From Spirochaetia bacterium (lineage in GTDB: Bacteria; Spirochaetota; Spirochaetia; SZUA-6; Bin103): a DNA stretch of 64,000 nucleotides. How positions within the stretch are numbered: the first letter of the stretch is position 1; each line of letters starts with the position of its first letter. The notes beneath the pieces are model-generated. The model was not told the DNA's origin. It saw nothing but the letters and a program-made list of their open reading frames with translations, and made no database searches. Where the stretch lies: contig OZ241863.1 of the NCBI GenBank assembly GCA_965203055.1, positions 448,001 to 512,000 on the forward strand, written 5' to 3'. A program made the translations under genes and the position numbers. Shown here piece after piece: positions 1 through 64,000 of this stretch.

Positions 1-376
1 CACGCGCCAATTTCGCCGCACCCCCAAAGGCGGGCGTTGCCGGCCGCACCGCGGCGCGCGGATCTCCGGCGCGCCGCCGGCGGTGCGGTTTCCGCCGCCT
101 GCCACCAACATCAATGCCGTTCGCGGCGCGGCGCTTTTACCGAGTGGCCGTTTTTCATTCACGTCAGTCAGTCATGAGGCCGCGCCGGCGGCGCAGGACC
201 ATCCGCGGAGGCAGCGCCGCGAGGCGCCGCCGGCGGCGGACGGCGCACTGCCGGGCGGCCACCGGGCCCCCCGCGAGCTGCGCGCCGCGCGCCGACTCCA
301 CGCTAATAGTATCGTCAACTTCGCGCCGCAGGTTATGAACTTTCGAGCCTCCGAGCCGCCGGGCGCAGCGCCCGGC

Positions 377-733
377 TCAGCGCCGGGCGATCAGTTCCTT
401 GACCTTGGCGGCCTTGCCCACGCGGTCGCGCAGGTAGTAGAGCTTGGCGCGGCGCACGCGGCCGCGGCGGACCACCTCGATGCGGGCGATCTTGGGGCTG
501 TGCATCGGGAATACCCGCTCCACGCCGACCCCGTAGGAAATCTTGCGCACCATGCAGGTGCGGCCCAGGCCCTTGCCGCGGATGCCGATGCAGATCCCTT
601 CGTAGACCTGTATCCGTTCCGTCTTGCCCTCGATGATCTTGAAGTGCACGCGGATCGTGTCCCCCACCGCGAACGGCGCCAGATCGTCCCGCGTCTGCGG
701 CTGCTCCACCTCGCGGATGAGCTGATTACTCAT
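377..733 (-). CDS. rplS: 50S ribosomal protein L19
   Basis: [23 protein letters not shown] and [10 protein letters not shown] motifs; ATG at 733 after a GGAGGAAAGG RBS; last gene of the rpsP-rimM-trmD-rplS operon. Confidence 0.98.
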
Positions 734-1443
734 TTCCTTTCCTCCGTTGTACATGACTCCTGACCCGCCGGACCTCGCGGCAACAGGTCGGGCCGGTAGC
801 GCCGGGTCTTCTCCAGCCGCTGCGCGCGGCGCCAGGCGGCGATGCGCGCGTGGTTGCCGGACAGCAGTACCTCAGGGACGCGCTGGCCTTCGAATTCCTC
901 CGGCCTGGTGTAGTGCGGGTACTCCAGCAGATTCTCGGAGAAGCTTTCATCGCGCAGCGAGTCGCGGTTGATCACCCCGCGCACTACCCGCGCCACGGCT
1001 TCCATCACCACCATGGCGGCCACCTCGCCCCCGCCGAGCACGTAATCGCCAATTGACAGCTCCTCATCGACGTAGCGGTCGATGATGCGCTGATCGATCC
1101 CCTCGTAGCGCCCGGCGATCAGGAGGATCGACTCGCGGCCCGCATATTCGTGCACCACGCGCTGGTTGAGCAACCGCCCCGCCGGGGAAAGATATACCGT
1201 CCACCGGTGCCGCGCCTGCAGGCCGCCGAGGGCGGCCGCGAGCGGTTCGGGCCGCAGTACCATACCGGCGCCGCCGCCGTAGGGGTAGTCGTCGCAGGTA
1301 CGATGGCGGTCCCTGGCAAATTCGCGGAGCGGCACCAGCTCGATCGCCACCTGCCCGCTGCGCCGCGCCCGGCCGAGGATGCTGGTCTCCAGGAACCCGG
1401 CGAAGATTTCCGGGAACAGGGTGACGACGGTGAACCTCATCAT
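730..1443 (-). CDS. trmD: tRNA (guanine37-N1)-methyltransferase
   Basis: [45 protein letters not shown] 1443 overlaps the rimM stop (ATGA). Confidence 0.97.
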
Positions 1444-2009
1444 GGCCGCTCGAATTCGTCCGCCAGGTCGATGCGCCGGGCGTCCAGATCCACGCGCGGT
1501 ACGAAGAGCTCGCGAAACGGGACCAGGAACGGCGCGCCCGCGGGGTCGGTGACCTCGAGCACGTCGCCGCCGCCGGCCGGGATCACGTTGCTCACCATAC
1601 CCACGGCGCGGCCCCCCTGAAACACCGCGCAGCGACACAGGTCGGCCGCATAGAACTCGCCGGGCCGCAGCCGGCTGGCCTCGCCGCGCGGGACCCAGAG
1701 CTCCCATCCGGTAAGGAGGCGCGCCTGCTCGCGCGCGCTCACGCCGGCGAACCGCATCACCACCTTGTTGGCGCCCACCTGCCGCACCTCCGCCACGCGG
1801 CAGCGCCGGCGGCGGCCGCTGCGCCGCTCGCGGAGCTCCACCTCGCGCAGCCGAAACAGATGCTCAGTATCGCCGGAGTAGCTGAGGACCGCTTGCAGAC
1901 CGCGCACGCCGTACGGCGCGCCGAGCCGGGCCGTGGCGAGCTTCGCGTCGGGCAGGGGAGCTGCGGCCGCCGGCGCCGCGCCGTTCCCGCCGGGGCAGTG
2001 CGGCGTCAG
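1440..2009 (-). CDS. rimM: Ribosome maturation factor RimM (start uncertain; possible CTG at 2009)
   Basis: [12 protein letters not shown]-terminal motif lies upstream of the first GTG (1907); [21 protein letters not shown]; syntenic position. Confidence 0.9.
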
Positions 2010-2239
2010 TCAAGGATCTCCAATACCACGCGCTTGCCGGTCTTGGTGGCGGAAGCGCTCAGAATCGTGCGAATCGACTTGGCGATCCTGCCATGCTTGC
2101 CGATCACCTTACCGAGATCGCCGCCGGCAACACGCAGTTCGAGAATCGTCGACTTCTCACCTTCGATCATGTTCACCATGACCTCGTCCGGCTCGTCTAC
2201 CAACGATCGTGCTATGAACTCTACGAGTTCCTTTTCCAC
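2006..2239 (-). CDS. khpA: KH-domain RNA-binding protein KhpA
   Basis: [24 protein letters not shown] (GxxG KH motif); lies between rpsP and rimM. Confidence 0.95.
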
Positions 2240-2296
2240 GTGATGCTCCTTGCCTCGTGCGCAAGCCCGCGCTGCCGGGCAGTCCCGGCTGGCTCG

Positions 2297-2554
2297 CTAG
2301 CCGCTGGTGACGTGCACCGACTTCTTGTTCAGAAGCCGGCGCACGGTCGGGCTTGGGCGCGCCCCACGCTGCAGCCACGCTCGGACGCGCGCTTCGTCGA
2401 TGCGGATCTGCTCCTCTTCCGGCTCGATGGGGTGATACAGGCCCACCTCCTCGATGGCGCGGCCATCGCGGGGAGCGCGGGAATCCATGACCACCATCCG
2501 ATAGTAGGGGCGCTTCCTGGTCCCGAAGCGCTTCAAGCGTATCTTGACACTCAA
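2297..2554 (-). CDS. rpsP: 30S ribosomal protein S16
   Basis: VKIRLKRFG..KRPYYRMVVMDSRAPRDGRAIEEVGLY; TTG start after AGGAG. Confidence 0.98.
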   Translation of the reverse strand: MSVKIRLKRFGTRKRPYYRMVVMDSRAPRDGRAIEEVGLYHPIEPEEEQIRIDEARVRAWLQRGARPSPTVRRLLNKKSVHVTSG

Positions 2555-2579
2555 TCTGATCTGACTCCTTGGCAGCGCG

Positions 2580-3929
2580 TCAGCCGCCGCCCAACTGCGC
2601 CGCCATCCGCTGCTGCAGCTTCTTGTTCCTGGTCATCTTCTTCATCGCCAGCGACATCTTGTCGAACCTGCGCACCAGGCGGTTCACCTCCGACACCGAG
2701 GAGCCGCTGCCGCGCGCCACCCGCTTGCGCCGGCTGGGGCCGAGAATGCGCGGGTTGTCACGCTCCTCCGGGGTCATGGAAAGCATGATCGCCTCCTCAC
2801 GGCGCAGCCCCTGCTCGTTTACCGCCCCGGAGGCTACCGCCGACTGCATGCCCGGCAGCTTCTCGAGCACCGAAGTCAAGCTCCCCATCCGGCGCATCTC
2901 GACGAGCTGCTCCAGGTAGTCGGCCATGGTAAAGCGGCGGCGCTTCATCTTGCGCACCAAGCGCTGCGCCCGCTCCTGGTCGAAGGTCTGCTGCGCCTGC
3001 TCGACCAGCGTCACGACGTCGCCCATCCCCAGAATCCGGGATGCCATCCGGTCGGGAAAGAACGGCTCCAACGCGGTGTGCGACTCGCCGGTACCGACGA
3101 ACTTGATCGGCTTGCCGGTAACCTCGCGGATCGACAGCGCCGCCCCGCCGCGCGTATCGGAGTCGAACTTACTAAGAATGACCCCGCTGAGTCCCACCAG
3201 ACGATCGAATTCGCCGGCCACGTCGACGGCGCTCTGACCGGTCATGGCGTCGGCCACGAGCAACGTTTCGTGCGGCGCGGCCGCGGCGTGGATTTCGCGC
3301 AGTTCGGCCATCAACTCGTCGTCGACCTGCAGCCGGCCGGCGCTGTCGACCAGCGCCGTGTCGCAGCCGACCTGGCGCGCGTGGCGCAACCCGTCGCGCA
3401 CCGCGGCCACCGCCGCGCCGCGCGTCCCGCGCGCGCCGGCGGCGCCGCCGAATACCGGCACGTCGAGCGCCGCGCCGAGCTGCTGCAACTGTTCGACCGC
3501 CGCCGGGCGCACCCGATCGGCGGCGATCAGCAAGGGCCGCCGGCCCTGCCCGGTCAGATGGTGCGCCAACTTGGCGGCGGTCGTGGTCTTGCCGGAGCCT
3601 TGCAGCCCCACCAACAGAATCGTCGTCAAGGTATCGGGGCCCTTGAGCGCCAGCTCGGCCCGCTCCCCGCCCAGCAGGGCGGTCATTCGCTCCAGCACGA
3701 TCCTGGTGAACTGCTGCCCCGGCGACACGTCGCGCAGCACGCGCGCGCCGAGGGCGGCCTCGGTCGTACGGTTGACGAAACGGCGCACGACGCGCAGATT
3801 TACATCCGCTTCGAGCAGGGCTACCTTGATCTCGCGGACTGCATCCTGAATGTTCTTCTCGGTGATGTGCGCCTTCCCGGAGACTTGACGCATCACGTCC
3901 CCGAGCTTGCTGGTGAGCCCGTCGAACAT
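2580..3929 (-). CDS. ffh: Signal recognition particle protein Ffh
   Basis: ALLEADV, GLQGSGKTTT, DSAGRL, RGGAALS, SRILGMGD and an M-domain. Confidence 0.98.
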   Translation of the reverse strand: MFDGLTSKLGDVMRQVSGKAHITEKNIQDAVREIKVALLEADVNLRVVRRFVNRTTEAALGARVLRDVSPGQQFTRIVLERMTALLGGERAELALKGPDTLTTILLVGLQGSGKTTTAAKLAHHLTGQGRRPLLIAADRVRPAAVEQLQQLGAALDVPVFGGAAGARGTRGAAVAAVRDGLRHARQVGCDTALVDSAGRLQVDDELMAELREIHAAAAPHETLLVADAMTGQSAVDVAGEFDRLVGLSGVILSKFDSDTRGGAALSIREVTGKPIKFVGTGESHTALEPFFPDRMASRILGMGDVVTLVEQAQQTFDQERAQRLVRKMKRRRFTMADYLEQLVEMRRMGSLTSVLEKLPGMQSAVASGAVNEQGLRREEAIMLSMTPEERDNPRILGPSRRKRVARGSGSSVSEVNRLVRRFDKMSLAMKKMTRNKKLQQRMAAQLGGG

Positions 3930-3981
3930 AGGCGTAGTTGTATAGCCGTCCCGCTATCCCCGTGTCAACGTGGAGGGGTTG

Positions 3982-5379
3982 ATGTCGCTGAGCTTCCCGC
4001 TTTGCCGGCGCCGCGGCGCGCCGGTATCATTGCTGCATGCGCCCGGCCCGCCAGTGTTAGCTGCCGCCCGCAACAGGTCCGCCTGCGCCGTCCTCGCGTT
4101 CCTGGCCGCGCTGCTGCCGGTGGCCGGTTGCGATTCCCGCGACCGGACGCCGGCGGAGAAGGCGCCCTTCGCGGCGGCGGAGCAGGAGCAGGCGGTCCGC
4201 AGTCAGGACAGCGGCGACCCGACCCAGTCGCTGCTCAGCGTTCAGCTTCGCACCTTCGACGAGCTGGTCGGCGCGCTGCGCGAGCACTACGTGCACAGCG
4301 AGCATCACGCGGTGCCCTGGGACGACCTGGAGAGCCGCTACCGCACCAAGGTGCTGGGCCTGCTGCGCGGCGACGAGTTTCCCGAGGTGGTGCGCGGCCT
4401 GATGGCCGAGTTGCCGCCCGATGCCGCGGTCTGGCAATCGCGTGACGAACGCATCGATCTGCAGTCCACCGACGCCCGTACCTACGAGGGGATCGGAGCG
4501 TACATCGCCTTCCGCGCCGACCCGTCGCCGCGGGTAATTCTCCTGTCGGTGTTGCCCGGGTCGCCCGCGGCCCAGGCCGGACTGCGCGACCACGACAGTC
4601 TGCTGGCGGTGGACGGAATCCCGGTGCGCCGCGACGAGGGCGAAGAGGTGGTGACGCGCATTCGCGGACCGGCCGGTTCGGTGGTGAATCTCAGCGTGCG
4701 CTCGCCGAATCAGCAGCCGCGCGCGGTGGCGGTCACCCGCGGCCGGGTGCAGCTCACCGAGGGGGCCAACCGCGTGCGCTACGCGCTGCTGCCCCAGTCC
4801 GACGTCGGCTATCTCCTGCTGCCGCGTCAGACCACCGGGTCGCTGGCCGCCGAAGTGGCCCAGTCGCTCACCCTCATGACCCAACAGACGGCCGTGCGCG
4901 GGTTGATCCTGGACCTGCGCATCGCGGCGCTGGGCAGCGGCTGGCCGCTCGAAGAGTTGCTCACCCTGTTCGGCGACGGCTCCCTGGGCGAGATGTATAC
5001 GACGCAGGAGATCCAGCCGGTGGAAATAGCCGGACAGGACGTGGCCGGATCGCAGTCGCTGCCGCTGGCGCTGCTGGTGGGACCCGACACCGAGGGCCTG
5101 CCGGAGATCTTCGCCGCCGCGCTGCAGAGCAGCGGGCGCGCCGTCCTGTTCGGCGGCCGTACCAGCGGAGAGATCGAGAACAATCATCTGGTGTCCCTCC
5201 CGGATGGCTCGCGGGTGCTGATTTCCAGCACCTCGTACCGCACTGCGACCGGTCTGGACGTGGGCCTCAGCGGCCTGGAACCGAACCTCGCGGTGAGATA
5301 CGACTGGGACGCCGTTACCGAGCAGGAAGACCCGGTGCGCGACGCGGCGCAGGCGGCGTTGCTGAGGATGGGCGGCTGA
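3982..5379 (+). CDS. S41 family C-terminal processing peptidase-like lipoprotein with PDZ domain
   Basis: Lipobox-like VAGC; YEGIGAYI and GSPAAQAGL PDZ motifs; LILDLR; EIFAAAL..GRA..FG.RTSG; start uncertain. Confidence 0.8.
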   Translation: MSLSFPLCRRRGAPVSLLHAPGPPVLAAARNRSACAVLAFLAALLPVAGCDSRDRTPAEKAPFAAAEQEQAVRSQDSGDPTQSLLSVQLRTFDELVGALREHYVHSEHHAVPWDDLESRYRTKVLGLLRGDEFPEVVRGLMAELPPDAAVWQSRDERIDLQSTDARTYEGIGAYIAFRADPSPRVILLSVLPGSPAAQAGLRDHDSLLAVDGIPVRRDEGEEVVTRIRGPAGSVVNLSVRSPNQQPRAVAVTRGRVQLTEGANRVRYALLPQSDVGYLLLPRQTTGSLAAEVAQSLTLMTQQTAVRGLILDLRIAALGSGWPLEELLTLFGDGSLGEMYTTQEIQPVEIAGQDVAGSQSLPLALLVGPDTEGLPEIFAAALQSSGRAVLFGGRTSGEIENNHLVSLPDGSRVLISSTSYRTATGLDVGLSGLEPNLAVRYDWDAVTEQEDPVRDAAQAALLRMGG

Positions 5380-6746
5380 TGCGGGTCGCGCCGGCGGCGC
5401 CCGCGGCCGGTCGCGCCCGGCGCCTCCCCGCGGCCCGCCGGCGGCGGCTGGCCGGCGGCGGCCTGCTGGCGCTCGGCGCGCTGCTGCTGGCGGCGGCCTG
5501 CTCGCGCGACGAGGTCACCATCGGCCAAAGCCCCCTGCTGCGCTTCGTGGAACGCAAGTCGGGGCGCATTGCGGTGATGGGCGCGGACGGCAACATCTAC
5601 ACCATGGATCAGGCCGGCGGGGCGCTGGTAGCGGTGACCGAAGACGCCGTCATTCCCGACGAGACCCAGGGCCTGGTCCGCTACTACCAGTTTCCGGCCT
5701 GGGCTCCCGACGATTCGCGCCTCGCGTTCATCGGCTACCAGGGCAACGACCAGTTCGCCACCACCACCAGCGTGTTCACCACGGCGCCGGACGGCTCCAA
5801 CATCGTGCAGGCATTCTCCAGCGGGCAATACCTGCCGCGCAACCTCTACTGGTCCCCGGACGGCGAGTGGCTCACCTTCCTTACCTCCACCTCCGGCAGC
5901 ACCGCGTCGGCACTGCAGATGGTGCCGGCGGCGGGCGGCGAAGCCACCAGACTGGACGCCGGCAACCCGTTCTACTGGTCGTGGGCGCCGGACGGGCGCA
6001 CCATCCTGGTGCATGCGGGCGGGGCGGGAATGCGCTACCGCGCGCGCCTCGCCTTTCTCAACGTCGACGGCGTGATCTACGAAGAAGGGATGGCGGTGCG
6101 GCCGGCCGCGTTCCAGGCTCCCGCGTGGTCGCCGGACGGCACGCGCCTGCTGGTGGCGGCGCAGGCGGGCGACCAGGCCGAGCTGGTGGTGACCAACCGC
6201 GGCGGCTCGCTGTACCGGGTGCTGGCCCGGGCCAGCGCCGCCCTCGCCTTCGCCTGGTCGCCGAACGGCAACCAGGTGGCCTACGTGGCGCGCGACCGCG
6301 GCGAGTCCGGGCTGCAGGCGAACCTGGCGGTGGTCGATCTGGAAGCGCGCGGCGCCGAGCCCGAGGTGTTGACCGAAGAGACCTTCGTCCTGGGCTTCTT
6401 CTGGTCGCCGGACAGCGACAAGATCGCCTACTTCGTGCCCGGCACCTACGTCGACCCCGACGACGAGGAGCAACAGACCATCTTCCTGACCCTGCACGTG
6501 CACAACCTGCGCCGGCAGACCACCCGCGAGATCCAGAGCTTCATCCCCACCTCCCAGTTCATGGCCGTGGTGCAGCAGTTCGATCAGTACTATCTCGCGA
6601 CCCGGGTCTGGTCGCCGGACAGCCGCAACATCCTGTTCGCGGCGCTCTCGCAGCAGGGGCCCGGCATCATGGTGGCGAAGGCCGACGGCAACATCGCCCC
6701 GCGCCGGATCACCGACGGCCTGATCGGCTTCTGGTCTTGGCGCTGA
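5379..6746 (+). CDS. TolB-like (PD40) beta-propeller lipoprotein
   Basis: Lipobox LAAAC; repeated W[AS]PD[GDS] blades. Confidence 0.8.
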   Translation: MRVAPAAPAAGRARRLPAARRRRLAGGGLLALGALLLAAACSRDEVTIGQSPLLRFVERKSGRIAVMGADGNIYTMDQAGGALVAVTEDAVIPDETQGLVRYYQFPAWAPDDSRLAFIGYQGNDQFATTTSVFTTAPDGSNIVQAFSSGQYLPRNLYWSPDGEWLTFLTSTSGSTASALQMVPAAGGEATRLDAGNPFYWSWAPDGRTILVHAGGAGMRYRARLAFLNVDGVIYEEGMAVRPAAFQAPAWSPDGTRLLVAAQAGDQAELVVTNRGGSLYRVLARASAALAFAWSPNGNQVAYVARDRGESGLQANLAVVDLEARGAEPEVLTEETFVLGFFWSPDSDKIAYFVPGTYVDPDDEEQQTIFLTLHVHNLRRQTTREIQSFIPTSQFMAVVQQFDQYYLATRVWSPDSRNILFAALSQQGPGIMVAKADGNIAPRRITDGLIGFWSWR

Positions 6747-8095
6747 CGCCGGGGAGCGGCGCCGGGCGGCGCGCCGCGGTCGGCCGCGGCGTCCTGCTGC
6801 TGGCGCTGGCCGCGGCGCTGCTGAGCGGCTGCGGGGAGCGGCGGCTCCAGCTTCAGCCGAGCCCGCTGCTGCAGGCGCTGCAGCGCAACGCCGGACGCAT
6901 CGGGTTCATCGGGCCGGACGGCAACGTCTACCGTATTGCGCAGCGCGGCGGCGAGCCGACGCCGGTGACCGCGGACGCCGGCGCCGACCGGGCGGCGCGC
7001 ACCGCGGTGGCCTACCTGCAACCCACCTGGGCGCCCGACGGGCGGAGCATGGCGTTCGCCCGCACCGCGCTCACGGGGGCGCGCAGCCTGCAGGCCTCGA
7101 TCTGGGTCACCGGCGGCCGCAACGACCCGCCGCGCGAGGTGTTCAACACCAGCTCCCTGCGCCCCATCTACCTCTATTGGTCGCCCGACGGCGAACGCCT
7201 CACCCTGTTGTCCCAACCGCTGGGCTCCGCGGAGTTGGAGCTGGGCGTCATCGACCTCGACCGGGACGGCTATCGGACGCTGGATCACGGCCAGCCCTAC
7301 TACTGGAGCTGGCTGCCGGACAACAGCGCGCTGGTGACCCACGTGGGCGGCGACGTGCGCTTCAACGCGGCGGCGCGCCTGTCGCTCGTGCCCCTCGATC
7401 CACTGCGCGGCAAGTCCGACTTCAACCTGGCGCCGACCGCCTTCCAGTCGCCCGCGGTCTCGCCGGACGGCCGCTACGTGGCGTTCGTGACCACCGCCGC
7501 GGGCGGCACCGGCCTGGTCGCGCGCGAGCTCGACGGCCCTGACGAACGACTGCTCACCGAGGTGCCGGGCTTCGCCTACTTCGCCTACGCCCCGCGCGGC
7601 AACCGGATCGCGGTGCTGAAGAGCGCCACGCCGGGGCCCGCCGCGGACGGTGAACTGACGATCATCGACACGCGCAGCGGGCGGGAGACGGCGCTGCCGC
7701 ACGGCGACGTCATCGCCTTCTTCTGGGCGCCGAACGGGCAGCGCATCGCCTATCTGGTGCCGGCGCGCGCCGCGCAGGAACAGGGTCTGGAGTTGGATCC
7801 GAGGTTTGCCCGCCAGCCGCGGTTGTTCTACGCCGAGCTGCGGGTGGCCGACGTAGGCCGGGGGAATTCATGGCGCGTGGTACAGTTCCCCATCAGCGAA
7901 GGGTTCCTGCGCCTGCACCTGCCGTTCTTCGACCAGTACCTGCGCTCCACCTCTATCTGGTCGCCAAACAGCCGCTTCCTGACCTACGCCGCGCTCACCG
8001 CCGACGGCGGCCCCGGCATCTTCGTGTCGGCCGCCAGCGGGACGCTGCGCCCCCAGTTCCTGGCCGCCGGCGACCTCGCCTCCTGGTCGCCCTGA
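6737..8095 (+). CDS. Second TolB-like beta-propeller lipoprotein (paralog of the preceding gene)
   Basis: Lipobox LLSGC; W[AS]P[DN]G repeats; shares GRIxxxGxDGNxY and FDQYxxxTxxWSP with the upstream gene; start TTG 6737 or CTG 6743. Confidence 0.8.
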   Translation: MALTPGSGAGRRAAVGRGVLLLALAAALLSGCGERRLQLQPSPLLQALQRNAGRIGFIGPDGNVYRIAQRGGEPTPVTADAGADRAARTAVAYLQPTWAPDGRSMAFARTALTGARSLQASIWVTGGRNDPPREVFNTSSLRPIYLYWSPDGERLTLLSQPLGSAELELGVIDLDRDGYRTLDHGQPYYWSWLPDNSALVTHVGGDVRFNAAARLSLVPLDPLRGKSDFNLAPTAFQSPAVSPDGRYVAFVTTAAGGTGLVARELDGPDERLLTEVPGFAYFAYAPRGNRIAVLKSATPGPAADGELTIIDTRSGRETALPHGDVIAFFWAPNGQRIAYLVPARAAQEQGLELDPRFARQPRLFYAELRVADVGRGNSWRVVQFPISEGFLRLHLPFFDQYLRSTSIWSPNSRFLTYAALTADGGPGIFVSAASGTLRPQFLAAGDLASWSP

Positions 8096-8143
8096 AAGAG
8101 CAGGCCGCCAACGACCGCGGCCGCGCGCCGCCAAGCTGCCGCG

Positions 8144-10117
8144 TCAGCCTGCGGCCGCCGGCTCCTTCGGCAGGTCGTCGCGCTCCTTGGCCGGCAGCGC
8201 CGCCGCGGCCGCGGCCGCCGGGGTCTCCGCCGCGACCGGGGGCGGCGGCAGCAACTCGGCCGGAGTCTGCGGCCGGTTGGGGCCGAGGATGGCGAGCACC
8301 TGCCTGGTGCTGAGGGAGTTGTGATCCATCAGGTTCTCCGCCAGTTCGATCAGCTCCGCCCGATGGTCGCGCAACAGCCGCTCGGTGCGTTCCTGCAGGT
8401 CGAGCCACATGCGCCGCAACGCGGCCTGGGCATCGCGATCGGCGACCGCGCCGCCGGTCGAGTCGCGGCCGGTGCGCCAGTCGACCACCGGCGGGCCGAA
8501 GTAGCCTTCATTGTACAGCCGCCACAACCGCTCCCGCACCATCGGGTAGTCACCGCCGGAAGCGCCGGTGTAGGACTCGCCCAGTATCACCCGCATGGCC
8601 GCCTGACCGGCCATGCAGACCATCATGTCCCGCACGATGCGGCTGAGCGGCTGCGAAAAGATCTCCACTTCGTCCATCGGCAGGACGAAGCCGAGCGCGT
8701 CCCCGCGCCGGACGATGGTGATGTGGGCGATGCGGGTGTCGGGCATCAGGTAGTGCTGCGCCACCGCATGTCCGGCCTCGTGCACCGCCACCTCCCAGCG
8801 CTGCCGATCCTCCATCTCCTCGATCGGGTTCTCGATGCCGGTGTACTGCTGCAGGAACGCCTTCTCGATATCTTCCTGCGACACCGCGGAGCGGTGATCG
8901 AACAGGGCGATGCGCACCGCGTCCTTGGTGATGGCGGCCATGATCTGCGCCGGCGTGGCGGCGCGGTTGTTCATGACGATCGCCTCGATGTCCACCGAAT
9001 CGTCGTGGTTGACGGTGCGCAGGTAGCCTTCGACGATCTCGCGCCGGCCGGTGCGGTCCGGCAGGTCCACCTTGATGAGCTGGTCGAACCGTCCGGGGCG
9101 CTTCAGGGCCGGGTCCAGCACGTCGGGCCGGTTGGTGGAGCCCATGAACAACACGTGCCAGTTGCGGTCCGGCGGCTTCTTGCCCATGATCTGGAACAGC
9201 TTGCCCTTGAGCCGCTCCTTGAGGGTCTTGCTGTCGATTCCGTCCATCTCGTACAGCAGGCGGGTGAGGGCGCCGGTGCCGGCCCCCATCATGCCGCCCA
9301 TGCCGGCGCCGCCGTCGCCGCCGCCTCCGCCCATCACGCCGCCGCGGCTCTGGCCGACCGCGTCGATCTCGTCGATGTAGGCGATGGCCGCGCCGTAGCG
9401 TTGCGCCAGGCGGCGCGCCTTGCGGATGAACCAGATCATCTTCATCACGTCCACGCCCCAGAACATGGCGCGGAATCCCGATCCCTCGATCGACAGGAAG
9501 GCGACCCCCGCCTCGCCGGCCATCGCCTTGGCGAGCATGGTCTTGCCGGTGCCGGGCGGGCCGTAGAGCAGCAGGCCGTTGATGTAGCGCCCGCCCATCT
9601 CCACGAACTGCTGGCGGTCGGAGAGCAGGCCCAGCCACTGCCGTACCAGCCGCTTCAGACGCGGCTGCCCCCAGTAATCGTCGAAGGTGATGATCTTGGG
9701 GTCTTCCGGGCGGATGCGCTCGATCTTGGAGCGCGACATGAACCAGAACAGCGACCCGAACTGGACCAGCATGAACAGAATCGCGAACAGGAGCTGGCCC
9801 ACGAAGCCGAGGAGCTGCAGGAAGATGTTGAGCAGCGTCTCGTTGGACCAGATCAGGATCGCGGCGCCGGCGACCACCACCAGCGGCACCACCTTGCGGA
9901 TGAGCTGGCGCATCTTCTTGGTCAGACGGCGCTGCTGCTTGACCACCTCGATGCGGTGCTTGACCAGGTCGGGCACCCGCACGTTCTGCCAGAAGCTCTG
10001 CTGCCTGGAGTTCGGCGGACTGCCGTTTCGGGCCGGGTCGGGCGCCGCGGCGGGGGCCTGCGCCGGCTCGGCTTGCGGATTCTCGACGGCGCGCTCGGGC
10101 TTGGGCTTGTCGGACAT
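8144..10117 (-). CDS. FtsH-family AAA+ Zn metalloprotease (divergent paralog)
   Basis: N-terminal hydrophobic segments; Walker A GPPGTGKT; Walker B IDEID; TNRPDVLDPALKRPGRFD; HEAGH; GASGD. Confidence 0.88.
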   Translation of the reverse strand: MSDKPKPERAVENPQAEPAQAPAAAPDPARNGSPPNSRQQSFWQNVRVPDLVKHRIEVVKQQRRLTKKMRQLIRKVVPLVVVAGAAILIWSNETLLNIFLQLLGFVGQLLFAILFMLVQFGSLFWFMSRSKIERIRPEDPKIITFDDYWGQPRLKRLVRQWLGLLSDRQQFVEMGGRYINGLLLYGPPGTGKTMLAKAMAGEAGVAFLSIEGSGFRAMFWGVDVMKMIWFIRKARRLAQRYGAAIAYIDEIDAVGQSRGGVMGGGGGDGGAGMGGMMGAGTGALTRLLYEMDGIDSKTLKERLKGKLFQIMGKKPPDRNWHVLFMGSTNRPDVLDPALKRPGRFDQLIKVDLPDRTGRREIVEGYLRTVNHDDSVDIEAIVMNNRAATPAQIMAAITKDAVRIALFDHRSAVSQEDIEKAFLQQYTGIENPIEEMEDRQRWEVAVHEAGHAVAQHYLMPDTRIAHITIVRRGDALGFVLPMDEVEIFSQPLSRIVRDMMVCMAGQAAMRVILGESYTGASGGDYPMVRERLWRLYNEGYFGPPVVDWRTGRDSTGGAVADRDAQAALRRMWLDLQERTERLLRDHRAELIELAENLMDHNSLSTRQVLAILGPNRPQTPAELLPPPPVAAETPAAAAAAALPAKERDDLPKEPAAAG

Positions 10118-10271
10118 ACTCCTCTCCAGCGCCGCTCGGCGGCGGCACTCACGGACAACGGTAGATAATCTACCAGATTCTGCCGTATAGTCCAGACAGA
10201 CTTACGCCACCGCCCGGGGACCCTCCGGCGGCCGGACCGGCCTGCCTCCGGCAGGCGGCAGAGGAGTGGCC

Positions 10272-10526
10272 ATGGGACAACGCGGTGAGTTGTTCAGCAC
10301 CCGCGCGAACACCGCGAAACGGACCTATTTCTTCAACGTCAAGGAAAATCGCATCGGCGACCTGTTCCTCAACATCGTCGAGAGCCGCAAGCGCGAGGCG
10401 CCGGACGGCGCCGGGCGCGGCTTCGAGCGCCAGTCGGTGATGGTGTACGAAGAGGACCTGGCGGCGTTCATCGCCGCCTTCGACGAGGCCGTGGGGTACG
10501 CCCGCCGCAACCGCCGGCGAAGTTGA
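10272..10526 (+). CDS. PUR-family / DUF3276 nucleic-acid-binding protein
   Basis: [50 protein letters not shown]. Confidence 0.85.
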
Positions 10527-11070
10527 TGCGGAACGAGTGGCGGTGGATCGGCGAGCGGCCGTGCAGGCGCACCAGAAAGCGGTGCTGCGGCGTGGCGTAT
10601 CCCTTGTGTTCCTGAAACCGATACGCCGGCTCGATGCGCGCGTAGCGGGTCATGAAGCGGTCGCGCTCCGTCTTGGCGATGATCGAGGCGGCCATGATCT
10701 CCGGTACCGTGGCGTCTCCCTTGACGATGGCGGCGCACGGCACGGCCAGCGGCAGGCGAAAGCGGCCGTCGATCAGCACCTCGTCGGGCTGGACGCGCAG
10801 GGCGCGCAGGGCGCGCCACATCGCCAGCAGCGACGCGTGGTGGATGTTGATGCGGTCGATCTCCTCGGCGGAGCACCAGCCGGTGGCCCACGCCGTCGCC
10901 CGGCGCCGGATCACGGCGGCTGCGGCGGCGCGTTCCTCGGCGGTGAGCTGCTTGGAGTCGTTCAGGCAGGCCGCCGGAAACCCCCGCGGCAGCACCACCG
11001 CGGCCGCGGTGACCGGTCCGGCCAGGGGGCCGCGGCCCGCCTCATCGATACCGCAACGCAGCACTGACAC
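10468..11070 (-). CDS. rnhB: Ribonuclease HII
   Basis: [40 protein letters not shown]. Confidence 0.97.
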
Positions 11071-11171
11071 CGCGCCAGCATAGCGCCGCGCCGCCCTCCG
11101 GCACAGGCCCCGCTCCGGACAGCGTTTGACCGGGCTGCGCGCCCGGTGCTACGGTGGCGGCGAACTGGGAG

Positions 11172-13952
11172 ATGGCCCTCCTCAAACGAGTCGAGTTGCT
11201 CGGCTTCAAATCGTTTCCCGAGCGGACCATCGTAGACTTCTCCGCGGGCATCTCGGCCGTCGTGGGGCCCAATGGCGGCGGCAAGAGCAACGTCGTCGAT
11301 GCCATCCGCTGGGTACTTGGCGAGCAGAACCCGCGCGCGTTGCGCGCCGAACGCATGGAAGACGTGATCTTCGGCGGCACCGAAGACCGCAGCCGCGTGG
11401 CGGTGGCAGAGGTCACGCTGGTCCTGGAGAACGACGACCAGTCGTTCCCGATCGACGTTGCCGAGGTTGAACTGCGCCGCCGGCTGTACCGGTCGGGCGA
11501 GAGCGAGTACCTGGTAAATCGCCAGCCGGTGCGGCTGCGCGACCTGCGCGAGCTGTTCCTGGATACCGGGGTCGGCAAGAACGCCTACTCGGTGATGGAG
11601 CAGGGACGCATCGATCTGCTGCTCGCGGCCAGACCCGAAGAGCGGCGCCAGGTATTCGAAGAGGCGGCCGGCATCGCTCGTTACGGCGCGCGCGGGGCGG
11701 AAGCGGAGCGCCGGCTGCAGCAGACCCGCCGCAACATGAACCAGATCGAAGCGATCATCGCCGAGATAAAGCGCTCTCGTGACGTACTCGCCGATCAGGT
11801 GGAACGCGCCAACCGGTACCGCAGTCTCCGGGAGCGGGTGTTCGGCGCCGAGCGCGACCTGGAGCTGATCCGCCTGCGCGAACTGGAGGCGCGGAGCGCG
11901 GCCATCGGGCGCGACTTGGCGCAGGCACAGGAGCGCCACGAAGAACTGCGCGCGAAGCGCGGCCGGGCATTGGCCGCGGCGCAGCACGGCGCGAGCCGCG
12001 CCCGCACCATGGAAGCGGAGGTGGTGAAGCTCGAACGGCAGCTCTACGGAGTGGATCTTACCCGCGGCAACACCCGTGAACGGATGGCCGCGGCCCGCGA
12101 GCGCATCGCCGAGAGCGAGCGCAGCATGGCCGGCTACCGCGACCGGGACCGCGCGGCAGCCGCCAAGATCGCGGACCTGGAACGGTTGCGCGGCAGCAGA
12201 CTGGATGCCCTGCAGGCCGCCGGCATCCGGCTGGGACAACTGCAGGATGCTCACACCCAGGCCGGCGCCGCGGCCGGCGGCGTGGAGCAGCGCATGCGCC
12301 GCAACGACGCCGCCGCGGCGCAGGCCGGCCGCGCCACCGGCGCGGGCGACCAGCGGCTGGAGGAGCTGCGCGCCCGCCTGCGGGAGACCACCGAGGACAT
12401 CGTCGCCAGTCTCGACTCCAGACTGCAGGCCTCCGGCTATTCCCCGGAAGCGCGCGCCGCGGCGGAACAGGACATCGCGCGCCGGTTGCGGGCGCTGACC
12501 GCCACGTTGAGCGCGGACTCCGCGGACGCCCGGCGCCTGGAGGCAGCCCGCCGCCAGGTGGCGGAACTGGAGGCGCTGATCCGCTCCTACGGCCAGCTCG
12601 CGTCGGCGTTCATCGACGACTTCCTCTCGCCGCGCGGCATCGTCACCCAGAAACGGCGGCTCGACGAGGAACTGGGCGCCACCATGATGCGGATTGCCGC
12701 GGCCCGCGAGCGGGCCGATGCGGCGCGGCGCGCCAATCGCGAGTTGGCCGGCGAGCTCGAACGCCTGCGGCGCAAGATTCACGACCTGCAGGTAGAACGC
12801 GCGCGCAATCAGGCGCGCAAGGACAGTCTCGCCGCCGAGTGCGGGCGCATCGACGGCGAAATCGCCGAGCAGCAGGGACGGCGCCGCGAACTGGCCAACG
12901 ACGCGCGTAGCGCCTCCGAAGCGGTAGCCGCCATGACCGCGGCGCTCGGCGGCCTGGAAGCGCGGCAGGCTGAGTTGGAGCAGGAGGAGCAAGCGCTGCG
13001 GCAGCGCCACGCCGAGCTGGACGCCGCGCTGCAGGGGGAAGGCGACAAGCAGGCCGCCTGCCGCCGCGAGGTGCGGCAGTTGGAGGAGAAGCTGGAACGC
13101 TCCGGCGCGGCGACCGGGCGGCTGCAGCTACGCGCTACCGAGGTTGCCACCGAGATTCGCGCCACGCTGCGCAACTTCCGGGAGACGCATGCCCTGGATC
13201 TGTCGCAGTACCGGTTGGAGCCCGCCCCAACGGAGTCGCGCGGCGAGCTGCGCGCCGCGCTGGCGCGGCTGCGCGAGCAAGTGCGCCGCATCGGGCACGT
13301 GAACCTGATGGCGCCGGAGCAGTTCCGCGAGGTGGATGAACGCTACCGGTTTCTGCGCGGCCAACTCCGCGACCTGGAAACCGCCTCGCGCGACCTGGAG
13401 CGGGTGACCGACCAGATCCGCGCCGAGTCGAGCGCTTTGTTCCGGCAGTCGTTCCGGGAGATCCGGGAAGCGTTCCAGGCCATGTTCCGGCGCCTGTTCG
13501 GCGGCGGCCGCACCGAACTGAAACTCACCGATCCGGATGACGCGCTGGGGTCCGGCATCGAGTTCTACGCCCAGCCGCCCGGCAAGAAGCTGGAGAACAT
13601 CGCGCTGCTGTCCGGCGGCGAACGCGCCTTGACCGCGGTGGCGCTGCTGTTCGCCCTCTACCGCGTGCGCCCGTCACCGTTCTGCATTCTCGACGAGATC
13701 GACGCCGCGCTGGACGATGAGAACGTGGGCCGACTGGTGGAACTGCTCACCGAGTTCAGCGCCCGGACCCAGTTCCTGGTCATTACCCACAACAAGCGCA
13801 CCGCCGCCGGAGCCACTCACCTGTACGGCATTACGATGGAGGAACAGGGCGTGTCGCGGCTGGTCACGCTGCGCCTGCCCGCCGCCGAACGCGCCGCGCG
13901 GGCCGCCGAACGCGAACCGGCAGCCGTTACCACCGCCGCAACCGCCACCTGA
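11172..13952 (+). CDS. smc: Chromosome segregation protein SMC (short form)
   Basis: LGFKSF, GPNGGGKSN Walker A, long coiled coils, LLSGGE signature, LDEIDAALD Walker B, ITHNK. Confidence 0.93.
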   Translation: MALLKRVELLGFKSFPERTIVDFSAGISAVVGPNGGGKSNVVDAIRWVLGEQNPRALRAERMEDVIFGGTEDRSRVAVAEVTLVLENDDQSFPIDVAEVELRRRLYRSGESEYLVNRQPVRLRDLRELFLDTGVGKNAYSVMEQGRIDLLLAARPEERRQVFEEAAGIARYGARGAEAERRLQQTRRNMNQIEAIIAEIKRSRDVLADQVERANRYRSLRERVFGAERDLELIRLRELEARSAAIGRDLAQAQERHEELRAKRGRALAAAQHGASRARTMEAEVVKLERQLYGVDLTRGNTRERMAAARERIAESERSMAGYRDRDRAAAAKIADLERLRGSRLDALQAAGIRLGQLQDAHTQAGAAAGGVEQRMRRNDAAAAQAGRATGAGDQRLEELRARLRETTEDIVASLDSRLQASGYSPEARAAAEQDIARRLRALTATLSADSADARRLEAARRQVAELEALIRSYGQLASAFIDDFLSPRGIVTQKRRLDEELGATMMRIAAARERADAARRANRELAGELERLRRKIHDLQVERARNQARKDSLAAECGRIDGEIAEQQGRRRELANDARSASEAVAAMTAALGGLEARQAELEQEEQALRQRHAELDAALQGEGDKQAACRREVRQLEEKLERSGAATGRLQLRATEVATEIRATLRNFRETHALDLSQYRLEPAPTESRGELRAALARLREQVRRIGHVNLMAPEQFREVDERYRFLRGQLRDLETASRDLERVTDQIRAESSALFRQSFREIREAFQAMFRRLFGGGRTELKLTDPDDALGSGIEFYAQPPGKKLENIALLSGGERALTAVALLFALYRVRPSPFCILDEIDAALDDENVGRLVELLTEFSARTQFLVITHNKRTAAGATHLYGITMEEQGVSRLVTLRLPAAERAARAAEREPAAVTTAATAT

Positions 13953-14020
13953 CGGCCGGCGCTGCCGGCGCTTTCCGGGTAGTGGACACGGCCGCGGGCA
14001 GCCCGCTATCCTGCGCCTGC

Positions 14021-14092
14021 GCGCCTGTCGTATAACGGTCATTACCCGAGCCTTCCAAGCTCGTGATGGCGGTTCGATTCCGCTCGGGCGCT
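14021..14092 (+). tRNA. tRNA-Gly(TCC)
   Basis: Acceptor stem GCGCCTG/CGGGCGC, anticodon arm CGAGC-CTTCCAA-GCTCG, T-loop TTCGATT; followed by CTA, so CCA is not encoded. Confidence 0.95.
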
Positions 14093-14167
14093 CTATTTCG
14101 ACACCCCGCCGGCATGAGCGGCCACGGCGCCGCGCCCTGGCGGGGTGGGCGCGGCGCGCGGCCGTGT

Positions 14168-15838
14168 CTACCGGTACATGCGGTCGTAGGCGATCTGCAG
14201 GAGTTCCACGAAGCGGTCCACCTTCAGCGCCTCCAACTGGGCCAGATAGTTGTTCCAATCGGCGTCGGAGTTGACGTCCAGGTCGCCGGTCACGAAGCGG
14301 GCGAAGCTCTGGTCGACGAATTCCTTGAGCGGCGCGCGGAGCTGGCCATACTCGCGGCCTTCGTCGAAGTCGTGGATCAGCGGGCGCACGATCTCGTCGG
14401 GCTGGTGGCCCTCATACTTGTCGAGCGACTCCCAGTACAGGCGCGGCTCGATCGACAGCGGATCGTCAGATACCGGCACCTGGCGGTCGAAGAACCCCTC
14501 CTCGAAGTAGTTGGGATACATGTGCCCCACCTTGTGGTTGTGGGCGGTGTTGAACACGTTGATCTGCTTCCACAGCGCCGTCTCCCCGGTGTAGGCCATC
14601 TCGCCCGCCTCGGCCCAGCGCCAGCCTTCGCCTTCGGGGCCGAAGAACGGCACCATGCGCGACGCTCCGGGCCGGTGCACGAAGTCGAAGTACTTGATGA
14701 TCGCCACCTGCTCCAGGCCGCTGGCCGCGGTGGTCAGGCTGAACTTGGAGCCGCGCTGGTTCTTGGGGTAGTAACCGGTGAACTGCGCGCCGTTGGGCCC
14801 CACCAGCGGCGGCACCGAGCGGTACTGGCGGTGCATGGTGCCCTGCGGCGCCAGCGCACCCCACGGCACGCCGGCCTGGTGCGCGCCAACGCGGGCCGGC
14901 CCCTCGACGCCGCCGTTGTTCAGGGTGTGGAGCTGGTTGCGGTCCATCACGAACGCCTCGCCGTCGAACAAGCCGTCGGCGTAGAGGCCGTGCAGGAAGC
15001 TCAGGCCTTGCCGCCACTCGTCGGTCGTGAACGCCGGCGAGATCACGCCGCCGCTTACCACCATGCGGTGCGAGTTGGTGGGGTCGCCGAAGCCGTCGTC
15101 GTAGATGAAGGCGTTCATCACGAACGCGCCCGGCCGGCTGCGCCAGTAGTTGATCAGCCCCGAGTAGGGTATCTCGTCGTTCGGATCGCCATTGCCGTTG
15201 GCGTCCTGATCGCGGAACGCCTCCAGCACGGCGCGCAGCTCGGCGGTGGTGGCGGGCATTTCCAGCCCCAGCCGTTCCAGCCACTCGACGTTGATCCACA
15301 GTTTCTGCGACAGCGTGGAGTGGTAGGCCACCGGCCGCTCCGACAGCGCGTAGATGTGGCCGTCGGGCGCGGTGAGCTGGCGCGGCACCAGCGGATCCTC
15401 GGCGAACACGCGCTTGATGTCGACGGTGTGCTCCTCGATCAGCCCTTCCAGCGGCGCCAGGTAACCTTGCGAGCCATACAGGAACTGCTGTTCGGTGGTG
15501 ATGCCGGAGTTGATGATCATGTCCGGCAGGTCGGAGCCGGCGGCCAGCACCAGGTTGATCTTCTGCCCGGCGTCGGAGCCGGTCACCACGTCCCATTCGA
15601 CGTGCAGATTGGTCTGCTCCTCCAGCCAAGTCACCGCGTGGTTGGTGGTGATGTCCTGGATGCGCGCGTCGACGTTGGCCAGCGCCGTCACGGTGATCAG
15701 CTCGTCGCTGATCGGGTAGACGCCGGGCGCCGACAGCTCCTCCGGCGCGGCGCCGGCGCCCTCTCCTTCGGCGCCGGCGAAGGCCGGTGCGGGAGCCAGC
15801 AGCAGCGCGGCCCCCATGATCGCGTGGAGTCGTTTCAT
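14168..15838 (-). CDS. Carbohydrate ABC transporter substrate-binding protein
   Basis: Signal peptide ending AFAG; LPDMII, PDGHIYAL, DQDANGNGDPNDEIP motifs; GGAGG RBS. Confidence 0.9.
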   Translation of the reverse strand: MKRLHAIMGAALLLAPAPAFAGAEGEGAGAAPEELSAPGVYPISDELITVTALANVDARIQDITTNHAVTWLEEQTNLHVEWDVVTGSDAGQKINLVLAAGSDLPDMIINSGITTEQQFLYGSQGYLAPLEGLIEEHTVDIKRVFAEDPLVPRQLTAPDGHIYALSERPVAYHSTLSQKLWINVEWLERLGLEMPATTAELRAVLEAFRDQDANGNGDPNDEIPYSGLINYWRSRPGAFVMNAFIYDDGFGDPTNSHRMVVSGGVISPAFTTDEWRQGLSFLHGLYADGLFDGEAFVMDRNQLHTLNNGGVEGPARVGAHQAGVPWGALAPQGTMHRQYRSVPPLVGPNGAQFTGYYPKNQRGSKFSLTTAASGLEQVAIIKYFDFVHRPGASRMVPFFGPEGEGWRWAEAGEMAYTGETALWKQINVFNTAHNHKVGHMYPNYFEEGFFDRQVPVSDDPLSIEPRLYWESLDKYEGHQPDEIVRPLIHDFDEGREYGQLRAPLKEFVDQSFARFVTGDLDVNSDADWNNYLAQLEALKVDRFVELLQIAYDRMYR

Positions 15839-15974
15839 GCGACTTCCTCCTTGTTTGACGGGTTGCCGGCGGGCCGCCGCCGCGGCCGCCGAGCCAGGTT
15901 CACGCGCCGCGCCGAGGCGGCGGGACGCAAGGGATTGTACCACCATCCCCCGCGCCGTGCCGATCAGCCCTCAT

Positions 15975-16904
15975 TCAGCCCTTCAGCGATCCGATCATCA
16001 CCCCGCGCACGAAGTACTTCTGCACGAACGGGTAGGCCGCCAGCACCGGCAGGCTGGCGACGATGATCAGCGCGAACTGCAGCAGGTCGCGCATCCCCTC
16101 CAGCGCCTCCATCTCCTTGGGATCGATCAGATCCGCCTCGATGGTGTTGATGATCAGGATGGCGCGCAGGAAGAGCTGCAGCGGGAACAGCTCCTCCTTG
16201 CTGAGGTAGATGAAGGCGTCGAAGAAGGAGTTCCAGTGAAATACGGCGTAGAACAGGGCGTTGACCGCGGTGATGGCGCCCGACAGCGGCACCACGATCG
16301 ACCACACGAAGCGCAGGTCGCTGCAGCCGTCGATGCGCGCGGCCTCCAGCAGGTCGGGGCTGATGGTGGTCTGGTAGTAGGTGCGGGTGATGATCACGTT
16401 CCACACCAGGAGGCCCTGCGGCAGCAGCATCGCCCAGCGCGTGTTGAGCATGCCCAGGTCGCGCACCAGCAGGTAGCTGGGGATGATGCCGCCGTTGAAC
16501 AGCATGGTGAAGACCAACAGCGCCATGTAGATGTGGCGCGCCTTGAAGTCGGGGCGCGACAGCGGGTAGGCGGCCATCACGGTGAGCACGATGTTGATGG
16601 CGGTGCCCGCGATGGCGTAGAACAGGCTGTTGCCGTAGCCGATCCACACCTTGCGGTACTCGAAGATGGCGTCGTAGGCGCGTAGCGTGGGGCGCACCGG
16701 CAGCAGCCACATCTCGCCGCCCACGGTCGCCTCCGGCGCGCTGACCGAAGCGCTGGCGATGTAGATCAGCGGATAGGCGACGCCGATCAGCACCAGCGCC
16801 AGGAAGGCGTAGTTGAAGCCGTCGAAGATGCGGTCGACGCGGCTCTTGCCGATGCGCCGGCGCACCACGCGGTCGAGGGCGAGGACCGGCTCCCGGGCTA
16901 CCAC
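15975..16904 (-). CDS. Carbohydrate ABC transporter permease (MalG/LplC-like)
   Basis: Multiple TM segments; LLEAARIDGC EAA loop; YPFVQKYFVRGVMIGSLKG. Confidence 0.93.
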   Translation of the reverse strand: MVAREPVLALDRVVRRRIGKSRVDRIFDGFNYAFLALVLIGVAYPLIYIASASVSAPEATVGGEMWLLPVRPTLRAYDAIFEYRKVWIGYGNSLFYAIAGTAINIVLTVMAAYPLSRPDFKARHIYMALLVFTMLFNGGIIPSYLLVRDLGMLNTRWAMLLPQGLLVWNVIITRTYYQTTISPDLLEAARIDGCSDLRFVWSIVVPLSGAITAVNALFYAVFHWNSFFDAFIYLSKEELFPLQLFLRAILIINTIEADLIDPKEMEALEGMRDLLQFALIIVASLPVLAAYPFVQKYFVRGVMIGSLKG

Positions 16905-17833
16905 AGACTGGTGCCGCTGACGCGGCGCGCGATCTGGTTGACGACCAGGATCAGCGCCAGGTTGACCACCGAGTTGAACAGGCCGATGGCGGTGGCGAAC
17001 GAGTAGTCGGGCACCGGCGAGGCCAGCCCGATCTTGTAGACGTAGGTCTGAATCACCTCCGAGGCGGTCAGGTTCAAGGGCGTCTGCAGCAGGAACGCCT
17101 TCTCGAACCCCACCTGCATGATGCGCCCGGTCTCCAGGATCAGCAGGATGATGGCGACCGGCAGGATGCCCGGAACGTCGATGTGGCGGGTGCGCTGCAG
17201 CTTGGAGGCGCCGTCCACGATCGCCGCCTCGTGGAGCTGCGGGTCGACGCCGGCGAGCGCCGCCAGGTAGATGATCGTGCCCCAGCCGGCGTTCTGCCAG
17301 ATGCCGGAGATCACGTACACCGACTGGAACAGATCCGGTCTGCTCATGAAGGAGATCCGTTCCAGTCCGAGCCCTTCCAGCACGTTGTTGACCACCCCGG
17401 TGTGCAGCGCCAGATAGCGCATGATCATGCCGGCCATCACCACCGTGGAGATGAAGTGGGGCGCGTAGGTGGTCAACTGCACCGTCTTCTTGAAGCGGCG
17501 GTGTTCGACGTTGTTGAGGGCCAGGGCGAGGATGATCGGGACCGGAAACGAAGCCGCGATCTGATACGCGGACAGGCCGAAGGTGTTGCGCACCACGGTC
17601 CAGAACTGCGGCGACTCGAAGAAGCGCTCGAAGTTGGCCAGGCCGACCCAGGGACTGCCCCAGATGCCGCTTCTGGTAAAGAAGTCGCGGAACGCGATCT
17701 GCGCGCCTGCCATCGGCAGGTACTTGAAGACGATCAGGTAGATCAGCGGCAGCGCCAGCAGCAGGTGCAACTGCCAGTTCACCCGCGCGTCGCGCAGCAG
17801 CGAAAACCGTGAGGTGGCGGCGGGCGGCCTCAT
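16898..17833 (-). CDS. Carbohydrate ABC transporter permease (MalF/LplB-like)
   Basis: SPWVGLANF, PHFISTVV, LHEAAIVDGASK EAA loop. Confidence 0.93.
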   Translation of the reverse strand: MRPPAATSRFSLLRDARVNWQLHLLLALPLIYLIVFKYLPMAGAQIAFRDFFTRSGIWGSPWVGLANFERFFESPQFWTVVRNTFGLSAYQIAASFPVPIILALALNNVEHRRFKKTVQLTTYAPHFISTVVMAGMIMRYLALHTGVVNNVLEGLGLERISFMSRPDLFQSVYVISGIWQNAGWGTIIYLAALAGVDPQLHEAAIVDGASKLQRTRHIDVPGILPVAIILLILETGRIMQVGFEKAFLLQTPLNLTASEVIQTYVYKIGLASPVPDYSFATAIGLFNSVVNLALILVVNQIARRVSGTSLW

Positions 17834-17904
17834 CGGGCGCGCATCCTATCCCACTGTTCCGGCGGTCGCAAAGACGCCGCGCGCCGCACTCGCCGCACTC
17901 GCCG

Positions 17905-19431
17905 TCAGCGGCGGCGGTCGGTGGCGCGCGGGACCACGTCGCAGGTTTCCTGGTACCAACGCAGCAGCCGCAACCGCAGCTCGCCCAGCACCTCGCGCCA
18001 GGCGGGCTCGTCGACGAGGTTGCGTCGTTCCCCCGGATCGCGCGTGAGGTCGTAGAGCTCGTCCTTCTCGTACAGGCGCTGCACGTACTTGTGCGCCGCG
18101 GTACGGCACATCGCCGCCTTGCCGTGGTACGGCGCGTCGAGTTGGACCTGGAGCCGAATCCGGGGCGCGTACAGGCCCAGCGGTCCGGCGGCGCTGGCGC
18201 TCTCGCGCTCGCTGGCCTGCGCCTCGCCCAGGCGCCGGCCGCCTTCGCAGAACACGGCGTCGCGCCCGGCGCCGGAACCGCTCAGCAGGGGCAGCAGACT
18301 GCGCCCGAAGTGGTCGTAGCCGGGGTCGATGCCGGTGAGGTCGTAGACGGTCGCGGTAAAGTCCACCAGCTCCACCAGCGCGTCGCAGACGCGCGGCGTC
18401 ACCGCCGTGCCCGCCGGCGGCTTGACGACCAGCGGCACGCGGGTCAGGCAGTCTTCGAACGTGTTCTGGGTCTTCTCGACCAGCCCGTAGTCGCCGGTAA
18501 AGTCGCCGTGGTCGGAGAACAGGAAGATGGCGGCATCTTCGTAACGCCCGCAGTCGCGCAGCGCGGCGGCAAGCAGACCGAACTGATGATCGACGCGCGC
18601 GCACATGCCGTAGTAGGTGGCGCGCAACTCGCTCCAGCGCGCTTCGCTCCAGCCCTGCAGACCCTGCCCCCGGCGGATGCCGCCCAGAATCGACGGCTTG
18701 CCGGTTTCGTCCGCCGGCGCCGGGATGCGGCGCGGCAGCGCGCTGCGGTCCACACTCCCGTACCACGGCTCCTCCACGCAATACGGGGGGTGCGGGTAGG
18801 TAAGGGGCAGGTAGATGCACAGCGGCTGCGGGCCGCGGTAGGCGCGCAGAAAGTCGATGGCGCCGAGCACCATCGCCCAGTCGTGGTCGCAGTAGCAGGG
18901 TTCCTCCCCCCGCTCCAGCCGGCCCTTGAAGAAGCTGTAGAAGTTGTCGCCGTCCGGGCCGCCGCGCCACGCCAGCTCGCCGCCGTGATTGCCGGCCCGC
19001 GGGGTGCATCCCCAGCGCCGGTAATCGGCCGCCGTCGGCTCGAACCGCACGTCGCAACAGGGGGACAGGTCCGCCTGCCCCGGTACCAGGTCGTTCTTGC
19101 CGCCCCACCACACGAAGTAGCCGTGTTGCTTGAGGATGCGCAGCAGGTTGGGTTCGTCCCACTCGGAATGGAGCATGTGATGCATGGTGCGGTGCCCGCG
19201 CACGTGCGGGTACCAGCCGCTCATGAAGCTGCAGCGGCTCGGCGTGCACACCGGGTTCTGGCAGAAGGCGCGCGAGAAGGAGACCCCGTCCTCCCGCACC
19301 AGGCGGTCGATGGCCGGCGTCAGCGCCGCCGGGTTGCCGGCGTGGCCGAGCACGTCGCCGCGCCACTGATCGGGGTTGAAGATGATGAGGTCGGGGCGGC
19401 CGGCGGTCCGCGGCGCGGCGCTCTCTTGCAT
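17905..19431 (-). CDS. Sulfatase (formylglycine-dependent family)
   Basis: DQWR..D, CTPSR (CxPxR) motif, PHPPY, SDHGD. Confidence 0.9.
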   Translation of the reverse strand: MQESAAPRTAGRPDLIIFNPDQWRGDVLGHAGNPAALTPAIDRLVREDGVSFSRAFCQNPVCTPSRCSFMSGWYPHVRGHRTMHHMLHSEWDEPNLLRILKQHGYFVWWGGKNDLVPGQADLSPCCDVRFEPTAADYRRWGCTPRAGNHGGELAWRGGPDGDNFYSFFKGRLERGEEPCYCDHDWAMVLGAIDFLRAYRGPQPLCIYLPLTYPHPPYCVEEPWYGSVDRSALPRRIPAPADETGKPSILGGIRRGQGLQGWSEARWSELRATYYGMCARVDHQFGLLAAALRDCGRYEDAAIFLFSDHGDFTGDYGLVEKTQNTFEDCLTRVPLVVKPPAGTAVTPRVCDALVELVDFTATVYDLTGIDPGYDHFGRSLLPLLSGSGAGRDAVFCEGGRRLGEAQASERESASAAGPLGLYAPRIRLQVQLDAPYHGKAAMCRTAAHKYVQRLYEKDELYDLTRDPGERRNLVDEPAWREVLGELRLRLLRWYQETCDVVPRATDRRR

Positions 19432-19499
19432 CCGCTACAGGATAGCACGGCGGCGGCGGCTCGACGAAGTGGCCGCCCGGCCCTATGCTGGCAGCGGTG

Positions 19500-21257
19500 A
19501 TGAGTAACGCTCCTCCGCAGATACCCTACGGCTGGGCCGACTTCCGGATGATACGCCGCGAGCGCGCCCTGTACGTCGACAAGACCCGGTTTCTGCATGA
19601 CCTGGAGCAGGAGCGGTACGCCTTTCTGATCCGCCCGCGGCGCTTCGGCAAGTCGTGCTGGGTGTCGCTGCTGGCGTACTACTACGACCGCGCGCGCGCC
19701 GACCGCTTCGCCACCCTGTTCGCCGGCACCGACGTCGGGCGCCGGCCGACGCCCAACCGCCACCGGTACGTGATCCTGCACTTCGACTTCTCCGCCTTCG
19801 ACGACACCCTGGAGACGCTGCGCGAACGGTTCGAGATCTACTGCTTCATCAAGCTGCGCGCGGCGCTGGAACGGAATCGGGATCTGTTTCCACAACCGGT
19901 AATCGATCGCATCCTGGCGCACCCGGCCATCGACGGTCGCCTGAACGAGCTGTTCTCCTACGCCGGCGAGCAGGGCATCCCGCTGTACGTGCTGATCGAC
20001 GAGTACGACAACTTCGCCAACACCGTGCTGGCCTGGCATGGCGCCGAGGCGTACCATTCCTTCACCCACGGCGGCGGCTTCTACCGCAACTTCTTCGCCA
20101 CCCTCAAGGCCGGCGCCGGCTACGGCGGCGGCATCGAACGCCTGTTCGTCACGGGCGTCTCTCCCATCACCATGGACGACGTGACCAGCGGCTTCAACAT
20201 CGGCGCCAACATCAGCCTGCGCCAGAGGTTCAACGAGCTGCTCGGCTTCACCGGGGCGGAGGTACGCGGCCTCCTGGAGAGCTATCGGGACCACGGCGTA
20301 TTCGATCAGGACGTCGACGAGGCGATGGCCGTGATGGGCGAGTGGTACAATGGCTACCGGTTCGCCGAGGACGCCGCGAACGATATCTACAACACCGACA
20401 TGGTGCTCTACTACCTTAAGGCATCGATCCCGAACGATCGTCCTCCGCGCGAACTGATCGACACCAACGTGCGGATCGACTACGGCAAGCTGCGTCACCT
20501 GCTGACGGTCAACCGGCAGCTCAACGGCAACTTCGACCTGCTGCGCCACGTCATCGGCGAAGGCTGGGCGGACAGCGAAATCACGAGCGGCTTCCCGCTG
20601 GAGCGGCTGCAGGAGCGGGAGAACTTTCTGTCGCTGCTGCACTTCTTCGGGCTGCTCAGCATCCGCGAGGCGCGCGCCGGCATGCCCCGGCTGGGAATAC
20701 CGAATCAGACCGTCAAGCGGCTGATGTACGGCTACCTGCGCGACGGCTACCGCGACGTCGGCGTGTTCTCGGTGGACCTGTACGCCTTTGCCAACCTGGT
20801 GCACGAGATGGCGCACCGCGGCGCCTGGCGGCCGGTGCTGGAGTTCCTGGCGGGCGCGATCTCCCGGCAGAGCAGCATCCGCGACTACATCGACGGCGAG
20901 AAGGTGATTCAGGGGTTCCTGGCCGCATACCTGAGCTGCACCGATCACTTCGTGTTCCACTCCGAGCGGGAGCTGGGCGGCGGCTACGCCGACATCTGCC
21001 TGGAACCTCACCTGCAGCGCTACGCCGGCATGCGCCACGGGTACGTGATCGAACTGAAGTATCTGACGCGGCGGGAAGGAGCGAACGCGGCGCAGGTCGC
21101 GCAGGCGGCGCGGCAAGCCGCCGCGCAGGTAGGGCGCTACCTGGCCGATGAACGCCTGGCGCGCCAGTATCCGGCGGTGGGCTTCACCGGACTGGCCGTC
21201 GTGTTCCACGGCTGGGAGCTGGCGCACTGCGCCGCCGTATCCGCCGCGCGCGGCTAA
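19500..21257 (+). CDS. AAA-ATPase-like protein with C-terminal PD-(D/E)XK nuclease domain
   Basis: IPYG..DF..IR....YVDKT, RPRRFGKS, LIDEYD, FVTGVSP; C-terminal SERELGGGYADI..VIELKY. Confidence 0.88.
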   Translation: MSNAPPQIPYGWADFRMIRRERALYVDKTRFLHDLEQERYAFLIRPRRFGKSCWVSLLAYYYDRARADRFATLFAGTDVGRRPTPNRHRYVILHFDFSAFDDTLETLRERFEIYCFIKLRAALERNRDLFPQPVIDRILAHPAIDGRLNELFSYAGEQGIPLYVLIDEYDNFANTVLAWHGAEAYHSFTHGGGFYRNFFATLKAGAGYGGGIERLFVTGVSPITMDDVTSGFNIGANISLRQRFNELLGFTGAEVRGLLESYRDHGVFDQDVDEAMAVMGEWYNGYRFAEDAANDIYNTDMVLYYLKASIPNDRPPRELIDTNVRIDYGKLRHLLTVNRQLNGNFDLLRHVIGEGWADSEITSGFPLERLQERENFLSLLHFFGLLSIREARAGMPRLGIPNQTVKRLMYGYLRDGYRDVGVFSVDLYAFANLVHEMAHRGAWRPVLEFLAGAISRQSSIRDYIDGEKVIQGFLAAYLSCTDHFVFHSERELGGGYADICLEPHLQRYAGMRHGYVIELKYLTRREGANAAQVAQAARQAAAQVGRYLADERLARQYPAVGFTGLAVVFHGWELAHCAAVSAARG

Positions 21258-21258
21258 A

Positions 21259-23046
21259 CTAAACCGGGGTACCCCGCAACGTGACGTGACCGTTATCATG
21301 CAACTTGAACTTCGGCTTCTGCAGGTAGGTGTTGACACTGGCAGCGCTGACCCCAAACTTTGCGGGGATTTCCTTGAATAATCGGCTGGTGGTGGTGACT
21401 CCTCCTCCTTCTTCAATGCGCTGAACAATTTCGGCTTCGATGCCTTCGTATTTGTCATCGATCCATTCGGAAAGACCCCACCGCGACTTGTCAGCTCGTA
21501 CGACGTTTGGAAAGCCCGACAAGTATGATCCCACCTTGGCTGAGCCGAGACCGCAGACCTCGGCGATCTCCTCGCGGGTGGCGGGAGCGCCGATCGAAAG
21601 AAGCGCAGCTTTCGTCCGGGCTCTGTCAGAGTCTCGCAGCGCCAGGAAGCCGAACACGTCATAGAACGCGCAGCACTCCAACAGCAGGGTCCAATGTTGC
21701 TCCCATCCCTGATCAGGCAAGATGGCCTTCAGGCGCGCTTCGTCGATGATGCCGTCCTCCGCGACGGCAGGCGCAGCGCGTCGTAGTCGGTCAACGATCA
21801 GGCAGGCCGATGCGTCGAGACATACGCCATTCGTTATCCGCGGGTATTGCAGGCCGCTCTTGATCGCGTGACGTGCGAGCGCTGCGCCTTGGGTGCCGTC
21901 ATCAACGATCAATCTGTCGATCCGTGAATCGACCTCACGCTCTCTGACGATCGCTCCCAGTTGGGTTCTGAGTACCAGGGAAATAGTACTCAGTTCCCGG
22001 CCAAATACCTGCTCATATTTCGTTATCAGCGCCACCTGTATCTGCCGAACACGTTCCCGGGTAACGCCTACCATGTTGCCGACTTCCACGAGGGTATCCG
22101 GCGGATCAGCGAGAATACGACGGTCGAGCACGGTTCGTCGCGTCGACGTCAAGGTGTTGCACATACGCTTTGCTTCAGTCAACAATACGGCTGAAAGGTG
22201 TGTGTGGTGTGCTGATAGGGCGTCGATATCGATACCTATGAGCTTATCTTGGATGCCGATTATGGTGGCCAGTCGAGCAAAGTTTGATGCAAGCAAATCA
22301 GCCATCGAAGTGGCGCCATAGAATTCAGAAGAAGCTGCAAGCAACTGGCTCAATGGTGCTCGAACGATCTCTGCCGATGCGGTATCATGATGGGAATTCG
22401 GTGCAGGCGAGTGCTCATATGGATGCGGAGCACCCTCGATGCACGTTAGCAAGTAATCCTCAACCACGAGAAGCATATCTTGTAGTGAAGTCTGCCCAAA
22501 GTGTCGAATGGGGATCAGGTCTTTCACCAAGACGTGGTCGGTTCCACTGAACAGCCCGGCGGCGGTCAGGCAATTCCACGTACGAACGCTGAACGGCTGA
22601 GTTTTCAGTAGTGATCGATCAAGACCGCTCGGAAAGGCGACGCAAGAAAGTCCCGGCTGGTCGCCGGCGTGAACGGCCGCCAGCGCCTCATTCATGTCGG
22701 CGAGATGGCGGCGCGCGTCATCGGCAGACGGCCGGAGCGTGATGTTGTAGAGTGGGGAGCGGCCGGGGGTAACGGCGGGCTCCAGCACGCCTTTGGTGAC
22801 CAGGTCATTGACGGCTCGTTGAATGGTGGAGGGGGCGATGCCGGGCAGATCCGATCGACATGTCGCGTGCACCTCCGCGGCGGTCATCGGCCGGCCATGA
22901 GATTCGATGGATGCCCGTATGGTCTCACGGAGTTCACGTCGAAACGTCACGGAGTCGAAATGATCGGAGTCGTTCGTGAGTACGGTCGTCTGTTTATGGG
23001 GTTGGCCAACGCGCGGCGGGATGGCTCCGGCTGGAAGATCAGGCAC
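21259..23046 (-). CDS. HTH protein with RNAP alpha-CTD-like and sigma70 region-4-like domains (lower GC; probably C-terminally truncated)
   Basis: FSVRTWNCL..DLIPIRHFGQTS (alpha-CTD-like); TLVEVGNMVGVTRERVRQIQ (region 4.2 HTH); start uncertain. Confidence 0.6.
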   Translation of the reverse strand: MPDLPAGAIPPRVGQPHKQTTVLTNDSDHFDSVTFRRELRETIRASIESHGRPMTAAEVHATCRSDLPGIAPSTIQRAVNDLVTKGVLEPAVTPGRSPLYNITLRPSADDARRHLADMNEALAAVHAGDQPGLSCVAFPSGLDRSLLKTQPFSVRTWNCLTAAGLFSGTDHVLVKDLIPIRHFGQTSLQDMLLVVEDYLLTCIEGAPHPYEHSPAPNSHHDTASAEIVRAPLSQLLAASSEFYGATSMADLLASNFARLATIIGIQDKLIGIDIDALSAHHTHLSAVLLTEAKRMCNTLTSTRRTVLDRRILADPPDTLVEVGNMVGVTRERVRQIQVALITKYEQVFGRELSTISLVLRTQLGAIVREREVDSRIDRLIVDDGTQGAALARHAIKSGLQYPRITNGVCLDASACLIVDRLRRAAPAVAEDGIIDEARLKAILPDQGWEQHWTLLLECCAFYDVFGFLALRDSDRARTKAALLSIGAPATREEIAEVCGLGSAKVGSYLSGFPNVVRADKSRWGLSEWIDDKYEGIEAEIVQRIEEGGGVTTTSRLFKEIPAKFGVSAASVNTYLQKPKFKLHDNGHVTLRGTPV

Positions 23047-23168
23047 GCAAGGAGTATAGCATAACGTCGTGTGCCGGCCCGGCTCCGGGCGGCGCCACCG
23101 AAGCCGCATCCCGTCCGTGTGTCGGGTGGGTGAATCGGCTATCATGTGATGTGACCGAGGGACGATAG

Positions 23169-24176
23169 ATGAGTGCATTCTGGGAGCAGGTGGGCGGCAG
23201 TCTCGAACGGGGTGAGCGGGTGTTCGTGGCCTGCGTAGCCGAGCATACCCGCGGTTCGCCCGGCACCGCGGGGGCGAAGCTGATGGTGGCCGAGGGCGGG
23301 GACCGGTGCGGCACCATCGGCGGCGGCATGATGGAGCACCGGCTGGTCGAGCAGGCGCGGGCGGCGCTGCGCGGCGGCGCGGCGGCGCCGGAGAAGCGCA
23401 CCCTGGTGCATAGCGACACCGGCGACGGCGCGGCGGGCGAGCGGTCCGGCCTGGTGTGCGAGGGCCGCCAGACCAACGTCTTCTGCGTGCTGGCCGGGGA
23501 TCGTGATCGGGCGACCGTACGCGCGGTTGCCGCGGCGCTGCGCGAGGACCGGCCGGCGTGGATGGTGATCGATGCGGCCGGCCTGCGCCTCACGCGGCGG
23601 GAGCCGGACTTCTCCCGGCCGCCGTTCGTTCTGAGCGAGGAGGAAGGCGGAGGCTGGCGCTACGAGGAGGACCTGCTCAACCGGCGCCGGCTGGCGGTCA
23701 TCGGCGGCGGCCACTGCGCGGCAGCGTTGGCCGAGGTGACGGCGCGGCTCGGCTACCGGGTGCGGCTGTTCGACACCCGCGCCGAGGTGGTCGCCCACGA
23801 CCGGGCGGCGGCGTTCGGCGCCGTGTCCCACGTGGCCGATTACGCGGCGGCGGGACCGCGCATCGCCTACCCGGAGTTGACCGCGGTGGTGGTGATGACC
23901 GCCGACTACCGCACCGACGCGCGCGCGTTGCTCGGCGTCCTGAGCCTGCCCGTTCCCTTCGTCGGGCTGATGGGCGGCAGAAAGAAGATCGACCGGATAT
24001 TCTCCCTGCTGCAGGAGGAAGGCATCGCACGCCAGGCGCTCGACCGGGTTCGCGCACCGGTGGGGCTCGACATCGGCAGCGAGACGCCGGAGGAGATCGC
24101 CGTCAGCGTCGCCGCGCAGCTCCTGCGCGAACGGCACCGAGCACCCGCTCCGTCCCCTCCGCGACCGCGGCCGTGA
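23169..24176 (+). CDS. xdhC: Xanthine dehydrogenase accessory factor XdhC
   Basis: GSPGTAGAKLMV, GTIGGG..E, IGGGH, GLMGGRKK, APVGLDIGSETPEEIAVSVAAQL. Confidence 0.92.
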   Translation: MSAFWEQVGGSLERGERVFVACVAEHTRGSPGTAGAKLMVAEGGDRCGTIGGGMMEHRLVEQARAALRGGAAAPEKRTLVHSDTGDGAAGERSGLVCEGRQTNVFCVLAGDRDRATVRAVAAALREDRPAWMVIDAAGLRLTRREPDFSRPPFVLSEEEGGGWRYEEDLLNRRRLAVIGGGHCAAALAEVTARLGYRVRLFDTRAEVVAHDRAAAFGAVSHVADYAAAGPRIAYPELTAVVVMTADYRTDARALLGVLSLPVPFVGLMGGRKKIDRIFSLLQEEGIARQALDRVRAPVGLDIGSETPEEIAVSVAAQLLRERHRAPAPSPPRPRP

Positions 24177-24196
24177 GGACGGCCTCGTGACGGGTG

Positions 24197-24973
24197 TTAT
24201 TCGACTTCCATGATCTCGGGATCGAGCTGATACCAGAACACGGCTCCGGCATCGATGCTGTCGCCGATGCGGTCATCTCGCCGCATGCCTGACACCACGG
24301 CGTAGGCGTTCCGGCCCGTGAATCGGGTAAGGAAATCCGCGTTGCGGAGCGCCCGGGTCGTATCCCTTCCGTTGGCGGTGTAGGAGATCTCCACGGCGAC
24401 GTAGCAGGATTCGCCTGCCTCATCGGTCGCCTCCATGATCAGGTCGGCTCTTCGGAAGCTGCGCAGGTCGGCGCGGTCGATCGCGGTCGTGTCGGCGCGG
24501 TCGGTCAGCTCCCATAGATCATCGTGCGTCAGCGTCTTCGTGCGCCGCAAACCCAGGTCCCGAGCGATGGTGGAAGCCTCCGCGACCGCCGCATTTCTGG
24601 CATGGGCGCCTTTGAGGACGCCCAGGTCGTCCATCATCCTGTCGGTCTTGGTCTCCAGACGATCGAAGCGACGATCGGTAGCGGCGATGAAGCTATGCAC
24701 TTCCTCGCGGAGTGCAACCTGTTGTTCGGCCAACTCGGAGAGCCGCTCGCCCAACGCCGAGAGCCGTTCGGTCAACGCCGAGACCTGTTCGGCCAACGCC
24801 GAGACCCGCTCGGTCAACGCCGAGACCCGTTCGGCCAACTCCGAGACCCGCGCCGGCAGCTCGAGCAGTTCACGCGTGAGTATCCGGGATCGGAGGGCTT
24901 CCAGCCACTGCGGATGCCGGTCCAGCAGTGCGATCAGGTCTTCTATCGTATCGACGGCGTTCGTCGCGGGCAT
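24197..24973 (-). CDS. Hypothetical protein: heptad coiled coil plus putative PD-(D/E)XK-like C-terminal domain
   Basis: VSALAE[RQ]-type heptads; ADLIMEATD..YVAVEIS..DTTRA. Confidence 0.65.
   Translation of the reverse strand: MPATNAVDTIEDLIALLDRHPQWLEALRSRILTRELLELPARVSELAERVSALTERVSALAEQVSALTERLSALGERLSELAEQQVALREEVHSFIAATDRRFDRLETKTDRMMDDLGVLKGAHARNAAVAEASTIARDLGLRRTKTLTHDDLWELTDRADTTAIDRADLRSFRRADLIMEATDEAGESCYVAVEISYTANGRDTTRALRNADFLTRFTGRNAYAVVSGMRRDDRIGDSIDAGAVFWYQLDPEIMEVE
24735..24850 (-). repeat. 21-nt tandem repeats encoding coiled-coil heptads
   Basis: About five copies of CAAC[GT]CCGAGA[CG]C[CT]G[CT]TCG on the + strand. Confidence 0.85.
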
Positions 24974-25032
24974 CTTGGCAAACAACTCCGGGGCGGTCGT
25001 CACGACCACCATAGCAGGTTCCGACCGTAAGC

Positions 25033-25885
25033 GCCAATCTGCAGCAGGTGTTGGGGAGCCGTAGCGGCGCCCGCTGGTGCGGTCCACGTAGCGGCCGCGG
25101 TCGCGCCGCCGCACCTCGCGCTTGACCGCCGCCGGGATAGCGCGGCCGGTCACGCCTGTCTTCGGCGCCGAAGTGGCGTCGGTCGCCGGCTTCGCTGCCG
25201 AAGTGACCGGGCGGTCAGCGGCTTCGTCTCCCGGCTGCGCCGGCGCCTGAGCCGATACCTTCGCCGCCGAAGGAGCGGCGCTGTCCGCGCCGGCCTCCTG
25301 CTTCGCTGCCGAGGCAGCGCCGCGAGCCGAGGCTGCCTGCGTCTTCGCCGCCGAAGTTTGCTCGGCGCCTTTGGCCGGCGCGGCGCGCCGCCCGGGCCGG
25401 ATCGTGGCGGTCGAGCCCTTCCCGCACCAGCCGCCCCATGAACTGCCCCAACGTCAGGTGCGGGTCAACGTGGGACAGGAGGCCCTTGAGCCGCTCCAAG
25501 CCCCGCCGGTACTCATCGTCGATCACCGCCTTGAGTTCCCAGCGCCCGCCGCCCAGCGGCCGCACCCGATCCGCCGGCGCCGCCAGCTCCGGGTCCACCT
25601 CGGCCAGCACTGCATCACCTGCCGGCTGCTCTTGCCGGACGCCTGCTCCACCAAGTCCCGCCGCGCCTCCGAGTTCAGCACCGGCGCCGGCACCGGCTTC
25701 CGCTCCGCCGGCTTCCGCTCTGCCGAACGCGGCGGCGCCGAGCCCTCCTGCGACTGAGCGGCAGCCCCGCACCCGGCCCCGCGCGGCGCGCTACGCGCCG
25801 CGCGTTCCTTCTTGCGCTCCTGCCGGTCGAACGCATGCTGCAACTGCGCGGCCGCTTTCAGCGTCATCGTGCCATTCTGCAGTAT
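25033..25885 (-). pseudogene. Frameshifted, truncated HNH-endonuclease-family gene
   Basis: Pieces in several frames: AAAQLQHAFDRQER..EQASGKSSRQV / LAEVDPELAAPADRVRPLGGGRWELKAVID..LLSH / RAIPAAVKREVRRRDRGR..GRRYGS / QHLLQI, ending before the HNH core. Confidence 0.65.
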
Positions 25886-25904
25886 AATCATGGAAACTAC
25901 TTGA

Positions 25905-25985
25905 GTCGCCGGCGCGGGCGGCGTTGAGGGCAAGCAGGCGGGCGAGCACTTCGTCGCGGACTTCGTCGGGCCAACGCCAGCGGTA
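25905..25985 (-). pseudogene. C-terminal stub of a fused (Type IIG/IIL-like) restriction-modification enzyme
   Basis: Reads YRWRWPDEVRDEVLARLLALNAARA, resembling the conserved C-terminus of such enzymes (recognition by eye). Confidence 0.55.
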
Positions 25986-25986
25986 G

Positions 25987-26080
25987 TGAGGTGGTCCCGG
26001 TTGGTTAGACAGTCCGAGGGGTAGGTTAAGGTGTATCCGTCCTCAAGTTGAGGCGTTACCTGCTGAACCGCTCGGTAGAC
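25987..26080 (-). mobile_element. Probable IS3-family end remnant
   Basis: Minus strand ends ...CACCTTAACC..CTGTCTAACCAACCGGGACCACCTCA (terminal CA), abutting the RM stub; no transposase ORF. Confidence 0.4.
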
Positions 26081-26155
26081 GCCGCTTCTCAGGGGTAGTA
26101 TGCTCGGTCTGCGGGTCCGTTGGGTCCTAACTCTTGTTCGGGAGGAATGAGTCGT

Positions 26156-26371
26156 ATGTCACAACACGTCGTTTCACGAGATGGCAAGTGGGCGGTGCGC
26201 AGGGGCGGTGCCGATCGCGTTACGCGACGTTTCGACACGCAACGTGAAGCCATCGACGCTGCACGTGAGCTTGCCCGTAAGCAGAAAACCATATTGTACA
26301 TCCATGGAGAGGATGGCAGAATTATAAAGCGAGACTCTTATGGGGAGGACCCATTTCCACCGAAAGGGTAA
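26156..26371 (+). CDS. DUF2188 family protein
   Basis: QHVV..DGKWAVR..GA.R....FDTQREAI..AR..A......LYIHGEDGRI..RDSYGEDPFPPKG. Confidence 0.9.
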   Translation: MSQHVVSRDGKWAVRRGGADRVTRRFDTQREAIDAARELARKQKTILYIHGEDGRIIKRDSYGEDPFPPKG

Positions 26372-26384
26372 TCACAGCGCCGGT

Positions 26385-26918
26385 TGACCCCAACTTTGAT
26401 CGAAACGTATTCCTGAACGAAGTGATGCTGGCGAATCACGGGTGGAGAAGATCATTCAACTTATTGAGTCATCCCGTTACTCGATTCACGACCTGAGCAG
26501 ATGCCAAGCCCGCGCGGCGCGGGAACACTACCGGCTCAACATGCCCTTTGAGCTTGGATTGGACTTCGGATGCCGACGTTATGGGGGCGAACCTCTTTCG
26601 GGGAAGGTCATTCTGATACTCGAGGAAAAGCCCTATCGCTATCAGGCGGCAATTTCCGACTTGGCAGGAAATGATATTGAAGCGCATGGCGGCGATCCGG
26701 AAACTGCCGTAAGGAAGGTCAGAAACTGGATTGACGGGCTCGGTGACTTCGAACTTATCGGACCTCATCGCATATTTTCAGAATATGAGGACTTCTATGA
26801 GTGGTACTACGAACGCCAACTGGAGGCCGGCTTTTCCGAACGTGACATCCAAGACTATTCCACCCCGAAACTCTTGAAGGAAATGCGCCATTGGACCGAA
26901 AAAGATAGGCCGCGATAA
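26385..26918 (+). pseudogene. Nucleoside-deoxyribosyltransferase/TIR-like protein with internal deletion
   Basis: N-terminal VDPNFDRNVFLN is out of frame with ERSDAGESRVEKIIQLIESSRYSIHDLSR..RLNMPFELGLDFG; the two pieces share GAAC at the junction. Confidence 0.55.
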
Positions 26919-26990
26919 GCATTCAGCGCCGCCGGAAGGAGTTCCCCGCTACCCAGGCTGGACGAAAGCTCCCGGTAAGCATCCGGCGGC

Positions 26991-28954
26991 CTAATCGGCC
27001 AGCTCCACCAGAAGCTGTTTGCCGGCCAGCGTCTGGCGCGCCCAATAGAGGTTCTGGTACTGATCGTAGCCGCCCTCTGCCAGCTTGGCCGTGCCGGTCG
27101 CGGTGGTGCCGCTGGCCGGCGCCGAAAAGGTCACGGTTGGGGCAGATTGGTAGCCGCTTCCCCCGTTCGTGACCGTCACCGACGCTACGCGCAGGGCCGC
27201 GGTGCCGGCGGCCGTGGTGCCGCCGCCCGGCGCCGCGCCGAAGGTCACGGTCGGGGCGGAGGTGTAGCCGCTCCCCCGGTTCGTGATCGTCACCGACGCT
27301 ATGCCGTAGCGCAGCACCGCGGTGCCGGCGGCGGTGGTGCCGCCGCTCGGCGCTGCGCCGAAGGTCACGGTGGGGGCGGAGGTGTAGCCGCTCCCCCCGT
27401 TCGTGATCGTCACCGACGCTACGCCGTAGCGCAGCACCGCGGTGCCGGCGGCGGTGGTGCCGGCGCCCGGCGCTGCGCCGAAGGTCACGGTCGGGACAGA
27501 GGTGTAGCCGCTTCCGGGGTTCGTGATCGTTACCTCCGCTACGCCGCTTTGCAGCACCGCGGTGCCGGTTGCCGTGTACGCGCTGCCCGTCGGCGAGGCC
27601 GAAAACGTCACGGAAGGGGCAGCCGTGTAGCCGCTCCCCGGGTTCGTGATCGTCACTGCCTCTATTCTGCTGGTTCTCAGCGTCGCGGTGCCGGCCGCAC
27701 CGCTGCCCCCTCCGCCCGAAAACGTCACGGATGGGGCGGTAGTGTAGCCGCTCCCCCGGTTCGTGATGCTTATGGTTAGCACTTGACCGCCGTGTATCGT
27801 CGCTGTTCCCGTTGCCCGGGTGCCACCGGACGGCGGAGCGCCAAACGTCACGGTTGGGGCCGACGTGTAACCGGTCCCAAAATTCGTCATCGTCACGCCG
27901 TCTAATTCGGTTCGCCGCGTTGCGGCGCCGGTCGCCGTGGTGCCGCCGGGCGGCGGCGCGCTGAACGTCACGGTCGGGTCAGAGGTATAGAATAGCCCCC
28001 GGAACGTGAGAGTCACTGCCGCTACGCCGCTTTGCCGCACCGCGGTGCCGGTGGCCGTGGTGCCGCCGGCCGGCGCCGCTCCGAACGTGACGCTGGGAAC
28101 CGACGTGTAGCCGCTCCCGGCGGTCCCGACCGTCACCGAATCGACGTACCTGGACCCAACGACGGTGCCGGTTGCCGTGGCGCCGCCGGCCGTCGGCGCT
28201 CCGAACGTGACGCTGGGAACCGACGTGTAGCCGCTTCCTGCAGTTCCCACCGTCACCGAATCGACGGTACCGGAGCCCACCACCGCGGCGCCGGTTGCCG
28301 TGGCGCCGCCGGCCGGCGGCGCCCCGAACGTCACGCTGGGAACCGTCGCGTAGCCGCTCCCTGCGGTCCCGACCGTCACGGAATCGACGGAGCCGACTGC
28401 GGCGCCGGTTGCCGTAGTGCCGCCGGCCGGCGGCGCCTCGAACGTGACGCTGGGAACCGACGCATAGCCGCTCCCCGGGTTCGCTATCGTGACCGATTCA
28501 ACCGTGTCGGAGGCGCCCGACTGATCCGGGGCGGTGAGCACCAGCGCCACCGCGCCCGCCCGGACGTCCGCGGTAACCGTCCACTCCGCGCCGGAGATGT
28601 CGGACGCGAAGACCGGCTTGGCGCTCGTGCTGGTGAACGGCAGCTCGTGCCCGCCAATCGAAACGCGCGCGCTGCCGCCGGTGAGCCGCTCCCAGGCATA
28701 CGGCGCGGAACGGCTGGACACGGCGCCCGTCAGGTTCGGTTCATCATCGCCAAAGTCAGCCGCGTTGATCGTCCAGCGCTTCTCCGCCGGCGCTGCCGGC
28801 TGCGGGGTTGGCGCGGGCTCGGTCGGCGGTTTACCCCCCCCCCTGAAGCCGGGTCGGCGGGCGCGGCGGCCGGGCGCGCCGCCTGGGAACAGGCCATCAG
28901 CGCGGCGATGCCGGCGGCCAGCAACAGCAATAACGGCGGCGATACCTTACTCAC
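26991..28954 (-). CDS. Repeat lipoprotein copy A, frameshifted at G10 (654 aa if G11)
   Basis: GGAGG RBS and GTG 28954; lipoprotein signal ..IAALMAC; G10 at 28834-28843; adding one G gives an open frame GKPPTEPAP..NLTGAVSSRSAPYAW into the 576-aa repeat ORF. Confidence 0.85.
27080..28502 (-). repeat. 12 tandem ~120-nt (~40-aa) repeats VxxVTxTNxGSGYTSxPTVTFxAPxxGGTTATGTA
   Basis: Counted in the translation; near-identical nucleotide units at 27180-27540. Confidence 0.95.
28834..28843 (-). repeat. Poly-G10 tract (candidate phase-variation switch), copy A
   Basis: C10 on the + strand, between the signal peptide and the body of the gene. Confidence 0.9.
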
Positions 28955-28992
28955 GATTCCTCCGGTGGCGTGTCCGCCCGTCGATCCGTCGA

Positions 28993-29325
28993 TCATGGTA
29001 GCACGGCTACGCTATGGGCGGTTTCGTGCGAATCTGCGGACGATTGAGACTCGGATGCGGGCATCCCCAACTCGTTCTCGATGCGCGCCAGGCGATCAGC
29101 CACGGCAACACGTAGATCGTCTACCTTCTCATCAAGCGCGTCGATACTACCCTCAATCTTGGCTATGTCGGCGCGGGCCTCGGCGATGGTCACGCTGGTT
29201 GCCTTCACGTCGCCGGATAGGTCGCCGATCTTACCGCTCAATACCCAGGCGGCACCGACGATAGCGATAACGACGGTCACCACCACACCGACGGCGGTAA
29301 CTATCAGGGTCTTGTTCTCACTCAC
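28993..29325 (-). CDS. Small membrane-anchored coiled-coil protein
   Basis: AGGAGG RBS and GTG start; N-terminal TM (LIVTAVGVVVTVVIAIVGAAWVL) then heptad pattern. Confidence 0.7.
   Translation of the reverse strand: MSENKTLIVTAVGVVVTVVIAIVGAAWVLSGKIGDLSGDVKATSVTIAEARADIAKIEGSIDALDEKVDDLRVAVADRLARIENELGMPASESQSSADSHETAHSVAVLP
28995..29003 (-). promoter_or_regulatory. Putative extended -10 element (TGcTACCAT) of copy A
   Basis: Identical element sits upstream of copy B (31503-31511) at the edge of the duplicated segment. Confidence 0.45.
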
Positions 29326-29397
29326 GGTCCACCTCCTGCCAGAACGGCAACAGGCAAGGCGGCCAACCTGCGGCCGCGTGATTCATGGCGCCAGCAT

Positions 29398-29478
29398 ACC
29401 ACGGCGCCAGATCCGCGGCAAGAAGATCGATATCAACGACAGCCTGTGGCTGGCTCGCATCTGCCAATTTGGTCTTTC
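29398..29478 (+). mobile_element. IS110-family transposase fragment
   Basis: RQIRGKKIDINDSLWLARICQFGL resembles the IS110 KTDxxDAxWLA motif. Confidence 0.6.
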
Positions 29479-29509
29479 ACAGCAAAGCTCCGGGTCGCTA
29501 GCCGGCGGC

Positions 29510-31470
29510 CTAATCGGTTAGCTCCACCAGAAGCTGCTTGCCGGCCAGCGTCTGGCGCGCCCAATAGAGGTTCTGGTATTGATCGTAGCCGCCCGAGGCC
29601 AAGTTCGCCGTGCCGGTCGCGGTGGTGCCGCTGGCCGGCGCCGAAAAGGTCACGGTCGGGGCAGATTGGTAGCCGCTTCCCCCGTTCGTGACCGTCACCG
29701 ACGCTACGCGCAGGGCCGCGGTGCCGGCGGCCGTGGTGCCGGCGCCCGGCGCCGCTCCGAAGGTCACGGTGGGGGCGGAGGTGTAGCCGCTCCCCCCGTT
29801 CGTGATCGTCACCGACGCTACGCCGTAGCGCAGCACCGCAGTGCCGGCGGCGGTGGTGCCGCCGCTCGGCGCTGCGCCGAAGGTCACGGTTGGGACAGAG
29901 GTGTAGCCGCTCCCCCCGTTCGTGATCGTCACCGACGCTACGCCGTAGCGCAGCACCGCGGTGCCGGCGGCGGTGGTGCCGGCGCCCGGCGCTGCGCCGA
30001 AGGTCACGGTTGGGACAGAGGTGTAGCCGCTCCCAGGGTTCGTGATCGTTACCTCCGCTACGCCGCTTTGCAGCACCGCGGTGCCGGTTGCCGTCTGGGA
30101 GTTGAGGCCCGATGCTGCGCCGAAGGTCACGGTCGGGGCAGAGGTGTAGCCGCTTCCGGGGTTCGTGATCGTCACTTCCAGTATTCTTCTGGCCCATACA
30201 TACGCGGTGGCGACGGCGCCGCTGCCCCCTCCTCCCGAAAACGTAACGGTCGGGCGGGAGGTGTAGCCGCTCCCCCGGTTCGTTATGGTTACGCTGAGCA
30301 CACCACCGCCCTGTATCGTCGCGGTTCCGGTTGCCTGCGTGCCACCGGCCTGCTGCGGAGCGCCAAAGGTCACGGTTGGGGCGGACGTGTAACCGCTCCC
30401 CGCGTTCGTAACGAGCACGGTAAATAGTTCGGGCCGGCGCGTTGCGGTGCCGGTCGCGGTGGTGCCGCCGGACGGCGGAGCGCTGAACGTCACGGTCGGG
30501 TCACCATTTGGATAGTTCCCGTTGATCACCATCGTCACTGACGTTACGCCGCTTTGCAGCACCGCGGTGCCGGTTGCCGTGGTGCCGCCGGACGGCGGCG
30601 CTCCAAACGTGACGCTGGGAACCGACGTGTAGCCGCTCCCGGCGGTCCCGACCGTCACCGAATCGACGTACCTGGGCCCAACGACGGTGCCGGTTGCCGT
30701 GGCGCCGCCGGCCGGCGCCGCTCCGAACGTCACGGTGGGAACCGACGCATAGCCGCTTCCTGCAGTTCCCACCGTCACCGAATCGACGGTACCGGAGCCC
30801 ACCGCGGCGCCGGTTGCCGTAGTGCCGCCGGCCGTCGGCGTCCCGAACGTCACGGTGGGAACCGACGCGTAGCCGTTCCCGGCGGTCCCGACCGTCACGG
30901 AATCGACGGAGCCCGCCGCGGCGCCGGTTGCCGTGGTGCCGCCGGCCGTCGGCGCCCCGAACGTGACGCTGGGAACCGACGCATAGCCGCTTCCCGGGTT
31001 CGCTATCGTGACCGACTCGACCGTGTCGGAGGCGCCCGACTGATCCGGGGCGGTGAGCACCAGCGCCACCGCGCCCGCCCGCACCTCGGCGGCAACCGTC
31101 CACTCCGCGCCGGAGAGATCGGACGCGAAGACCGGCTTGGCGCTCGTGCTGGTGAACGGCAGCTCGTGCCCGCCAATCGAAACGCGCACGGCGCCGCCGG
31201 TGAGCCGCTCCCACGCATACGGCGCGGAACGGCTGGACACGGCGCCCGTCAGGTTCGGTTCATCATCGCCAAAGTCAGCCGCGTTGATCGTCCAGCGCTT
31301 CTCCGCCGGCGCTGCCGGCTGCGGAGTTGGCGCGGGCTCGGTCGGCGGTTTACCCCCCCCCCTTGGGCCGGGTCGGCGGGCGCAACGGCCGGGCGCGCCG
31401 CCTGGGAACAGGCCATCAGCGCGGCGATGCCGGCGGCCAGCAACAGCAATAACGGCGATACCTTACTCAC
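29510..31470 (-). CDS. Repeat lipoprotein copy B, frameshifted at G10 (653 aa if G11)
   Basis: GGAGG RBS and GTG 31470; ..IAALMAC signal; G10 at 31353-31362; same frame relationship as copy A. Confidence 0.85.
29597..31021 (-). repeat. 12 tandem ~40-aa repeats, copy B
   Basis: Same unit as in copy A. Confidence 0.95.
31353..31362 (-). repeat. Poly-G10 tract (candidate phase-variation switch), copy B
   Basis: C10 on the + strand. Confidence 0.9.
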
Positions 31471-31699
31471 GTTCCCTCCGGTGGCGTGTCCGCCCGTCGG
31501 TCATGGTAGCACGCGCCCCCCAAGCTGACCACCCGTCCCCGCGCGGGCGTGGGCGGGCGCGCCGCTCCGGTGGTCGCCTGCGGGTCGATCGGCTATCATG
31601 CGAGGCGAGATGAGCGAGTTCCCGGAGCGGATGGCCGGTCAGCGCGATCCCGGCGTCCCTGCGCAGACCCCGCGCGAGCGCTGCCGGCCCTGACCGGCC

Positions 31700-33160
31700 A
31701 TGCAGCCGCGCACGCGCTTCATCCTCAACGACCGCGAGGTTGAGACCGCGGCCCCGGCCGGGCTGCTGCTGCTCGACTACCTGCGCGCCGGCGCGCGCCT
31801 GACCGGCACCAAGGAGGGCTGCAAGGAGGGCGACTGCGGCGCCTGCGCGGTCCTGATCGGGGAGCTTCAGGGCGGCGCCGTCCGCTACCAGCCGGTCACC
31901 TCCTGTCTGGTGCCGCTGGCCGAGGCGCACGGCGCGCACGTGGTGACCATCGAAGGGTGCAATCCGGCGGTCGGGCTCGACCCCGTGCAGCGCGCGGTGG
32001 TCGAGCACGGCGGTACCCAGTGCGGGTTCTGCACCCCCGGCATCGTGGTGTCGCTGCACGGGCTGCTGCTCGACCGGGACAAGGGACTCTCGATCGACGA
32101 CGTCAAGTACGCCCTGAGCGGCCACCTGTGCCGCTGCACCGGGTACCGCTCGCTCAAGGACTGCGCCGCCACGCTGGAACGGGAGCTGGGCGGCCGGCTC
32201 GACGCGCGCGGCAGCGATCGGGTGGCGGCGCTGGCGGCCGCCGGAGCGATTCCCGATTACTTCACGACGATCCCGGAACGGTTGCGGGCGCTCCGGGAGG
32301 AAGAGCCGGCCGGCAGCGGCGCCGCCTCCGGCCCGGCGCCGGAGGTGCGCATCGCCGGCGGCACCGACCTGTACGTGCAGCGGGGCGAGGAGATCCCGGA
32401 CCGCCGCGTCGAGGTGTTGGGCCGGCGCCGGGAGCTGAAGGGCATCCGCCGCGCCGGCGGCGAGTTTCGCGCCGGCGCCTTCACCACCTTCGAGGAGTTC
32501 GGCGCCCACCCGGCGGTGAACGCCGCGATTCCCCGCATCGCGGCGTTCAATCACCTGATCGCCTCCTGGCAGATCCGCAACCGCGCCACCCTGGCGGGCA
32601 ACATCGTCAACGCCTCGCCGATCGGCGACTTCACCGCCCTGCTGCTGGCGTTGGACGCCAGCATCGTCCTGGCCGGCGGCGGCGGCCGGCGCTCGGTACC
32701 GCTCAAGGAGTTCTACCGCGGCTACAAGCAGCTCGACCTGCGGCCCGGCGAGCTGCTCACCGAGGTGAGGTTCCCCGATCCGGCCGGCGCGCGGGTCAAC
32801 TTCGAGAAGGTCTCCAAGCGCACCTGCCTCGACATCGCCTCGGTCAACGCCGCCTGCTCGATCCGCTGCGCCGGGGACGGCGACACCATCGCCGAAGCGC
32901 ACTTCAGCCTGGGCGGCGTGGCGCCGGTGCCGCTCTACCTGCGCGCGGCCTCGCAGGCGGTGCGCGGCCGCGCCCTCGACCCGGACACGGCGCGGGAGGC
33001 GCTACGCCTTGCGGACGGGGAGATCGCGCCGATCTCCGACGTGCGCGGATCGGCCGCCTACAAGCGGCTGCTGGCGCGGCAGTTGCTGATCGCCCACTTC
33101 GTCACCCTCTTTCCCGAGCGCTTCACCGCCGAGGCGTTCCTGGCGGGCGGCACGCCGTGA
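31700..33160 (+). CDS. xdhA: Xanthine dehydrogenase small subunit (2Fe-2S and FAD)
   Basis: GTKEGCKEGDCGAC, QCGFCTPG, GHLCRCTGY, AGGTDL, IRNRATLAGNIVNASPIGD, KVSKR..LDI. Confidence 0.95.
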   Translation: MQPRTRFILNDREVETAAPAGLLLLDYLRAGARLTGTKEGCKEGDCGACAVLIGELQGGAVRYQPVTSCLVPLAEAHGAHVVTIEGCNPAVGLDPVQRAVVEHGGTQCGFCTPGIVVSLHGLLLDRDKGLSIDDVKYALSGHLCRCTGYRSLKDCAATLERELGGRLDARGSDRVAALAAAGAIPDYFTTIPERLRALREEEPAGSGAASGPAPEVRIAGGTDLYVQRGEEIPDRRVEVLGRRRELKGIRRAGGEFRAGAFTTFEEFGAHPAVNAAIPRIAAFNHLIASWQIRNRATLAGNIVNASPIGDFTALLLALDASIVLAGGGGRRSVPLKEFYRGYKQLDLRPGELLTEVRFPDPAGARVNFEKVSKRTCLDIASVNAACSIRCAGDGDTIAEAHFSLGGVAPVPLYLRAASQAVRGRALDPDTAREALRLADGEIAPISDVRGSAAYKRLLARQLLIAHFVTLFPERFTAEAFLAGGTP

Positions 33161-35412
33161 CGCACGTCGACTCGCACCTGCACGTGCGCGGCGAATCGCA
33201 GTACGTGGACGACGCGCCGCCGCCGCCGGGGATGCTGCACGCCGCGGTGTTCGGCTCCCCCAAGGCGCACGGCGTCATCACCCGGCTCGCCGCCGACCGG
33301 GCGCGTGCGGCCCCCGGCGTGGCGGCGGTGCTCACCGCGGCCGACATCCCCGGCGTCAACCGCTTCGGCCCGATCATCGAGGACGAGCAGTTGCTGGTGG
33401 AGCGCGAGGTCTGCTTCATCGGCCATCCCATCGCCGTCGTGGTCGCCCGCAGCGCGCACCGGGCGCGGCAGGCGCGCGACCTGATCGAGGTCGAGATCGA
33501 CGACCTGCCGGTGGTGGTCGACCCGCGCGCGGCGTTCGCGCGCGGCGACCTGATCCATCCGCCGCGCACCATGGCGATGGGCGACGTGGCCGGCGCCTGG
33601 CGGGAGTGCGCGCTGGTGGTGGAGGGGCGCTGCGAGATCGGCGGCCAGGAGCATCTCTACCTGGAGACGCAGCGCTGCCGCGCGGTCCCCCTGGAAGACG
33701 GCGCGATCCGGGTCTTCTCCTCCACCCAGGGGCCGGCCGCGGTGCAGCACGTGACCGCGGCCGTGCTCGGCAAGCCGATGCATCAGGTGGAGGTCGACGT
33801 GAAGCGGCTCGGCGGCGGCTTCGGCGGCAAGGAGGACCAGGCCACCCACTGGGCGGCGATGGCGGCGCTGGCCGCCGCGCATCTGGACGCGCCGGTGGAG
33901 CTGGTGCTGAACCGGCCGGACGACATCAGGATGACCGGCAAGCGCCATCCCTACTCCGCCGACTTCAAGATCGGCCTGACCGCGGACCGCAAGATCCTCG
34001 CCTACGAGGCGACCTTCTATCAGAACTCCGGGGCGTTCGCCGACCTCTCCCCGCCGGTGCTGGCGCGCACGCTGTTCCACGCTACCAACGCCTACTTCAT
34101 CCCCAACGTGCGGGTGACCGCGGCGCCGTGCCGCACCAACCTGCAGCCGCACACCGCCTTTCGCGGCTTCGGCGGGCCGCAGGGGATGTTCGTGATCGAG
34201 GCCGCGATCAACAAGGCGGCCGACGCGCTGGGGATCGAGGCGGCGGCGATCCAGCGCGCCAACCTGCTGCGCGACGGCGACCGGTTCCATTACGGCCAGC
34301 GGGTGGAGGCGAGCCGCGCCGAGCGGACCTGGGACGAGCTGACGGCGGCCTTCGCGGTCGATGCGATCCGGCGGCGGGCGGCGGCGTTCAACCGCGCCAA
34401 CTTCGCGGTCAAGAAGGGCTGCGCGCTGATGCCGGTCTGCTTCGGCATCTCCTTCACCAAGAGCCACCTCAATCAGGGCAACGCGCTGGTCCACGTCTAC
34501 GCCGACGGCAGCGTGAGCGTGACCACCGGCGGCATCGAGATGGGGCAGGGCATCAGCAGCAACGTCGCCGCGGTGGTGGCGCGCACCTTCGGCATCGAGC
34601 CGCGGCGGGTGCGGGTGGAGAGCACCAACACCACGCGGATCGCCAACATGTCGCCGAGCGCCGCCAGCGCCACCACCGACCTGAACGGCAACGCCGCGGC
34701 CATCGCCGTCGAGACGATTCTCCGGGGCATGCGGGAGGTGGCGGCCGGGGAGCTGGGCGCGGCGGAACCGGGCGCGGTGACCATCGCCGGCGAGCGGGTG
34801 CGCGTGGCCGGCGAGCCGGCCGGCATGAGTTGGCAGGACCTGGTGGGCCTCACCTACCGCGCGCGCCGGCGGCTGTCGGCGCACGGCTACTACGCCACGC
34901 CCGGCCTCCACTACGACGAGGAGCGCGAGCGGGGGCGGCCGTTCGCCTACCACGTCTACGGCGCCGCCGTGTTCGAGGTGACCGTCGACTGCCTGCGCGG
35001 CACCTGCGCCGTGGATCAGGTGAAGATCGTCCACGACCTGGGCCGCTCCATCAATCCGAGCGTCGACCGCGGCCAGGTCGAAGGCGGGCTGGCGCAGGGC
35101 ATGGGCTGGATGACGCTGGAGGACCTGCAGTGGGACCGGGAAGGCCGCTGCCTCTCCCACGCGCTGTCGACCTACAAGGCGCCGGACGTCTACTTCATGC
35201 CGGACGACATGGCGGTCAAGTTCCTGGAACCGGAGCGCAACCCCTACGGTCCGCTCGGCGCCAAGGCGGTCGGCGAGCCGCCCCTGATGTACGGCATCGG
35301 CCTGTTCTTCGCCATCCGCAACGCGATGAAGGCATTCCGCCCCGGCGCCGACCTCCGCCTCGACGCCCCCATGACCCCGGAACGCGTGCTGCTCGACCTG
35401 CACCCCGGATGA
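33157..35412 (+). CDS. xdhB: Xanthine dehydrogenase molybdopterin-binding subunit
   Basis: GTG overlaps the xdhA stop; GGQEHLYLE, KRLGGGFGGKE, TAFRGFGGPQG, GGIEMGQG, KAVGEPPLM. Confidence 0.96.
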   Translation: MTHVDSHLHVRGESQYVDDAPPPPGMLHAAVFGSPKAHGVITRLAADRARAAPGVAAVLTAADIPGVNRFGPIIEDEQLLVEREVCFIGHPIAVVVARSAHRARQARDLIEVEIDDLPVVVDPRAAFARGDLIHPPRTMAMGDVAGAWRECALVVEGRCEIGGQEHLYLETQRCRAVPLEDGAIRVFSSTQGPAAVQHVTAAVLGKPMHQVEVDVKRLGGGFGGKEDQATHWAAMAALAAAHLDAPVELVLNRPDDIRMTGKRHPYSADFKIGLTADRKILAYEATFYQNSGAFADLSPPVLARTLFHATNAYFIPNVRVTAAPCRTNLQPHTAFRGFGGPQGMFVIEAAINKAADALGIEAAAIQRANLLRDGDRFHYGQRVEASRAERTWDELTAAFAVDAIRRRAAAFNRANFAVKKGCALMPVCFGISFTKSHLNQGNALVHVYADGSVSVTTGGIEMGQGISSNVAAVVARTFGIEPRRVRVESTNTTRIANMSPSAASATTDLNGNAAAIAVETILRGMREVAAGELGAAEPGAVTIAGERVRVAGEPAGMSWQDLVGLTYRARRRLSAHGYYATPGLHYDEERERGRPFAYHVYGAAVFEVTVDCLRGTCAVDQVKIVHDLGRSINPSVDRGQVEGGLAQGMGWMTLEDLQWDREGRCLSHALSTYKAPDVYFMPDDMAVKFLEPERNPYGPLGAKAVGEPPLMYGIGLFFAIRNAMKAFRPGADLRLDAPMTPERVLLDLHPG

Positions 35413-37592
35413 GCATCGAACGCGACTTCGACGTTCCCATGATCGCCGGCCTGGCGCTGCGGGAGAAGCAGATACAGCAGAACTACCGTCCGGTCATTGG
35501 CGTTCACAAGTGGTTTGCGCGCCGTCCCGGCACGCTGTTCCGCGGCCTCCTGCTGGCCGAATTCGGAACCGGCCCATTGCAAGACACGTTCTTTGCCGGC
35601 AATGACTTGCTCGGCCGGCGCATCGCCGACCCGTTCATGGGCGGCGGCACGCCCCTGATCGAGGCGAATCGACTCGGCTGCGACGTGCAGGGATTCGACG
35701 TCAATCCGATGGCCGCCTGGATCGTACGCGAGGAGATCGACCATCTCGATCTGGCCGCGTACGGACGGGCCGCCGGGAGCCTGGTCGACACGCTGCGCGG
35801 CGAGATCGGGCCGTACTACCGCACCTTCTGCCCGCGTTACGGCGACGCCGAGGTGCCGGTGAAGTCGTTCCTGTGGGTCAAGACGCTCGCCTGCGCGGGG
35901 TGCGGCGAGTCGATCGATCTGTTCCCCGGATACCTGCTGGCGGCGAACCGGCGCCACCCGACCAACGTGCTCGTCTGCGCCGCGTGCGGCGATCTCAACG
36001 AGGTAGCGGACCGCGACGATCCAGGGGGATGCGCTGCCTGCGGCCGCGCGCTCCGGTTGACGGGGCCGGCGCGCAGAGGCCGCTGCGATTGCCCCCGTTG
36101 CGGGCATCCGAACCCCTATCCGGGCAAGTCCGGCCGCCCCTTGCAGCATCGCCTGTTCGCCATCGAATACCACAATCACCGGCGGAAGGGCGAGCATCGG
36201 GGACGCTTCTTCAAGCGGCCCGACGCGGACGACCTGGCGCGCGCGAACGCGGCCGGCGAACGCTGGCGGCGGCTTGCGCCGCGCTTCGTCCCCGACGACG
36301 CGATCCCGCCGGGCGACGAGACCGGCCGACTGCACCGCTGGGGATACACCCGCTACCGCGACCTGTTCAACGGGCGCCAGCTTCTCGGTCTGGAGTTGAG
36401 TTGCCGCCTCGTTTCCCAGGTCGAGGACCGGCGGTTGCACCGCGCGCTGGCAACCAATCTGTCCGATCTGTTGCGCTATCAGAACCTGCTCTGCCGCTAC
36501 GATCCCATGGCGCTCAAGGCGCTGGACATCTTTTCCGTCCATGGCTTCCCGGTAGGATTGATCCAGTGCGAGTCCAACCTGCTCGGGATTACCGGTGAGA
36601 ACGGGGCAAACGTCGGCTCCGGCGGTTGGACCAACATCATCGACAAGTACGCCAAGGCGAAACGCTATTGCGCCGCGCCGTTCGAGGTGCGCCGCCACGG
36701 CGCGCGCAACCTGCAGGTGCCGATTACCGGTGAGTGGATCGGCGAGCAGCGCGACGGCCGGCGGCGGGCGGTGGGCATTCGTTGCGCCGACGCGACGCAG
36801 GTGGAGCTTCCGGCCCGCAGCCTCGATGCCGTGTTCACGGATCCGCCCTACTTCGGCAACGTCCAGTACGGCGAGCTGATGGACTTCTGCTACGTATGGC
36901 TCCGCCGGCTGGCCGGCAACCGAGCCGATGGCTTCGACCGCCGTTCCACGCGGTCACCGCGAGAGCTGACCGGGAACACCACCGGGGAACGCGGCCTCGA
37001 TCATTTCACCGAAGGACTTGCCGGCGTCTACACGCGCATGGCCCGCGCCTTGAAGCCGGGTGCGCCGCTGGCGTTCACGTTCCATCACAACAAGCTGGAA
37101 GCCTACTACGCCGTCGGAATCGCGATTCTCGATGCCGGGCTGGTCTGTTCGGCGTCGCTGCCATGCCCGGCCGAAATGGGAGGTTCGATCCACATCCACG
37201 GCACCGGATCGTCGATCATCGACACCGTGTTCGTATGCCGCGCTACCGGTACGGTGCCGCGCCGCTGGCTGGCCGGCACCTCGGAGGAGGTCGCGGCCCT
37301 CGTTGCCAAAGACGTCACCTTGCTGGAGGCTGCAGGCCGCACGCCTACTCGCGGCGATACCCGGTGCATGGTCTTTGGTCATCTGACCCGTCTGGCGGCG
37401 TGGAATCTGAGGCGCAGTTGGGACGTGAACCTGCCCACCGCGCAGAAGGCGGCCACGTTCGCGGCAGCCGTTGCCCACATGGGCGCCCCGGAGGCGATCA
37501 TTGCAGCCGTGCTTCCGGCCGCCGCGTCACCGGGGCCGCTCTTCGCCGCGGCGCTACACGACCAGGAAGATCACTATGCCGTTCCCTTTTGA
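35409..37592 (+). CDS. Amino-DNA methyltransferase with Zn-ribbon insert (DUF1156-like)
   Basis: ATG overlaps the xdhB TGA; VHKWFARRP, DPFMGGGT (motif I), four CxxC pairs, TDPPYF (motif IV). Confidence 0.85.
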   Translation: MSIERDFDVPMIAGLALREKQIQQNYRPVIGVHKWFARRPGTLFRGLLLAEFGTGPLQDTFFAGNDLLGRRIADPFMGGGTPLIEANRLGCDVQGFDVNPMAAWIVREEIDHLDLAAYGRAAGSLVDTLRGEIGPYYRTFCPRYGDAEVPVKSFLWVKTLACAGCGESIDLFPGYLLAANRRHPTNVLVCAACGDLNEVADRDDPGGCAACGRALRLTGPARRGRCDCPRCGHPNPYPGKSGRPLQHRLFAIEYHNHRRKGEHRGRFFKRPDADDLARANAAGERWRRLAPRFVPDDAIPPGDETGRLHRWGYTRYRDLFNGRQLLGLELSCRLVSQVEDRRLHRALATNLSDLLRYQNLLCRYDPMALKALDIFSVHGFPVGLIQCESNLLGITGENGANVGSGGWTNIIDKYAKAKRYCAAPFEVRRHGARNLQVPITGEWIGEQRDGRRRAVGIRCADATQVELPARSLDAVFTDPPYFGNVQYGELMDFCYVWLRRLAGNRADGFDRRSTRSPRELTGNTTGERGLDHFTEGLAGVYTRMARALKPGAPLAFTFHHNKLEAYYAVGIAILDAGLVCSASLPCPAEMGGSIHIHGTGSSIIDTVFVCRATGTVPRRWLAGTSEEVAALVAKDVTLLEAAGRTPTRGDTRCMVFGHLTRLAAWNLRRSWDVNLPTAQKAATFAAAVAHMGAPEAIIAAVLPAAASPGPLFAAALHDQEDHYAVPF

Positions 37593-38646
37593 GGTCAGCT
37601 TCGCAGAGATTCGGGCTGATCCGGATGCTTACGTGGACGCGGTGTTCGGCGCTCTCCATTCCGAGTTCATGCTGATGCCCCGCGGCAAGGGATTCGTGGA
37701 GTTCAACACGTTCGAAGCAGGCTACGAGACGTTGAAGCGGGCCACCGCGGGTTTCCGGGACGTCACTCCGGAGACCGTCACGCGAGCGATATTCGAAGTG
37801 CCGGTGACGCTGTTGGTGCTGCGCTGCATTCTCGGCTTCACTCCCTCTGAGTGGGCCGCTTACGCGACGGGCTACACCGGCGTCGAGATCACCCAGGGTG
37901 CGGCGCGAACCATTGACCGCGCAGTCCGAATAAACCCGGGAGCAGCCCTTACGGGGCGAGGAGCGGTGACCGAAGACCGAGTCCGGGCACTGGTCGCCGC
38001 CGCCTGTCATCTTCTTGAATCCGGAGTGCCGGTGGACGTTCCTCACGACAGCCTCCACCGATTCGACAAGGCCGATACCAGAGAGGGACTTTCCGGTGTC
38101 CGCTTGATGGCGGACTTGGGTGTCCCCTATTCCATGCTGTTGTATGAGCGTTTCCTGGGCCGGCCGTTTGCCGCTCACCGCGATTCCGTGAGTGAGCTGG
38201 TCGGAAACCTGGTTGAGAGCGCCATCGAAGACGTGCTGACCCGCGCCGGGATCAGCTTTCGCAAGACCGGACGAGCGGAGCGGCTGCCGGGATTCGATCA
38301 GGCTCCCGACTTCGTCATCCCCAACGAGTTCAACCCGCAGATCGTGATCGAGGCCAAGCTCACCGAAGACGACGGTACGGCACGCGACAAAGTCACGCGC
38401 GTCCAGCACCTGGCCTCGCTCGGCGCCGAAGGCCGTCCTTCCGAACAGCCGGCATTCGAAGTAGTCGCCTGCATCGCCGGCCGGGGCTTTGGCGTACGCC
38501 GCGAAGACATGCGCAAGCTGTTGCTCGCCACCCGAGGCAAGGTCTTCACGTTGCAGAACATCCGGCAACTCGTGGAGCACACCCGCCTCCGTGAGTTCCG
38601 CACACGGTCAGATCATCGCCCCCGACCCGACGGACCGTCAGGCTGA
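37576..38646 (+). CDS. Putative PD-(D/E)XK restriction endonuclease
   Basis: APDFVIP..IVIEAKLTEDDGTARDK; overlaps the end of the methylase. Confidence 0.75.
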   Translation: MPFPFEVSFAEIRADPDAYVDAVFGALHSEFMLMPRGKGFVEFNTFEAGYETLKRATAGFRDVTPETVTRAIFEVPVTLLVLRCILGFTPSEWAAYATGYTGVEITQGAARTIDRAVRINPGAALTGRGAVTEDRVRALVAAACHLLESGVPVDVPHDSLHRFDKADTREGLSGVRLMADLGVPYSMLLYERFLGRPFAAHRDSVSELVGNLVESAIEDVLTRAGISFRKTGRAERLPGFDQAPDFVIPNEFNPQIVIEAKLTEDDGTARDKVTRVQHLASLGAEGRPSEQPAFEVVACIAGRGFGVRREDMRKLLLATRGKVFTLQNIRQLVEHTRLREFRTRSDHRPRPDGPSG

Positions 38647-38791
38647 GGTGCTTTATCCGGGGGAAGTGCCATGTAGTTGGCTGCGACGAGTGGACGTTCA
38701 GTTGGCGAAGACCATGGAAGATATCTGTGGTGCGCTGGCGGTGTTCAAACGGGACGTATCGGTCCGACACACACCGGAGGTGTTCGAATGA
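38612..38791 (+). pseudogene. C-terminal stub of a DarT-like (DUF4433) DNA ADP-ribosyltransferase
   Basis: PTDRQAEVLYPGEVP matches the DarT QAExL catalytic strand; no N-terminus; its stop overlaps the next ATG. Confidence 0.6.
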
Positions 38792-40426
38792 AGGAAGGCA
38801 ACCTGTTTTTCGAACGATGCTATCGCTGATGCGGCGCGCGCAGGGCATCGTCAAGACGGTGCCGGCGGCTCGAGCGACCGTGGCGCCCGTATCCGGCGTT
38901 CATCGCTTTGGGCAGCATACGGAGACGCCTTGGGATGGATCAGCGAGCTGACCGATAAAGACGGACTCAGACGGAGGACCGATGGCGCGCCGCTGTCAGA
39001 GCCTGTGGCATGGACACGCCGGATCGGCGGTCGTGCCGGTATCAACGTGCGGCTTCCTCGTGGTTGCTACTCGGACGACTCGCAACTGCGGCTGGCGACC
39101 GGACGCGCCATCAGCGCGGGCGGTTTCGACGTGGAGGCTTTTGCCAAGGTCGAGCTTCCGGTATGGCTGAGCTACGCTCTTGGTGCGGGAAAATCCACGA
39201 CTGCGGCGGCGGAGAACCTTGCGAGACCGAGGTCTTCTTGGTACGCGAATCAATTCAAGGGTTGGACTGAATCGGGTGGAAATGGCGCGGCGATGCGCAT
39301 CCAGCCCCACGTGTGGGCTGCGCGGACACCGGACGATCCAGAGAGCTTTCTTCCGGATGTTGTGCGCAACGCGATCTGCACCCATTCGCATCCCACAGGT
39401 CTGATGGGAGCAGTGCTCCATGCACTGTGTGTCGGCCATGCGATAGCTGACGCACGTTGCCCAACTTCCAACGAGCTTGCCAAATCGATCGAAGTTGCTA
39501 AACGGCTACCGGAAATCATGGCGAATGACGTTGAATTCCGATACTGGCGCGTTGCATTTGAGCAGGTAGCAGGAGACCTTAGCGAAGCCTGGGACGTCGT
39601 GGTAGAAGATACACGGGGAGCAGTATGAATAGTCAACACAATCGCGAAGAACGTGACCCGAGACCGCTACAAAAACATGGTGAACGGGCTGCGTCTGCGT
39701 GATCCTGCGCGTCGAGGAAGCGGAATGCTTACGGCCGTGGCTGCTATCGCACTGACTTGGTGGGAGCCCCGCCCCGCGGAGGCAATGCGAATCGCCGCAA
39801 ACGAAGTCGGTACGGACACCGACACCATCGCGACGATGGCCGGCGCCATCGTCGGCGCCGTGGCGGACGCGGATCCACCGGTAGAAGTGATCGACGCCGA
39901 TCTCTTTCGTGCCGAGGCAGATCGATTGGCGGCGATTGCCGCCGGGGGCTACTCGCCGCCGAGTCACCGATATCCCGATCTGCTGCGCTGGTCGGCACCG
40001 GCATCGCGTGCTGACGCACTGATATCATCGAAGAATGGTCGCTTGAGGGTGTGTGGTCTAGGCGGCGTGTCGGAGGAAAAGAGCGAGCCGATCAAGTCCG
40101 CGCACGCAGGTTTCCTGTGGCAATGGATCAGGCTTGAGTACGGGCAGACCCTTCTGATCAAACGTCGTGTCAACGTACGATCCGTCGATGATGTAGACGA
40201 TGGAACGTCCGCTGCAGGAGGATCAAACGGACATGACGTCCGATCGAGGCAAGTGACTTCTGACAGGGGGGATCTGAATACGGTGCTCTCGTACGTAAAG
40301 GATCATATCGGCAGCGATGAGGAGATAGGGCGTGCGCTACGGCAGGTAGTGAACAAGAGCACACCAGGCGAAATTCACGAGTTCACAGGCAAGCTCATCG
40401 ATCTTATTCGTTCCGGGGCCCGGTGA
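38788..40426 (+). pseudogene. ADP-ribosylglycohydrolase (ARH/DraG family), inactivated
   Basis: GGAGG RBS and ATG 38788, frameshift near the T5 run at ~38806; LWAAYGDALG, YSDDSQL, GNGAAMRI, THSH, DTDTIATMAGAI; in-frame TGA at 39626-39628. Confidence 0.8.
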
Positions 40427-40464
40427 CTGTCTCGGTTGATGGCGGTCCGGTGCCGGCCTTGAAG

Positions 40465-40821
40465 TCAGCTGCCGCGGTAGGTGGTGTAGCTCCAGGGTGA
40501 GACCAGCAGGGGGACGTGGTAGTGGGTGTCGGCGGCGATGCCGAAGCGGATCGAGACCTGATCCAGGAACGGCGGATCAGGTAACGCCACGCCCGCGCCG
40601 GTGAAGTACTCGCCCACGTGGAACACCATCTCCCACCGGCCGGTGCGGAAGGCGTCCCCTGCGAGCAGCGGCGCGTCGCAGCGCCCGTCCTGATTGGTGC
40701 GGGCGGTCGCCACCAGGCGGCGTTCCGCGCCGGCGGAGCCGACGGCAAATAGCTCCACCCGGATGCCGGCGCCCGGCCGGCCCTGCGCGGTATCGAGGAC
40801 GTGGGTAGTGAGCTGGCCCAT
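40465..40821 (-). CDS. uraH: 5-hydroxyisourate hydrolase
   Basis: [38 protein letters not shown]. Confidence 0.97.
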
Positions 40822-40822
40822 T

Positions 40823-41674
40823 TCATTTCCTCCGCAGCGTCGCTTCGATCTGGCCGTTGGGTTCGTCGGTCGGCAGGAACAGCCGCCCCCGGGCGTCGCG
40901 GCCGAAGGCGGACAGATTGATCGCCAGGTAGTGGACGTTGGGCATCGCCAGCGTGATTTCGGTGATGGCCGGCGCCGCGGCCAGGGCGGCCTCTCCCATG
41001 CGGTAGAGGCTGTCCTGCACCGAGTGGCTGAAGGTGGCCGCGAAGACCCGCAGCAGGGCGGCGCGGATGGCGGCGGCGGTGCCGCTGAAGTCAACCCCCG
41101 GGCCGTGACCGGCGTCAGCGAAGCGCCACGCCGCGCGCAGCCGAGTGGCCAGGATACGGTCGGTGGTCGGCGCCAGGGTGGTGTACTCATCCTGCGGGAA
41201 GCCGGTAAATCCCGACTCGGTGGTCTTCATGATCGCCAGGTCGCGCACCCCGCCCACGATCTCGCGCGTGGACCGGGTGGCCGTGACGCGGGAGAACGGC
41301 GTCCCGCCTTCGGCGCGAACGAAGCTGTGATCGTGGGGCTGCCCGTCGATCCGCAGCCGGCCCCAGACCGTCTCTTCGACTTCGACCTGCGCTTCCGAGA
41401 CCTGCGGGTACCGATCCAGAAAGCACTGCGCGATCGCCAGCGCGAACGGCTCGTTGGCAGCATCGACGTGCTCGAAGGCCAGCACGTTTACCAGATTCTT
41501 CATCGTGTCGGTGGGTACCACGGAGGAATTGTCCGCCGCGGTGTAGGCGCGGGCGAAGTCGCCGTCCAGGGTCACCTTGACGCGCGCTTCGCGCACCTCG
41601 TGGCGCTGCCGGGCGCGTTGCACCCGCAGCACCCGCACGTTGGCCTTTCCATACTGCTGTCCAACAAACGGCAT
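40823..41674 (-). CDS. pucL: Factor-independent urate oxidase (uricase)
   Basis: [46 protein letters not shown]. Confidence 0.95.
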
Positions 41675-41686
41675 CGACGTTGCCCC

Positions 41687-41923
41687 TTAGCGTGAGAAGC
41701 CGTTGGCCGGGTGCATGCTCTGGACAGTGTCCGCCTCGGCCTGGGGCAGCTCGTTGCTGCAGTTCAGATCCTTGGGTCTCCTGCGAGCCGCTACCTTGAG
41801 CAACTCCCGTAATTCCCGTTCCGCCCTGGGATCAAGCGGCCGGCCGAGCCGGGGCTCCCCCTCGATACTTTCGATGAGATCTCGTTCCTCGTCGTCAAGA
41901 TAGGTGAGTGGTGAATCAGTCAT
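41687..41923 (-). CDS. Small hypothetical protein, possibly a truncated antitoxin
   Basis: AGGAGGAG RBS; LDDEERDLIESIE resembles the N-terminus of CopG/BrnA-like antitoxins, but no RHH part follows. Confidence 0.4.
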   Translation of the reverse strand: MTDSPLTYLDDEERDLIESIEGEPRLGRPLDPRAERELRELLKVAARRRPKDLNCSNELPQAEADTVQSMHPANGFSR

Positions 41924-41944
41924 TTCTCCTCCTTACCTGGCCGG

Positions 41945-42382
41945 TCAGGTCAGGTGTTCGATCTGGACGCCGCCCCAACGGGCGTCGAGGTATTCGGCGA
42001 CCAGGCGGCGGTGGCAGCGGTGCGGCTGATGCTCGCTGCACAGCAGGCAGCCGCCGTCCAGAAGCGCGCGCGGGATCGTCTCTGCCACCCGCCGCTCGCG
42101 CATCAGGTCCAGGAATCGCGCCTCGTAGGTGTCCCAATCGATGCGCTTCTTGCGGTAGTCGCTGAGCAGGGCCTGAGTGGGTGCGAGGCGCGGCTCGTGG
42201 ACGTAGTCGATGCCGCAGAGCTGATCCAGAAACCAGAACAAGTCGTCCTGCTTGGCGAAACCGGATAGCTGCGAGGTATTGTTGAGCCGTACGTCCAGCA
42301 CCCGTTTGACGCCCGATTCCCGGAGCAGTCCGAAGAACCGACGCGCGGACTTCCTGGTGAAGCCGATGGTGGCGATTCTCAC
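41945..42382 (-). CDS. DUF488 family protein
   Basis: TIGFT, VLDVRL, LLCSE..PHRCHRRLVAEYL. Confidence 0.9.
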   Translation of the reverse strand: MRIATIGFTRKSARRFFGLLRESGVKRVLDVRLNNTSQLSGFAKQDDLFWFLDQLCGIDYVHEPRLAPTQALLSDYRKKRIDWDTYEARFLDLMRERRVAETIPRALLDGGCLLCSEHQPHRCHRRLVAEYLDARWGGVQIEHLT

Positions 42383-42957
42383 GTCATCTCCTCGGCAACG
42401 AAGGCGACCCGCTGCGCCTGCCGCGCCAGCGCATGCGCGAGCAACTCCTCGCGTGATTGAAACAGATCGAACTGAATCAGGAGTCGGTCCAGCGTCTTCT
42501 CATGCGGTTCGAGCTCGCCATCGGCAAGGATGTGCGCGACCGCGACGCCCCGCGCCGCCAGCGCCGGGGCGACCAGCAGCGTGCGGTGACAGTCCAGCGG
42601 CTCCTTCTCGGCGCACATGAGCGCGGTGCGATGGCGCGCGGCGCTGTCCACGATCCGCGCCAGGCCGTCCCGAAACAAGCTGGTTCGGGCGACCAGCTCA
42701 TACCGAATCTGCCCGTCCCGGTAACAGGCGGGGTCGGCCGAGCGCCCGCCAAGCTCGCGCCCGAGGCAGGTATAGCGAATGCCGTGTTCCTTGAGCGCCG
42801 CGGACAACGCGTCTCGATTGAACTGCGGGCAGAAGCGGCTGAACGGCGCCGAACGCACGTCGGCCACGGCCGTGACGCCGTTGCTCGCCAACAGCTCCAG
42901 AAACGCTTCCAACGAGTGGTTGGAGTGGCCGATGGTGAGTACTTGGGGCGCGGTCAT
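42379..42957 (-). CDS. DUF488 family protein
   Basis: TIGHSNH, ADVRSAPFSR, LGRELGGR, LMCAEKEPLDCHR. Confidence 0.9.
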   Translation of the reverse strand: MTAPQVLTIGHSNHSLEAFLELLASNGVTAVADVRSAPFSRFCPQFNRDALSAALKEHGIRYTCLGRELGGRSADPACYRDGQIRYELVARTSLFRDGLARIVDSAARHRTALMCAEKEPLDCHRTLLVAPALAARGVAVAHILADGELEPHEKTLDRLLIQFDLFQSREELLAHALARQAQRVAFVAEEMT

Positions 42958-43643
42958 GATCGGCGATCGCATTCGATGATGGCAGCAATCAGCTTGTAGC
43001 GGAACTGCTGGTATCGTTCACCGAGGCTGATGGTCAGGTAGCACTCCCCGAGGTCATAGCCGCCGTCCAGCTTGGCGAGGTATTCGCGCTCGTACACCGG
43101 ATCGGTAACCCACAGCGCATAGTCCGCGCCGGCGTGGGAGAACCGCCCCTGCACGCGGCGTTTGCGGTTGCCGAATGCCTCCCCGGGGCTGAACACGACG
43201 AGCCTGATTCGCTCGGCGTGGACCAGGCGCAACGAACCGGACGGCGGCCGCATCGACTCTTCCGGTATCCGGTCGTTGCGCCCGTGGTAGGTGTGGCAAC
43301 CGTCGATCCAGAGCGGCGCCACCGGATCCCCCAGGGCCGGCAGATCGAACCACGACCACGTTCCCTCCTTGCGCCAGTAGCGGTCGGGGTCGAGCAACCA
43401 GTTTTCGGTTTGCCATCGATCCGGCCGCGGCTCCAGTACCGGCAGGCTGATGATGTCCAGCACCCGGGGGTCGCCGCCGTCCTCGTACTGGCGCTCATAT
43501 TCGGACACTTCCTGCCCGGGGCGGCCGCTCACCGGGCGGATCCAGTTACCGACCTGCCGGCCCGCCAGTTCGCGGCCGGCAATGCAGCGCCCGGCCAGCT
43601 TGCGCGAGTTCGCAAGGCACACCATTCGCTTGCGGTCGATCAT
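42954..43643 (-). CDS. Dual-OB-fold-type protein
   Basis: VCLANSRKLAGRCIAG..WIRPVS, QTENW, SLRLV, Y.LWVTDP, LTISLGE..YKLIAAII. Confidence 0.75.
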   Translation of the reverse strand: MIDRKRMVCLANSRKLAGRCIAGRELAGRQVGNWIRPVSGRPGQEVSEYERQYEDGGDPRVLDIISLPVLEPRPDRWQTENWLLDPDRYWRKEGTWSWFDLPALGDPVAPLWIDGCHTYHGRNDRIPEESMRPPSGSLRLVHAERIRLVVFSPGEAFGNRKRRVQGRFSHAGADYALWVTDPVYEREYLAKLDGGYDLGECYLTISLGERYQQFRYKLIAAIIECDRRS

Positions 43644-44884
43644 GGCCCGGCGCCCTCCGCCGCCCGGATCACGAGGCGCAGCTCGCTGTCGTCGATCAGC
43701 CGATACTCCGGCAGCCGCCCGGACAGCTCGCGGCATTCCCGGCGAATGATCGGCACCCCGTCGCCGCGCGTGTCCATCAGCCGCGTGCGGCCCACGCCGG
43801 ACGGCGCCGCGCAACGGGCCAGCAGCGACACGATCAACTCGTTCCGGTTCGCTTGGCGCAGGTGCAGGCTGTCCGGCGTGAGGCTGTTGACCAGCCCGCC
43901 GGGGACGTACAGCTCCAGGCGGTCGCCGAACAGGTGCAGGCGCACCCGGGCGCCCGCGATCGAGTAGTCGCGGTGCGCGACGGCGTTCACGATCGCCTCG
44001 AATACGGCGCGTTCGCTGAACTGGGGACGCTCCGAACGGGCAGTCTCCTTGGTTGCGCGGACCAGCATGTTGCGCCGTACGAAGTGCAGCGCTTCCGCGA
44101 TCTGCTCGTCCAGCGGCCCGCCGAGGTCGCGGGCGTCGGTCTGGTAGTTGGCGGCGGTCCGCTCGCCGGCATAGCTGACCGCCTGAATGTACGCGTGGGG
44201 CAGCCACCGCTGCGGGTCCGCGGTGCAGAGCAGCACGCCGGCGAGGGTCAGCCGCGCCCGTCCGTCCGGGTCATCGGCGACGATGCGGAGCTTACGCAAC
44301 TGGTCGTCAGGGTCAGCCGGAGAGTCGTCGAGGTCGCCGCGCACGAACCGCTGCGCCAGCGAGTAGTGCAGATCGGCCGGGGCGGTGGCCGGCACGATCG
44401 ATTCATCGAACCGGATCACTCGACTCTGGCTGCGTTGCTGGAACAACCGTGCGAGCACCTCCGGCGCCAGTTCTCGCTTGGAGCTGCCGATCCGGTGGAA
44501 GTAGCCGCCCGGGCTCTTGTGCACGAACAAGCTGCGTTCGACGTCGACGCGCAGCACCGCGCCGGTCCCGCCCTCCGCGGGCTCCAACTCCTGCTTGCGG
44601 ATGTCGGCATCGAGCGCCGGTTGCACCAGGTCGTTGCAGATTTCTCGCACCCAGCTCTCCACTACGTCCAGGTCGTCCAGCGGGATGCCTTGGATGCGCC
44701 GCGTGTTGTCGTCCACGCCGACGATCAGCGTGCCGCCGCGGCTGTTGGCAAACGCCGCCAGTTCGTCAGCCAGCGCGCGCCGCTCCGGGGCACGGACTCT
44801 GCCACCGGTGACGTGAACGCTCTTGAACTCCAGCCGCGCATCCTCGCCCAAGCGGATGCGCCGCGCAAGATCGCGGTCGGCCAT
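43640..44884 (-). CDS. AlbA_2 (Schlafen-like) domain protein with HATPase_c_4 C-terminus
   Basis: GEDARLEFK, LAAFANSRGGTLIVGVDD; EAIVNAVAHRDYS..DRLELYVPGGL..RN. Confidence 0.88.
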   Translation of the reverse strand: MADRDLARRIRLGEDARLEFKSVHVTGGRVRAPERRALADELAAFANSRGGTLIVGVDDNTRRIQGIPLDDLDVVESWVREICNDLVQPALDADIRKQELEPAEGGTGAVLRVDVERSLFVHKSPGGYFHRIGSSKRELAPEVLARLFQQRSQSRVIRFDESIVPATAPADLHYSLAQRFVRGDLDDSPADPDDQLRKLRIVADDPDGRARLTLAGVLLCTADPQRWLPHAYIQAVSYAGERTAANYQTDARDLGGPLDEQIAEALHFVRRNMLVRATKETARSERPQFSERAVFEAIVNAVAHRDYSIAGARVRLHLFGDRLELYVPGGLVNSLTPDSLHLRQANRNELIVSLLARCAAPSGVGRTRLMDTRGDGVPIIRRECRELSGRLPEYRLIDDSELRLVIRAAEGAGP

Positions 44885-44897
44885 CGCGGTGGGGATT

Positions 44898-46757
44898 CTA
44901 CGGTATCACGGGGACGTGCGCGAAGCGGGTGACGTCGACCAGGCCGAGATCGGAGATGCGCAGCTCGGGGATGACCACCAGGGCGAGCAGGCTGAGCTGC
45001 ATGTAGCCATTGTTGAGCGCGCAGCCGCAGTCGCGCATCGCCTGCATCACGCGCGCCGACTTGGCCGCGACCGCCTCGGCGCGCTCGGTGGACATCAGGC
45101 CGCCGACCGGCAGCTCCACCAGCGCGGTTACCCGGCCCGCGCGCACCACCACCACCCCGCCGCCCGCGGCGGCCAGCGCATTCACCGCCTGCGCCATGTC
45201 GCCGGCGCAGGTGCCGGCCACCAGCAGGTGATGACTGTCGTGGGCCACCGTCGAGGCAACGGCGCAACGGCCCCGGAACCCGAATCCCTTCACGAAGCCG
45301 TTCACCACCGTACCCGCCCCGCGGTGGCGCTCCACCAGCGCCAGCGGCAGCACGTCATTCGCCGGATCGGGCTGCACCGCGCCGTCAATCACCGTCAGGG
45401 CGGCGGTCAGATGACGGGTCGGCGCCTGGTTCTCCAGCACGCCGATGACGTTGGCCGTCACCGTGCCGTCCGCCTGCCCCGCAGGCACCACGAAGTCCGC
45501 CGCGGCCACCGGGCGGGCAAGGCGCACCGACTGCCGGAACCGCGGCTCATGCTGCCAGACGGGCAGCTCCAACAGCAGGCGGCCCGCTTCGGCGGCCACC
45601 TCGCCGTTGACGATCACCAGGCCGGCGGCAAAGTGGTCCAGGCTGTCGGCCACCACCAGGTCGGCATAACGCCCCGGAGCCAGGCTCCCCAGGTCGCGCT
45701 CCACGCCGAAGTGCTCGGCGGTATTGATGGTCATCATCTGCAGCGCCACCAGCGGATCGCACCCCAGCTCCACCGCGTGGCGCAGCACCCGGTCCATGTG
45801 CCCCTCCTGCACCAGGGTGGCGGCGTGCACGTCGTCGGTGCACAGGATGAACCGGCGCGGGTCCAGGCCGCGCTCCGTCACCGCGGTGATCTGCGCAGCT
45901 ACGTCGTGCCAGGCCGAACCGAGCCGCAGCATCGGGCGCAGGCCGCGGCGGGCGCGCTCCACCGCATCGACCTCGCGCGTGTTCTCGTGATCGTCGGCCG
46001 GACCGCCGGCCAGGTAACCATGAAACGGGCGCCCCAGATCGGGACTGGCGTAGTGGCCGCCGACCGTCTTGCCGGCGCGCATGGCGGCCGCCACTTCCGC
46101 ATGCATGGCCGGGTCGTTGGCGGCCAGGCCGGGGAAGTTCATCATCTCGCCCAGTCCGATGACGCCCGGCCACGTCATCGCTTCTTCCACCTCGCGCGGG
46201 GTGATCACCGCGCCCGGCGTCTCCAGTCCCGGCGCCGAGGGCACGCAGGAGGGCATCTGCAGGAACACGTGGATCGGCATGGCGGCCGCCTCGGCCAGCA
46301 TCATGCGCACGCCGTCGAGGCCGAACACGTTGGCGATCTCGTGCGGGTCGGCGAACAGCGCGGTGGTGCCGTGCGGCAGCACCGCGCGCACGTACTCGGT
46401 AATGGTGCACATGCTGCTTTCCACGTGCATGTGGCCGTCGGTCAGCCCCGGCACCAGGAAGCGGCCCTCCGCCTCCAGCACGCGGGTGCCGGCGCCGGTG
46501 CAGTAGCCGGCATCCTCCACGACGCAGGCGATGCGCCCGCAACTCACCGCAATGTCGATCCCCTCCACCACCTCGCGGGTGAGCACGTTCACCCAGCGGC
46601 CGTTGCGAATCACCAAGTCCGCCGGCGCCCGCCCGGCGGCCACGTCCACCAGCCGGGTCGCTGCCTCGTGCCATGCTCTGCGCTGCCGCATCGGCGCCGA
46701 TGGTAACCTGAAACTGCGGCGGCGGTCTCGCCGGCTTGCGCCGGCTGGGCGGCCCAT
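44898..46757 (-). CDS. ade: Adenine deaminase
   Basis: PGLTDGHMHVESS, DPHEIANV, GLGEMMNFPG, DDHE, CTDD, STVAHDSH. Confidence 0.95.
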   Translation of the reverse strand: MGRPAGASRRDRRRSFRLPSAPMRQRRAWHEAATRLVDVAAGRAPADLVIRNGRWVNVLTREVVEGIDIAVSCGRIACVVEDAGYCTGAGTRVLEAEGRFLVPGLTDGHMHVESSMCTITEYVRAVLPHGTTALFADPHEIANVFGLDGVRMMLAEAAAMPIHVFLQMPSCVPSAPGLETPGAVITPREVEEAMTWPGVIGLGEMMNFPGLAANDPAMHAEVAAAMRAGKTVGGHYASPDLGRPFHGYLAGGPADDHENTREVDAVERARRGLRPMLRLGSAWHDVAAQITAVTERGLDPRRFILCTDDVHAATLVQEGHMDRVLRHAVELGCDPLVALQMMTINTAEHFGVERDLGSLAPGRYADLVVADSLDHFAAGLVIVNGEVAAEAGRLLLELPVWQHEPRFRQSVRLARPVAAADFVVPAGQADGTVTANVIGVLENQAPTRHLTAALTVIDGAVQPDPANDVLPLALVERHRGAGTVVNGFVKGFGFRGRCAVASTVAHDSHHLLVAGTCAGDMAQAVNALAAAGGGVVVVRAGRVTALVELPVGGLMSTERAEAVAAKSARVMQAMRDCGCALNNGYMQLSLLALVVIPELRISDLGLVDVTRFAHVPVIP

Positions 46758-48106
46758 CAGTCTGCCAGCCGGTCAGCAGCCCGGTCCCAGACCGGGCGCC
46801 CGGCGACGTAGGTGGCGCGCACCGCGCGCTCGTCGCCGAGGATCGCCAGGGCGAACAGGGTGTCCTCCAGCCCTCGCGACAGTGCCGCGCGGTCCTTCAG
46901 CTCCGGCGTGGCGGCGGGATCGAGCACCACGAGGTCCGCCCAGCGGTCCGGTTCGAGCATGCCGATTTCCTGCTCCAGTCCGAGTTGCACCGCGTTGCCG
47001 CGGGTGGCCAGATGGAACAGATCGTGGGCGCTGAGCATGTGCCCGCGCAGCAGCGCCACCTTGTAGGCCTCCCCCATGGTGCGCAGCATCGAGTAGCTGG
47101 TGCCGCCGCCCACGTCGGTGGCGAGGCCGATGCCCACCGGGCGGGCCGAGTCGCCAAGGCGCCTGAGGTCGAACAGGCCGGAGCCGAGGAAGGTGTTGGA
47201 GGTGGGGCAGTGCACGACGGTGGCGCCCGCTTCCGCCAGGCGCGCGCACTCCCGCTCCGCCAGATGAACGCCGTGAGCGAAGAGGCTGCGCGGGCCGAGC
47301 AGACCGCAGCGGTCGTACACGTCGGTGTAGTCCCGCGCCCACGGAAAGTCGCGCCGCACCGCCGCGATCTCCGGCAGGCTCTCGGAGAGGTGGCTGTGCA
47401 CGTAGCACTCGGGGTGCCGCGCGGCCAGCTCGCCGGCGGCGCGGAGCTGCGCGGCGCTGGAGGTGACCGCGAAACGCACCGTAATGGCGTAGCGCAGCCG
47501 CCCGCGGCCATGCCAGCGTTCGAGCAGCGCCTCGCTGTCGCTTGCCCCGCGCTCAGGAGTGTCGCGCAAGGCCGCCGGCGCATTGCGGTCCATCATCGTC
47601 TTGCCGGTCACCAGCGCCAGGCCGCGCCGTTCGGCGGCTGCCAGCAGCGCCTCGGTCGCGCCGCGATGCACGGTGGAAAACACCACCGCGGCGGTGGTGC
47701 CGTGCCGCGCCAGGCGGTCGAGGAACACCTCCGCCGCGGCGCGCGCGTGGGCCGGCGCCGCGTAGCGGCTCTCTTCCGGGAAGGTGAAGCGCTCCAGCCA
47801 GTCGAGCAGGTTGCGGCCGGGGGCGGCGAGCATGCGGTACTGCGGAAAGTGAACGTGCGCGTCGATCAGCCCCGGCAGCACCAGCGCCGCCCCATGGTCG
47901 TCCACCGGCAGTGAGCGGAACCGCTCCGGCAGGCGCGCCGCGGGCCCGCGCCAAGCGATGCGGCCGGCGCCGTCCACGGCCACGGCCCCGCGGCGGAAGA
48001 ACTGCACCGCGCTCTCCGGCGCGACGCCCTCCGGCGCGGCGCCGGGGGCGGCGCGGTAGGTCAACACCGCGCCGCGCACCACCCTTGCGGCGGCGCCGGC
48101 GTTCAC
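46757..48106 (-). CDS. guaD: Guanine deaminase
   Basis: PGLIDAHVHFPQ, LLDWLERFTFPEE, HSHLSE, HCPTSNTFLGSG, TDVGGGTS. Confidence 0.95.
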   Translation of the reverse strand: MNAGAAARVVRGAVLTYRAAPGAAPEGVAPESAVQFFRRGAVAVDGAGRIAWRGPAARLPERFRSLPVDDHGAALVLPGLIDAHVHFPQYRMLAAPGRNLLDWLERFTFPEESRYAAPAHARAAAEVFLDRLARHGTTAAVVFSTVHRGATEALLAAAERRGLALVTGKTMMDRNAPAALRDTPERGASDSEALLERWHGRGRLRYAITVRFAVTSSAAQLRAAGELAARHPECYVHSHLSESLPEIAAVRRDFPWARDYTDVYDRCGLLGPRSLFAHGVHLAERECARLAEAGATVVHCPTSNTFLGSGLFDLRRLGDSARPVGIGLATDVGGGTSYSMLRTMGEAYKVALLRGHMLSAHDLFHLATRGNAVQLGLEQEIGMLEPDRWADLVVLDPAATPELKDRAALSRGLEDTLFALAILGDERAVRATYVAGRPVWDRAADRLAD

Positions 48107-48663
48107 GGCGCGACCCGAGCTTCGAGCCGAAAGCGGAGGATGCGCTCGACGTTGGCCAGCGCCAGGGCGCGTTCGGCGGCCGCGGAATGGTCGATCCGCT
48201 CCTCGAACGCGGCCAGGATCGCCTCCTTGGCGGCGCCCTTCACGGCGAAGATGAACGGAAAGCCGAACCGTTTGCGGTAGCGCGCGTTCAGGTCGGCGAA
48301 GCGGGCGAACTCGGCGCGGGTAAGGCGGTCGAGACCCGCGCCGGCCTGCTCGCGCCGTGAGGCCTCGGCGACGCCCTTCGCGGCGGCGCCGCCGGCCACC
48401 GCGGCGCGGTCGGCCAAGTCGGGGTGGGCGCGCAGCAGCGCGAGCTGGGCGTTTGCCGGCGCGGCCCGCACCGCGCCGGCAAACGCCGCGATCAGGGCCT
48501 CGCGATGCGCGAACGGGCGCGCTGCGGCTGCCGCCGCAGCGACCCAGGGAGAATGTTCCGCCACGTCACCGAAGCAGGCGGTGAATGCCTCGTCATCCAG
48601 CGCATTGACCGCTTCGATGGACAAGGGTGGGGCCGGCGGCCCCCCGCCCGCCGCCACTGCCAT
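48103..48663 (-). CDS. uraD: OHCU decarboxylase
   Basis: EHSPWVA, LLRAHPDL, SRREQAGAGL, YRKRFGFPFIFAVKG. Confidence 0.93.
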   Translation of the reverse strand: MAVAAGGGPPAPPLSIEAVNALDDEAFTACFGDVAEHSPWVAAAAAAARPFAHREALIAAFAGAVRAAPANAQLALLRAHPDLADRAAVAGGAAAKGVAEASRREQAGAGLDRLTRAEFARFADLNARYRKRFGFPFIFAVKGAAKEAILAAFEERIDHSAAAERALALANVERILRFRLEARVAP

Positions 48664-48689
48664 GCGCAGCCGCTGATCGGGCCGGCGCG

Positions 48690-49790
48690 CTACTCCGGCA
48701 GCTTGTCGTCGACGCCGCGCACGTACCAGTTCATGCCCAGCAGGGTGCCGTCGTCGAGCACTTCGCCGGCAGCCGCCGCCATGGTCCCGTCCTGGCGGTA
48801 GATCGGCCCGGTGAAGGGATGGAACTCGCCGGAAGCGATCTTGCGCTCGGTTTCCTGCGCCATCGCCACCACGTCGTCGGGCAGGTTGGTGTAGGCCGCC
48901 ATCCGCACCATGCCGGGGCCGATGCCGTCCCAGGTGTCCTTGGACTCCCAGGTGCCGTCGAGGACCGCCTGGGCGCGCGCGATGTAGTAGGGCCCCCAGT
49001 CGTCCATCACCGCGGTGAGCTGGGAATCGGGCGCGAACGCCATCATGTCCGACGCCTGGCCGAAGCCGAGGATGCCATTCTCGGCCGCAATCTGCAGCGG
49101 GGCGGTGGAGTCGGTATGCTGCACCATGATGTCCGCGCCCTGGCCGATCAGCACCTTGGCGGCGTCCGCCTCCTTGCCCGGATCGAACCACGAGTTCACC
49201 CAGATGAGCTTGATCTTGAAGTCGGGGTCGATCGACTGGGCGCCGAGCATGAACGAGTTGATGCCGCGCACCACCTCCGGGATCGGAAACGAGACGATGT
49301 AGCCGGCCACGCCGGTCTGCGACATGCGCGCCGCGATCTGCCCGATCACGTAGCGGCCCTCGTAGAACCGCCCGGAGTAGGTCGAGACGTTGTCAGCGCG
49401 CTGATAGCCGGTAGCGTGTTCGAACTTCACGTCCGGGAACTGCTCCGCCACCTTGATGGTCGGCTCCATGTAGCCGAACGAGGTGGTAAAGATCAGCCCG
49501 GCGCCCTCGCGCGCGAGGCGGGTGATGGCTCGTTCGGCGTCCGGCCCCTCGGCGACGTTTTCCACGTACACGGTCTCGACCCGGTCGCCGAGCGCTTCTT
49601 CGACGTCGAGGCGGCCCCGGTCATGCTGGTAGGTCCAGCCGTGGTCGCCGATCGGGCCGACGTAGATGAAGCCGATCTTCAGGCTGGCATCGCCGCCCTC
49701 CTCTCCGGCGGGCGACGCGAACGCGGCGGCGGCCGTCAATGCCAACACCGCGGCCATTGCAATGGCGCTCTTGAGCATCTTCATATTCAT
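48690..49790 (-). CDS. BMP-family (purine/nucleoside) ABC substrate-binding protein
   Basis: IGFIYVGPIGDHGWTYQH, TTSFGYM, SFPIPEV, WFDPGKE, QHTDS. Confidence 0.93.
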   Translation of the reverse strand: MNMKMLKSAIAMAAVLALTAAAAFASPAGEEGGDASLKIGFIYVGPIGDHGWTYQHDRGRLDVEEALGDRVETVYVENVAEGPDAERAITRLAREGAGLIFTTSFGYMEPTIKVAEQFPDVKFEHATGYQRADNVSTYSGRFYEGRYVIGQIAARMSQTGVAGYIVSFPIPEVVRGINSFMLGAQSIDPDFKIKLIWVNSWFDPGKEADAAKVLIGQGADIMVQHTDSTAPLQIAAENGILGFGQASDMMAFAPDSQLTAVMDDWGPYYIARAQAVLDGTWESKDTWDGIGPGMVRMAAYTNLPDDVVAMAQETERKIASGEFHPFTGPIYRQDGTMAAAAGEVLDDGTLLGMNWYVRGVDDKLPE

Positions 49791-49838
49791 GGGATTCATT
49801 CCTCGATGAACGGGGATTTCGGCAGGAACGGCCCCGGC

Positions 49839-50759
49839 TCAGCGGTCGGGCACGAACTGCTGGCCTATACAAGCAGGTGTGTTGACTTTCGTCAAGAGCC
49901 GGTTGCCGGACACCAGCACCAGGGCCGCAATGGTGGCCAGATAGGGCAGCGCTCCCAACAGTTGCGACGGGACGCCGATTCCCACCCCCTGCGCGTACAG
50001 GCCCATGATCCACACCGTCCCGAACAGATAGGCGCCGATTGCCACCCGCCGCGGCGCCCAGGTGGAGAACACCACCAGCGCCAGCGCGATCCAGCCGCGC
50101 CCGGCGGTCATGTTCTCGATCCATTGCGGGGTGTAGACCAGCGACAGATAGCCGCCGGCAAGACCGGCGCAGGCGCCGCCGAACAGGATGCAGGCGTAGC
50201 GCACCCGGATCACGGGGTAGCCGAGCGCGTGCGCGGAGTGATGGTTGCCGCCGATTGCCCGGATCACCAGCCCCAGGCGGGTGCGCGCCAGGGTCCAGGC
50301 GACCAGCACGGTGAGGGCCACCGAAACGTACACCAGCGGATCCTGGCCGAACACCACCGGCCCGATCAGCGGGAGGTCGCTGAGCAGCGGCACCCGGACG
50401 GCCTGCAGCTTCACCCCGGGCAGCCCGGTGAAGTTCTCGCCGATCAGCCCGGCAAGGCCGAGCCCGAACAGCGTCAGCGCCAGCCCGGTGGCGACCTGAT
50501 TGGTCACCAGCGTCTGGGTCAGGTACGCGAACAGCAGCGCCACCGCGATGCCGGTGACGACCGAGGTGGCCACCCCCACCAGCGCCGAGCCGGTCAGGTA
50601 GGCGGCCGCGAAGCCGCTTACCGTGCCCATGATCATCATCCCTTCCACGCCCAGGTTGAGCACCCCCGAGCGTTCCACCACCAGCTCGCCGATGGCGGCC
50701 AGCAGCAGCGGCGTCGACGCGGTGACGATCGTCAGCAGAACCGATTGCAACTCGATCAT
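49839..50759 (-). CDS. Nucleoside/purine ABC permease
   Basis: ERSGVLNLGVEGMM, TAGRGWIALALVVF. Confidence 0.92.
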   Translation of the reverse strand: MIELQSVLLTIVTASTPLLLAAIGELVVERSGVLNLGVEGMMIMGTVSGFAAAYLTGSALVGVATSVVTGIAVALLFAYLTQTLVTNQVATGLALTLFGLGLAGLIGENFTGLPGVKLQAVRVPLLSDLPLIGPVVFGQDPLVYVSVALTVLVAWTLARTRLGLVIRAIGGNHHSAHALGYPVIRVRYACILFGGACAGLAGGYLSLVYTPQWIENMTAGRGWIALALVVFSTWAPRRVAIGAYLFGTVWIMGLYAQGVGIGVPSQLLGALPYLATIAALVLVSGNRLLTKVNTPACIGQQFVPDR

Positions 50760-51819
50760 TCGATCACCTTCCGGCGCAGCTTCAGCCGGTAGCGGATCAG
50801 GGTGTCGCAGGCCAGGATGAAGAACAGCAGCGTGCCCTGGAACACCTGGGCGGTCTTGGCGGACAGCCCGAGCGTGATCTGCGCGCCTTCGCCGCCGAGA
50901 TAGCTGATCGCCAGAATGATGCCCGCGAGCACGACCCCGAGCGGGTTCAGCCGGCCCAGGAACGCCACGATGATCGCGGTGAAGCCGTACCCCGGCGAGA
51001 TCGACGGCTGCAGTTGGCCGATCGGCCCGGCAATCTCGCCGATACCGGCCAGTCCCGCCAGGCCGCCGGACAGCAGCAGGCAGAACCACACCGTACGCGG
51101 CCGCGCGAAGCCGCCGAAGCCGCCGGCGCGCGGCGCGTCGCCCGACACCTGGATCTCGAAGCCCTTCAGGGTGCGCGCCAGGAACAGGAACAGCACGCCG
51201 GCGGCCAGCACCGCGAACAGCCCGCCCAGGTGCACGCGGCCGTAGCCGAGCGACGGCAGGAGCTGAAACTCCTGCAGCTCGACCGATTCCGGGAAGTTGA
51301 ACCCGCCGGGGTCGCGCCAGGGGCCGCGCACCAGCCAATCCAGCAGTAGCTGCGCCACGTAGACGAGCATCAGGCTGGTAAGTATCTCGTTCGCCCCGAA
51401 GCGATTGCGGAGCAGGGCGGGAACCGCCGCCCAGAGCATGCCGCCGCCGACGCCCAGCGCCAGCATCAGCGGCAGCGCCAGCGGCGATTCCCAGTAGGTC
51501 GCCAGGATCGGGACCGCGGCGCCGGCCAGGGCGCCCGCGGTGAGCTGCCCCTCGGCGCCGATGTTCCAGACGTTGGCGCGGAAGCAGACCGCCAGACCGG
51601 CGCCGATCAGGACCAGCGGCGTGGCCTTGACGATCAGCTCTTCGATCGACCACAGCGTGGTGACCGGCTCGATGAAGTAGACGTACAGCGCCGGCAGCGG
51701 CGGCAGCCCGCGCGCCGCGAACAGGATGCCGCCCACCACCACGGTGAGCAGCATGGCCAGCACCGGCGACAGCACCACCATCGCCCGGCTGGGATGCGCC
51801 CGCTGCTCGAATTGCAGCG

Positions 51820-51823
<4 letters not shown>
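50756..51823 (-). CDS. Nucleoside/purine ABC permease
   Basis: NIGAEGQ, NEILTSLML, GYGFTAIIVAFLGRLNP. Confidence 0.92.
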
Positions 51824-53351
<1,528 letters not shown>

Positions 53352-53355
<4 letters not shown>

Positions 53356-54110
53356 CCTTCTCCCCCGGGCCGGCCGCGCTGCCAGGCGCGCTGCGCCGCG
53401 GCGTAGGCATCCGGGCTGCCAACGTCGTAGCAGGCGCCGTCGGCGAGGTAGCCGTAGACCGCGGTCCGCTCCGTCAGCCAGCCCAGGAAGTGGCCGGGGG
53501 CGTCCGGGTTGCCCCCGGCCTGCAGGTACTCGCGCACCAGCGGCTGCGCCGCCGGCGGCAGCACGTACAGCGCCAGGCTGGCGAGCCGCGACTTCGGGCG
53601 CCGCGGCTTCTCCTCGAAGTCGACGATGCGTCCCGCGGCGTCGAGCAGCACGCAGCCGTGGCGGCCGGCAAGGTGGCCGCGGCTCGGCGCCCGCAGGCAC
53701 ACGTTGACCGCGGCCGCCTGCCGCCGCGCGAACTGCAGCGGCCCGGTCAGCTCGAAGGCGAGCAGCTTGTCGGTGGCGGCCACCAGGATGGCCGTTTGGC
53801 GGCCGAGCCGCTCGAGGGCGAACTGCAGGTCGCCGACCGCCCCGTAGCGTTGCTCCTCGGTCCGGGTCCGGTCGCTGATCAGACTGGTGCGGAGGGCCGG
53901 CGGCTGCGCCTCCAGGTAGCGCTGCAGCGCCGGGTAGAAGCGGTCGTTGGTGACGATGGTGACCGTTTCGACGAGAGCGGAGCGGGCGAGGTTGTCGAGC
54001 AGGTGGGCGAGGATGGGGCGGCCGCCGATCTCGATCAGCGCCTTCGGCGTATCGGGGAACAGCGCGCGCATCCGAGTGCCATGGCCGGCGGCAAGGAGGA
54101 CGGCATTCAA
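53352..54110 (-). CDS. Sugar-phosphate nucleotidyltransferase
   Basis: LLAAGHGTRM..PKAL, FEEKP, DAPG, YDVGS; TTG start overlaps the kinase stop. Confidence 0.88.
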
Positions 54111-55264
54111 GGCGGTGCGGCGGCGGGCAGCGGCGCAGGCCGGGCGCTTGGCGCCGCGGCGGCGCCGTTGAGGAGGACCTTGGCGCCGGGCTCTGCCGGC
54201 CGCGGCCTGGCCGCCGGCGCCACCCGCACCGGCACCACGTTGAATCCCTCGGCCGCGTAGGCCTGCGCGATGCGCCGCAGGTGCGGCCGGTCCTCATAGG
54301 TGCCGATCGCGGCGCCTCCCGAGCCGGTGAACTTGGCGTGCGCCCCCTGCTCGCGGGCGATGTCGATCATGCGGGTCTGCTCCGGCGGCAGATCGTACAC
54401 CGCGCGCCGCAGCTCGAAGTCGCGGTCCATGATCGGCCCGAGCCGTTCGCGCCGCCCCTGCCGCAGCGCGGCGAGCGCCTCGTCTACCAGCGCGGCCTTG
54501 CCGGCCATCGCCTCGGCCACCGCCGGGTCGTGCTGCACCTCGGCGCGGTAGCGCATCACGTTGTGGATGGCGCCCGAAGACTTGGACAGCCGTTCATGGT
54601 AGGCCACGAACAGCGGCGGCAGGAGGTCCGCCGGCAGCGGCCGGTAATTCCCGTGGCGGCCGCCATTGTCGGCGTAGGCGGCGGGGGAGAAGTCCATCGC
54701 CACCACCCCCCCGTAGACGGCCGCCACGCGGTCCTGCAGCCCGGCGCTGATCCGCAGCTCCAGGGTTTCGGCCTCCAGGATGACGTTGGGCTGCTCGGCG
54801 CGCGGAATGTCCGCCTCGGTGACCTCGTAGAACTGCAGCAGCGCGTTGAACACCGCGGTAACGATCGCCGACGAGCCGCCCAGACCCACTCCGAAGGGGA
54901 TATCCGATTGGTACTCGATGGTGCAGTTGCGCCGCGGCAGGGCAATGCCCCGTTGGCGGCAACTGTGGTGGAAGCGCACCAGGGTGGCTTCGATCAGACG
55001 TACGCCCCCGTAGTAGCCATACTGGCGCCGGTAGCGCGCCAGCGCCGCCATGTCGGCGAAGCTGGCGGCGTCGCGCGCGGTCGGCACCACCGTCAGGCGC
55101 GCCGACTCGTACAACGAGACGCGGGCGGCAAACGCATCGAACAGCAGCGCGATCACCTTGCCGCCGAACAGGTCGGAAGGGTTGCCCACGAGTCCGGACC
55201 GGGCGTAGGTGGTGCGCCGGATCACCTCGGTCGGGTAGGTGTGCGGCGGCGGCAGGTGGTTCAT
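54107..55264 (-). CDS. GHMP kinase, glucuronokinase-like
   Basis: YARSGLVGNPSD, GYYGGVRL, IPFGVGLGGSSA, AGLQDR, KFTGSGGA. Confidence 0.8.
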   Translation of the reverse strand: MNHLPPPHTYPTEVIRRTTYARSGLVGNPSDLFGGKVIALLFDAFAARVSLYESARLTVVPTARDAASFADMAALARYRRQYGYYGGVRLIEATLVRFHHSCRQRGIALPRRNCTIEYQSDIPFGVGLGGSSAIVTAVFNALLQFYEVTEADIPRAEQPNVILEAETLELRISAGLQDRVAAVYGGVVAMDFSPAAYADNGGRHGNYRPLPADLLPPLFVAYHERLSKSSGAIHNVMRYRAEVQHDPAVAEAMAGKAALVDEALAALRQGRRERLGPIMDRDFELRRAVYDLPPEQTRMIDIAREQGAHAKFTGSGGAAIGTYEDRPHLRRIAQAYAAEGFNVVPVRVAPAARPRPAEPGAKVLLNGAAAAPSARPAPLPAAAPP

Positions 55265-55344
55265 GGCGTCAACTTCCAGCGTGCGGCCGCCAGCGTCCCA
55301 GTCTTCTGGCACGCGGGGAATTCAACGCAATCGAAGCGTGTTCG

Positions 55345-56325
55345 TCAAGGCACCGGCGCGCCGCGGCTCGCGTTGAACAGCCGATACCACTCGCCGCGCG
55401 TCAGTTCGAGGTCGATGCCCTGCGCCGCGGCGTGAATCTCAGGCCCGGTTCTGCCTCCCAGAATCGGTTGGATCCCGGCCGGATGGCGGAGGATCCAGGC
55501 GATGGCGACCGCCGCGGGGTGCGCGCCGCGGCGCCGGGCGACCGCCTGCAGTTCGCGGCGCGCCGCGCGCAGCCGGGAGTCCGCCCCGGCGGCGTCGTCC
55601 CGGACCAGCTTGCCGGCGCCGAGCGGCGCCCAGGCCTGCACGGTAATGCCGGTTCGCATGCAGTATGCCAGCGTGCCGCGGCCGCGCACCGGCCGGTCCG
55701 GGCGCGCGTCGTTCACCACGATGGCATCGTCCAGCAGGTCGGGATGGGCCAGACTCACCTGGAGCTGGTTCACCAGCAACGGGTGATCCAACGCCGCCGC
55801 GAGCAGCTCGATCTGCTCCGGCGCGTAGTTGCTGACGCCGAAGCAGCGCACCTCGCCGGCGGCGTGCAGCCGGTCGAACGCCGCGGCCACCTCCTCCGGT
55901 TGCATCAGCGCGTCGGGCCGATGCAATACCAGGAGATCGAGATACTCGACCGCCAGCCGTTCGAGGCTGCCGCGCGCCGCGGCGAGGATGTGCGCGCAGC
56001 TCGAGTCGTAGCAGGTGCGCGCGCGGGAAGGGTCGGCGGCGGAGCGTACCACCCCGCACTTGGTCTGCACGACGACTCGGGAGCGCAGCGACGGGTCGAT
56101 CTCCCAGATGGTCGAGAATGCCTGTTCCGCCCTGCCGAAGGCATAGATGTCGGCCAGATCGAAGTGATCGATCCCGGCCGCCAGCGCCGCCTCCAGCACG
56201 CTGCGGGCCTGCTGCCGCCGGCCGGCGGTCAACTCGCCGCTGTCCCACGGCCCCGCGAGCGCCGCGCAGCCGTAGGCCAGCCGGCTCACCTGCGGGCCGT
56301 CGCGGCCCAACCGGAACTGTTTCAT
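55345..56325 (-). CDS. Aldo/keto reductase (YdhF-like)
   Basis: FDLADIY, QTKCG, LLVLHRPD, FGVSN, QAWAPLG, AWILRHP. Confidence 0.92.
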   Translation of the reverse strand: MKQFRLGRDGPQVSRLAYGCAALAGPWDSGELTAGRRQQARSVLEAALAAGIDHFDLADIYAFGRAEQAFSTIWEIDPSLRSRVVVQTKCGVVRSAADPSRARTCYDSSCAHILAAARGSLERLAVEYLDLLVLHRPDALMQPEEVAAAFDRLHAAGEVRCFGVSNYAPEQIELLAAALDHPLLVNQLQVSLAHPDLLDDAIVVNDARPDRPVRGRGTLAYCMRTGITVQAWAPLGAGKLVRDDAAGADSRLRAARRELQAVARRRGAHPAAVAIAWILRHPAGIQPILGGRTGPEIHAAAQGIDLELTRGEWYRLFNASRGAPVP

Positions 56326-56364
56326 CGCGCTCCCCTCAACGTATCCCGAACCGGACTGCGGCGC

Positions 56365-57186
56365 TCAGCGCTGGCAGCGCGGACAATAATAGGTGCTGCG
56401 CTGGCCGGCGCGCACCAACCTCACGGCGTTGCCGCAGCCCGGGCACGGCTCCCCGGCGCGCCCATAGACCGCAAGCCGGGCGCTGAAGTATCCGGGGCGG
56501 CCGCCGGCGTCGCGGAAGTCGCGCAGGGTGGTGCCGCCGGCCACGATCGCGGCTTCGAGGACTGCGCGCACCGCCGCCACCAGAGCGGCGTAGCGGCGGC
56601 GGGAGATATTGCCGGCGGCGCGCAACGGATGGATGCCGGCGTGGAACAACGCCTCGTTGGCGTAGATGTTGCCAACGCCGCACACGATACGGGAATCCAT
56701 CAACAGCGTCTTGACGGCGCTGTGGCGGCGGCGGGCGCGGGCGTAGAGATAGTCAGCGGTCAGCTCGGGGCCGAGCGGCTCGGGGCCCAGCTTGCGCAGC
56801 AGCGGATGGAGGGAGCGGCCGGCGGCGGGGTGCCAGAGGCAGGCGCCGAAGCGGCGCGGGTCGGTAAAGCGCAGCGCGTGGCCGTCGTCCAGGACGAGAT
56901 CCAGGTGATCGTGCCTGGCGACCGGGGTCGGCGCCGGAATCAGGCGCAGGGTTCCCGACATCCCCAGGTGCAGCAACACCGTACCGGGCGGCGCCGTTTG
57001 CAGCAGCAGGTACTTGGCGCGCCGCGCCACCTCGCGGATGGTGCGGCCGGGCAGCGCGGCGTCCAGCTCCGGCGGCACCGGCCAGCGCAGTTGGCGCTGG
57101 CGCACCACCACCGACCGTACCCGGCGCCCGATCAGGTGCGGCCTGATGCCGCGCCGGGTGGTCTCCACTTCCGGCAGCTCAGGCAT
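56365..57186 (-). CDS. mutM: Formamidopyrimidine-DNA glycosylase
   Basis: MPELPEVE, HLGMSG, DPRRFG, GVGNIYANE, C-terminal CPGC..CPRCQ zinc finger. Confidence 0.98.
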   Translation of the reverse strand: MPELPEVETTRRGIRPHLIGRRVRSVVVRQRQLRWPVPPELDAALPGRTIREVARRAKYLLLQTAPPGTVLLHLGMSGTLRLIPAPTPVARHDHLDLVLDDGHALRFTDPRRFGACLWHPAAGRSLHPLLRKLGPEPLGPELTADYLYARARRRHSAVKTLLMDSRIVCGVGNIYANEALFHAGIHPLRAAGNISRRRYAALVAAVRAVLEAAIVAGGTTLRDFRDAGGRPGYFSARLAVYGRAGEPCPGCGNAVRLVRAGQRSTYYCPRCQR

Positions 57187-57303
57187 GCCGCTCCGCAACC
57201 GCCACGGGCGCGCACCATGCCACGGGCGGACGCGGCTGGCAAACGCGGCCCGCGGCGGGGGCGCGGGCGGACGGGGCCGCGGTATGCTACGCTCGTTCGG
57301 GAG

Positions 57304-58068
57304 ATGGAGAACCGACTGCAACTCACTGCGCGGCGCCGGGAGCTGGCGTTGGACGGGCGCGGCTACCGCGGCTGGCGGCTGCGCGAAGAACCGCTCGCAC
57401 TGGCGCCGGAGCGCACGGCGCTGCTGCTGTGCGACGTCTGGGATCATCACTGGTGCCGCGGCGCGGAGGAACGCCTGGAATTGCTGCTGCCGCAGATCGA
57501 CGCCGCGGCTCGGGCGGCGCGCGGCCTGGGCATGCTGGTGGTGCACGCTCCGTCGGACACCATGCCATGGTACGCGGATCATCCGGCCCGGGCGCGGGTG
57601 CTGCGGGCGCCGCCGGTAGCGGCGCCCGCGGAACGGCCGCACCCGGATCCGCCGCCCCCGATTGACGGCAGCGACTCCTCCGACACCAGCGGCGATCCGG
57701 CCGCGGGCGGTACCCGCCGCTGGACCCGCCAGCATGCGGGAGTGTGGATCGATCCCGAGCGCGACGCCATCAGCGATGACGGGCGCGAGCTGCTGGCCTG
57801 CTATCGGCAACGCGGCATCGAGACCGTGCTGTTGGCCGGGGTCCACACCAACATGTGCGTGCTCGACCGCAGCTTCGCCATCAAGCAGATGGTGCGCTGG
57901 GGGGTGCCCATCTATCTGGTGCGCGACTTGACCGACTGCATGTACAACCCGGCGCGGCCGCCCTACGTCAGTCATGCCGCGGGGCTGGAGTTGGCGGTGA
58001 GCTACGTCGAGCAGTTCTGGTGTCCGAGCGTGACCGGCGCGGAGCTGAGGCGCTGCGCGGGACAGTAG
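57304..58068 (+). CDS. Isochorismatase / cysteine-hydrolase family protein
   Basis: ALLLCDVWDHHWC, VVHAPS, AGVHTNMCVL, VRDLTD. Confidence 0.85.
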   Translation: MENRLQLTARRRELALDGRGYRGWRLREEPLALAPERTALLLCDVWDHHWCRGAEERLELLLPQIDAAARAARGLGMLVVHAPSDTMPWYADHPARARVLRAPPVAAPAERPHPDPPPPIDGSDSSDTSGDPAAGGTRRWTRQHAGVWIDPERDAISDDGRELLACYRQRGIETVLLAGVHTNMCVLDRSFAIKQMVRWGVPIYLVRDLTDCMYNPARPPYVSHAAGLELAVSYVEQFWCPSVTGAELRRCAGQ

Positions 58069-58101
58069 CCGCGGCCTAAGCCGGTGCGGTACCTTTTGCC
58101 C

Positions 58102-58434
58102 ATGGATGAGCAGCGACAACTGGCGCCCGCGCTCCCCAGCGCCCTGTTCCTGGCCGGCAGCGGCGTGGCGGTGCTGTTGGCCAACGGCATCTTGTTGAAT
58201 CCGGTATCGCGCACCATTCTGGCCGCCGTGGCCGTGGGGTGGGGATTGTGGACCGTCCTTACCCGGCCGCACCTGCGCCGCGCGGGATGGTCCGCCGTCG
58301 CGGGCGGCGGCATCATGCTGCTGTTCGGTTCCGTGCTGCAGGGTCTGGTCAGCGTGGGCGGGGTACTCCTGATCGCCGCCGGCGGCGTCTCCTTCCTCAG
58401 CGGTTTGTTCCGCCGCGGCCTGCGCCCGCGCTGA
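58102..58434 (+). CDS. Small multi-pass membrane protein
   Basis: Four hydrophobic segments; fills the gap downstream of the hydrolase. Confidence 0.6.
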   Translation: MDEQRQLAPALPSALFLAGSGVAVLLANGILLNPVSRTILAAVAVGWGLWTVLTRPHLRRAGWSAVAGGGIMLLFGSVLQGLVSVGGVLLIAAGGVSFLSGLFRRGLRPR

Positions 58435-58462
58435 AGCCGGCGGGCGGTTCGTCAGCGGCTGA

Positions 58463-58849
58463 TCAGGGAGCCAATGCAAACGGCCACTCCGGGGTGGCCA
58501 ACAGCATCAGCGTGGTGCCCGCCAGCGCCATGTTGCGCATGAAGTTGAACCTCTCCTGGTGCCATACCCGCGCGTCGTCCTGCGGCGCCGGCCGGTGCAC
58601 CACCAGGGCGGCCAGGAGCAGGAACGCCGCCACCACCATCACGCCCGCGCGCGGGTAAAACCCGAGGCCGATGGAGAGCGCGCCCCCGATCAGCGCCAAG
58701 CCGGTCAGCGGCACCGCCAGGAACGGCAGCGGCACCTTCCGCGAAGCGGCGTAGTCGATCAGCGCCGGCAGTTGCGTGAAGTGGCTGATCCCCAGCAGCA
58801 GGTACATCAGCGCGGCCATGAGCCGGCCAATGACGAACAGAACCTCCAA
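58463..58849 (-). CDS. DoxX family membrane protein
   Basis: AGGAGGAG RBS and TTG; IGRL..H, FMRNMALAG. Confidence 0.85.
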   Translation of the reverse strand: MEVLFVIGRLMAALMYLLLGISHFTQLPALIDYAASRKVPLPFLAVPLTGLALIGGALSIGLGFYPRAGVMVVAAFLLLAALVVHRPAPQDDARVWHQERFNFMRNMALAGTTLMLLATPEWPFALAP

Positions 58850-58946
58850 TACTCCTCCTTAAGGTACCGCCAAGGATAGCACGAACGCGCACGCGGTTCG
58901 CTGCGCTCGGCTTGATCGGGAGCGGGATTATCGCTACGGTGGCATC

Positions 58947-59993
58947 ATGATCAGAGCAGGAATCATTGGCCTCGGCGGCATTGCGCGTTCCCATGCTGCC
59001 GCCATCGCGGAGCTGGACAACGTGGAGATCGCGGCCGTCGCCGATCTGTTCGCCGACAAGCGGGCGCAGTTCATGGAGCAATGGGGGGTCGCCAAGGGGT
59101 ACGCCACCCATACCGAGTTGCTGCAGGACCCCGCCGTCGACGCGGTGGCCATCACTCTGGGGCATCAACTCCATCACCGCCTGACGGTGGACGCCTGCAA
59201 CGCCGGCAAGCACGTGCTGGTGGAAAAGCCGATGGCGCTCAGTCTGGAGCAGTGCGACGCCATGATCGACGCCGCCGACGCCAACCGGGTCAAGCTGATG
59301 GTGGGTCACACCCAGCATTTCTACGGCACCAGCCTCAAAGCCAAGGAGCTCCTCGATTCCGGGCGCCTGGGGCCGCTGATGTCCGTGGTGTGCTACATGT
59401 CCAAGAACTGGGGCTACCGGGGCCGGCGCCCGCAGTACCGCAGCCGCTACCACGGCGGCGGCATGTGGTTGTCCAACGGCGTGCACGTGGTGGACCGCCT
59501 GATGTGGCTGCTCGGCTCCCAGGCGGTGGCGGTGAGCGCGGTACTGGGAACCCGCGCCCACTATCAGGCTTCCGAAGACACCGCCACCGCTCTGGTGCGC
59601 TGCAAGAACGGCCTGGCCGGCGTGGCGGTGGCCTGCGGCTACGCCGACGGCGGGCCGTCGTTCGAGAGTCACGTGATCGGCGCCCACGGCTCCCTCAAGT
59701 TCAGCCAGCACGGCGAGAAGTTCGTCAAGCTCGGCCACGGCGAGCAGTGGGAGGACGTTCCCTTCGACGATCCGCCGGCCGAGTTCTTCCACGAATGGCA
59801 GGCGTTCGCGGCCGCCATCGAACAGGATATCGAGCCGCCTTCCGACGGGATGTGGGGCCGCCAGGTCATGGAGATACTGCTTGCCGCCGAGCAGTCCTCC
59901 ATCAGCAACCGGGAGGTGGTGCTGGAAAGCGGACTGAGCTGGATCAACCAGCGCACCGGATCGCCCATCACCATCGAACATGGCTGGCACTGA
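58947..59993 (+). CDS. Gfo/Idh/MocA oxidoreductase
   Basis: IGLGGIA, GKHVLVEKPM, GGGMW..NGVHVVD. Confidence 0.92.
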   Translation: MIRAGIIGLGGIARSHAAAIAELDNVEIAAVADLFADKRAQFMEQWGVAKGYATHTELLQDPAVDAVAITLGHQLHHRLTVDACNAGKHVLVEKPMALSLEQCDAMIDAADANRVKLMVGHTQHFYGTSLKAKELLDSGRLGPLMSVVCYMSKNWGYRGRRPQYRSRYHGGGMWLSNGVHVVDRLMWLLGSQAVAVSAVLGTRAHYQASEDTATALVRCKNGLAGVAVACGYADGGPSFESHVIGAHGSLKFSQHGEKFVKLGHGEQWEDVPFDDPPAEFFHEWQAFAAAIEQDIEPPSDGMWGRQVMEILLAAEQSSISNREVVLESGLSWINQRTGSPITIEHGWH

Positions 59994-60017
59994 GCCGGCG
60001 CGCGGGAGCCGCAGGCC

Positions 60018-60980
60018 GTGAATCGCTACCTGCTGGTGGGGGCGGAATCCGCGGCCCGCTATGCCGATGCCCTGCCCCGGCTGCCGCAGGCGCGCATCGC
60101 CGCGGTGGCCGACGCGGATGAAGCCGGGCGCCGCCGCGCCGCCGAGCTGGCCGGCGCCGGGCGCCACGCCGCCGGGCCTGAGGAGCTGCTGGCCGGCGGC
60201 GCGGCGTGCGACGGCATGCTGGTGCACGGCGCGCCCGCCGCCCGCCTGGACCACGCCCGCACCGCGCTGCGGTACGGCAAGCCGGTGCTGCTGGAGCTGC
60301 CGGTCCGGTCCGGCGCCGAGCAGGTGGCCCTCCTGGCGGAGGAGTTCCGGGCCGCCGGGGTGGCGCTGATGGTGAGCGGCACGCTGCGCTATCAGCCGGC
60401 GCAGCAGGTGCTGAAGCAGCGCCTCGAGGCCGGCGTTCTCGGCACCTTGGGGCTGCTGCGCGCCCACCTCTGGCGCGGCCGCGGCGCTGTGGCGGCGCCG
60501 GACCTGTCCCCGGCGGAGCGCTGCCGGGTACTGAGCGTGCCCTGTCTCGATCTGGCCAACTGGCTGTTCGCGGCGCTGCCTGAGTCGGTCTACGCCCGCG
60601 CCGCGGCGCCGGGCTACTTGCAGATCCATCTCGGCTTCCGGGACGGAGGAATGGCCCTGATCGACCTCAGCGACGACCTGCCGCCGGGGGACGGATACCG
60701 TTCGGTGACAGTGATCGGCTCCGCCGGAGCCGGCTATGCCGACGACCATCACAATCGCAACCTGCTGTTCGGCGGCGGCAACGCCGCGGCCCGGGCTCCG
60801 GGCGAAGGCCACCTGGACCTGGCGGCGGAGCTGGAGGAGTTCGCCGCCGCCGGCGCCGGCCGGCGCGCGCCCGCGGTGACCGGCGCGGAGGCCGCCGCCG
60901 CCCTGCAGGTGGCCGCCGCGGCCGCCGCCTCCGCCGCGAGCGGCGCCGCGCTGCAGCGGAACGGAGACCACTATGGGTGA
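60018..60980 (+). CDS. Degenerate Gfo/Idh/MocA-like protein
   Basis: GKPVLLELP in place of EKP; LDLANWLF; overall fold pattern. Confidence 0.75.
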   Translation: MNRYLLVGAESAARYADALPRLPQARIAAVADADEAGRRRAAELAGAGRHAAGPEELLAGGAACDGMLVHGAPAARLDHARTALRYGKPVLLELPVRSGAEQVALLAEEFRAAGVALMVSGTLRYQPAQQVLKQRLEAGVLGTLGLLRAHLWRGRGAVAAPDLSPAERCRVLSVPCLDLANWLFAALPESVYARAAAPGYLQIHLGFRDGGMALIDLSDDLPPGDGYRSVTVIGSAGAGYADDHHNRNLLFGGGNAAARAPGEGHLDLAAELEEFAAAGAGRRAPAVTGAEAAAALQVAAAAAASAASGAALQRNGDHYG

Positions 60981-62073
60981 CGTGAGCTACCGGTGCGCCG
61001 CGCTCAGCGCGGTGAAGCACGACTATCTGCCGCGCGCCGTGCACGCCCATCCCTGCTTCGAACTGGTGGTGGTGGCCGATGACCCCGGCGTGCCGGAGTG
61101 GGCGCACGAACGCAACGCGGAGTTCGCCGCCGAGTTCGGCGTGCCCTACGTGCGCGGCGTCGCGGCCGCGATCGCCGATTACGACGTGCAGGTGGCGGTG
61201 GTGAGCAGCGAGGCGGAGCGGCACTGCGATCTGAGCGTGCGCGCCGCCGAGGCCGGGCTGCACGTGATTCAGGACAAGCCGATGTCCACCGAGCTGGCGG
61301 AATGCGACCGCCTGCTGGCCGCGGTGCGCGCCGCCGGGGTCCGCTTCCTGTTGTGGAACCGCAACCTGCTGCCGGCGCTGGTGCAGGCGCGCGCGGAGTT
61401 GCAGCGCGGCGCCATCGGCGTGCTGCGCGCCATCCACGTCGACTTCTACTTCGCCAAGGACGCCGGTCCGCCCAAGGGCAGCCGGCAACCCGGCTACCCG
61501 CCGATCAACTGGCTGGCGCGGCAACTGGAAGCGCACGCCGACGGCTCCGACGGCGGTGTCGGCCGCACCCCGATGGGCGAACTGCAAATCGAGGGCATCT
61601 ATCCTCTCGGCTACATCCACCGGCTTGCCGGCAGCCGGGTGCGGCGCGTGTTCGCCCGCACCGCGGCGCACTTTCATCAGGCCAACGCCGACAACGAGGT
61701 GGACGATCTGGCGACGGTCACCCTGGAGCTGGAGAACGGCATGCTCGGGTCGCTGTGCATCGGGCGCATCGGGGCCGCCAGCCATCCCGAGATCGGCGAG
61801 ATCAAGTTGCACCTGGTGGGCAGCAACGGCGCGCTGGTGATCACCGAGGCGCGCCCCGAGGTGGGGATCCACTACCGCGGCCAGCCGCCCGCCGAGTACC
61901 GCAACGTGCGCGTCGCCGACAGCAACAACTTCCTGCTGATGGAGAATTTCAAGACCGCCATCGAGACCGGGGCGGATACCCTGCTCGACGCGCAGGCGGG
62001 GCGCGACATCACCGCTACCGTCGCCGCGGCCATCGAGTCGGGACGCACCGGGCGGCCGGTCGACGTCGCTTGA
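60973..62073 (+). CDS. Gfo/Idh/MocA oxidoreductase
   Basis: GLHVIQDKPM, EVDDLATVTL. Confidence 0.85.
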   Translation: MGDVSYRCAALSAVKHDYLPRAVHAHPCFELVVVADDPGVPEWAHERNAEFAAEFGVPYVRGVAAAIADYDVQVAVVSSEAERHCDLSVRAAEAGLHVIQDKPMSTELAECDRLLAAVRAAGVRFLLWNRNLLPALVQARAELQRGAIGVLRAIHVDFYFAKDAGPPKGSRQPGYPPINWLARQLEAHADGSDGGVGRTPMGELQIEGIYPLGYIHRLAGSRVRRVFARTAAHFHQANADNEVDDLATVTLELENGMLGSLCIGRIGAASHPEIGEIKLHLVGSNGALVITEARPEVGIHYRGQPPAEYRNVRVADSNNFLLMENFKTAIETGADTLLDAQAGRDITATVAAAIESGRTGRPVDVA

Positions 62074-62136
62074 TCCCCGCCTGAAGGCCGTGCCGGCGCG
62101 CGCCGGGGCTTGGCGGCGTCCCGCGGGCGGCCCGGT

Positions 62137-63024
62137 TCAGCCCACCGGGAGGGTGCGCCCGGTGTGGGCGCGGCCGATGCGCGCGGTCCGTTCGCTGCCG
62201 CCGGAGACGACGCGCACGCCGCGGTCGATCTGCTCGGCCACGGTGTCGGGCTCCGCCACCTCCAGGAAGGCCACGCCGTTGGCGGCGCAGGCCGCGCGTA
62301 CCCGTTCGTTCGCCGCCACGACGCGCGGATCATGCTGCCCCGGGATCCGCTCCACGCCGTAGGACATGTGCAGGTCGCCGGGGCCGCACTCGGCGAAGCC
62401 GATGCCGGGCACTGCCAGAAGCTGCTCGATGTGCGCCACCCCGCGCACCGACTCCACCTTGATCCCCAGCAGCAATTCGCCGTCCGGGTTGAGCGGCCAG
62501 GGGTCGCACCGGGCAATATATTGGGCGATGTCCAGGCCCCAGATGGCAGCCGCCGAGGGCTCGGAGCCGACGCCGCGGGTGCCGCGTTCCAGTCCCCGGC
62601 CGACGCCGATGGTGTTGCGCGGGTAGCGGCACGATTCGACGAACGCCCGCACCGCGTCGGGGGTCTCCGCCTGGCACAACAGCACGCCGTGCACCCCGCG
62701 TCCCAGAATCTGACGGAACTGCCAGGCGTTGTAGCGGACCGCGGCCTCGCTGGTGCCGTCTACCGGCGCCTCGACGATCACGGCCGGCGTGCGGTGGCCG
62801 CTGTTGGTGGGGCCGCCGGCTGCCAGACCCTCCAGGTAGCGGCCCAGCCCGCCCAGGTCGAAGGCGCCGTGTTCCATGCCCACGTTGATGTAGTCGGCCC
62901 AGGTGTGGGCGTCCCGCATTCCCTGTTCGCGGGTCAGAACTGCGCCGGTATGGCTGCCGACGTAATAGACCGGCTGGCCCGCGGCCAGCAGCTCGACGGT
63001 GCGGTTGACTCTCGTGGCTCCCAT
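62137..63024 (-). CDS. HpcH/HpaI aldolase/citrate-lyase family protein
   Basis: MEHGAFD, RQILGRGVHG, KVES, GPGDL. Confidence 0.82.
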   Translation of the reverse strand: MGATRVNRTVELLAAGQPVYYVGSHTGAVLTREQGMRDAHTWADYINVGMEHGAFDLGGLGRYLEGLAAGGPTNSGHRTPAVIVEAPVDGTSEAAVRYNAWQFRQILGRGVHGVLLCQAETPDAVRAFVESCRYPRNTIGVGRGLERGTRGVGSEPSAAAIWGLDIAQYIARCDPWPLNPDGELLLGIKVESVRGVAHIEQLLAVPGIGFAECGPGDLHMSYGVERIPGQHDPRVVAANERVRAACAANGVAFLEVAEPDTVAEQIDRGVRVVSGGSERTARIGRAHTGRTLPVG

Positions 63025-63042
63025 ATCGCCATCCTCGCCTGG

Positions 63043-64000
63043 CTAGGCTTCCGCGTCCAGCTCGGCCAGCTCCACCCACGCGCCGCGGCGCGCGGACTCG
63101 ACTGCCGCTTCGGTGAACACCTGCGTGCGCCAGCCGTCGCGCAGTCCGGGATGGCTGCAGGGTTGGCCGGCGGCGCGTTGCCGCAGCGCCGGCAGCACGA
63201 ACTCGGCCCAGCGGTTGACCCGGTTTTCGGGGATCTGCTCGACCGCGTCCAGCTCGCCGTTGGCGCGCGTCAGGCTGACGGTGTGGCGCACCCGGTCGAT
63301 GGCGAGCGACGCCTCGGTGCCGTGCAGTTCCACCTCCGGCGCCAAGCCCTTGCGCAGCATCGGAGCATGCGACAACAACATCATTCCCACCGCCCCGTTG
63401 TGGAACTCCCAGGTAATGGCGCCGTAGTCGTAGGCGGTGCCGGCGCGGCTGCGCGGCGCCTGGTGCGCGGCGTGCGCCTCGCCCCACTCCAGCGCCTCGG
63501 TCAGGTCGATGGCGCCCAGGTCGGGCTTGGGCGGAGAGATGACGCCGGCCTGGGTGACCACCCGGCGCGCCTCCGAACCGATCAGCCAGCGTACCGCGTC
63601 ATAGGCGTGGGAGCCGACGTCGCCGATGCTGCCGGCCGCCGACAGGGCGGCGTCGTCGCGCCAGGTAAACGGCATCGCCGGCGGCCGCGGATTGTGCCAG
63701 CGGTACACCACCACCTTGATTTCGCCGAGCGCTCCGCCGGCGGCCAACTCCCGGGCGCGGCGGAACTTCGGCTCGTAGCGGGTCCAGTAGGGCACGTAAT
63801 GGCCCAGGCCGCGGTCGCGGTAGGCCGACCAGATGCGGTAGGCTTCGGCGACGTCGGCGCCGACCGGCTTGTCGCAGAACAGGTGCTTGCCCGCCGCGGC
63901 CGCCGCCAGGGCCGGCTGCAGATGCAGCCGGTCCGGCGTCAGCACCACCACCAGATCGACCTGCGGATGGTCAACGACCTCGCGCCAGTCGCCGGTGATG
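63043..64000 (-). CDS. Gfo/Idh/MocA oxidoreductase (5' end beyond the window)
   Basis: GKHLFCDKPV, GSIGDVGSHAYD; frame open to the window edge. Confidence 0.88.
   Translation of the reverse strand, partial: ITGDWREVVDHPQVDLVVVLTPDRLHLQPALAAAAAGKHLFCDKPVGADVAEAYRIWSAYRDRGLGHYVPYWTRYEPKFRRARELAAGGALGEIKVVVYRWHNPRPPAMPFTWRDDAALSAAGSIGDVGSHAYDAVRWLIGSEARRVVTQAGVISPPKPDLGAIDLTEALEWGEAHAAHQAPRSRAGTAYDYGAITWEFHNGAVGMMLLSHAPMLRKGLAPEVELHGTEASLAIDRVRHTVSLTRANGELDAVEQIPENRVNRWAEFVLPALRQRAAGQPCSHPGLRDGWRTQVFTEAAVESARRGAWVELAELDAEA

Follow-up and report, generated by a model that had tools for sequence, protein, structure and literature searches.

Poly-G tracts split two tandem lipoprotein genes of a sponge-associated spirochaete and probably act as phase-variation switches

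Introduction

Why should two adjacent lipoprotein genes of an uncultured, sponge-associated spirochaete each be split by the same run of ten G residues? The pair lies in the window analysed here, a stretch of 64 000 nucleotides from contig OZ241863.1 of genome G000. A preliminary description proposed that the runs drive phase variation of surface proteins and that both genes are OFF in the consensus, with expression by −1 frameshifting or transcriptional slippage as a fall-back. We have therefore examined the genes, their paralogs and their relatives in other assemblies.

Results and discussion

Two copies of a split gene

Both genes lie on the minus strand; the forward strand reads C10 at the two tracts, which are the only runs of at least 8 in the window. 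Copy 2 is preceded by a putative promoter-like site picked out by eye (31503–31531: TGGTCA, a 17-nt spacer and an extended −10-like TGcTACCAT), and similar boxes stand upstream of many paralogs. A ribosome-binding site, GGAGG (31479–31475), and a GTG start at 31470 lead into a lipoprotein signal peptide and the start of a linker (31363–31479, with the lipobox Cys codon at 31410–31408), followed by the G10 tract (31353–31362) and, out of frame with the signal, a body frame of 613 aa (29510–31351). Copy 1 has a putative extended −10-like box, TGcTACCAT (28995–29004), and no duplicate of the −35-like box of copy 2 in its upstream sequence; then come GGAGGA (28963–28958), a GTG start at 28954, the signal and linker start (28844–28963; Cys codon 28891–28889), the out-of-frame G10 tract (28834–28843) and a body frame of 613 aa (26991–28832). 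The G run begins 111 nt (copy 1) or 108 nt (copy 2) past the start and 48 nt past the lipobox Cys codon, so that its length sets the frame, and the body is open for 613 codons in both copies from the first base 3′ of the tract. Spirochaetal lipoprotein signals consist of a hydrophobic leader and a lipobox in which a small residue, at −1, precedes the Cys (PMC2063517, consulted in part). The window genes have such a lipobox, LLLLLAAGIAALMA-C, and our own script finds the signal in 31 of 32 paralogs.

The elements first reported for each copy, from the ribosome-binding site and GTG start through the signal ending in IAALMAC to the G10-TAAAC junction, are all present in the sequence. With G10 the products are Arg-rich peptides of 74 aa (copy 1, 28730–28954) and 73 aa (copy 2, 31249–31470), as had been stated, the Arg-rich tail of the latter being the Pro linker read in a shifted frame; G9 would indeed stop at once at TAA. 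The full-length product, put at 653–654 aa for either G11 or G8, has that size for G11 (654 and 653 aa), but G8 would give 653 and 652 aa. Because G10 leaves both bodies out of frame, the proposal that both copies are OFF in this consensus holds.

In copy 2 the body runs from a Pro-rich linker through a family-specific N-domain and 12 repeats of about 40 aa to a conserved C-terminal segment; in copy 1 the N-domain occupies about 28781–28512, the 12 repeats about 28510–27126 and the C-terminal segment 27125–26991. The copies form a tandem duplication (26965–29005 against 29484–31513) that is 90% alike overall and 97% alike near the tract. The identical length of the two tracts is explained by this duplication and does not speak for a designed length. 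Between the copies, outside the duplicated unit, a 110-aa ORF (28993–29325, minus strand) with a hydrophobic N-terminus and a coiled-coil-like part is present once in the genome. Internal initiation at a GTG in the body (28721 and 31240) was considered and rejected by eye, since no RBS-like sequence precedes it and it would remove invariant N-domain residues. The only Rfam match in the window is a tRNA at 14021–14092.

Tracts and reading frame in the paralog family

The window genes are two of 32 paralogs in G000. G/C runs of at least 10 number 37 in this genome, against about 0.5 expected by geometric extrapolation from runs of 5–7, and by our own count 20 of the 37 are located at the 5′ end of genes of this lipoprotein family; the long tracts are therefore not due to chance. 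Eleven paralogs carry a G8–16 run in the linker and seven of these are out of frame, whereas none of the 20 signal-bearing copies without a linker G run of at least 8 is (one of the 32 lacks a signal; Fisher p=1.3e-4, the paralogs not being independent). In genome G011, which belongs to another genus, seven of eight tract-bearing copies are out of frame, with lengths of 12–22. The share of ON copies in the two genomes together, 5/19, is compatible with one third. TAA stands directly 3′ of the run in 9 of the 11 G000 tracts. In a further 11 copies a long C run precedes the signal, and four genomes have this second tract type in the family.

The central repeats are divergent among paralogs, while a conserved C-terminal motif closes the body in six of the seven OFF genes of G000 and in six of seven in G011. 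Estimates of dN/dS are noisy (0.23–0.97 in 10 pairs with tracts, 0.22–1.7 in five without); for the window copies they are 0.45–0.57, and the constraint is modest. Genome G015 has five family copies, none with a tract, which indicates that the protein can do without the switch.

Tract length in other genomes and assemblies

The comparison with homologues suggested at the outset was carried out, and tract lengths differ. At the copy 2 locus G000 has G10 and G011 has G18, both OFF, the 400 bases of flank differing by about 10 substitutions; another matching locus has G11 in one genome and G22 in the other. In flank-matched comparisons of G011 family loci with G000, lengths were equal in 260 of 261 runs of 4–6 and different in all four runs of at least 9. 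The background comparison outside the family comprised 83 runs, none longer than 6; it is thin because the core DNA of G011 is too distant from that of G000, and this thinness is what exposed the cross-genus sharing described below. Paralogous loci give pairs of ON and OFF alleles (G12 ON and G21 OFF, G11 ON and G22 OFF, G14 ON and G13 OFF), the ON alleles coming from paralogous loci and close relatives, with none assigned to the two window loci. P0020, the called protein of a G16 OFF paralog, falls at 90% into one cluster with P0126, which is full-length and has both the signal and eight Gly. Two further relatives are in frame, P0016 with three Gly and P0004 with four. The tract–frame link across the family, the differing lengths at matching loci, the intact bodies and these full-length relatives in other assemblies all bear out the original proposal of phase variation by poly-G.

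Evidence from sequencing runs consisted of contigs assembled from four runs. In X1, which may be the source sample, a 192-nt contig at a depth of 3.4 spans tract 2 without a difference and reproduces G10; for tract 1 there was no bridging contig among those listed. A contig of X2 that reads C11 and has 10 further letters changed, and a variant of X8 that reads C9, could not be assigned to the window loci, and a scan of metagenome contigs confirmed none of 392 candidates.

Alternative explanations

An out-of-frame consensus might simply be wrong, the genes being truly in frame and their long runs miscalled by one base. G000 is a single 4.56-Mb contig and hence probably a long-read assembly, such errors would likewise leave about one third of copies in frame, and our own frame control was callable at only three of 49 runs of at least 8. 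We nevertheless consider this improbable: the X1 contig agrees with the assembly at tract 2, differences of 8–11 G between genomes are too large for a one-base error, and frame-shift calls at coding G/C runs of 4–7 (10/971, 15/2030, 7/283 and 0/27) show no rise with length. Nor can miscalling account for the concentration of long runs in a single family, at the 5′ end of its genes. Decay at a mutational hot spot, in which chance G runs arise from Gly codons and leave the out-of-frame members of a redundant family as young pseudogenes, seems equally improbable. Some copies carry breaks at other places (for example C1:4091555, 2415577, 2814931 and 1936135), and dN/dS of 0.45–0.62 in several pairs indicates weak constraint; yet OFF bodies are intact in 12 of 14 cases in two genomes, loci that are OFF in one assembly can be ON in a second, P0020 and P0126 included, and decay is also hard to reconcile with a second, poly-C tract type in the same family.

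The fall-back of the preliminary description, that the DNA is fixed at G10 and a share of the product arises through −1 ribosomal frameshifting or slippage of RNA polymerase, fares marginally worse still. G10 is the length in 4 of the 11 G000 tracts, and the 74 nt 3′ of tract 2 fold better than shuffled sequences (z −2.18), but the equivalent stretch of copy 1 gives z −0.73. Moreover, the paralogs occupy all three frames, with offsets of −1 (G10, 13, 16), +1 (G12, 18) or none (G8, 11, 14, 20), and the TAAAC context varies, the bases 3′ of the run being TAAA, TAAG, TAAT, AAGC or CCAA. Low-level transcriptional slippage may be added to switching at the DNA level.

A probable contingency locus

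We believe that each window gene is very probably a contingency locus that phase-varies by replication slippage. The flexible linker would hold the G run at a place where additional Gly codons are harmless, and replication would add or remove Gs. Every third length (8, 11, 14 and so on) would then join the signal to the body and yield a rod of 12 beta repeats anchored by lipid, lengths of 9, 12 and so on would meet an immediate TAA, and lengths of 10, 13 and so on would give a short frameshifted peptide. With 11 G-tract genes, 11 C-run genes and divergent central repeats, clones would display different sets of proteins. Switching within a population would be reversible, and the two switches would operate independently. 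The protein is presumably lipidated and exposed at the surface, with a role in host or phage contact, although it may instead be periplasmic. MutS and MutL are intact, so a mutator background due to a mismatch-repair defect was discarded. Gene callers drop the signal peptide of genes split in this way.

The Vaa adhesin of Mycoplasma hominis is a lipoprotein. It resembles the present genes in varying by replication slippage, but its tract is poly-A and it is a single gene per isolate (PMC524362, in part). The closest parallel is with the pilins bbr_0113ab and bbr_1889ab of Bifidobacterium breve UCC2003, a host-associated non-pathogen. Their secretion signal is encoded by a short ORF ahead of a G11 or G10 tract, with the body in another frame and the gene split in the annotation; there, ON alleles arise by replication slippage and switching has been measured (portions of PMC9187656). 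Those pilins are sortase-anchored and occupy two loci, unlike the unrelated 32-copy lipoprotein family described here. In B. breve G10 slipped far less than G11 (PMC9187656, in part), which, together with the intact MutS and MutL, counts against our explanation. The tpr genes of Treponema pallidum are likewise a spirochaetal multigene surface family under poly-G length control, but their tracts are in promoters and act on transcription, whereas ours are within the reading frame past the lipobox, and Tpr are predicted outer-membrane proteins (PMC3656149, in part). The present case adds an uncultured sponge spirochaete to the range of a mechanism that textbooks describe for pathogens.

A repertoire shared across genera

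The switch itself is ordinary; the interesting part is the sharing. Between G000 and G011 the repertoire corresponds almost one-to-one, with a median identity of 95%, while MutS is 54% identical; between G000 and its congener the family is 60% identical and MutS 88%. A second, independent cross-genus pair, G010 and G012, has the same pattern with its own version of the repertoire. The distribution of the family is thus at odds with the species tree. Of the G011 DNA sampled, about 14%, defence genes included, is shared at an identity of at least 90%. The stretch at 31520–35400 (plus strand), which comprises the upstream intergenic DNA and a xanthine-dehydrogenase-type operon and belongs to the shared block, is 99% identical in G011, where it is joined to the matching lipoprotein gene. 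The tree used is an unrooted quick tree (90 rows, 99 columns, 39 of 87 forks open), and we therefore name no donor.

The family of about 30 genes appears to have been exchanged wholesale with a spirochaete of another genus. More tentatively, and with slightly less than even confidence, we suggest that two genera in the same host share some 25–30 randomly switched surface lipoproteins by repeated horizontal transfer, the coat belonging to the host niche and not to the lineage, with the genes often moving as promoter-plus-gene units and the pool also including defence systems. Co-residence, a direction and route of transfer, and a role in host recognition or phage evasion would all be part of such an account. 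In a different sponge system gene transfer between symbiont species is reported to be largely blocked (PMC11410982, in part). The literature listings searched, with most subscription papers and supplements outside their scope, showed no work on the family, on phase-variable genes of sponge spirochaetes or on cross-genus sharing, and the word 'lipoprotein' does not occur in the main text of PMC11656744. The larger point is that a whole, putatively switchable surface repertoire follows partner genomes across a genus boundary. If confirmed, this would provide a concrete gene set with which to ask if a communal surface repertoire is moulded by host recognition or by phage pressure; the lengths of the tracts would be a direct read-out of the proteins selected in each sponge.

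Relatives of the protein body

Pfam and NCBIfam returned no family for either body and no match for the signal or the N-domain. An exact look-up of the two 576-aa ORFs gave no match, probably because the reference has V at the start. The 40-aa repeat matches PHROG 460, 5342, 701 and 708, which are phage virion proteins, with E values down to 1e-57. In the predicted model (pLDDT 71, pTM 0.44, four low-confidence stretches) residues 254–370 align to the T4 gp18 sheath domain 99–188 (Z 6.0, rmsd 2.8, 74 residues), and the best hit of the VIA structural search has a Z of 6.3; with Z under 8, the likeness to gp18 may reflect only a common arrangement. Foldseek gave no match at E<=0.001, and the ESM Atlas gave unnamed viral clusters only (0.87), a lead at most. 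What the body has in common with phage virion proteins and T4 gp18 is the repeat only. Identification as a phage virion or tail protein was rejected, because the PHROG matches are confined to the repeats and there is no prophage context; the neighbours scanned encode Xdh, XdhC, a DUF2188 protein and an AAA/PD-(D/E)XK protein.

Anatomy of the gene pair and its G tracts

Both copies of the tandem lipoprotein gene (copy 1, 26991..28954; copy 2, 29510..31470; minus strand) present the same order of elements: promoter-like boxes, GGAGG, a GTG start, a hydrophobic leader running to LMA-C, 16 linker codons, a tract of G10 (28834-28843 and 31353-31362 respectively) and TAAAC, downstream of which lies a 613-codon open frame. 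The preliminary description, which proposed these tracts as ON/OFF switches, had read the frames correctly in both copies. At G10 the leader frame continues through the Pro linker in a shifted register, which reads as Arg-rich sequence, and the product ends at 74 or 73 aa; at G9 the TAA is met; and G8 or G11 joins the leader and body frames.

The duplicate spans about 2.0 kb and its copies are 90% alike, the common G10 length being attributable to tandem duplication. The ends of the copies are 91–98% alike and the five central repeat segments 79–84%, which makes the middle of the array its fastest-diverging part. The central repeats (27600-28200 and 30100-30700) are also the most divergent part among copy 1, copy 2 and their counterpart in the related genome G011 (70–90%). 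The G011 gene is nearer to copy 1 in the central repeats and nearer to copy 2 at the C-terminus, a crossed likeness that we read as putative mosaic exchange. A G6 run at 31514-31519 lies inside the copy 2 promoter spacer; the G011 spacer is of equal length with G5, and there is thus no evidence of a second switch at this spacer.

A family of paralogs with two tract positions

The source genome, G000, consists of a single contig (4,557,819 bases, 68.8% G+C), in which a genome search found 32 matches to the N-domain shared by the family. Eleven have a G run between lipobox and body (lengths 8, 8, 10, 10, 10, 10, 11, 12, 12, 14 and 16), seven being out of frame and four in frame. All 20 signal-bearing paralogs without such a run are in frame, and the remaining match is a fragment lacking a signal. 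A C run of 10–20 lies upstream of the signal in 11 of these 20 (C1:915268, 1219860, 1278063, 1280465, 1550247, 1848431, 1934289, 2515961, 2701487, 3281683 and 4123447). In 9/11 the signal frame stays open as far upstream as the C run, and an upstream start reads in frame through it in 4/11. These runs look like a candidate second switch position, but several of the paralogs also have a downstream start bearing its own RBS. They often have TA on the 5′ side and ATAG, ATGA or ATAA on the 3′ side, and two of the 11 paralogs come after a start overlapping the stop of the preceding gene.

The N-domain profile matched 5 of the 24 genomes of the taxonomic family, namely G000 and G010 (genus g1) and G011, G012 and G015 (genus g2), with no further matching genomes among 41 across the order. 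A GTDB scan returned 43 loci, all in four Spirochaetia MAG records, and a protein search limited by region gave 47 matches, each of them from an ENA or NCBI assembly or from G000 itself. In G011, where 22 rows were scored (20 regions plus 2; two without signal; L037, L038, L039 and L042 removed by the alignment filter), eight genes have a linker G run, of lengths 12–22, and seven of the eight are out of frame. Upstream C runs occur in 14/18 rows of G010 and 8/10 of G012; no switch tracts were present in the 5 rows of G015. Runs containing window DNA include some labelled sponge metagenome and marine metagenome, and near-identical pieces are present in the public runs X8 and X13.

Tract length varies between genomes

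Comparison with homologues in related genomes, to which the preliminary description had looked for support, revealed differences in tract length. The G011 gene adjoining the same xdh operon as copy 2 has G18 in place of G10, with about 10 substitutions and no other gap in 400 bases of flanking sequence. Other matched loci gave G12 ON versus G21 OFF, G11 ON versus G22 OFF, G14 ON versus G13 OFF, and G10 versus G12. When runs were matched by exact 12-nt flanks, short runs were equal in 260/261 cases and long runs unequal in 4/4. The protein collection places the OFF-type call of the G16 paralog in one cluster with a full-length protein bearing eight Gly, and in its entry P0016 the junction seen in the window is read in frame.

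Public-run evidence on tract length consisted of contigs from four runs. A 192-nt contig (depth 3.4) of X1, which may be the source run, spans tract 2 without any difference, G10 included. An 11-C contig in X2 and a 9-C variant in X8 are each not attributable to one locus, and no bridging contig for tract 1 was among the pieces listed.

Could the out-of-frame tracts be assembly artefacts? Frame-shift calls at coding G/C runs of lengths 4–7 stay at 0–2.5%, so homopolymer error is not general in this assembly; most longer runs were beyond what the method could judge. Decay of the out-of-frame copies is opposed by the bodies of OFF genes in G000 and G011, which are intact in 12/14. The dN/dS of the window copies is 0.45–0.57, and that of tract genes is no higher than that of tract-free genes, both estimates being noisy and confounded by recombination. 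A fixed recoding of the tract, the frameshifting fall-back of the preliminary description, fares poorly, because three different frame offsets occur among the paralogs; the stretch after the tract folds better than shuffled sequence in copy 2 (z −2.18) and less clearly so in copy 1 (z −0.73). G000 has intact open frames for both MutS and MutL. We conclude that tract length varies between genomes and that copies 1 and 2 are probably a phase-variable lipoprotein pair, which would switch within a population.

The G-tract switch mechanism itself is already known from other bacteria. The B. breve pilin G tract (PMC9187656) works like the switch of copies 1 and 2, as does M. hominis Vaa (PMC524362); the tpr tracts of T. 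pallidum exert their effect at promoters (PMC3656149), unlike these coding-frame tracts.

Sharing of the repertoire across genera

Core genes pair G000 with G010 (MutS 88%, MutL N-part 89%) and group G011, G012 and G015 (88–93%), with 53–56% between the two groups. For the lipoproteins, the median best N-domain identity of G000 copies is 95% against G011 versus 60% against G010 (rows compared: 31/32 in G000, 26/29, 18/22 in G010, 10/~25 in G012, and 5/5). A G011 partner at ≥85% exists for 30/31 G000 copies, and a partner at ≥85% in G010, G012 or G015 for 0/31. G010 and G012 likewise pair mutually (12/18 and 9/10 copies, median 91%), and a quick tree gave G000/G011 and G010/G012 as sister pairs throughout. 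The G010/G012 pair (L048-L060, L081-L101) has its own version of the repertoire, switched mostly by upstream C runs.

At the DNA level, 13/17 G011 loci are 92–99% identical to G000 and 4/17 are 72–82% identical. Several shared blocks start just ahead of the promoter boxes, some stop at or near the stop codon, and the flanks are unrelated. For the xdh operon beside copy 2, identity is 99% with G011 and 88% with G010. When 20 spread 20-kb pieces per genome were compared with G000, 57/400 kb of G011 matched at ≥90% (∼14%), 36 kb of it at ≥95%, versus 2.6/400 kb (0.6%) and none at ≥95% for the control, G012; the congener G010 gave 0/120 kb at ≥90%. Core proteins of G000 and G011 are ∼54% alike. 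By eye, the shared blocks (for example L138:9848-14642, L157:8697-16293 and window 31520-35400) look like restriction-modification and other defence genes, transposases, a repeat surface protein and metabolic operons.

Read plainly, these comparisons point to recent transfer between genera on a large scale. A chimeric assembly sits poorly with identities of 92–99%, not 100%, at many separate sites. Given such transfer, the G011 loci would be transferred counterparts, not vertical orthologues, and contigs from public runs may come from either genus. Cross-genus sharing of the repertoire was not found in the literature searched, the supplements of which could list such genomes or transfers; one sponge study describes little transfer between symbiont species (PMC11410982).

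Long G/C runs elsewhere in G000

G000 has 37 G/C runs of ≥10, versus ∼0.5 expected, and the lipoprotein family accounts for 20 of them. Among the runs listed, ten others sit at or close to the 5′ ends of genes named by eye as solute-binding-protein-like, permease-like and other lipoprotein-like, and of a 6037-codon ORF (C1:321991, 936440, 1376196, 3747245, 3986337, 3128447, 1429985, 628747, 1667450 and 1891480). Such runs may form a genome-wide set of candidate switches, nutrient uptake included.

The protein and neighbouring genes

Profile searches found no Pfam or NCBIfam family for the protein; its 12 repeats (∼40 aa each) match those found in phage virion proteins. The AlphaFold2 model (42-row alignment) is nearly all-beta (pLDDT 71), with a confident N-domain and C-terminal segment and weak fold matches. 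A chain that folds back, both ends forming one base, has weak support: residues 1–90 against 560–596 scored 0.47 (best control 0.02), with contacts agreeing in ≥94% and a partner pLDDT of ≥62, in a tool whose passes at scores ≤0.60 comprised 18/157 solved complexes and the two mismatches it let through. The lipoproteins may act as adhesins or decoys.

The single-copy 110-aa ORF between the duplicates (28993-29325, minus strand) gave weak Rz-like spanin profile matches (E 4e-6), probably reflecting just a membrane helix plus coil. The 318-aa ORF (24197-25153, minus strand) contains 21-nt tandem repeats (24702-24869) encoding 7-aa coiled-coil units. In G011, which has one lipoprotein copy at this locus, the 3′ part of this ORF comes directly after that copy; G000 thus has additional DNA between the ORF and the duplicate. 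An AAA-ATPase/PD-(D/E)XK gene lies at 19485-21257 and a DUF2188 gene at 26120-26371. At 35200-38650, a methyltransferase-like ORF is followed by a nuclease-like ORF, both read by eye; the ORF at 37471-38643 has no Pfam match. The sole Rfam match in the window is a tRNA gene at 14021-14092 (plus strand).

Follow-up and report, generated by a model that had tools for sequence, protein, structure and literature searches.

In the 64,000-nucleotide stretch of Spirochaetia DNA analysed here (the window), four genes, designated A to D, lie on the minus strand between ade and the uricase gene, and are followed by a small open reading frame, E. The features of the locus and its surroundings are as follows.

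44898–46757: ade, flank of the cassette (Pfam)
43640–44884, minus strand: gene A, 414 amino acids, stand-alone Schlatpase (Schlafen/AlbA_2 plus GHKL-type HATPase_c_4)
42954–43643, minus strand: gene B, 229 amino acids, DuOB (dual OB-fold) protein, PDC-M45A
42379–42957, minus strand: gene C, 192 amino acids, DUF488 protein (TIGHS type) with a helical C-terminal extension, PDC-M45B
41945–42382, minus strand: gene D, 145 amino acids, DUF488 protein of the N3a (“active”) subclade, PDC-M45C
41687–41923, minus strand: ORF E, 78 amino acids, with an AGGAGG ribosome-binding site, inside the insert
41675–44897, minus strand: inserted cassette of 3223 nt, bounded by the stop of ade and the start of uricase
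40823–41674: uricase, flank of the cassette (Pfam)
38930–40426, plus strand: ARH remnant, with an in-frame stop at 39626–39628
38489–38791: DarT C-terminal fragment, sub-threshold (21.0 bits against a cut-off of 22.5)

The listing of open reading frames, their translations, and a reading of the sequence confirm that the four genes are intact and co-oriented, and that each is joined to the next by a start/stop overlap of 4 nt (ATGA at 43640–43643 for A–B, ATGA at 42954–42957 for B–C, and GTGA at 42379–42382 for C–D). In G408, a genome of the same genus without DuOB, ade directly abuts uricase; this empty site identifies 41675–44897 as an insert, bearing out the insertion between ade and uricase proposed from the sequence-only reading, and shows that genes A to E came in as one block. 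The cassette is also present at the same ade/uricase junction in L004. It resides within a purine-catabolism operon, separated from its flanks by spacers of 12–13 nt, and a search of the locus for a promoter-like site belonging to the cassette found none. ORF E, passed over in the sequence-only reading, has a strong AGGAGG site, is present in a single copy in the genome, has no match in Pfam, PADLOC, NCBIfam, or PHROG, and was not found at E ≤ 1e-5 in 80 related loci from other groups; next to the degraded cassette of G411 is a piece with 76% identity to it.

The Schlafen–ATPase gene and its DuOB and DUF488 partners

In Pfam, gene A is matched by SLFN_AlbA_2 (residues 14–139; 59.7 bits, cut-off 25.3), followed by HATPase_c_4 (residues 311–405; 57.6 bits, cut-off 26), with no HTH match, and the protein ends 9 residues past the HATPase_c_4 match. 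It also matches positions 60–432 of the 1121-position PADLOC pAgo model (E = 1.8e-19). A recent preprint describes the Schlatpase as a supradomain of SLFN-pAgo (RzAgo) composed of SLFN AlbA_2 (PF04326) and a GHKL ATPase (PF13749); in its account, ATP binding (E314/N318) drives tetramer formation and tRNA is cleaved by the SLFN domain during phage defence; most Schlatpase proteins are small and stand-alone, many carry a C-terminal HTH, and the module is swapped among defence systems (Kuzmenko et al. 2026). The Schlafen catalytic triad was defined in Yang et al. 2018, and the catalytic motif of bacterial Schlafens is given as Ex4(E/D)xK by Perez Taboada et al. (Nat Microbiol 2026), who assign 19.2% of bacterial Schlafens to a HisKinase-HTH class. 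Of the seven systems tested in E. coli in the latter study, the two that conferred phage protection were DUF262 and Ig-like fusions, and the HisKinase-type (Schlatpase-like) Schlafens, which were among the seven, were not among the protective ones (Perez Taboada et al. 2026). The term DUF488 is absent from the main texts of both 2026 studies, and DuOB and OB-fold are absent from the main text of the SLFN-pAgo preprint.

The E14-x4-E19-x-K21 motif and Asp59 of gene A align with Glu205, Glu210, and Asp248 of rSLFN13. Across 60 gene A sequences, D59, E296, and N300 never vary, and at least 90% retain E14, E19, and K21; the ATP-site motif E296-x3-N300 of the GHKL domain corresponds to E314/N318 of RzAgo by motif, not by residue-level alignment. 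Gene A is a Schlafen nuclease domain with an intact catalytic motif joined to a GHKL ATPase domain, for which activity is predicted from sequence, and the retained catalytic motif agrees with the initial assignment of this gene as a Schlafen-type nuclease or sensor. The genome contains 25 matches to gene A, one of which lies beside DuOB. The two closest paralogues (69% and 54% identity) are located directly downstream of matches to the PADLOC Ppl model (3e-107 and 2e-151), close paralogues adjoin Ppl-like or HEC-01-like genes, and the 69% paralogue beside Ppl nests within the clade of the cassette's A gene in a FastTree tree read without regard to support values.

Gene B is matched by Pfam DuOB (PF22557; 219.9 bits, cut-off 27, E = 4.9e-65). 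Its AF2 model (pLDDT 90.4) is all-beta and folds as two beta barrels, each an OB domain, as the OB-fold reading of this gene had anticipated. The best fold matches, all of them weak, are to the tandem-OB DNA binders CST, HIN, RPA, POT1, and LEF-3, with a top VIA Z of 5.7 (LEF-3; 165 aligned, rmsd 6.7), Foldseek E values of at least 1.2e-3, and TM scores of at most 0.46. Among 15 longer DuOB relatives, nine are RecQ-family fusions, and DuOB is located at the C-terminus in P0132, the one fusion scanned for domain order; other fused forms are AlbA_2+HATPase_c_4+DuOB, HATPase_c_4+DuOB (on 7 contigs), and DuOB+DUF488.

Genes C and D both exceed the Pfam DUF488 cut-off (86.8 bits, E = 2.2e-24 and 81.7 bits, E = 8.5e-23, respectively), and gene D also passes that of DUF488-N3a (43.8 bits, cut-off 27, E = 3.8e-11), which C-type proteins reach only weakly (best E = 0.0011 among 59). 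The two therefore belong to different subtypes, as had been proposed, and neither is of the “inactive” N3i type (gene D, 15 bits against a cut-off of 27). Both also carry the C-x-E-x5-C-H-R motif first noticed in the translations, as CAEKEPLDCHR in C and CSEHQPHRCHR in D. All 59 C-type and 65 D-type sequences share C115, E117, C123, H124, and R125; also invariant are T8, G10, H11, S12, D33, and R35 in gene C, and C112 and R126 in gene D. The AF2 model of gene C (pLDDT 91.5) has as its nearest folds PTP-type phosphatases, a baculovirus RNA 5'-phosphatase, and tetrapyrrole-methylase N-domains (Foldseek probability ~1.0; VIA Z 7.4–9.2); the likeness to the PTP fold has Z 7.4–8.2 at a Foldseek probability of ~1, and these fold scores are middling. 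The canonical C-x5-R P-loop of phosphatases is not present in the DUF488 proteins, in which the loop is C115-x9-R125 with E117, C123, and H124. The predicted active site would have the cysteine at a strand end, a long loop bearing the glutamate and the Cys-His pair, and the arginine at the start of the next helix. DUF488 is present in 7 of 14 control genomes and, to our knowledge, is a large family without a known activity.

Prior cataloguing, linkage and mobility of the cassette

Genes B, C, and D, adjacent and co-oriented, match the phage-defence candidate PDC-M45 A/B/C of PADLOC-DB v2.0.0 end to end: PDC-M45A with E = 7.8e-92 (305 bits; residues 1–226 of gene B on profile positions 1–226 of 230), PDC-M45B with E = 6.2e-79, and PDC-M45C with E = 1.7e-71, the last two at full length. 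The PDCs are 145 candidates predicted through “guilt by embedding” (Payne, Hughes, Fineran and Jackson 2024, bioRxiv 10.1101/2024.01.29.577857), and PDC-M45 is not named in the main text of that preprint. The sequence-only reading had named an existing catalogue entry as a result that would count against it; three of its four genes prove to be catalogued already. The three-gene core is a known defence candidate, and what sets this locus apart is the Schlatpase gene A joined to it.

Searching with gene B yielded 80 related loci, all close relatives of one cassette (B at least 61% identical), so that their shared order could stem from a single unit that spread recently and need not count as many independent confirmations. 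The complete A-B-C-D order is found in 49 of these 80 loci, spanning about nine phylum-level groups, which agrees with the earlier expectation that the gene set would co-occur elsewhere. A full gene A is present in 64 loci and a partial one in 7, while the remaining 9 hold the core without A (2 of them at contig ends). The A–B spacing falls between −8 and +33 nt in 50 of 63 pairs, and the 4-nt C–D overlap is kept in 48 of 63 related loci. The correlation between pairwise identities in A and those in B (r = 0.76, a value reached by 0 of 999 permutations) is as strong as that among the core genes (r = 0.63–0.68). Identity among the related loci is 61–81% across about nine phylum-level labels, and the mean column identity in alignments of the cassette genes (59–72%) is unusually high for an arms-race gene.

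The cassette is patchy, decaying, and moving between sites. DuOB occurs in 5 of 401 genomes of the phylum and in 7 of 31 relatives, two of the 7 being broken, with one copy per genome and none in most relatives; within a single family the site can be empty or occupied, one copy is degraded and sits at a different site, and another is located elsewhere. Of 20 loci scanned, 8 have clear restriction–modification, defence, or mobile genes within 4.5 kb, a raw count uncorrected for the background rate in these genomes, and the other 12 have only metabolic or unannotated neighbours. On named plasmids, one PDC-M45 core sits beside CBASS and another inside a type III CRISPR locus; the core occurs on plasmids without a Schlatpase, and on a Citrobacter plasmid DUF4326 replaces the second DUF488. 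In the window, a DUF1156/HmaB/PglX-like methylase is located ~4 kb from the cassette.

A candidate anti-phage cassette and its alternatives

The best explanation, to which we give roughly an even chance, is that the locus is a horizontally mobile four-gene anti-phage cassette in which a stand-alone Schlatpase is joined to a PDC-M45 core of DuOB and two motif-intact DUF488 enzymes. It builds on directly observed gene content, motifs, folds, linkage, mobility, and patchiness, from which we infer a defence role and the following ordered steps. DuOB, as a tandem-OB protein, would bind the single-stranded DNA, DNA end, or fork of an invading or replicating element; the two DUF488 phosphatase-fold enzymes may then use as substrate a phosphate-linked group on that end; and the Schlatpase, by analogy with its tested relatives, would be the executing nuclease, undergoing ATP-driven oligomerisation and then cutting tRNA to stop phage growth. 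The broad outline drawn earlier, a nuclease or sensor, an OB-fold DNA binder, and paired Cys-dependent enzymes in defence or nucleic-acid processing, fits this explanation; its DarT link does not. Several observations weigh against the anti-phage cassette: HisKinase-type Schlafens were not among the protective systems reported by Perez Taboada et al., defence neighbours are lacking at 12 of the 20 scanned loci, the conserved gene order may stem from a single recent spread, conservation is high for an arms-race gene, and the RecQ fusions would suit DNA repair equally well. In addition, the fold matches of the models are middling (Z at most 9.2 for C and 5.7 for B; Foldseek E at least 1.2e-3), the DUF488 loop departs from the phosphatase C-x5-R pattern, and the cassette resides in a purine-catabolism operon where the search for a promoter-like site belonging to it found none.

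The absence of gene A from some cores, on plasmids and in the 9 A-less loci, is what would be expected if two separate systems travel together, the Schlatpase being a self-contained defence gene or orphan effector and PDC-M45 an independent trio with no functional coupling between them. The stand-alone nature of most Schlatpases and the exchange of their module among defence systems (Kuzmenko et al. 2026) point the same way, as do the position of only one of the 25 genomic matches to gene A beside DuOB, the pairing of close paralogues with Ppl-like or HEC-01-like genes, and the placement of the 69% Ppl-side paralogue inside the cassette's A clade in the tree read without support values. Such independence is nevertheless rather unlikely given that a full A adjoins B in 64 of 80 loci, usually at 1–33 nt or with a 4-nt overlap, that A–B co-variation at least equals that among the core genes, that A–B fusions exist (one form on 7 contigs), and that A to E arrived together in the insert. 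Most annotations of COG2865-type AlbA_2/HATPase_c_4 proteins call them transcriptional regulators, and gene A could likewise serve only as the regulator of the operon, leaving the effector chemistry wholly to the DUF488 pair. The C-terminal HTH of many Schlatpases (Kuzmenko et al. 2026) and the frequency of the HisKinase-HTH class (Perez Taboada et al. 2026) favour this role, and paralogues of gene A adjoin defence genes of several kinds, a pattern common for regulators. However, gene A has no HTH match and ends shortly after HATPase_c_4, and its conserved nuclease motif (E14, E19, K21, and D59) and ATP site (E296 and N300) would be needless for a pure DNA-binding regulator, making a purely regulatory gene A highly improbable.

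A housekeeping-like role in DNA repair or in DNA-end or lesion processing, in which DuOB would deliver the two DUF488 proteins to stalled forks or damaged single-stranded DNA, with Schlatpase here or RecQ elsewhere as the nucleic-acid-handling ATPase, would account for the RecQ-family fusions, the very high conservation across phyla, and the loci lacking defence neighbours. DNA-end processing is reportedly a prediction made for part of the DUF488 clade by Burroughs and Aravind in 2023, which we count in favour of repair. Against it stand the patchy and partly broken distribution, with a single copy per genome and none in most relatives, the movement between sites within one family, the plasmid copies beside CBASS and inside a CRISPR locus, and the partnership with a Schlafen nuclease of the kind shown to be an antiviral tRNase (Kuzmenko et al. 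2026; Perez Taboada et al. 2026); we regard repair as an improbable explanation. The least credible alternative, and a very unlikely one, is a DarT-type DNA ADP-ribosylation system, in which the DUF488 proteins would write, read, or remove ADP-ribose on DNA. This would be in keeping with the decayed ARH gene and the sub-threshold DarT fragment 1.5–3.5 kb away, and with the DUF4326 substitution on the Citrobacter plasmid, as phosphate processing on ADP-ribose derivatives is the role put forward for this related family (Iyer et al. 2022). However, of the DarT-like/ARH remnant reported earlier, the ARH part is real, whereas the “DarT-like” piece is a C-terminal fragment below the cut-off and the only DarT match in the genome (18.8–21 bits). 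Both pieces are decayed neighbours lying beyond uricase, outside the insert; genes A to E have no match to a DarT or macro domain; and the suggested co-occurrence of DUF488 and dual-OB genes with DarT-type systems finds no counterpart in the flanks of 20 scanned related loci, none of which has a DarT, macro, or ARH match at E ≤ 1e-6.

Within the anti-phage cassette reading, the DuOB–DUF488 trio may tentatively be viewed as a new front end for a Schlafen effector, detecting phage single-stranded DNA or ends, with an as yet undescribed Cys-dependent reaction at a nucleic-acid terminus that makes or reads a signal licensing tRNA cutting by the ATP-loaded Schlatpase. This specific coupling is rather unlikely; if true, it would explain why stand-alone HisKinase-type Schlafens tested alone gave no protection, and would supply the first biochemical function for DUF488. 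The PDC-M45 candidate is now tied to a Schlafen–ATPase module in a cassette kept across many phyla, and pairing with a Schlafen-type RNA-cutting enzyme, a module whose antiviral tRNA-cutting role was established only in 2026, provides a concrete, testable idea of how the trio works. It also gives the Schlafen effector family, a link between bacterial and human antiviral immunity, a set of partners encoded by several genes. Should the cassette instead be a repair module, it would mark a DNA-end chemistry not yet described.

Comparison with known systems

DarT–DarG, like the proposed cassette, is a defence system acting on single-stranded DNA, and the neighbourhood includes a decayed ARH gene and a fragment weakly matching DarT; unlike DarT–DarG, the four genes and the 20 scanned related loci contain no DarT or macro domain. 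The DUF488 proteins share with Cys-dependent PTP-fold phosphatases a Rossmann-like fold with a cysteine at a strand end and an arginine at the start of the next helix, but the phosphatase C-x5-R loop is replaced by C-x-E-x5-C-H-R, in which cysteine and arginine are 10 residues apart. In the RecQ–DuOB fusion proteins (P0130–P0138), DuOB is tied to a nucleic-acid-handling ATPase, as in the cassette; the partner there is a helicase, and gene B is 38–43% identical to their DuOB domains.

Gene A agrees with the Schlatpase or pSlfn “HisKinase” class in its two Pfam domains and in their order, with Ex4ExK and E-x3-N conserved, and the position of its paralogues beside Ppl-like genes resembles the exchange of Schlatpase modules between defence systems described by Kuzmenko et al. 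Unlike SLFN-pAgo, it lacks an Argonaute, NACHT, or RM subunit, and is a 414-residue stand-alone protein in a DuOB/DUF488 operon. The cassette shares with PDC-M45 the order of DuOB, long DUF488, and short DUF488, which is also found on named plasmids; unlike the three-gene PDC-M45 models, the operon is led by a Schlatpase gene, both here and in 64 of 80 close relatives.

Gene content and insertion site of the cassette

Four intact genes (A to D) lie on the minus strand at 41945-44884, joined by 4-nt start/stop overlaps, an arrangement proposed by the sequence-only reading and confirmed by both the ORF listing and the sequence. The junctions read ATGA between A and B (43640-43643) and between B and C (42954-42957), and GTGA between C and D (42379-42382), and Shine-Dalgarno-like runs of good quality precede B (GGAGGG) and D (GAGGAG).

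Genes of the cassette and its flanks
40823-41674: uricase, flank of the insert
41687-41923, minus strand: E, 78-aa ORF after D, AGGAGG site ahead of its start
41945-42382, minus strand: D, 145 aa, Pfam DUF488 and DUF488-N3a
42379-42957, minus strand: C, 192 aa, Pfam DUF488
42954-43643, minus strand: B, 229 aa, Pfam DuOB (E 4.9e-65)
43640-44884, minus strand: A, 414 aa, Pfam SLFN_AlbA_2 (residues 14-139) and HATPase_c_4 (residues 311-405)
44898-46757: adenine deaminase (ade), flank of the insert

The small ORF E has no family match in Pfam, PADLOC, NCBIfam or PHROGs, and the idea of a known antitoxin was rejected on this ground. A search of NCBIfam with A to E returned no family, and PHROGs gave no match for B, C or E; in PHROGs, A matches a family annotated 'DNA helicase' (1.6e-43) and D matches two families, both of unknown function.

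The flanking genes ade and uricase belong to a row of purine-breakdown genes, together with an amidohydrolase and OHCU decarboxylase. In G408, a genome of the same genus without DuOB, the genes run OHCU decarboxylase, amidohydrolase, ade, uricase and orf140, with ade and uricase as immediate neighbours, and this empty junction bears out the earlier claim of an insertion between the two genes. The insert of the window (41675-44897, 3223 nt, A to E) lies exactly at this junction and leaves spacers of only 13 and 12 nt at its edges. Direct repeats were sought around it, but the pairs found were short and chance-like, none of them convincing as flanking repeats, and a scan of 41500-45200 found no promoter-like and no terminator-like sites; the cassette may be transcribed from the host operon. 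The same junction is occupied by the cassette in a sister-genus genome (L004), where the stretch between D and uricase (L004:9107-10298) also contains a Uma2-family gene and the remains, in two pieces, of a second D gene (76-81% identity). In G410, of the same genus, an intact cassette resides ~2 Mb away from uricase. The genome G411 carries a decayed cassette downstream of orf140 (L118, G411:C1:792000-811000, at 8801-13947), which lacks D, has a frameshift in B and carries A in two parts separated by ~2.5 kb. Over its N-terminal part, this A has 96% identity to A of the window, compared with 78% for ade and 72% for uricase, which points to recent transfer of the cassette or recombination between lineages.

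Beyond uricase, the GC content falls to 0.59-0.64, and the following features are found.

Features of the window beyond uricase
33606-37592, plus strand: 1328-aa ORF; PADLOC DUF1156_MTase, HmaB and PglX-like methyltransferase matches (5e-20 to 1e-15)
37471-38646, plus strand: 391-aa ORF; no family match
38489-38791, plus strand: 100-aa ORF, probably a remnant; Pfam DarT, last 53 positions only (21.0 bits against a cut-off of 22.5)
38930-40426, plus strand: decayed ADP-ribosylglycohydrolase (ARH) gene; in-frame stop at 39626-39628
40404-40826, minus strand: 140-aa ORF; 4-nt overlap with the uricase stop, no Pfam match

The 1328-aa ORF has only sub-threshold Pfam matches, and its N-terminal 577-609 residues are kept near uricase in two same-genus genomes. 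The 391-aa ORF contains a D...E-x-K stretch (PDFVIP...IVIEAKL) with a putative likeness, by eye, to PD-(D/E)xK nucleases, and a 360-aa ORF occupies the opposite strand. In the ARH gene, the ~185 residues past the stop have no family match. The 140-aa ORF directly downstream of uricase is conserved in five related genomes (55-76% identity).

The PDC-M45 core and the Schlatpase gene

The four genes had been offered as a candidate defence or repair system; three of them match models of a known candidate, and the core of B, C and D is thus already catalogued. The PADLOC-DB models PDC-M45A, PDC-M45B and PDC-M45C match B (7.8e-92), C (6.2e-79) and D (1.7e-71) end to end. According to Payne et al. 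(2024 preprint), the PDC set comprises 145 systems that are candidates only, predicted because their homologues sit within BREX, DISARM or type I RM systems, and its main text does not name PDC-M45. Literature searches found no paper for PDC-M45 or for DUF488 together with ADP-ribosylation; among the matches listed, none was a paper on DuOB, and the DUF488 papers examined describe no function for this family.

The predicted structure of B (AF2, pLDDT 90.4) is all-beta and is composed of two halves. The best Foldseek matches, to CST, HIN-200, RPA, POT1 and RADX, are weak (E at least 1.2e-3, TM at most 0.46), as are those of VIA-wide, led by LEF-3 (Z 5.7, rmsd 6.7, 165 aligned) and followed by TEBP, HIN and RPA, yet all are OB-fold nucleic-acid binders. 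Sequence queries with B, C and D against solved structures gave only chance-level matches (E 0.2-0.7). Both DUF488 proteins carry C-x-E-x5-C-H-R, as had been noted earlier. The model of C (AF2, pLDDT 91.5) is matched in Foldseek by DUF442 phosphatase, PFA-DSP1, PRL and SsoPTP (E 1.3e-3 upward, prob ~1.0), and in VIA-wide by tetrapyrrole-methylase N-domains (Z 9.2-8.5), KAP phosphatase (Z 8.2), and SsoPTP and a baculovirus RNA 5'-phosphatase (each Z 7.4). The modelled strand 111-115 finishes with C115 and helix 124-134 begins around R125, and the two residues would thereby occupy the Cys and Arg places of PTP; C appears to differ from PTP by a 9-residue loop bearing E117, C123 and H124. Burroughs and Aravind (2023) reportedly assigned DUF488 to the rhodanese-phosphatase superfamily, with which this placement of Cys and Arg presumably agrees. 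An alignment of the C family (A1) shows a helical C-terminal extension with a partly conserved P-x-G-D-L-F loop, beyond which the tails are variable and basic; C of the window has a 7-residue deletion in this loop (IQFDLFQ, residues 162-168, window 42460-42480). A sliding-clamp peptide was considered for the C family and rejected, as only the internal, partly conserved 'GDLF' loop is present and no canonical clamp motif is found.

Judged by its sequence, gene A is a Schlatpase. This supradomain, AlbA_2 (PF04326) joined to a GHKL ATPase (PF13749), was named by Kuzmenko et al. (2026 preprint), who describe it in 60,692 of 103,533 prokaryotic Schlafen proteins; most of these are small, and some carry a short HTH. 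In SLFN-pAgo, tetramers formed on ATP binding (E314, N318) build the nuclease site of the Schlafen domain, and phage defence involves cleavage of tRNA (Kuzmenko et al. 2026 preprint). Protein A has no HTH, ending 9 residues past the ATPase match, and its match to the PADLOC pAgo model spans model positions 60-432 (1.8e-19). The catalytic motif of bacterial Schlafens, Ex4(E/D)xK (Perez Taboada et al., Nat Microbiol 2026), is present as E14-x4-E19-x-K21, and D59 aligns, in an alignment to chain 5yd0_A, with D248 of rat SLFN13, whose triad is E205/E210/D248 (Yang et al. 2018). D59, E296 and N300 never vary across 60 sequences of A from such cassettes, at least 90% of which also retain E14, E19 and K21. 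Two of seven bacterial Schlafens protected E. coli, these being DUF262 and Ig-like fusions and not of the HisKinase type (Perez Taboada et al., Nat Microbiol 2026).

Linkage of gene A to the core and the neighbours of related loci

A search with B, limited to one genome per species, yielded 80 loci with B at 61-81% identity, titled as MAGs of Spirochaetia, Binatia, Alpha- and Gammaproteobacteria, Vicinamibacterales, Latescibacterota, Longimicrobiales/Gemmatimonadetes, Dehalococcoidia, Thermodesulfobacteriota/Syntrophobacterales, Rhodothermales and others. A gene was counted as present at a coverage of at least 80% and an identity of at least 45%.

Gene patterns at the 80 loci (lower case, partial gene)
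ABCD: 49
-BCD: 8
aBCD: 6
ABC-: 5
AB--: 5
ABc-: 2
AB-D, aBC-, ABcD, AB-d, -BC-: 1 each

A is complete in 64 and partial in 7 of the 80 loci, and of the 9 that lack it, 2 are at contig ends. The 4-nt overlap recurs in 48 of 63 C-D pairs and 22 of 69 B-C pairs, and A and B are -8 to +33 nt apart in 50 of 63 pairs, the few outliers being artefacts of start-codon choice. Across the cassette loci, the pairwise identities of A and B are correlated (r 0.76, reached by none of 999 permutations) as strongly as those among B, C and D (r 0.63-0.68), which indicates inheritance as one unit, not physical contact, the loci being kin. Fifteen longer relatives of B were found, nine of them RecQ-family proteins, and domain order was checked in five; the fusion types include AlbA_2+HATPase_c_4+DuOB, HATPase_c_4+DuOB (7 contigs) and DuOB+DUF488, and in P0132, the sole RecQ fusion scanned for domain order, DuOB lies at the C-terminus. 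Where a fusion of neighbouring genes has a single member, read-through could have produced it artificially. A complex prediction of C and D with B as partner (score 0.00, mark 0.32) favours neither contact nor its absence.

DuOB has 3157 matches (E<=1e-3) in a set clustered at 90% identity and 2671 in the representatives at 50% identity, and occurs in 5 of 401 genomes of the phylum, in 7 of 31 relatives (including two broken copies), on 19 of 72,556 plasmids and in none of 50,697 phage records. On pAt1D1108a the core adjoins a CBASS operon, and on Allochromatium pAt1 it follows a PcfJ gene and has csx16 and csm6 on either side. A Citrobacter freundii IncFII plasmid (L099, NZ_CP110893.1, 4001-5664) carries DuOB, one DUF488 and, as third gene, DUF4326, adjoining parA and ccdAB; this arrangement is apparently recurrent on small plasmids of enterobacteria (27-29% identity to B). 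Each of six public runs contains at least half of the words sampled from the stretch, and four carry the label sponge metagenome.

The flanks of 20 related loci (within ~4.5 kb; 150 of 154 ORFs) were scanned against Pfam at E<=1e-6, and some ORFs were rechecked against PADLOC. Clear RM, defence or mobile neighbours were found in 8 of the 20, a raw count and not a measure of enrichment near defence genes; the other 12 have metabolic genes or nothing nearby.

Loci with RM, defence or mobile neighbours
L004: Uma2, PDC-M31A-like ATPase
L006: HsdM/HsdS, SLOG
L007: type III REase
L011: transposase, DUF5615
L016: HEC-01A-like ATPase, MT-A70
L026: HepT
L031: methylase-HNH
L063: RhuM/Fic, PDC-S01-like

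Possible roles and relation to known systems

The PDC-M45 core may work together with the Schlatpase, which would act as the effector of a mobile defence cassette; this is the leading account, though evenly poised, a defence role in itself is fairly probable, and any specific order of events in the mechanism is doubtful. A competing explanation, that A and BCD are two independent systems and mere neighbours, draws on the paralogues of A. In the window's genome, A finds 25 matches, compared with one DuOB and two DUF488. The two closest paralogues (L109 and L110; G000:C1:924208-925428, minus strand, and 3241013-3242251, plus strand), with identities of 69% and 54%, are each immediately preceded by a Ppl-model protein (905 aa, 3.4e-107, and 969 aa, 2e-151); Ppl-Schlatpase may be a gene set in its own right. 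At L110, two more unannotated genes, of 468 and 281 aa, follow the paralogue. A HATPase_c_4-only paralogue adjoins HEC-01A/B-like genes, another is frameshifted amid transposases, and no remnant of B, C or D lies beside the A paralogues of this genome. The Schlatpase is thus an exchangeable module, in line with its exchange among pAgo, NACHT and RM systems (Kuzmenko et al. 2026 preprint), and this keeps the explanation by mere neighbourhood alive, as an unlikely one, beside the shared inheritance of A and B.

The part of the sequence-only reading that combined a nuclease with an OB-fold binder and Cys enzymes, acting in conflict or nucleic-acid processing, fits the evidence. A repair or DNA-end-processing module is unlikely, and a role of A merely as regulator is improbable beside the retained nuclease and ATPase residues. 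The proposed link to DarT-type ADP-ribosylation did not hold up, as no DarT, macro or ARH domain occurs in any of the 20 flank-scanned loci, and a system of this kind is very improbable, the DarT-tail ORF and decayed ARH gene of the window notwithstanding.

The proposed mobile defence cassette would be known in its core, as PDC-M45, and distinct in the Schlatpase gene that leads this core. With the Schlatpase as described by Kuzmenko et al. (2026 preprint), A shares the AlbA_2 and GHKL ATPase domain pair.
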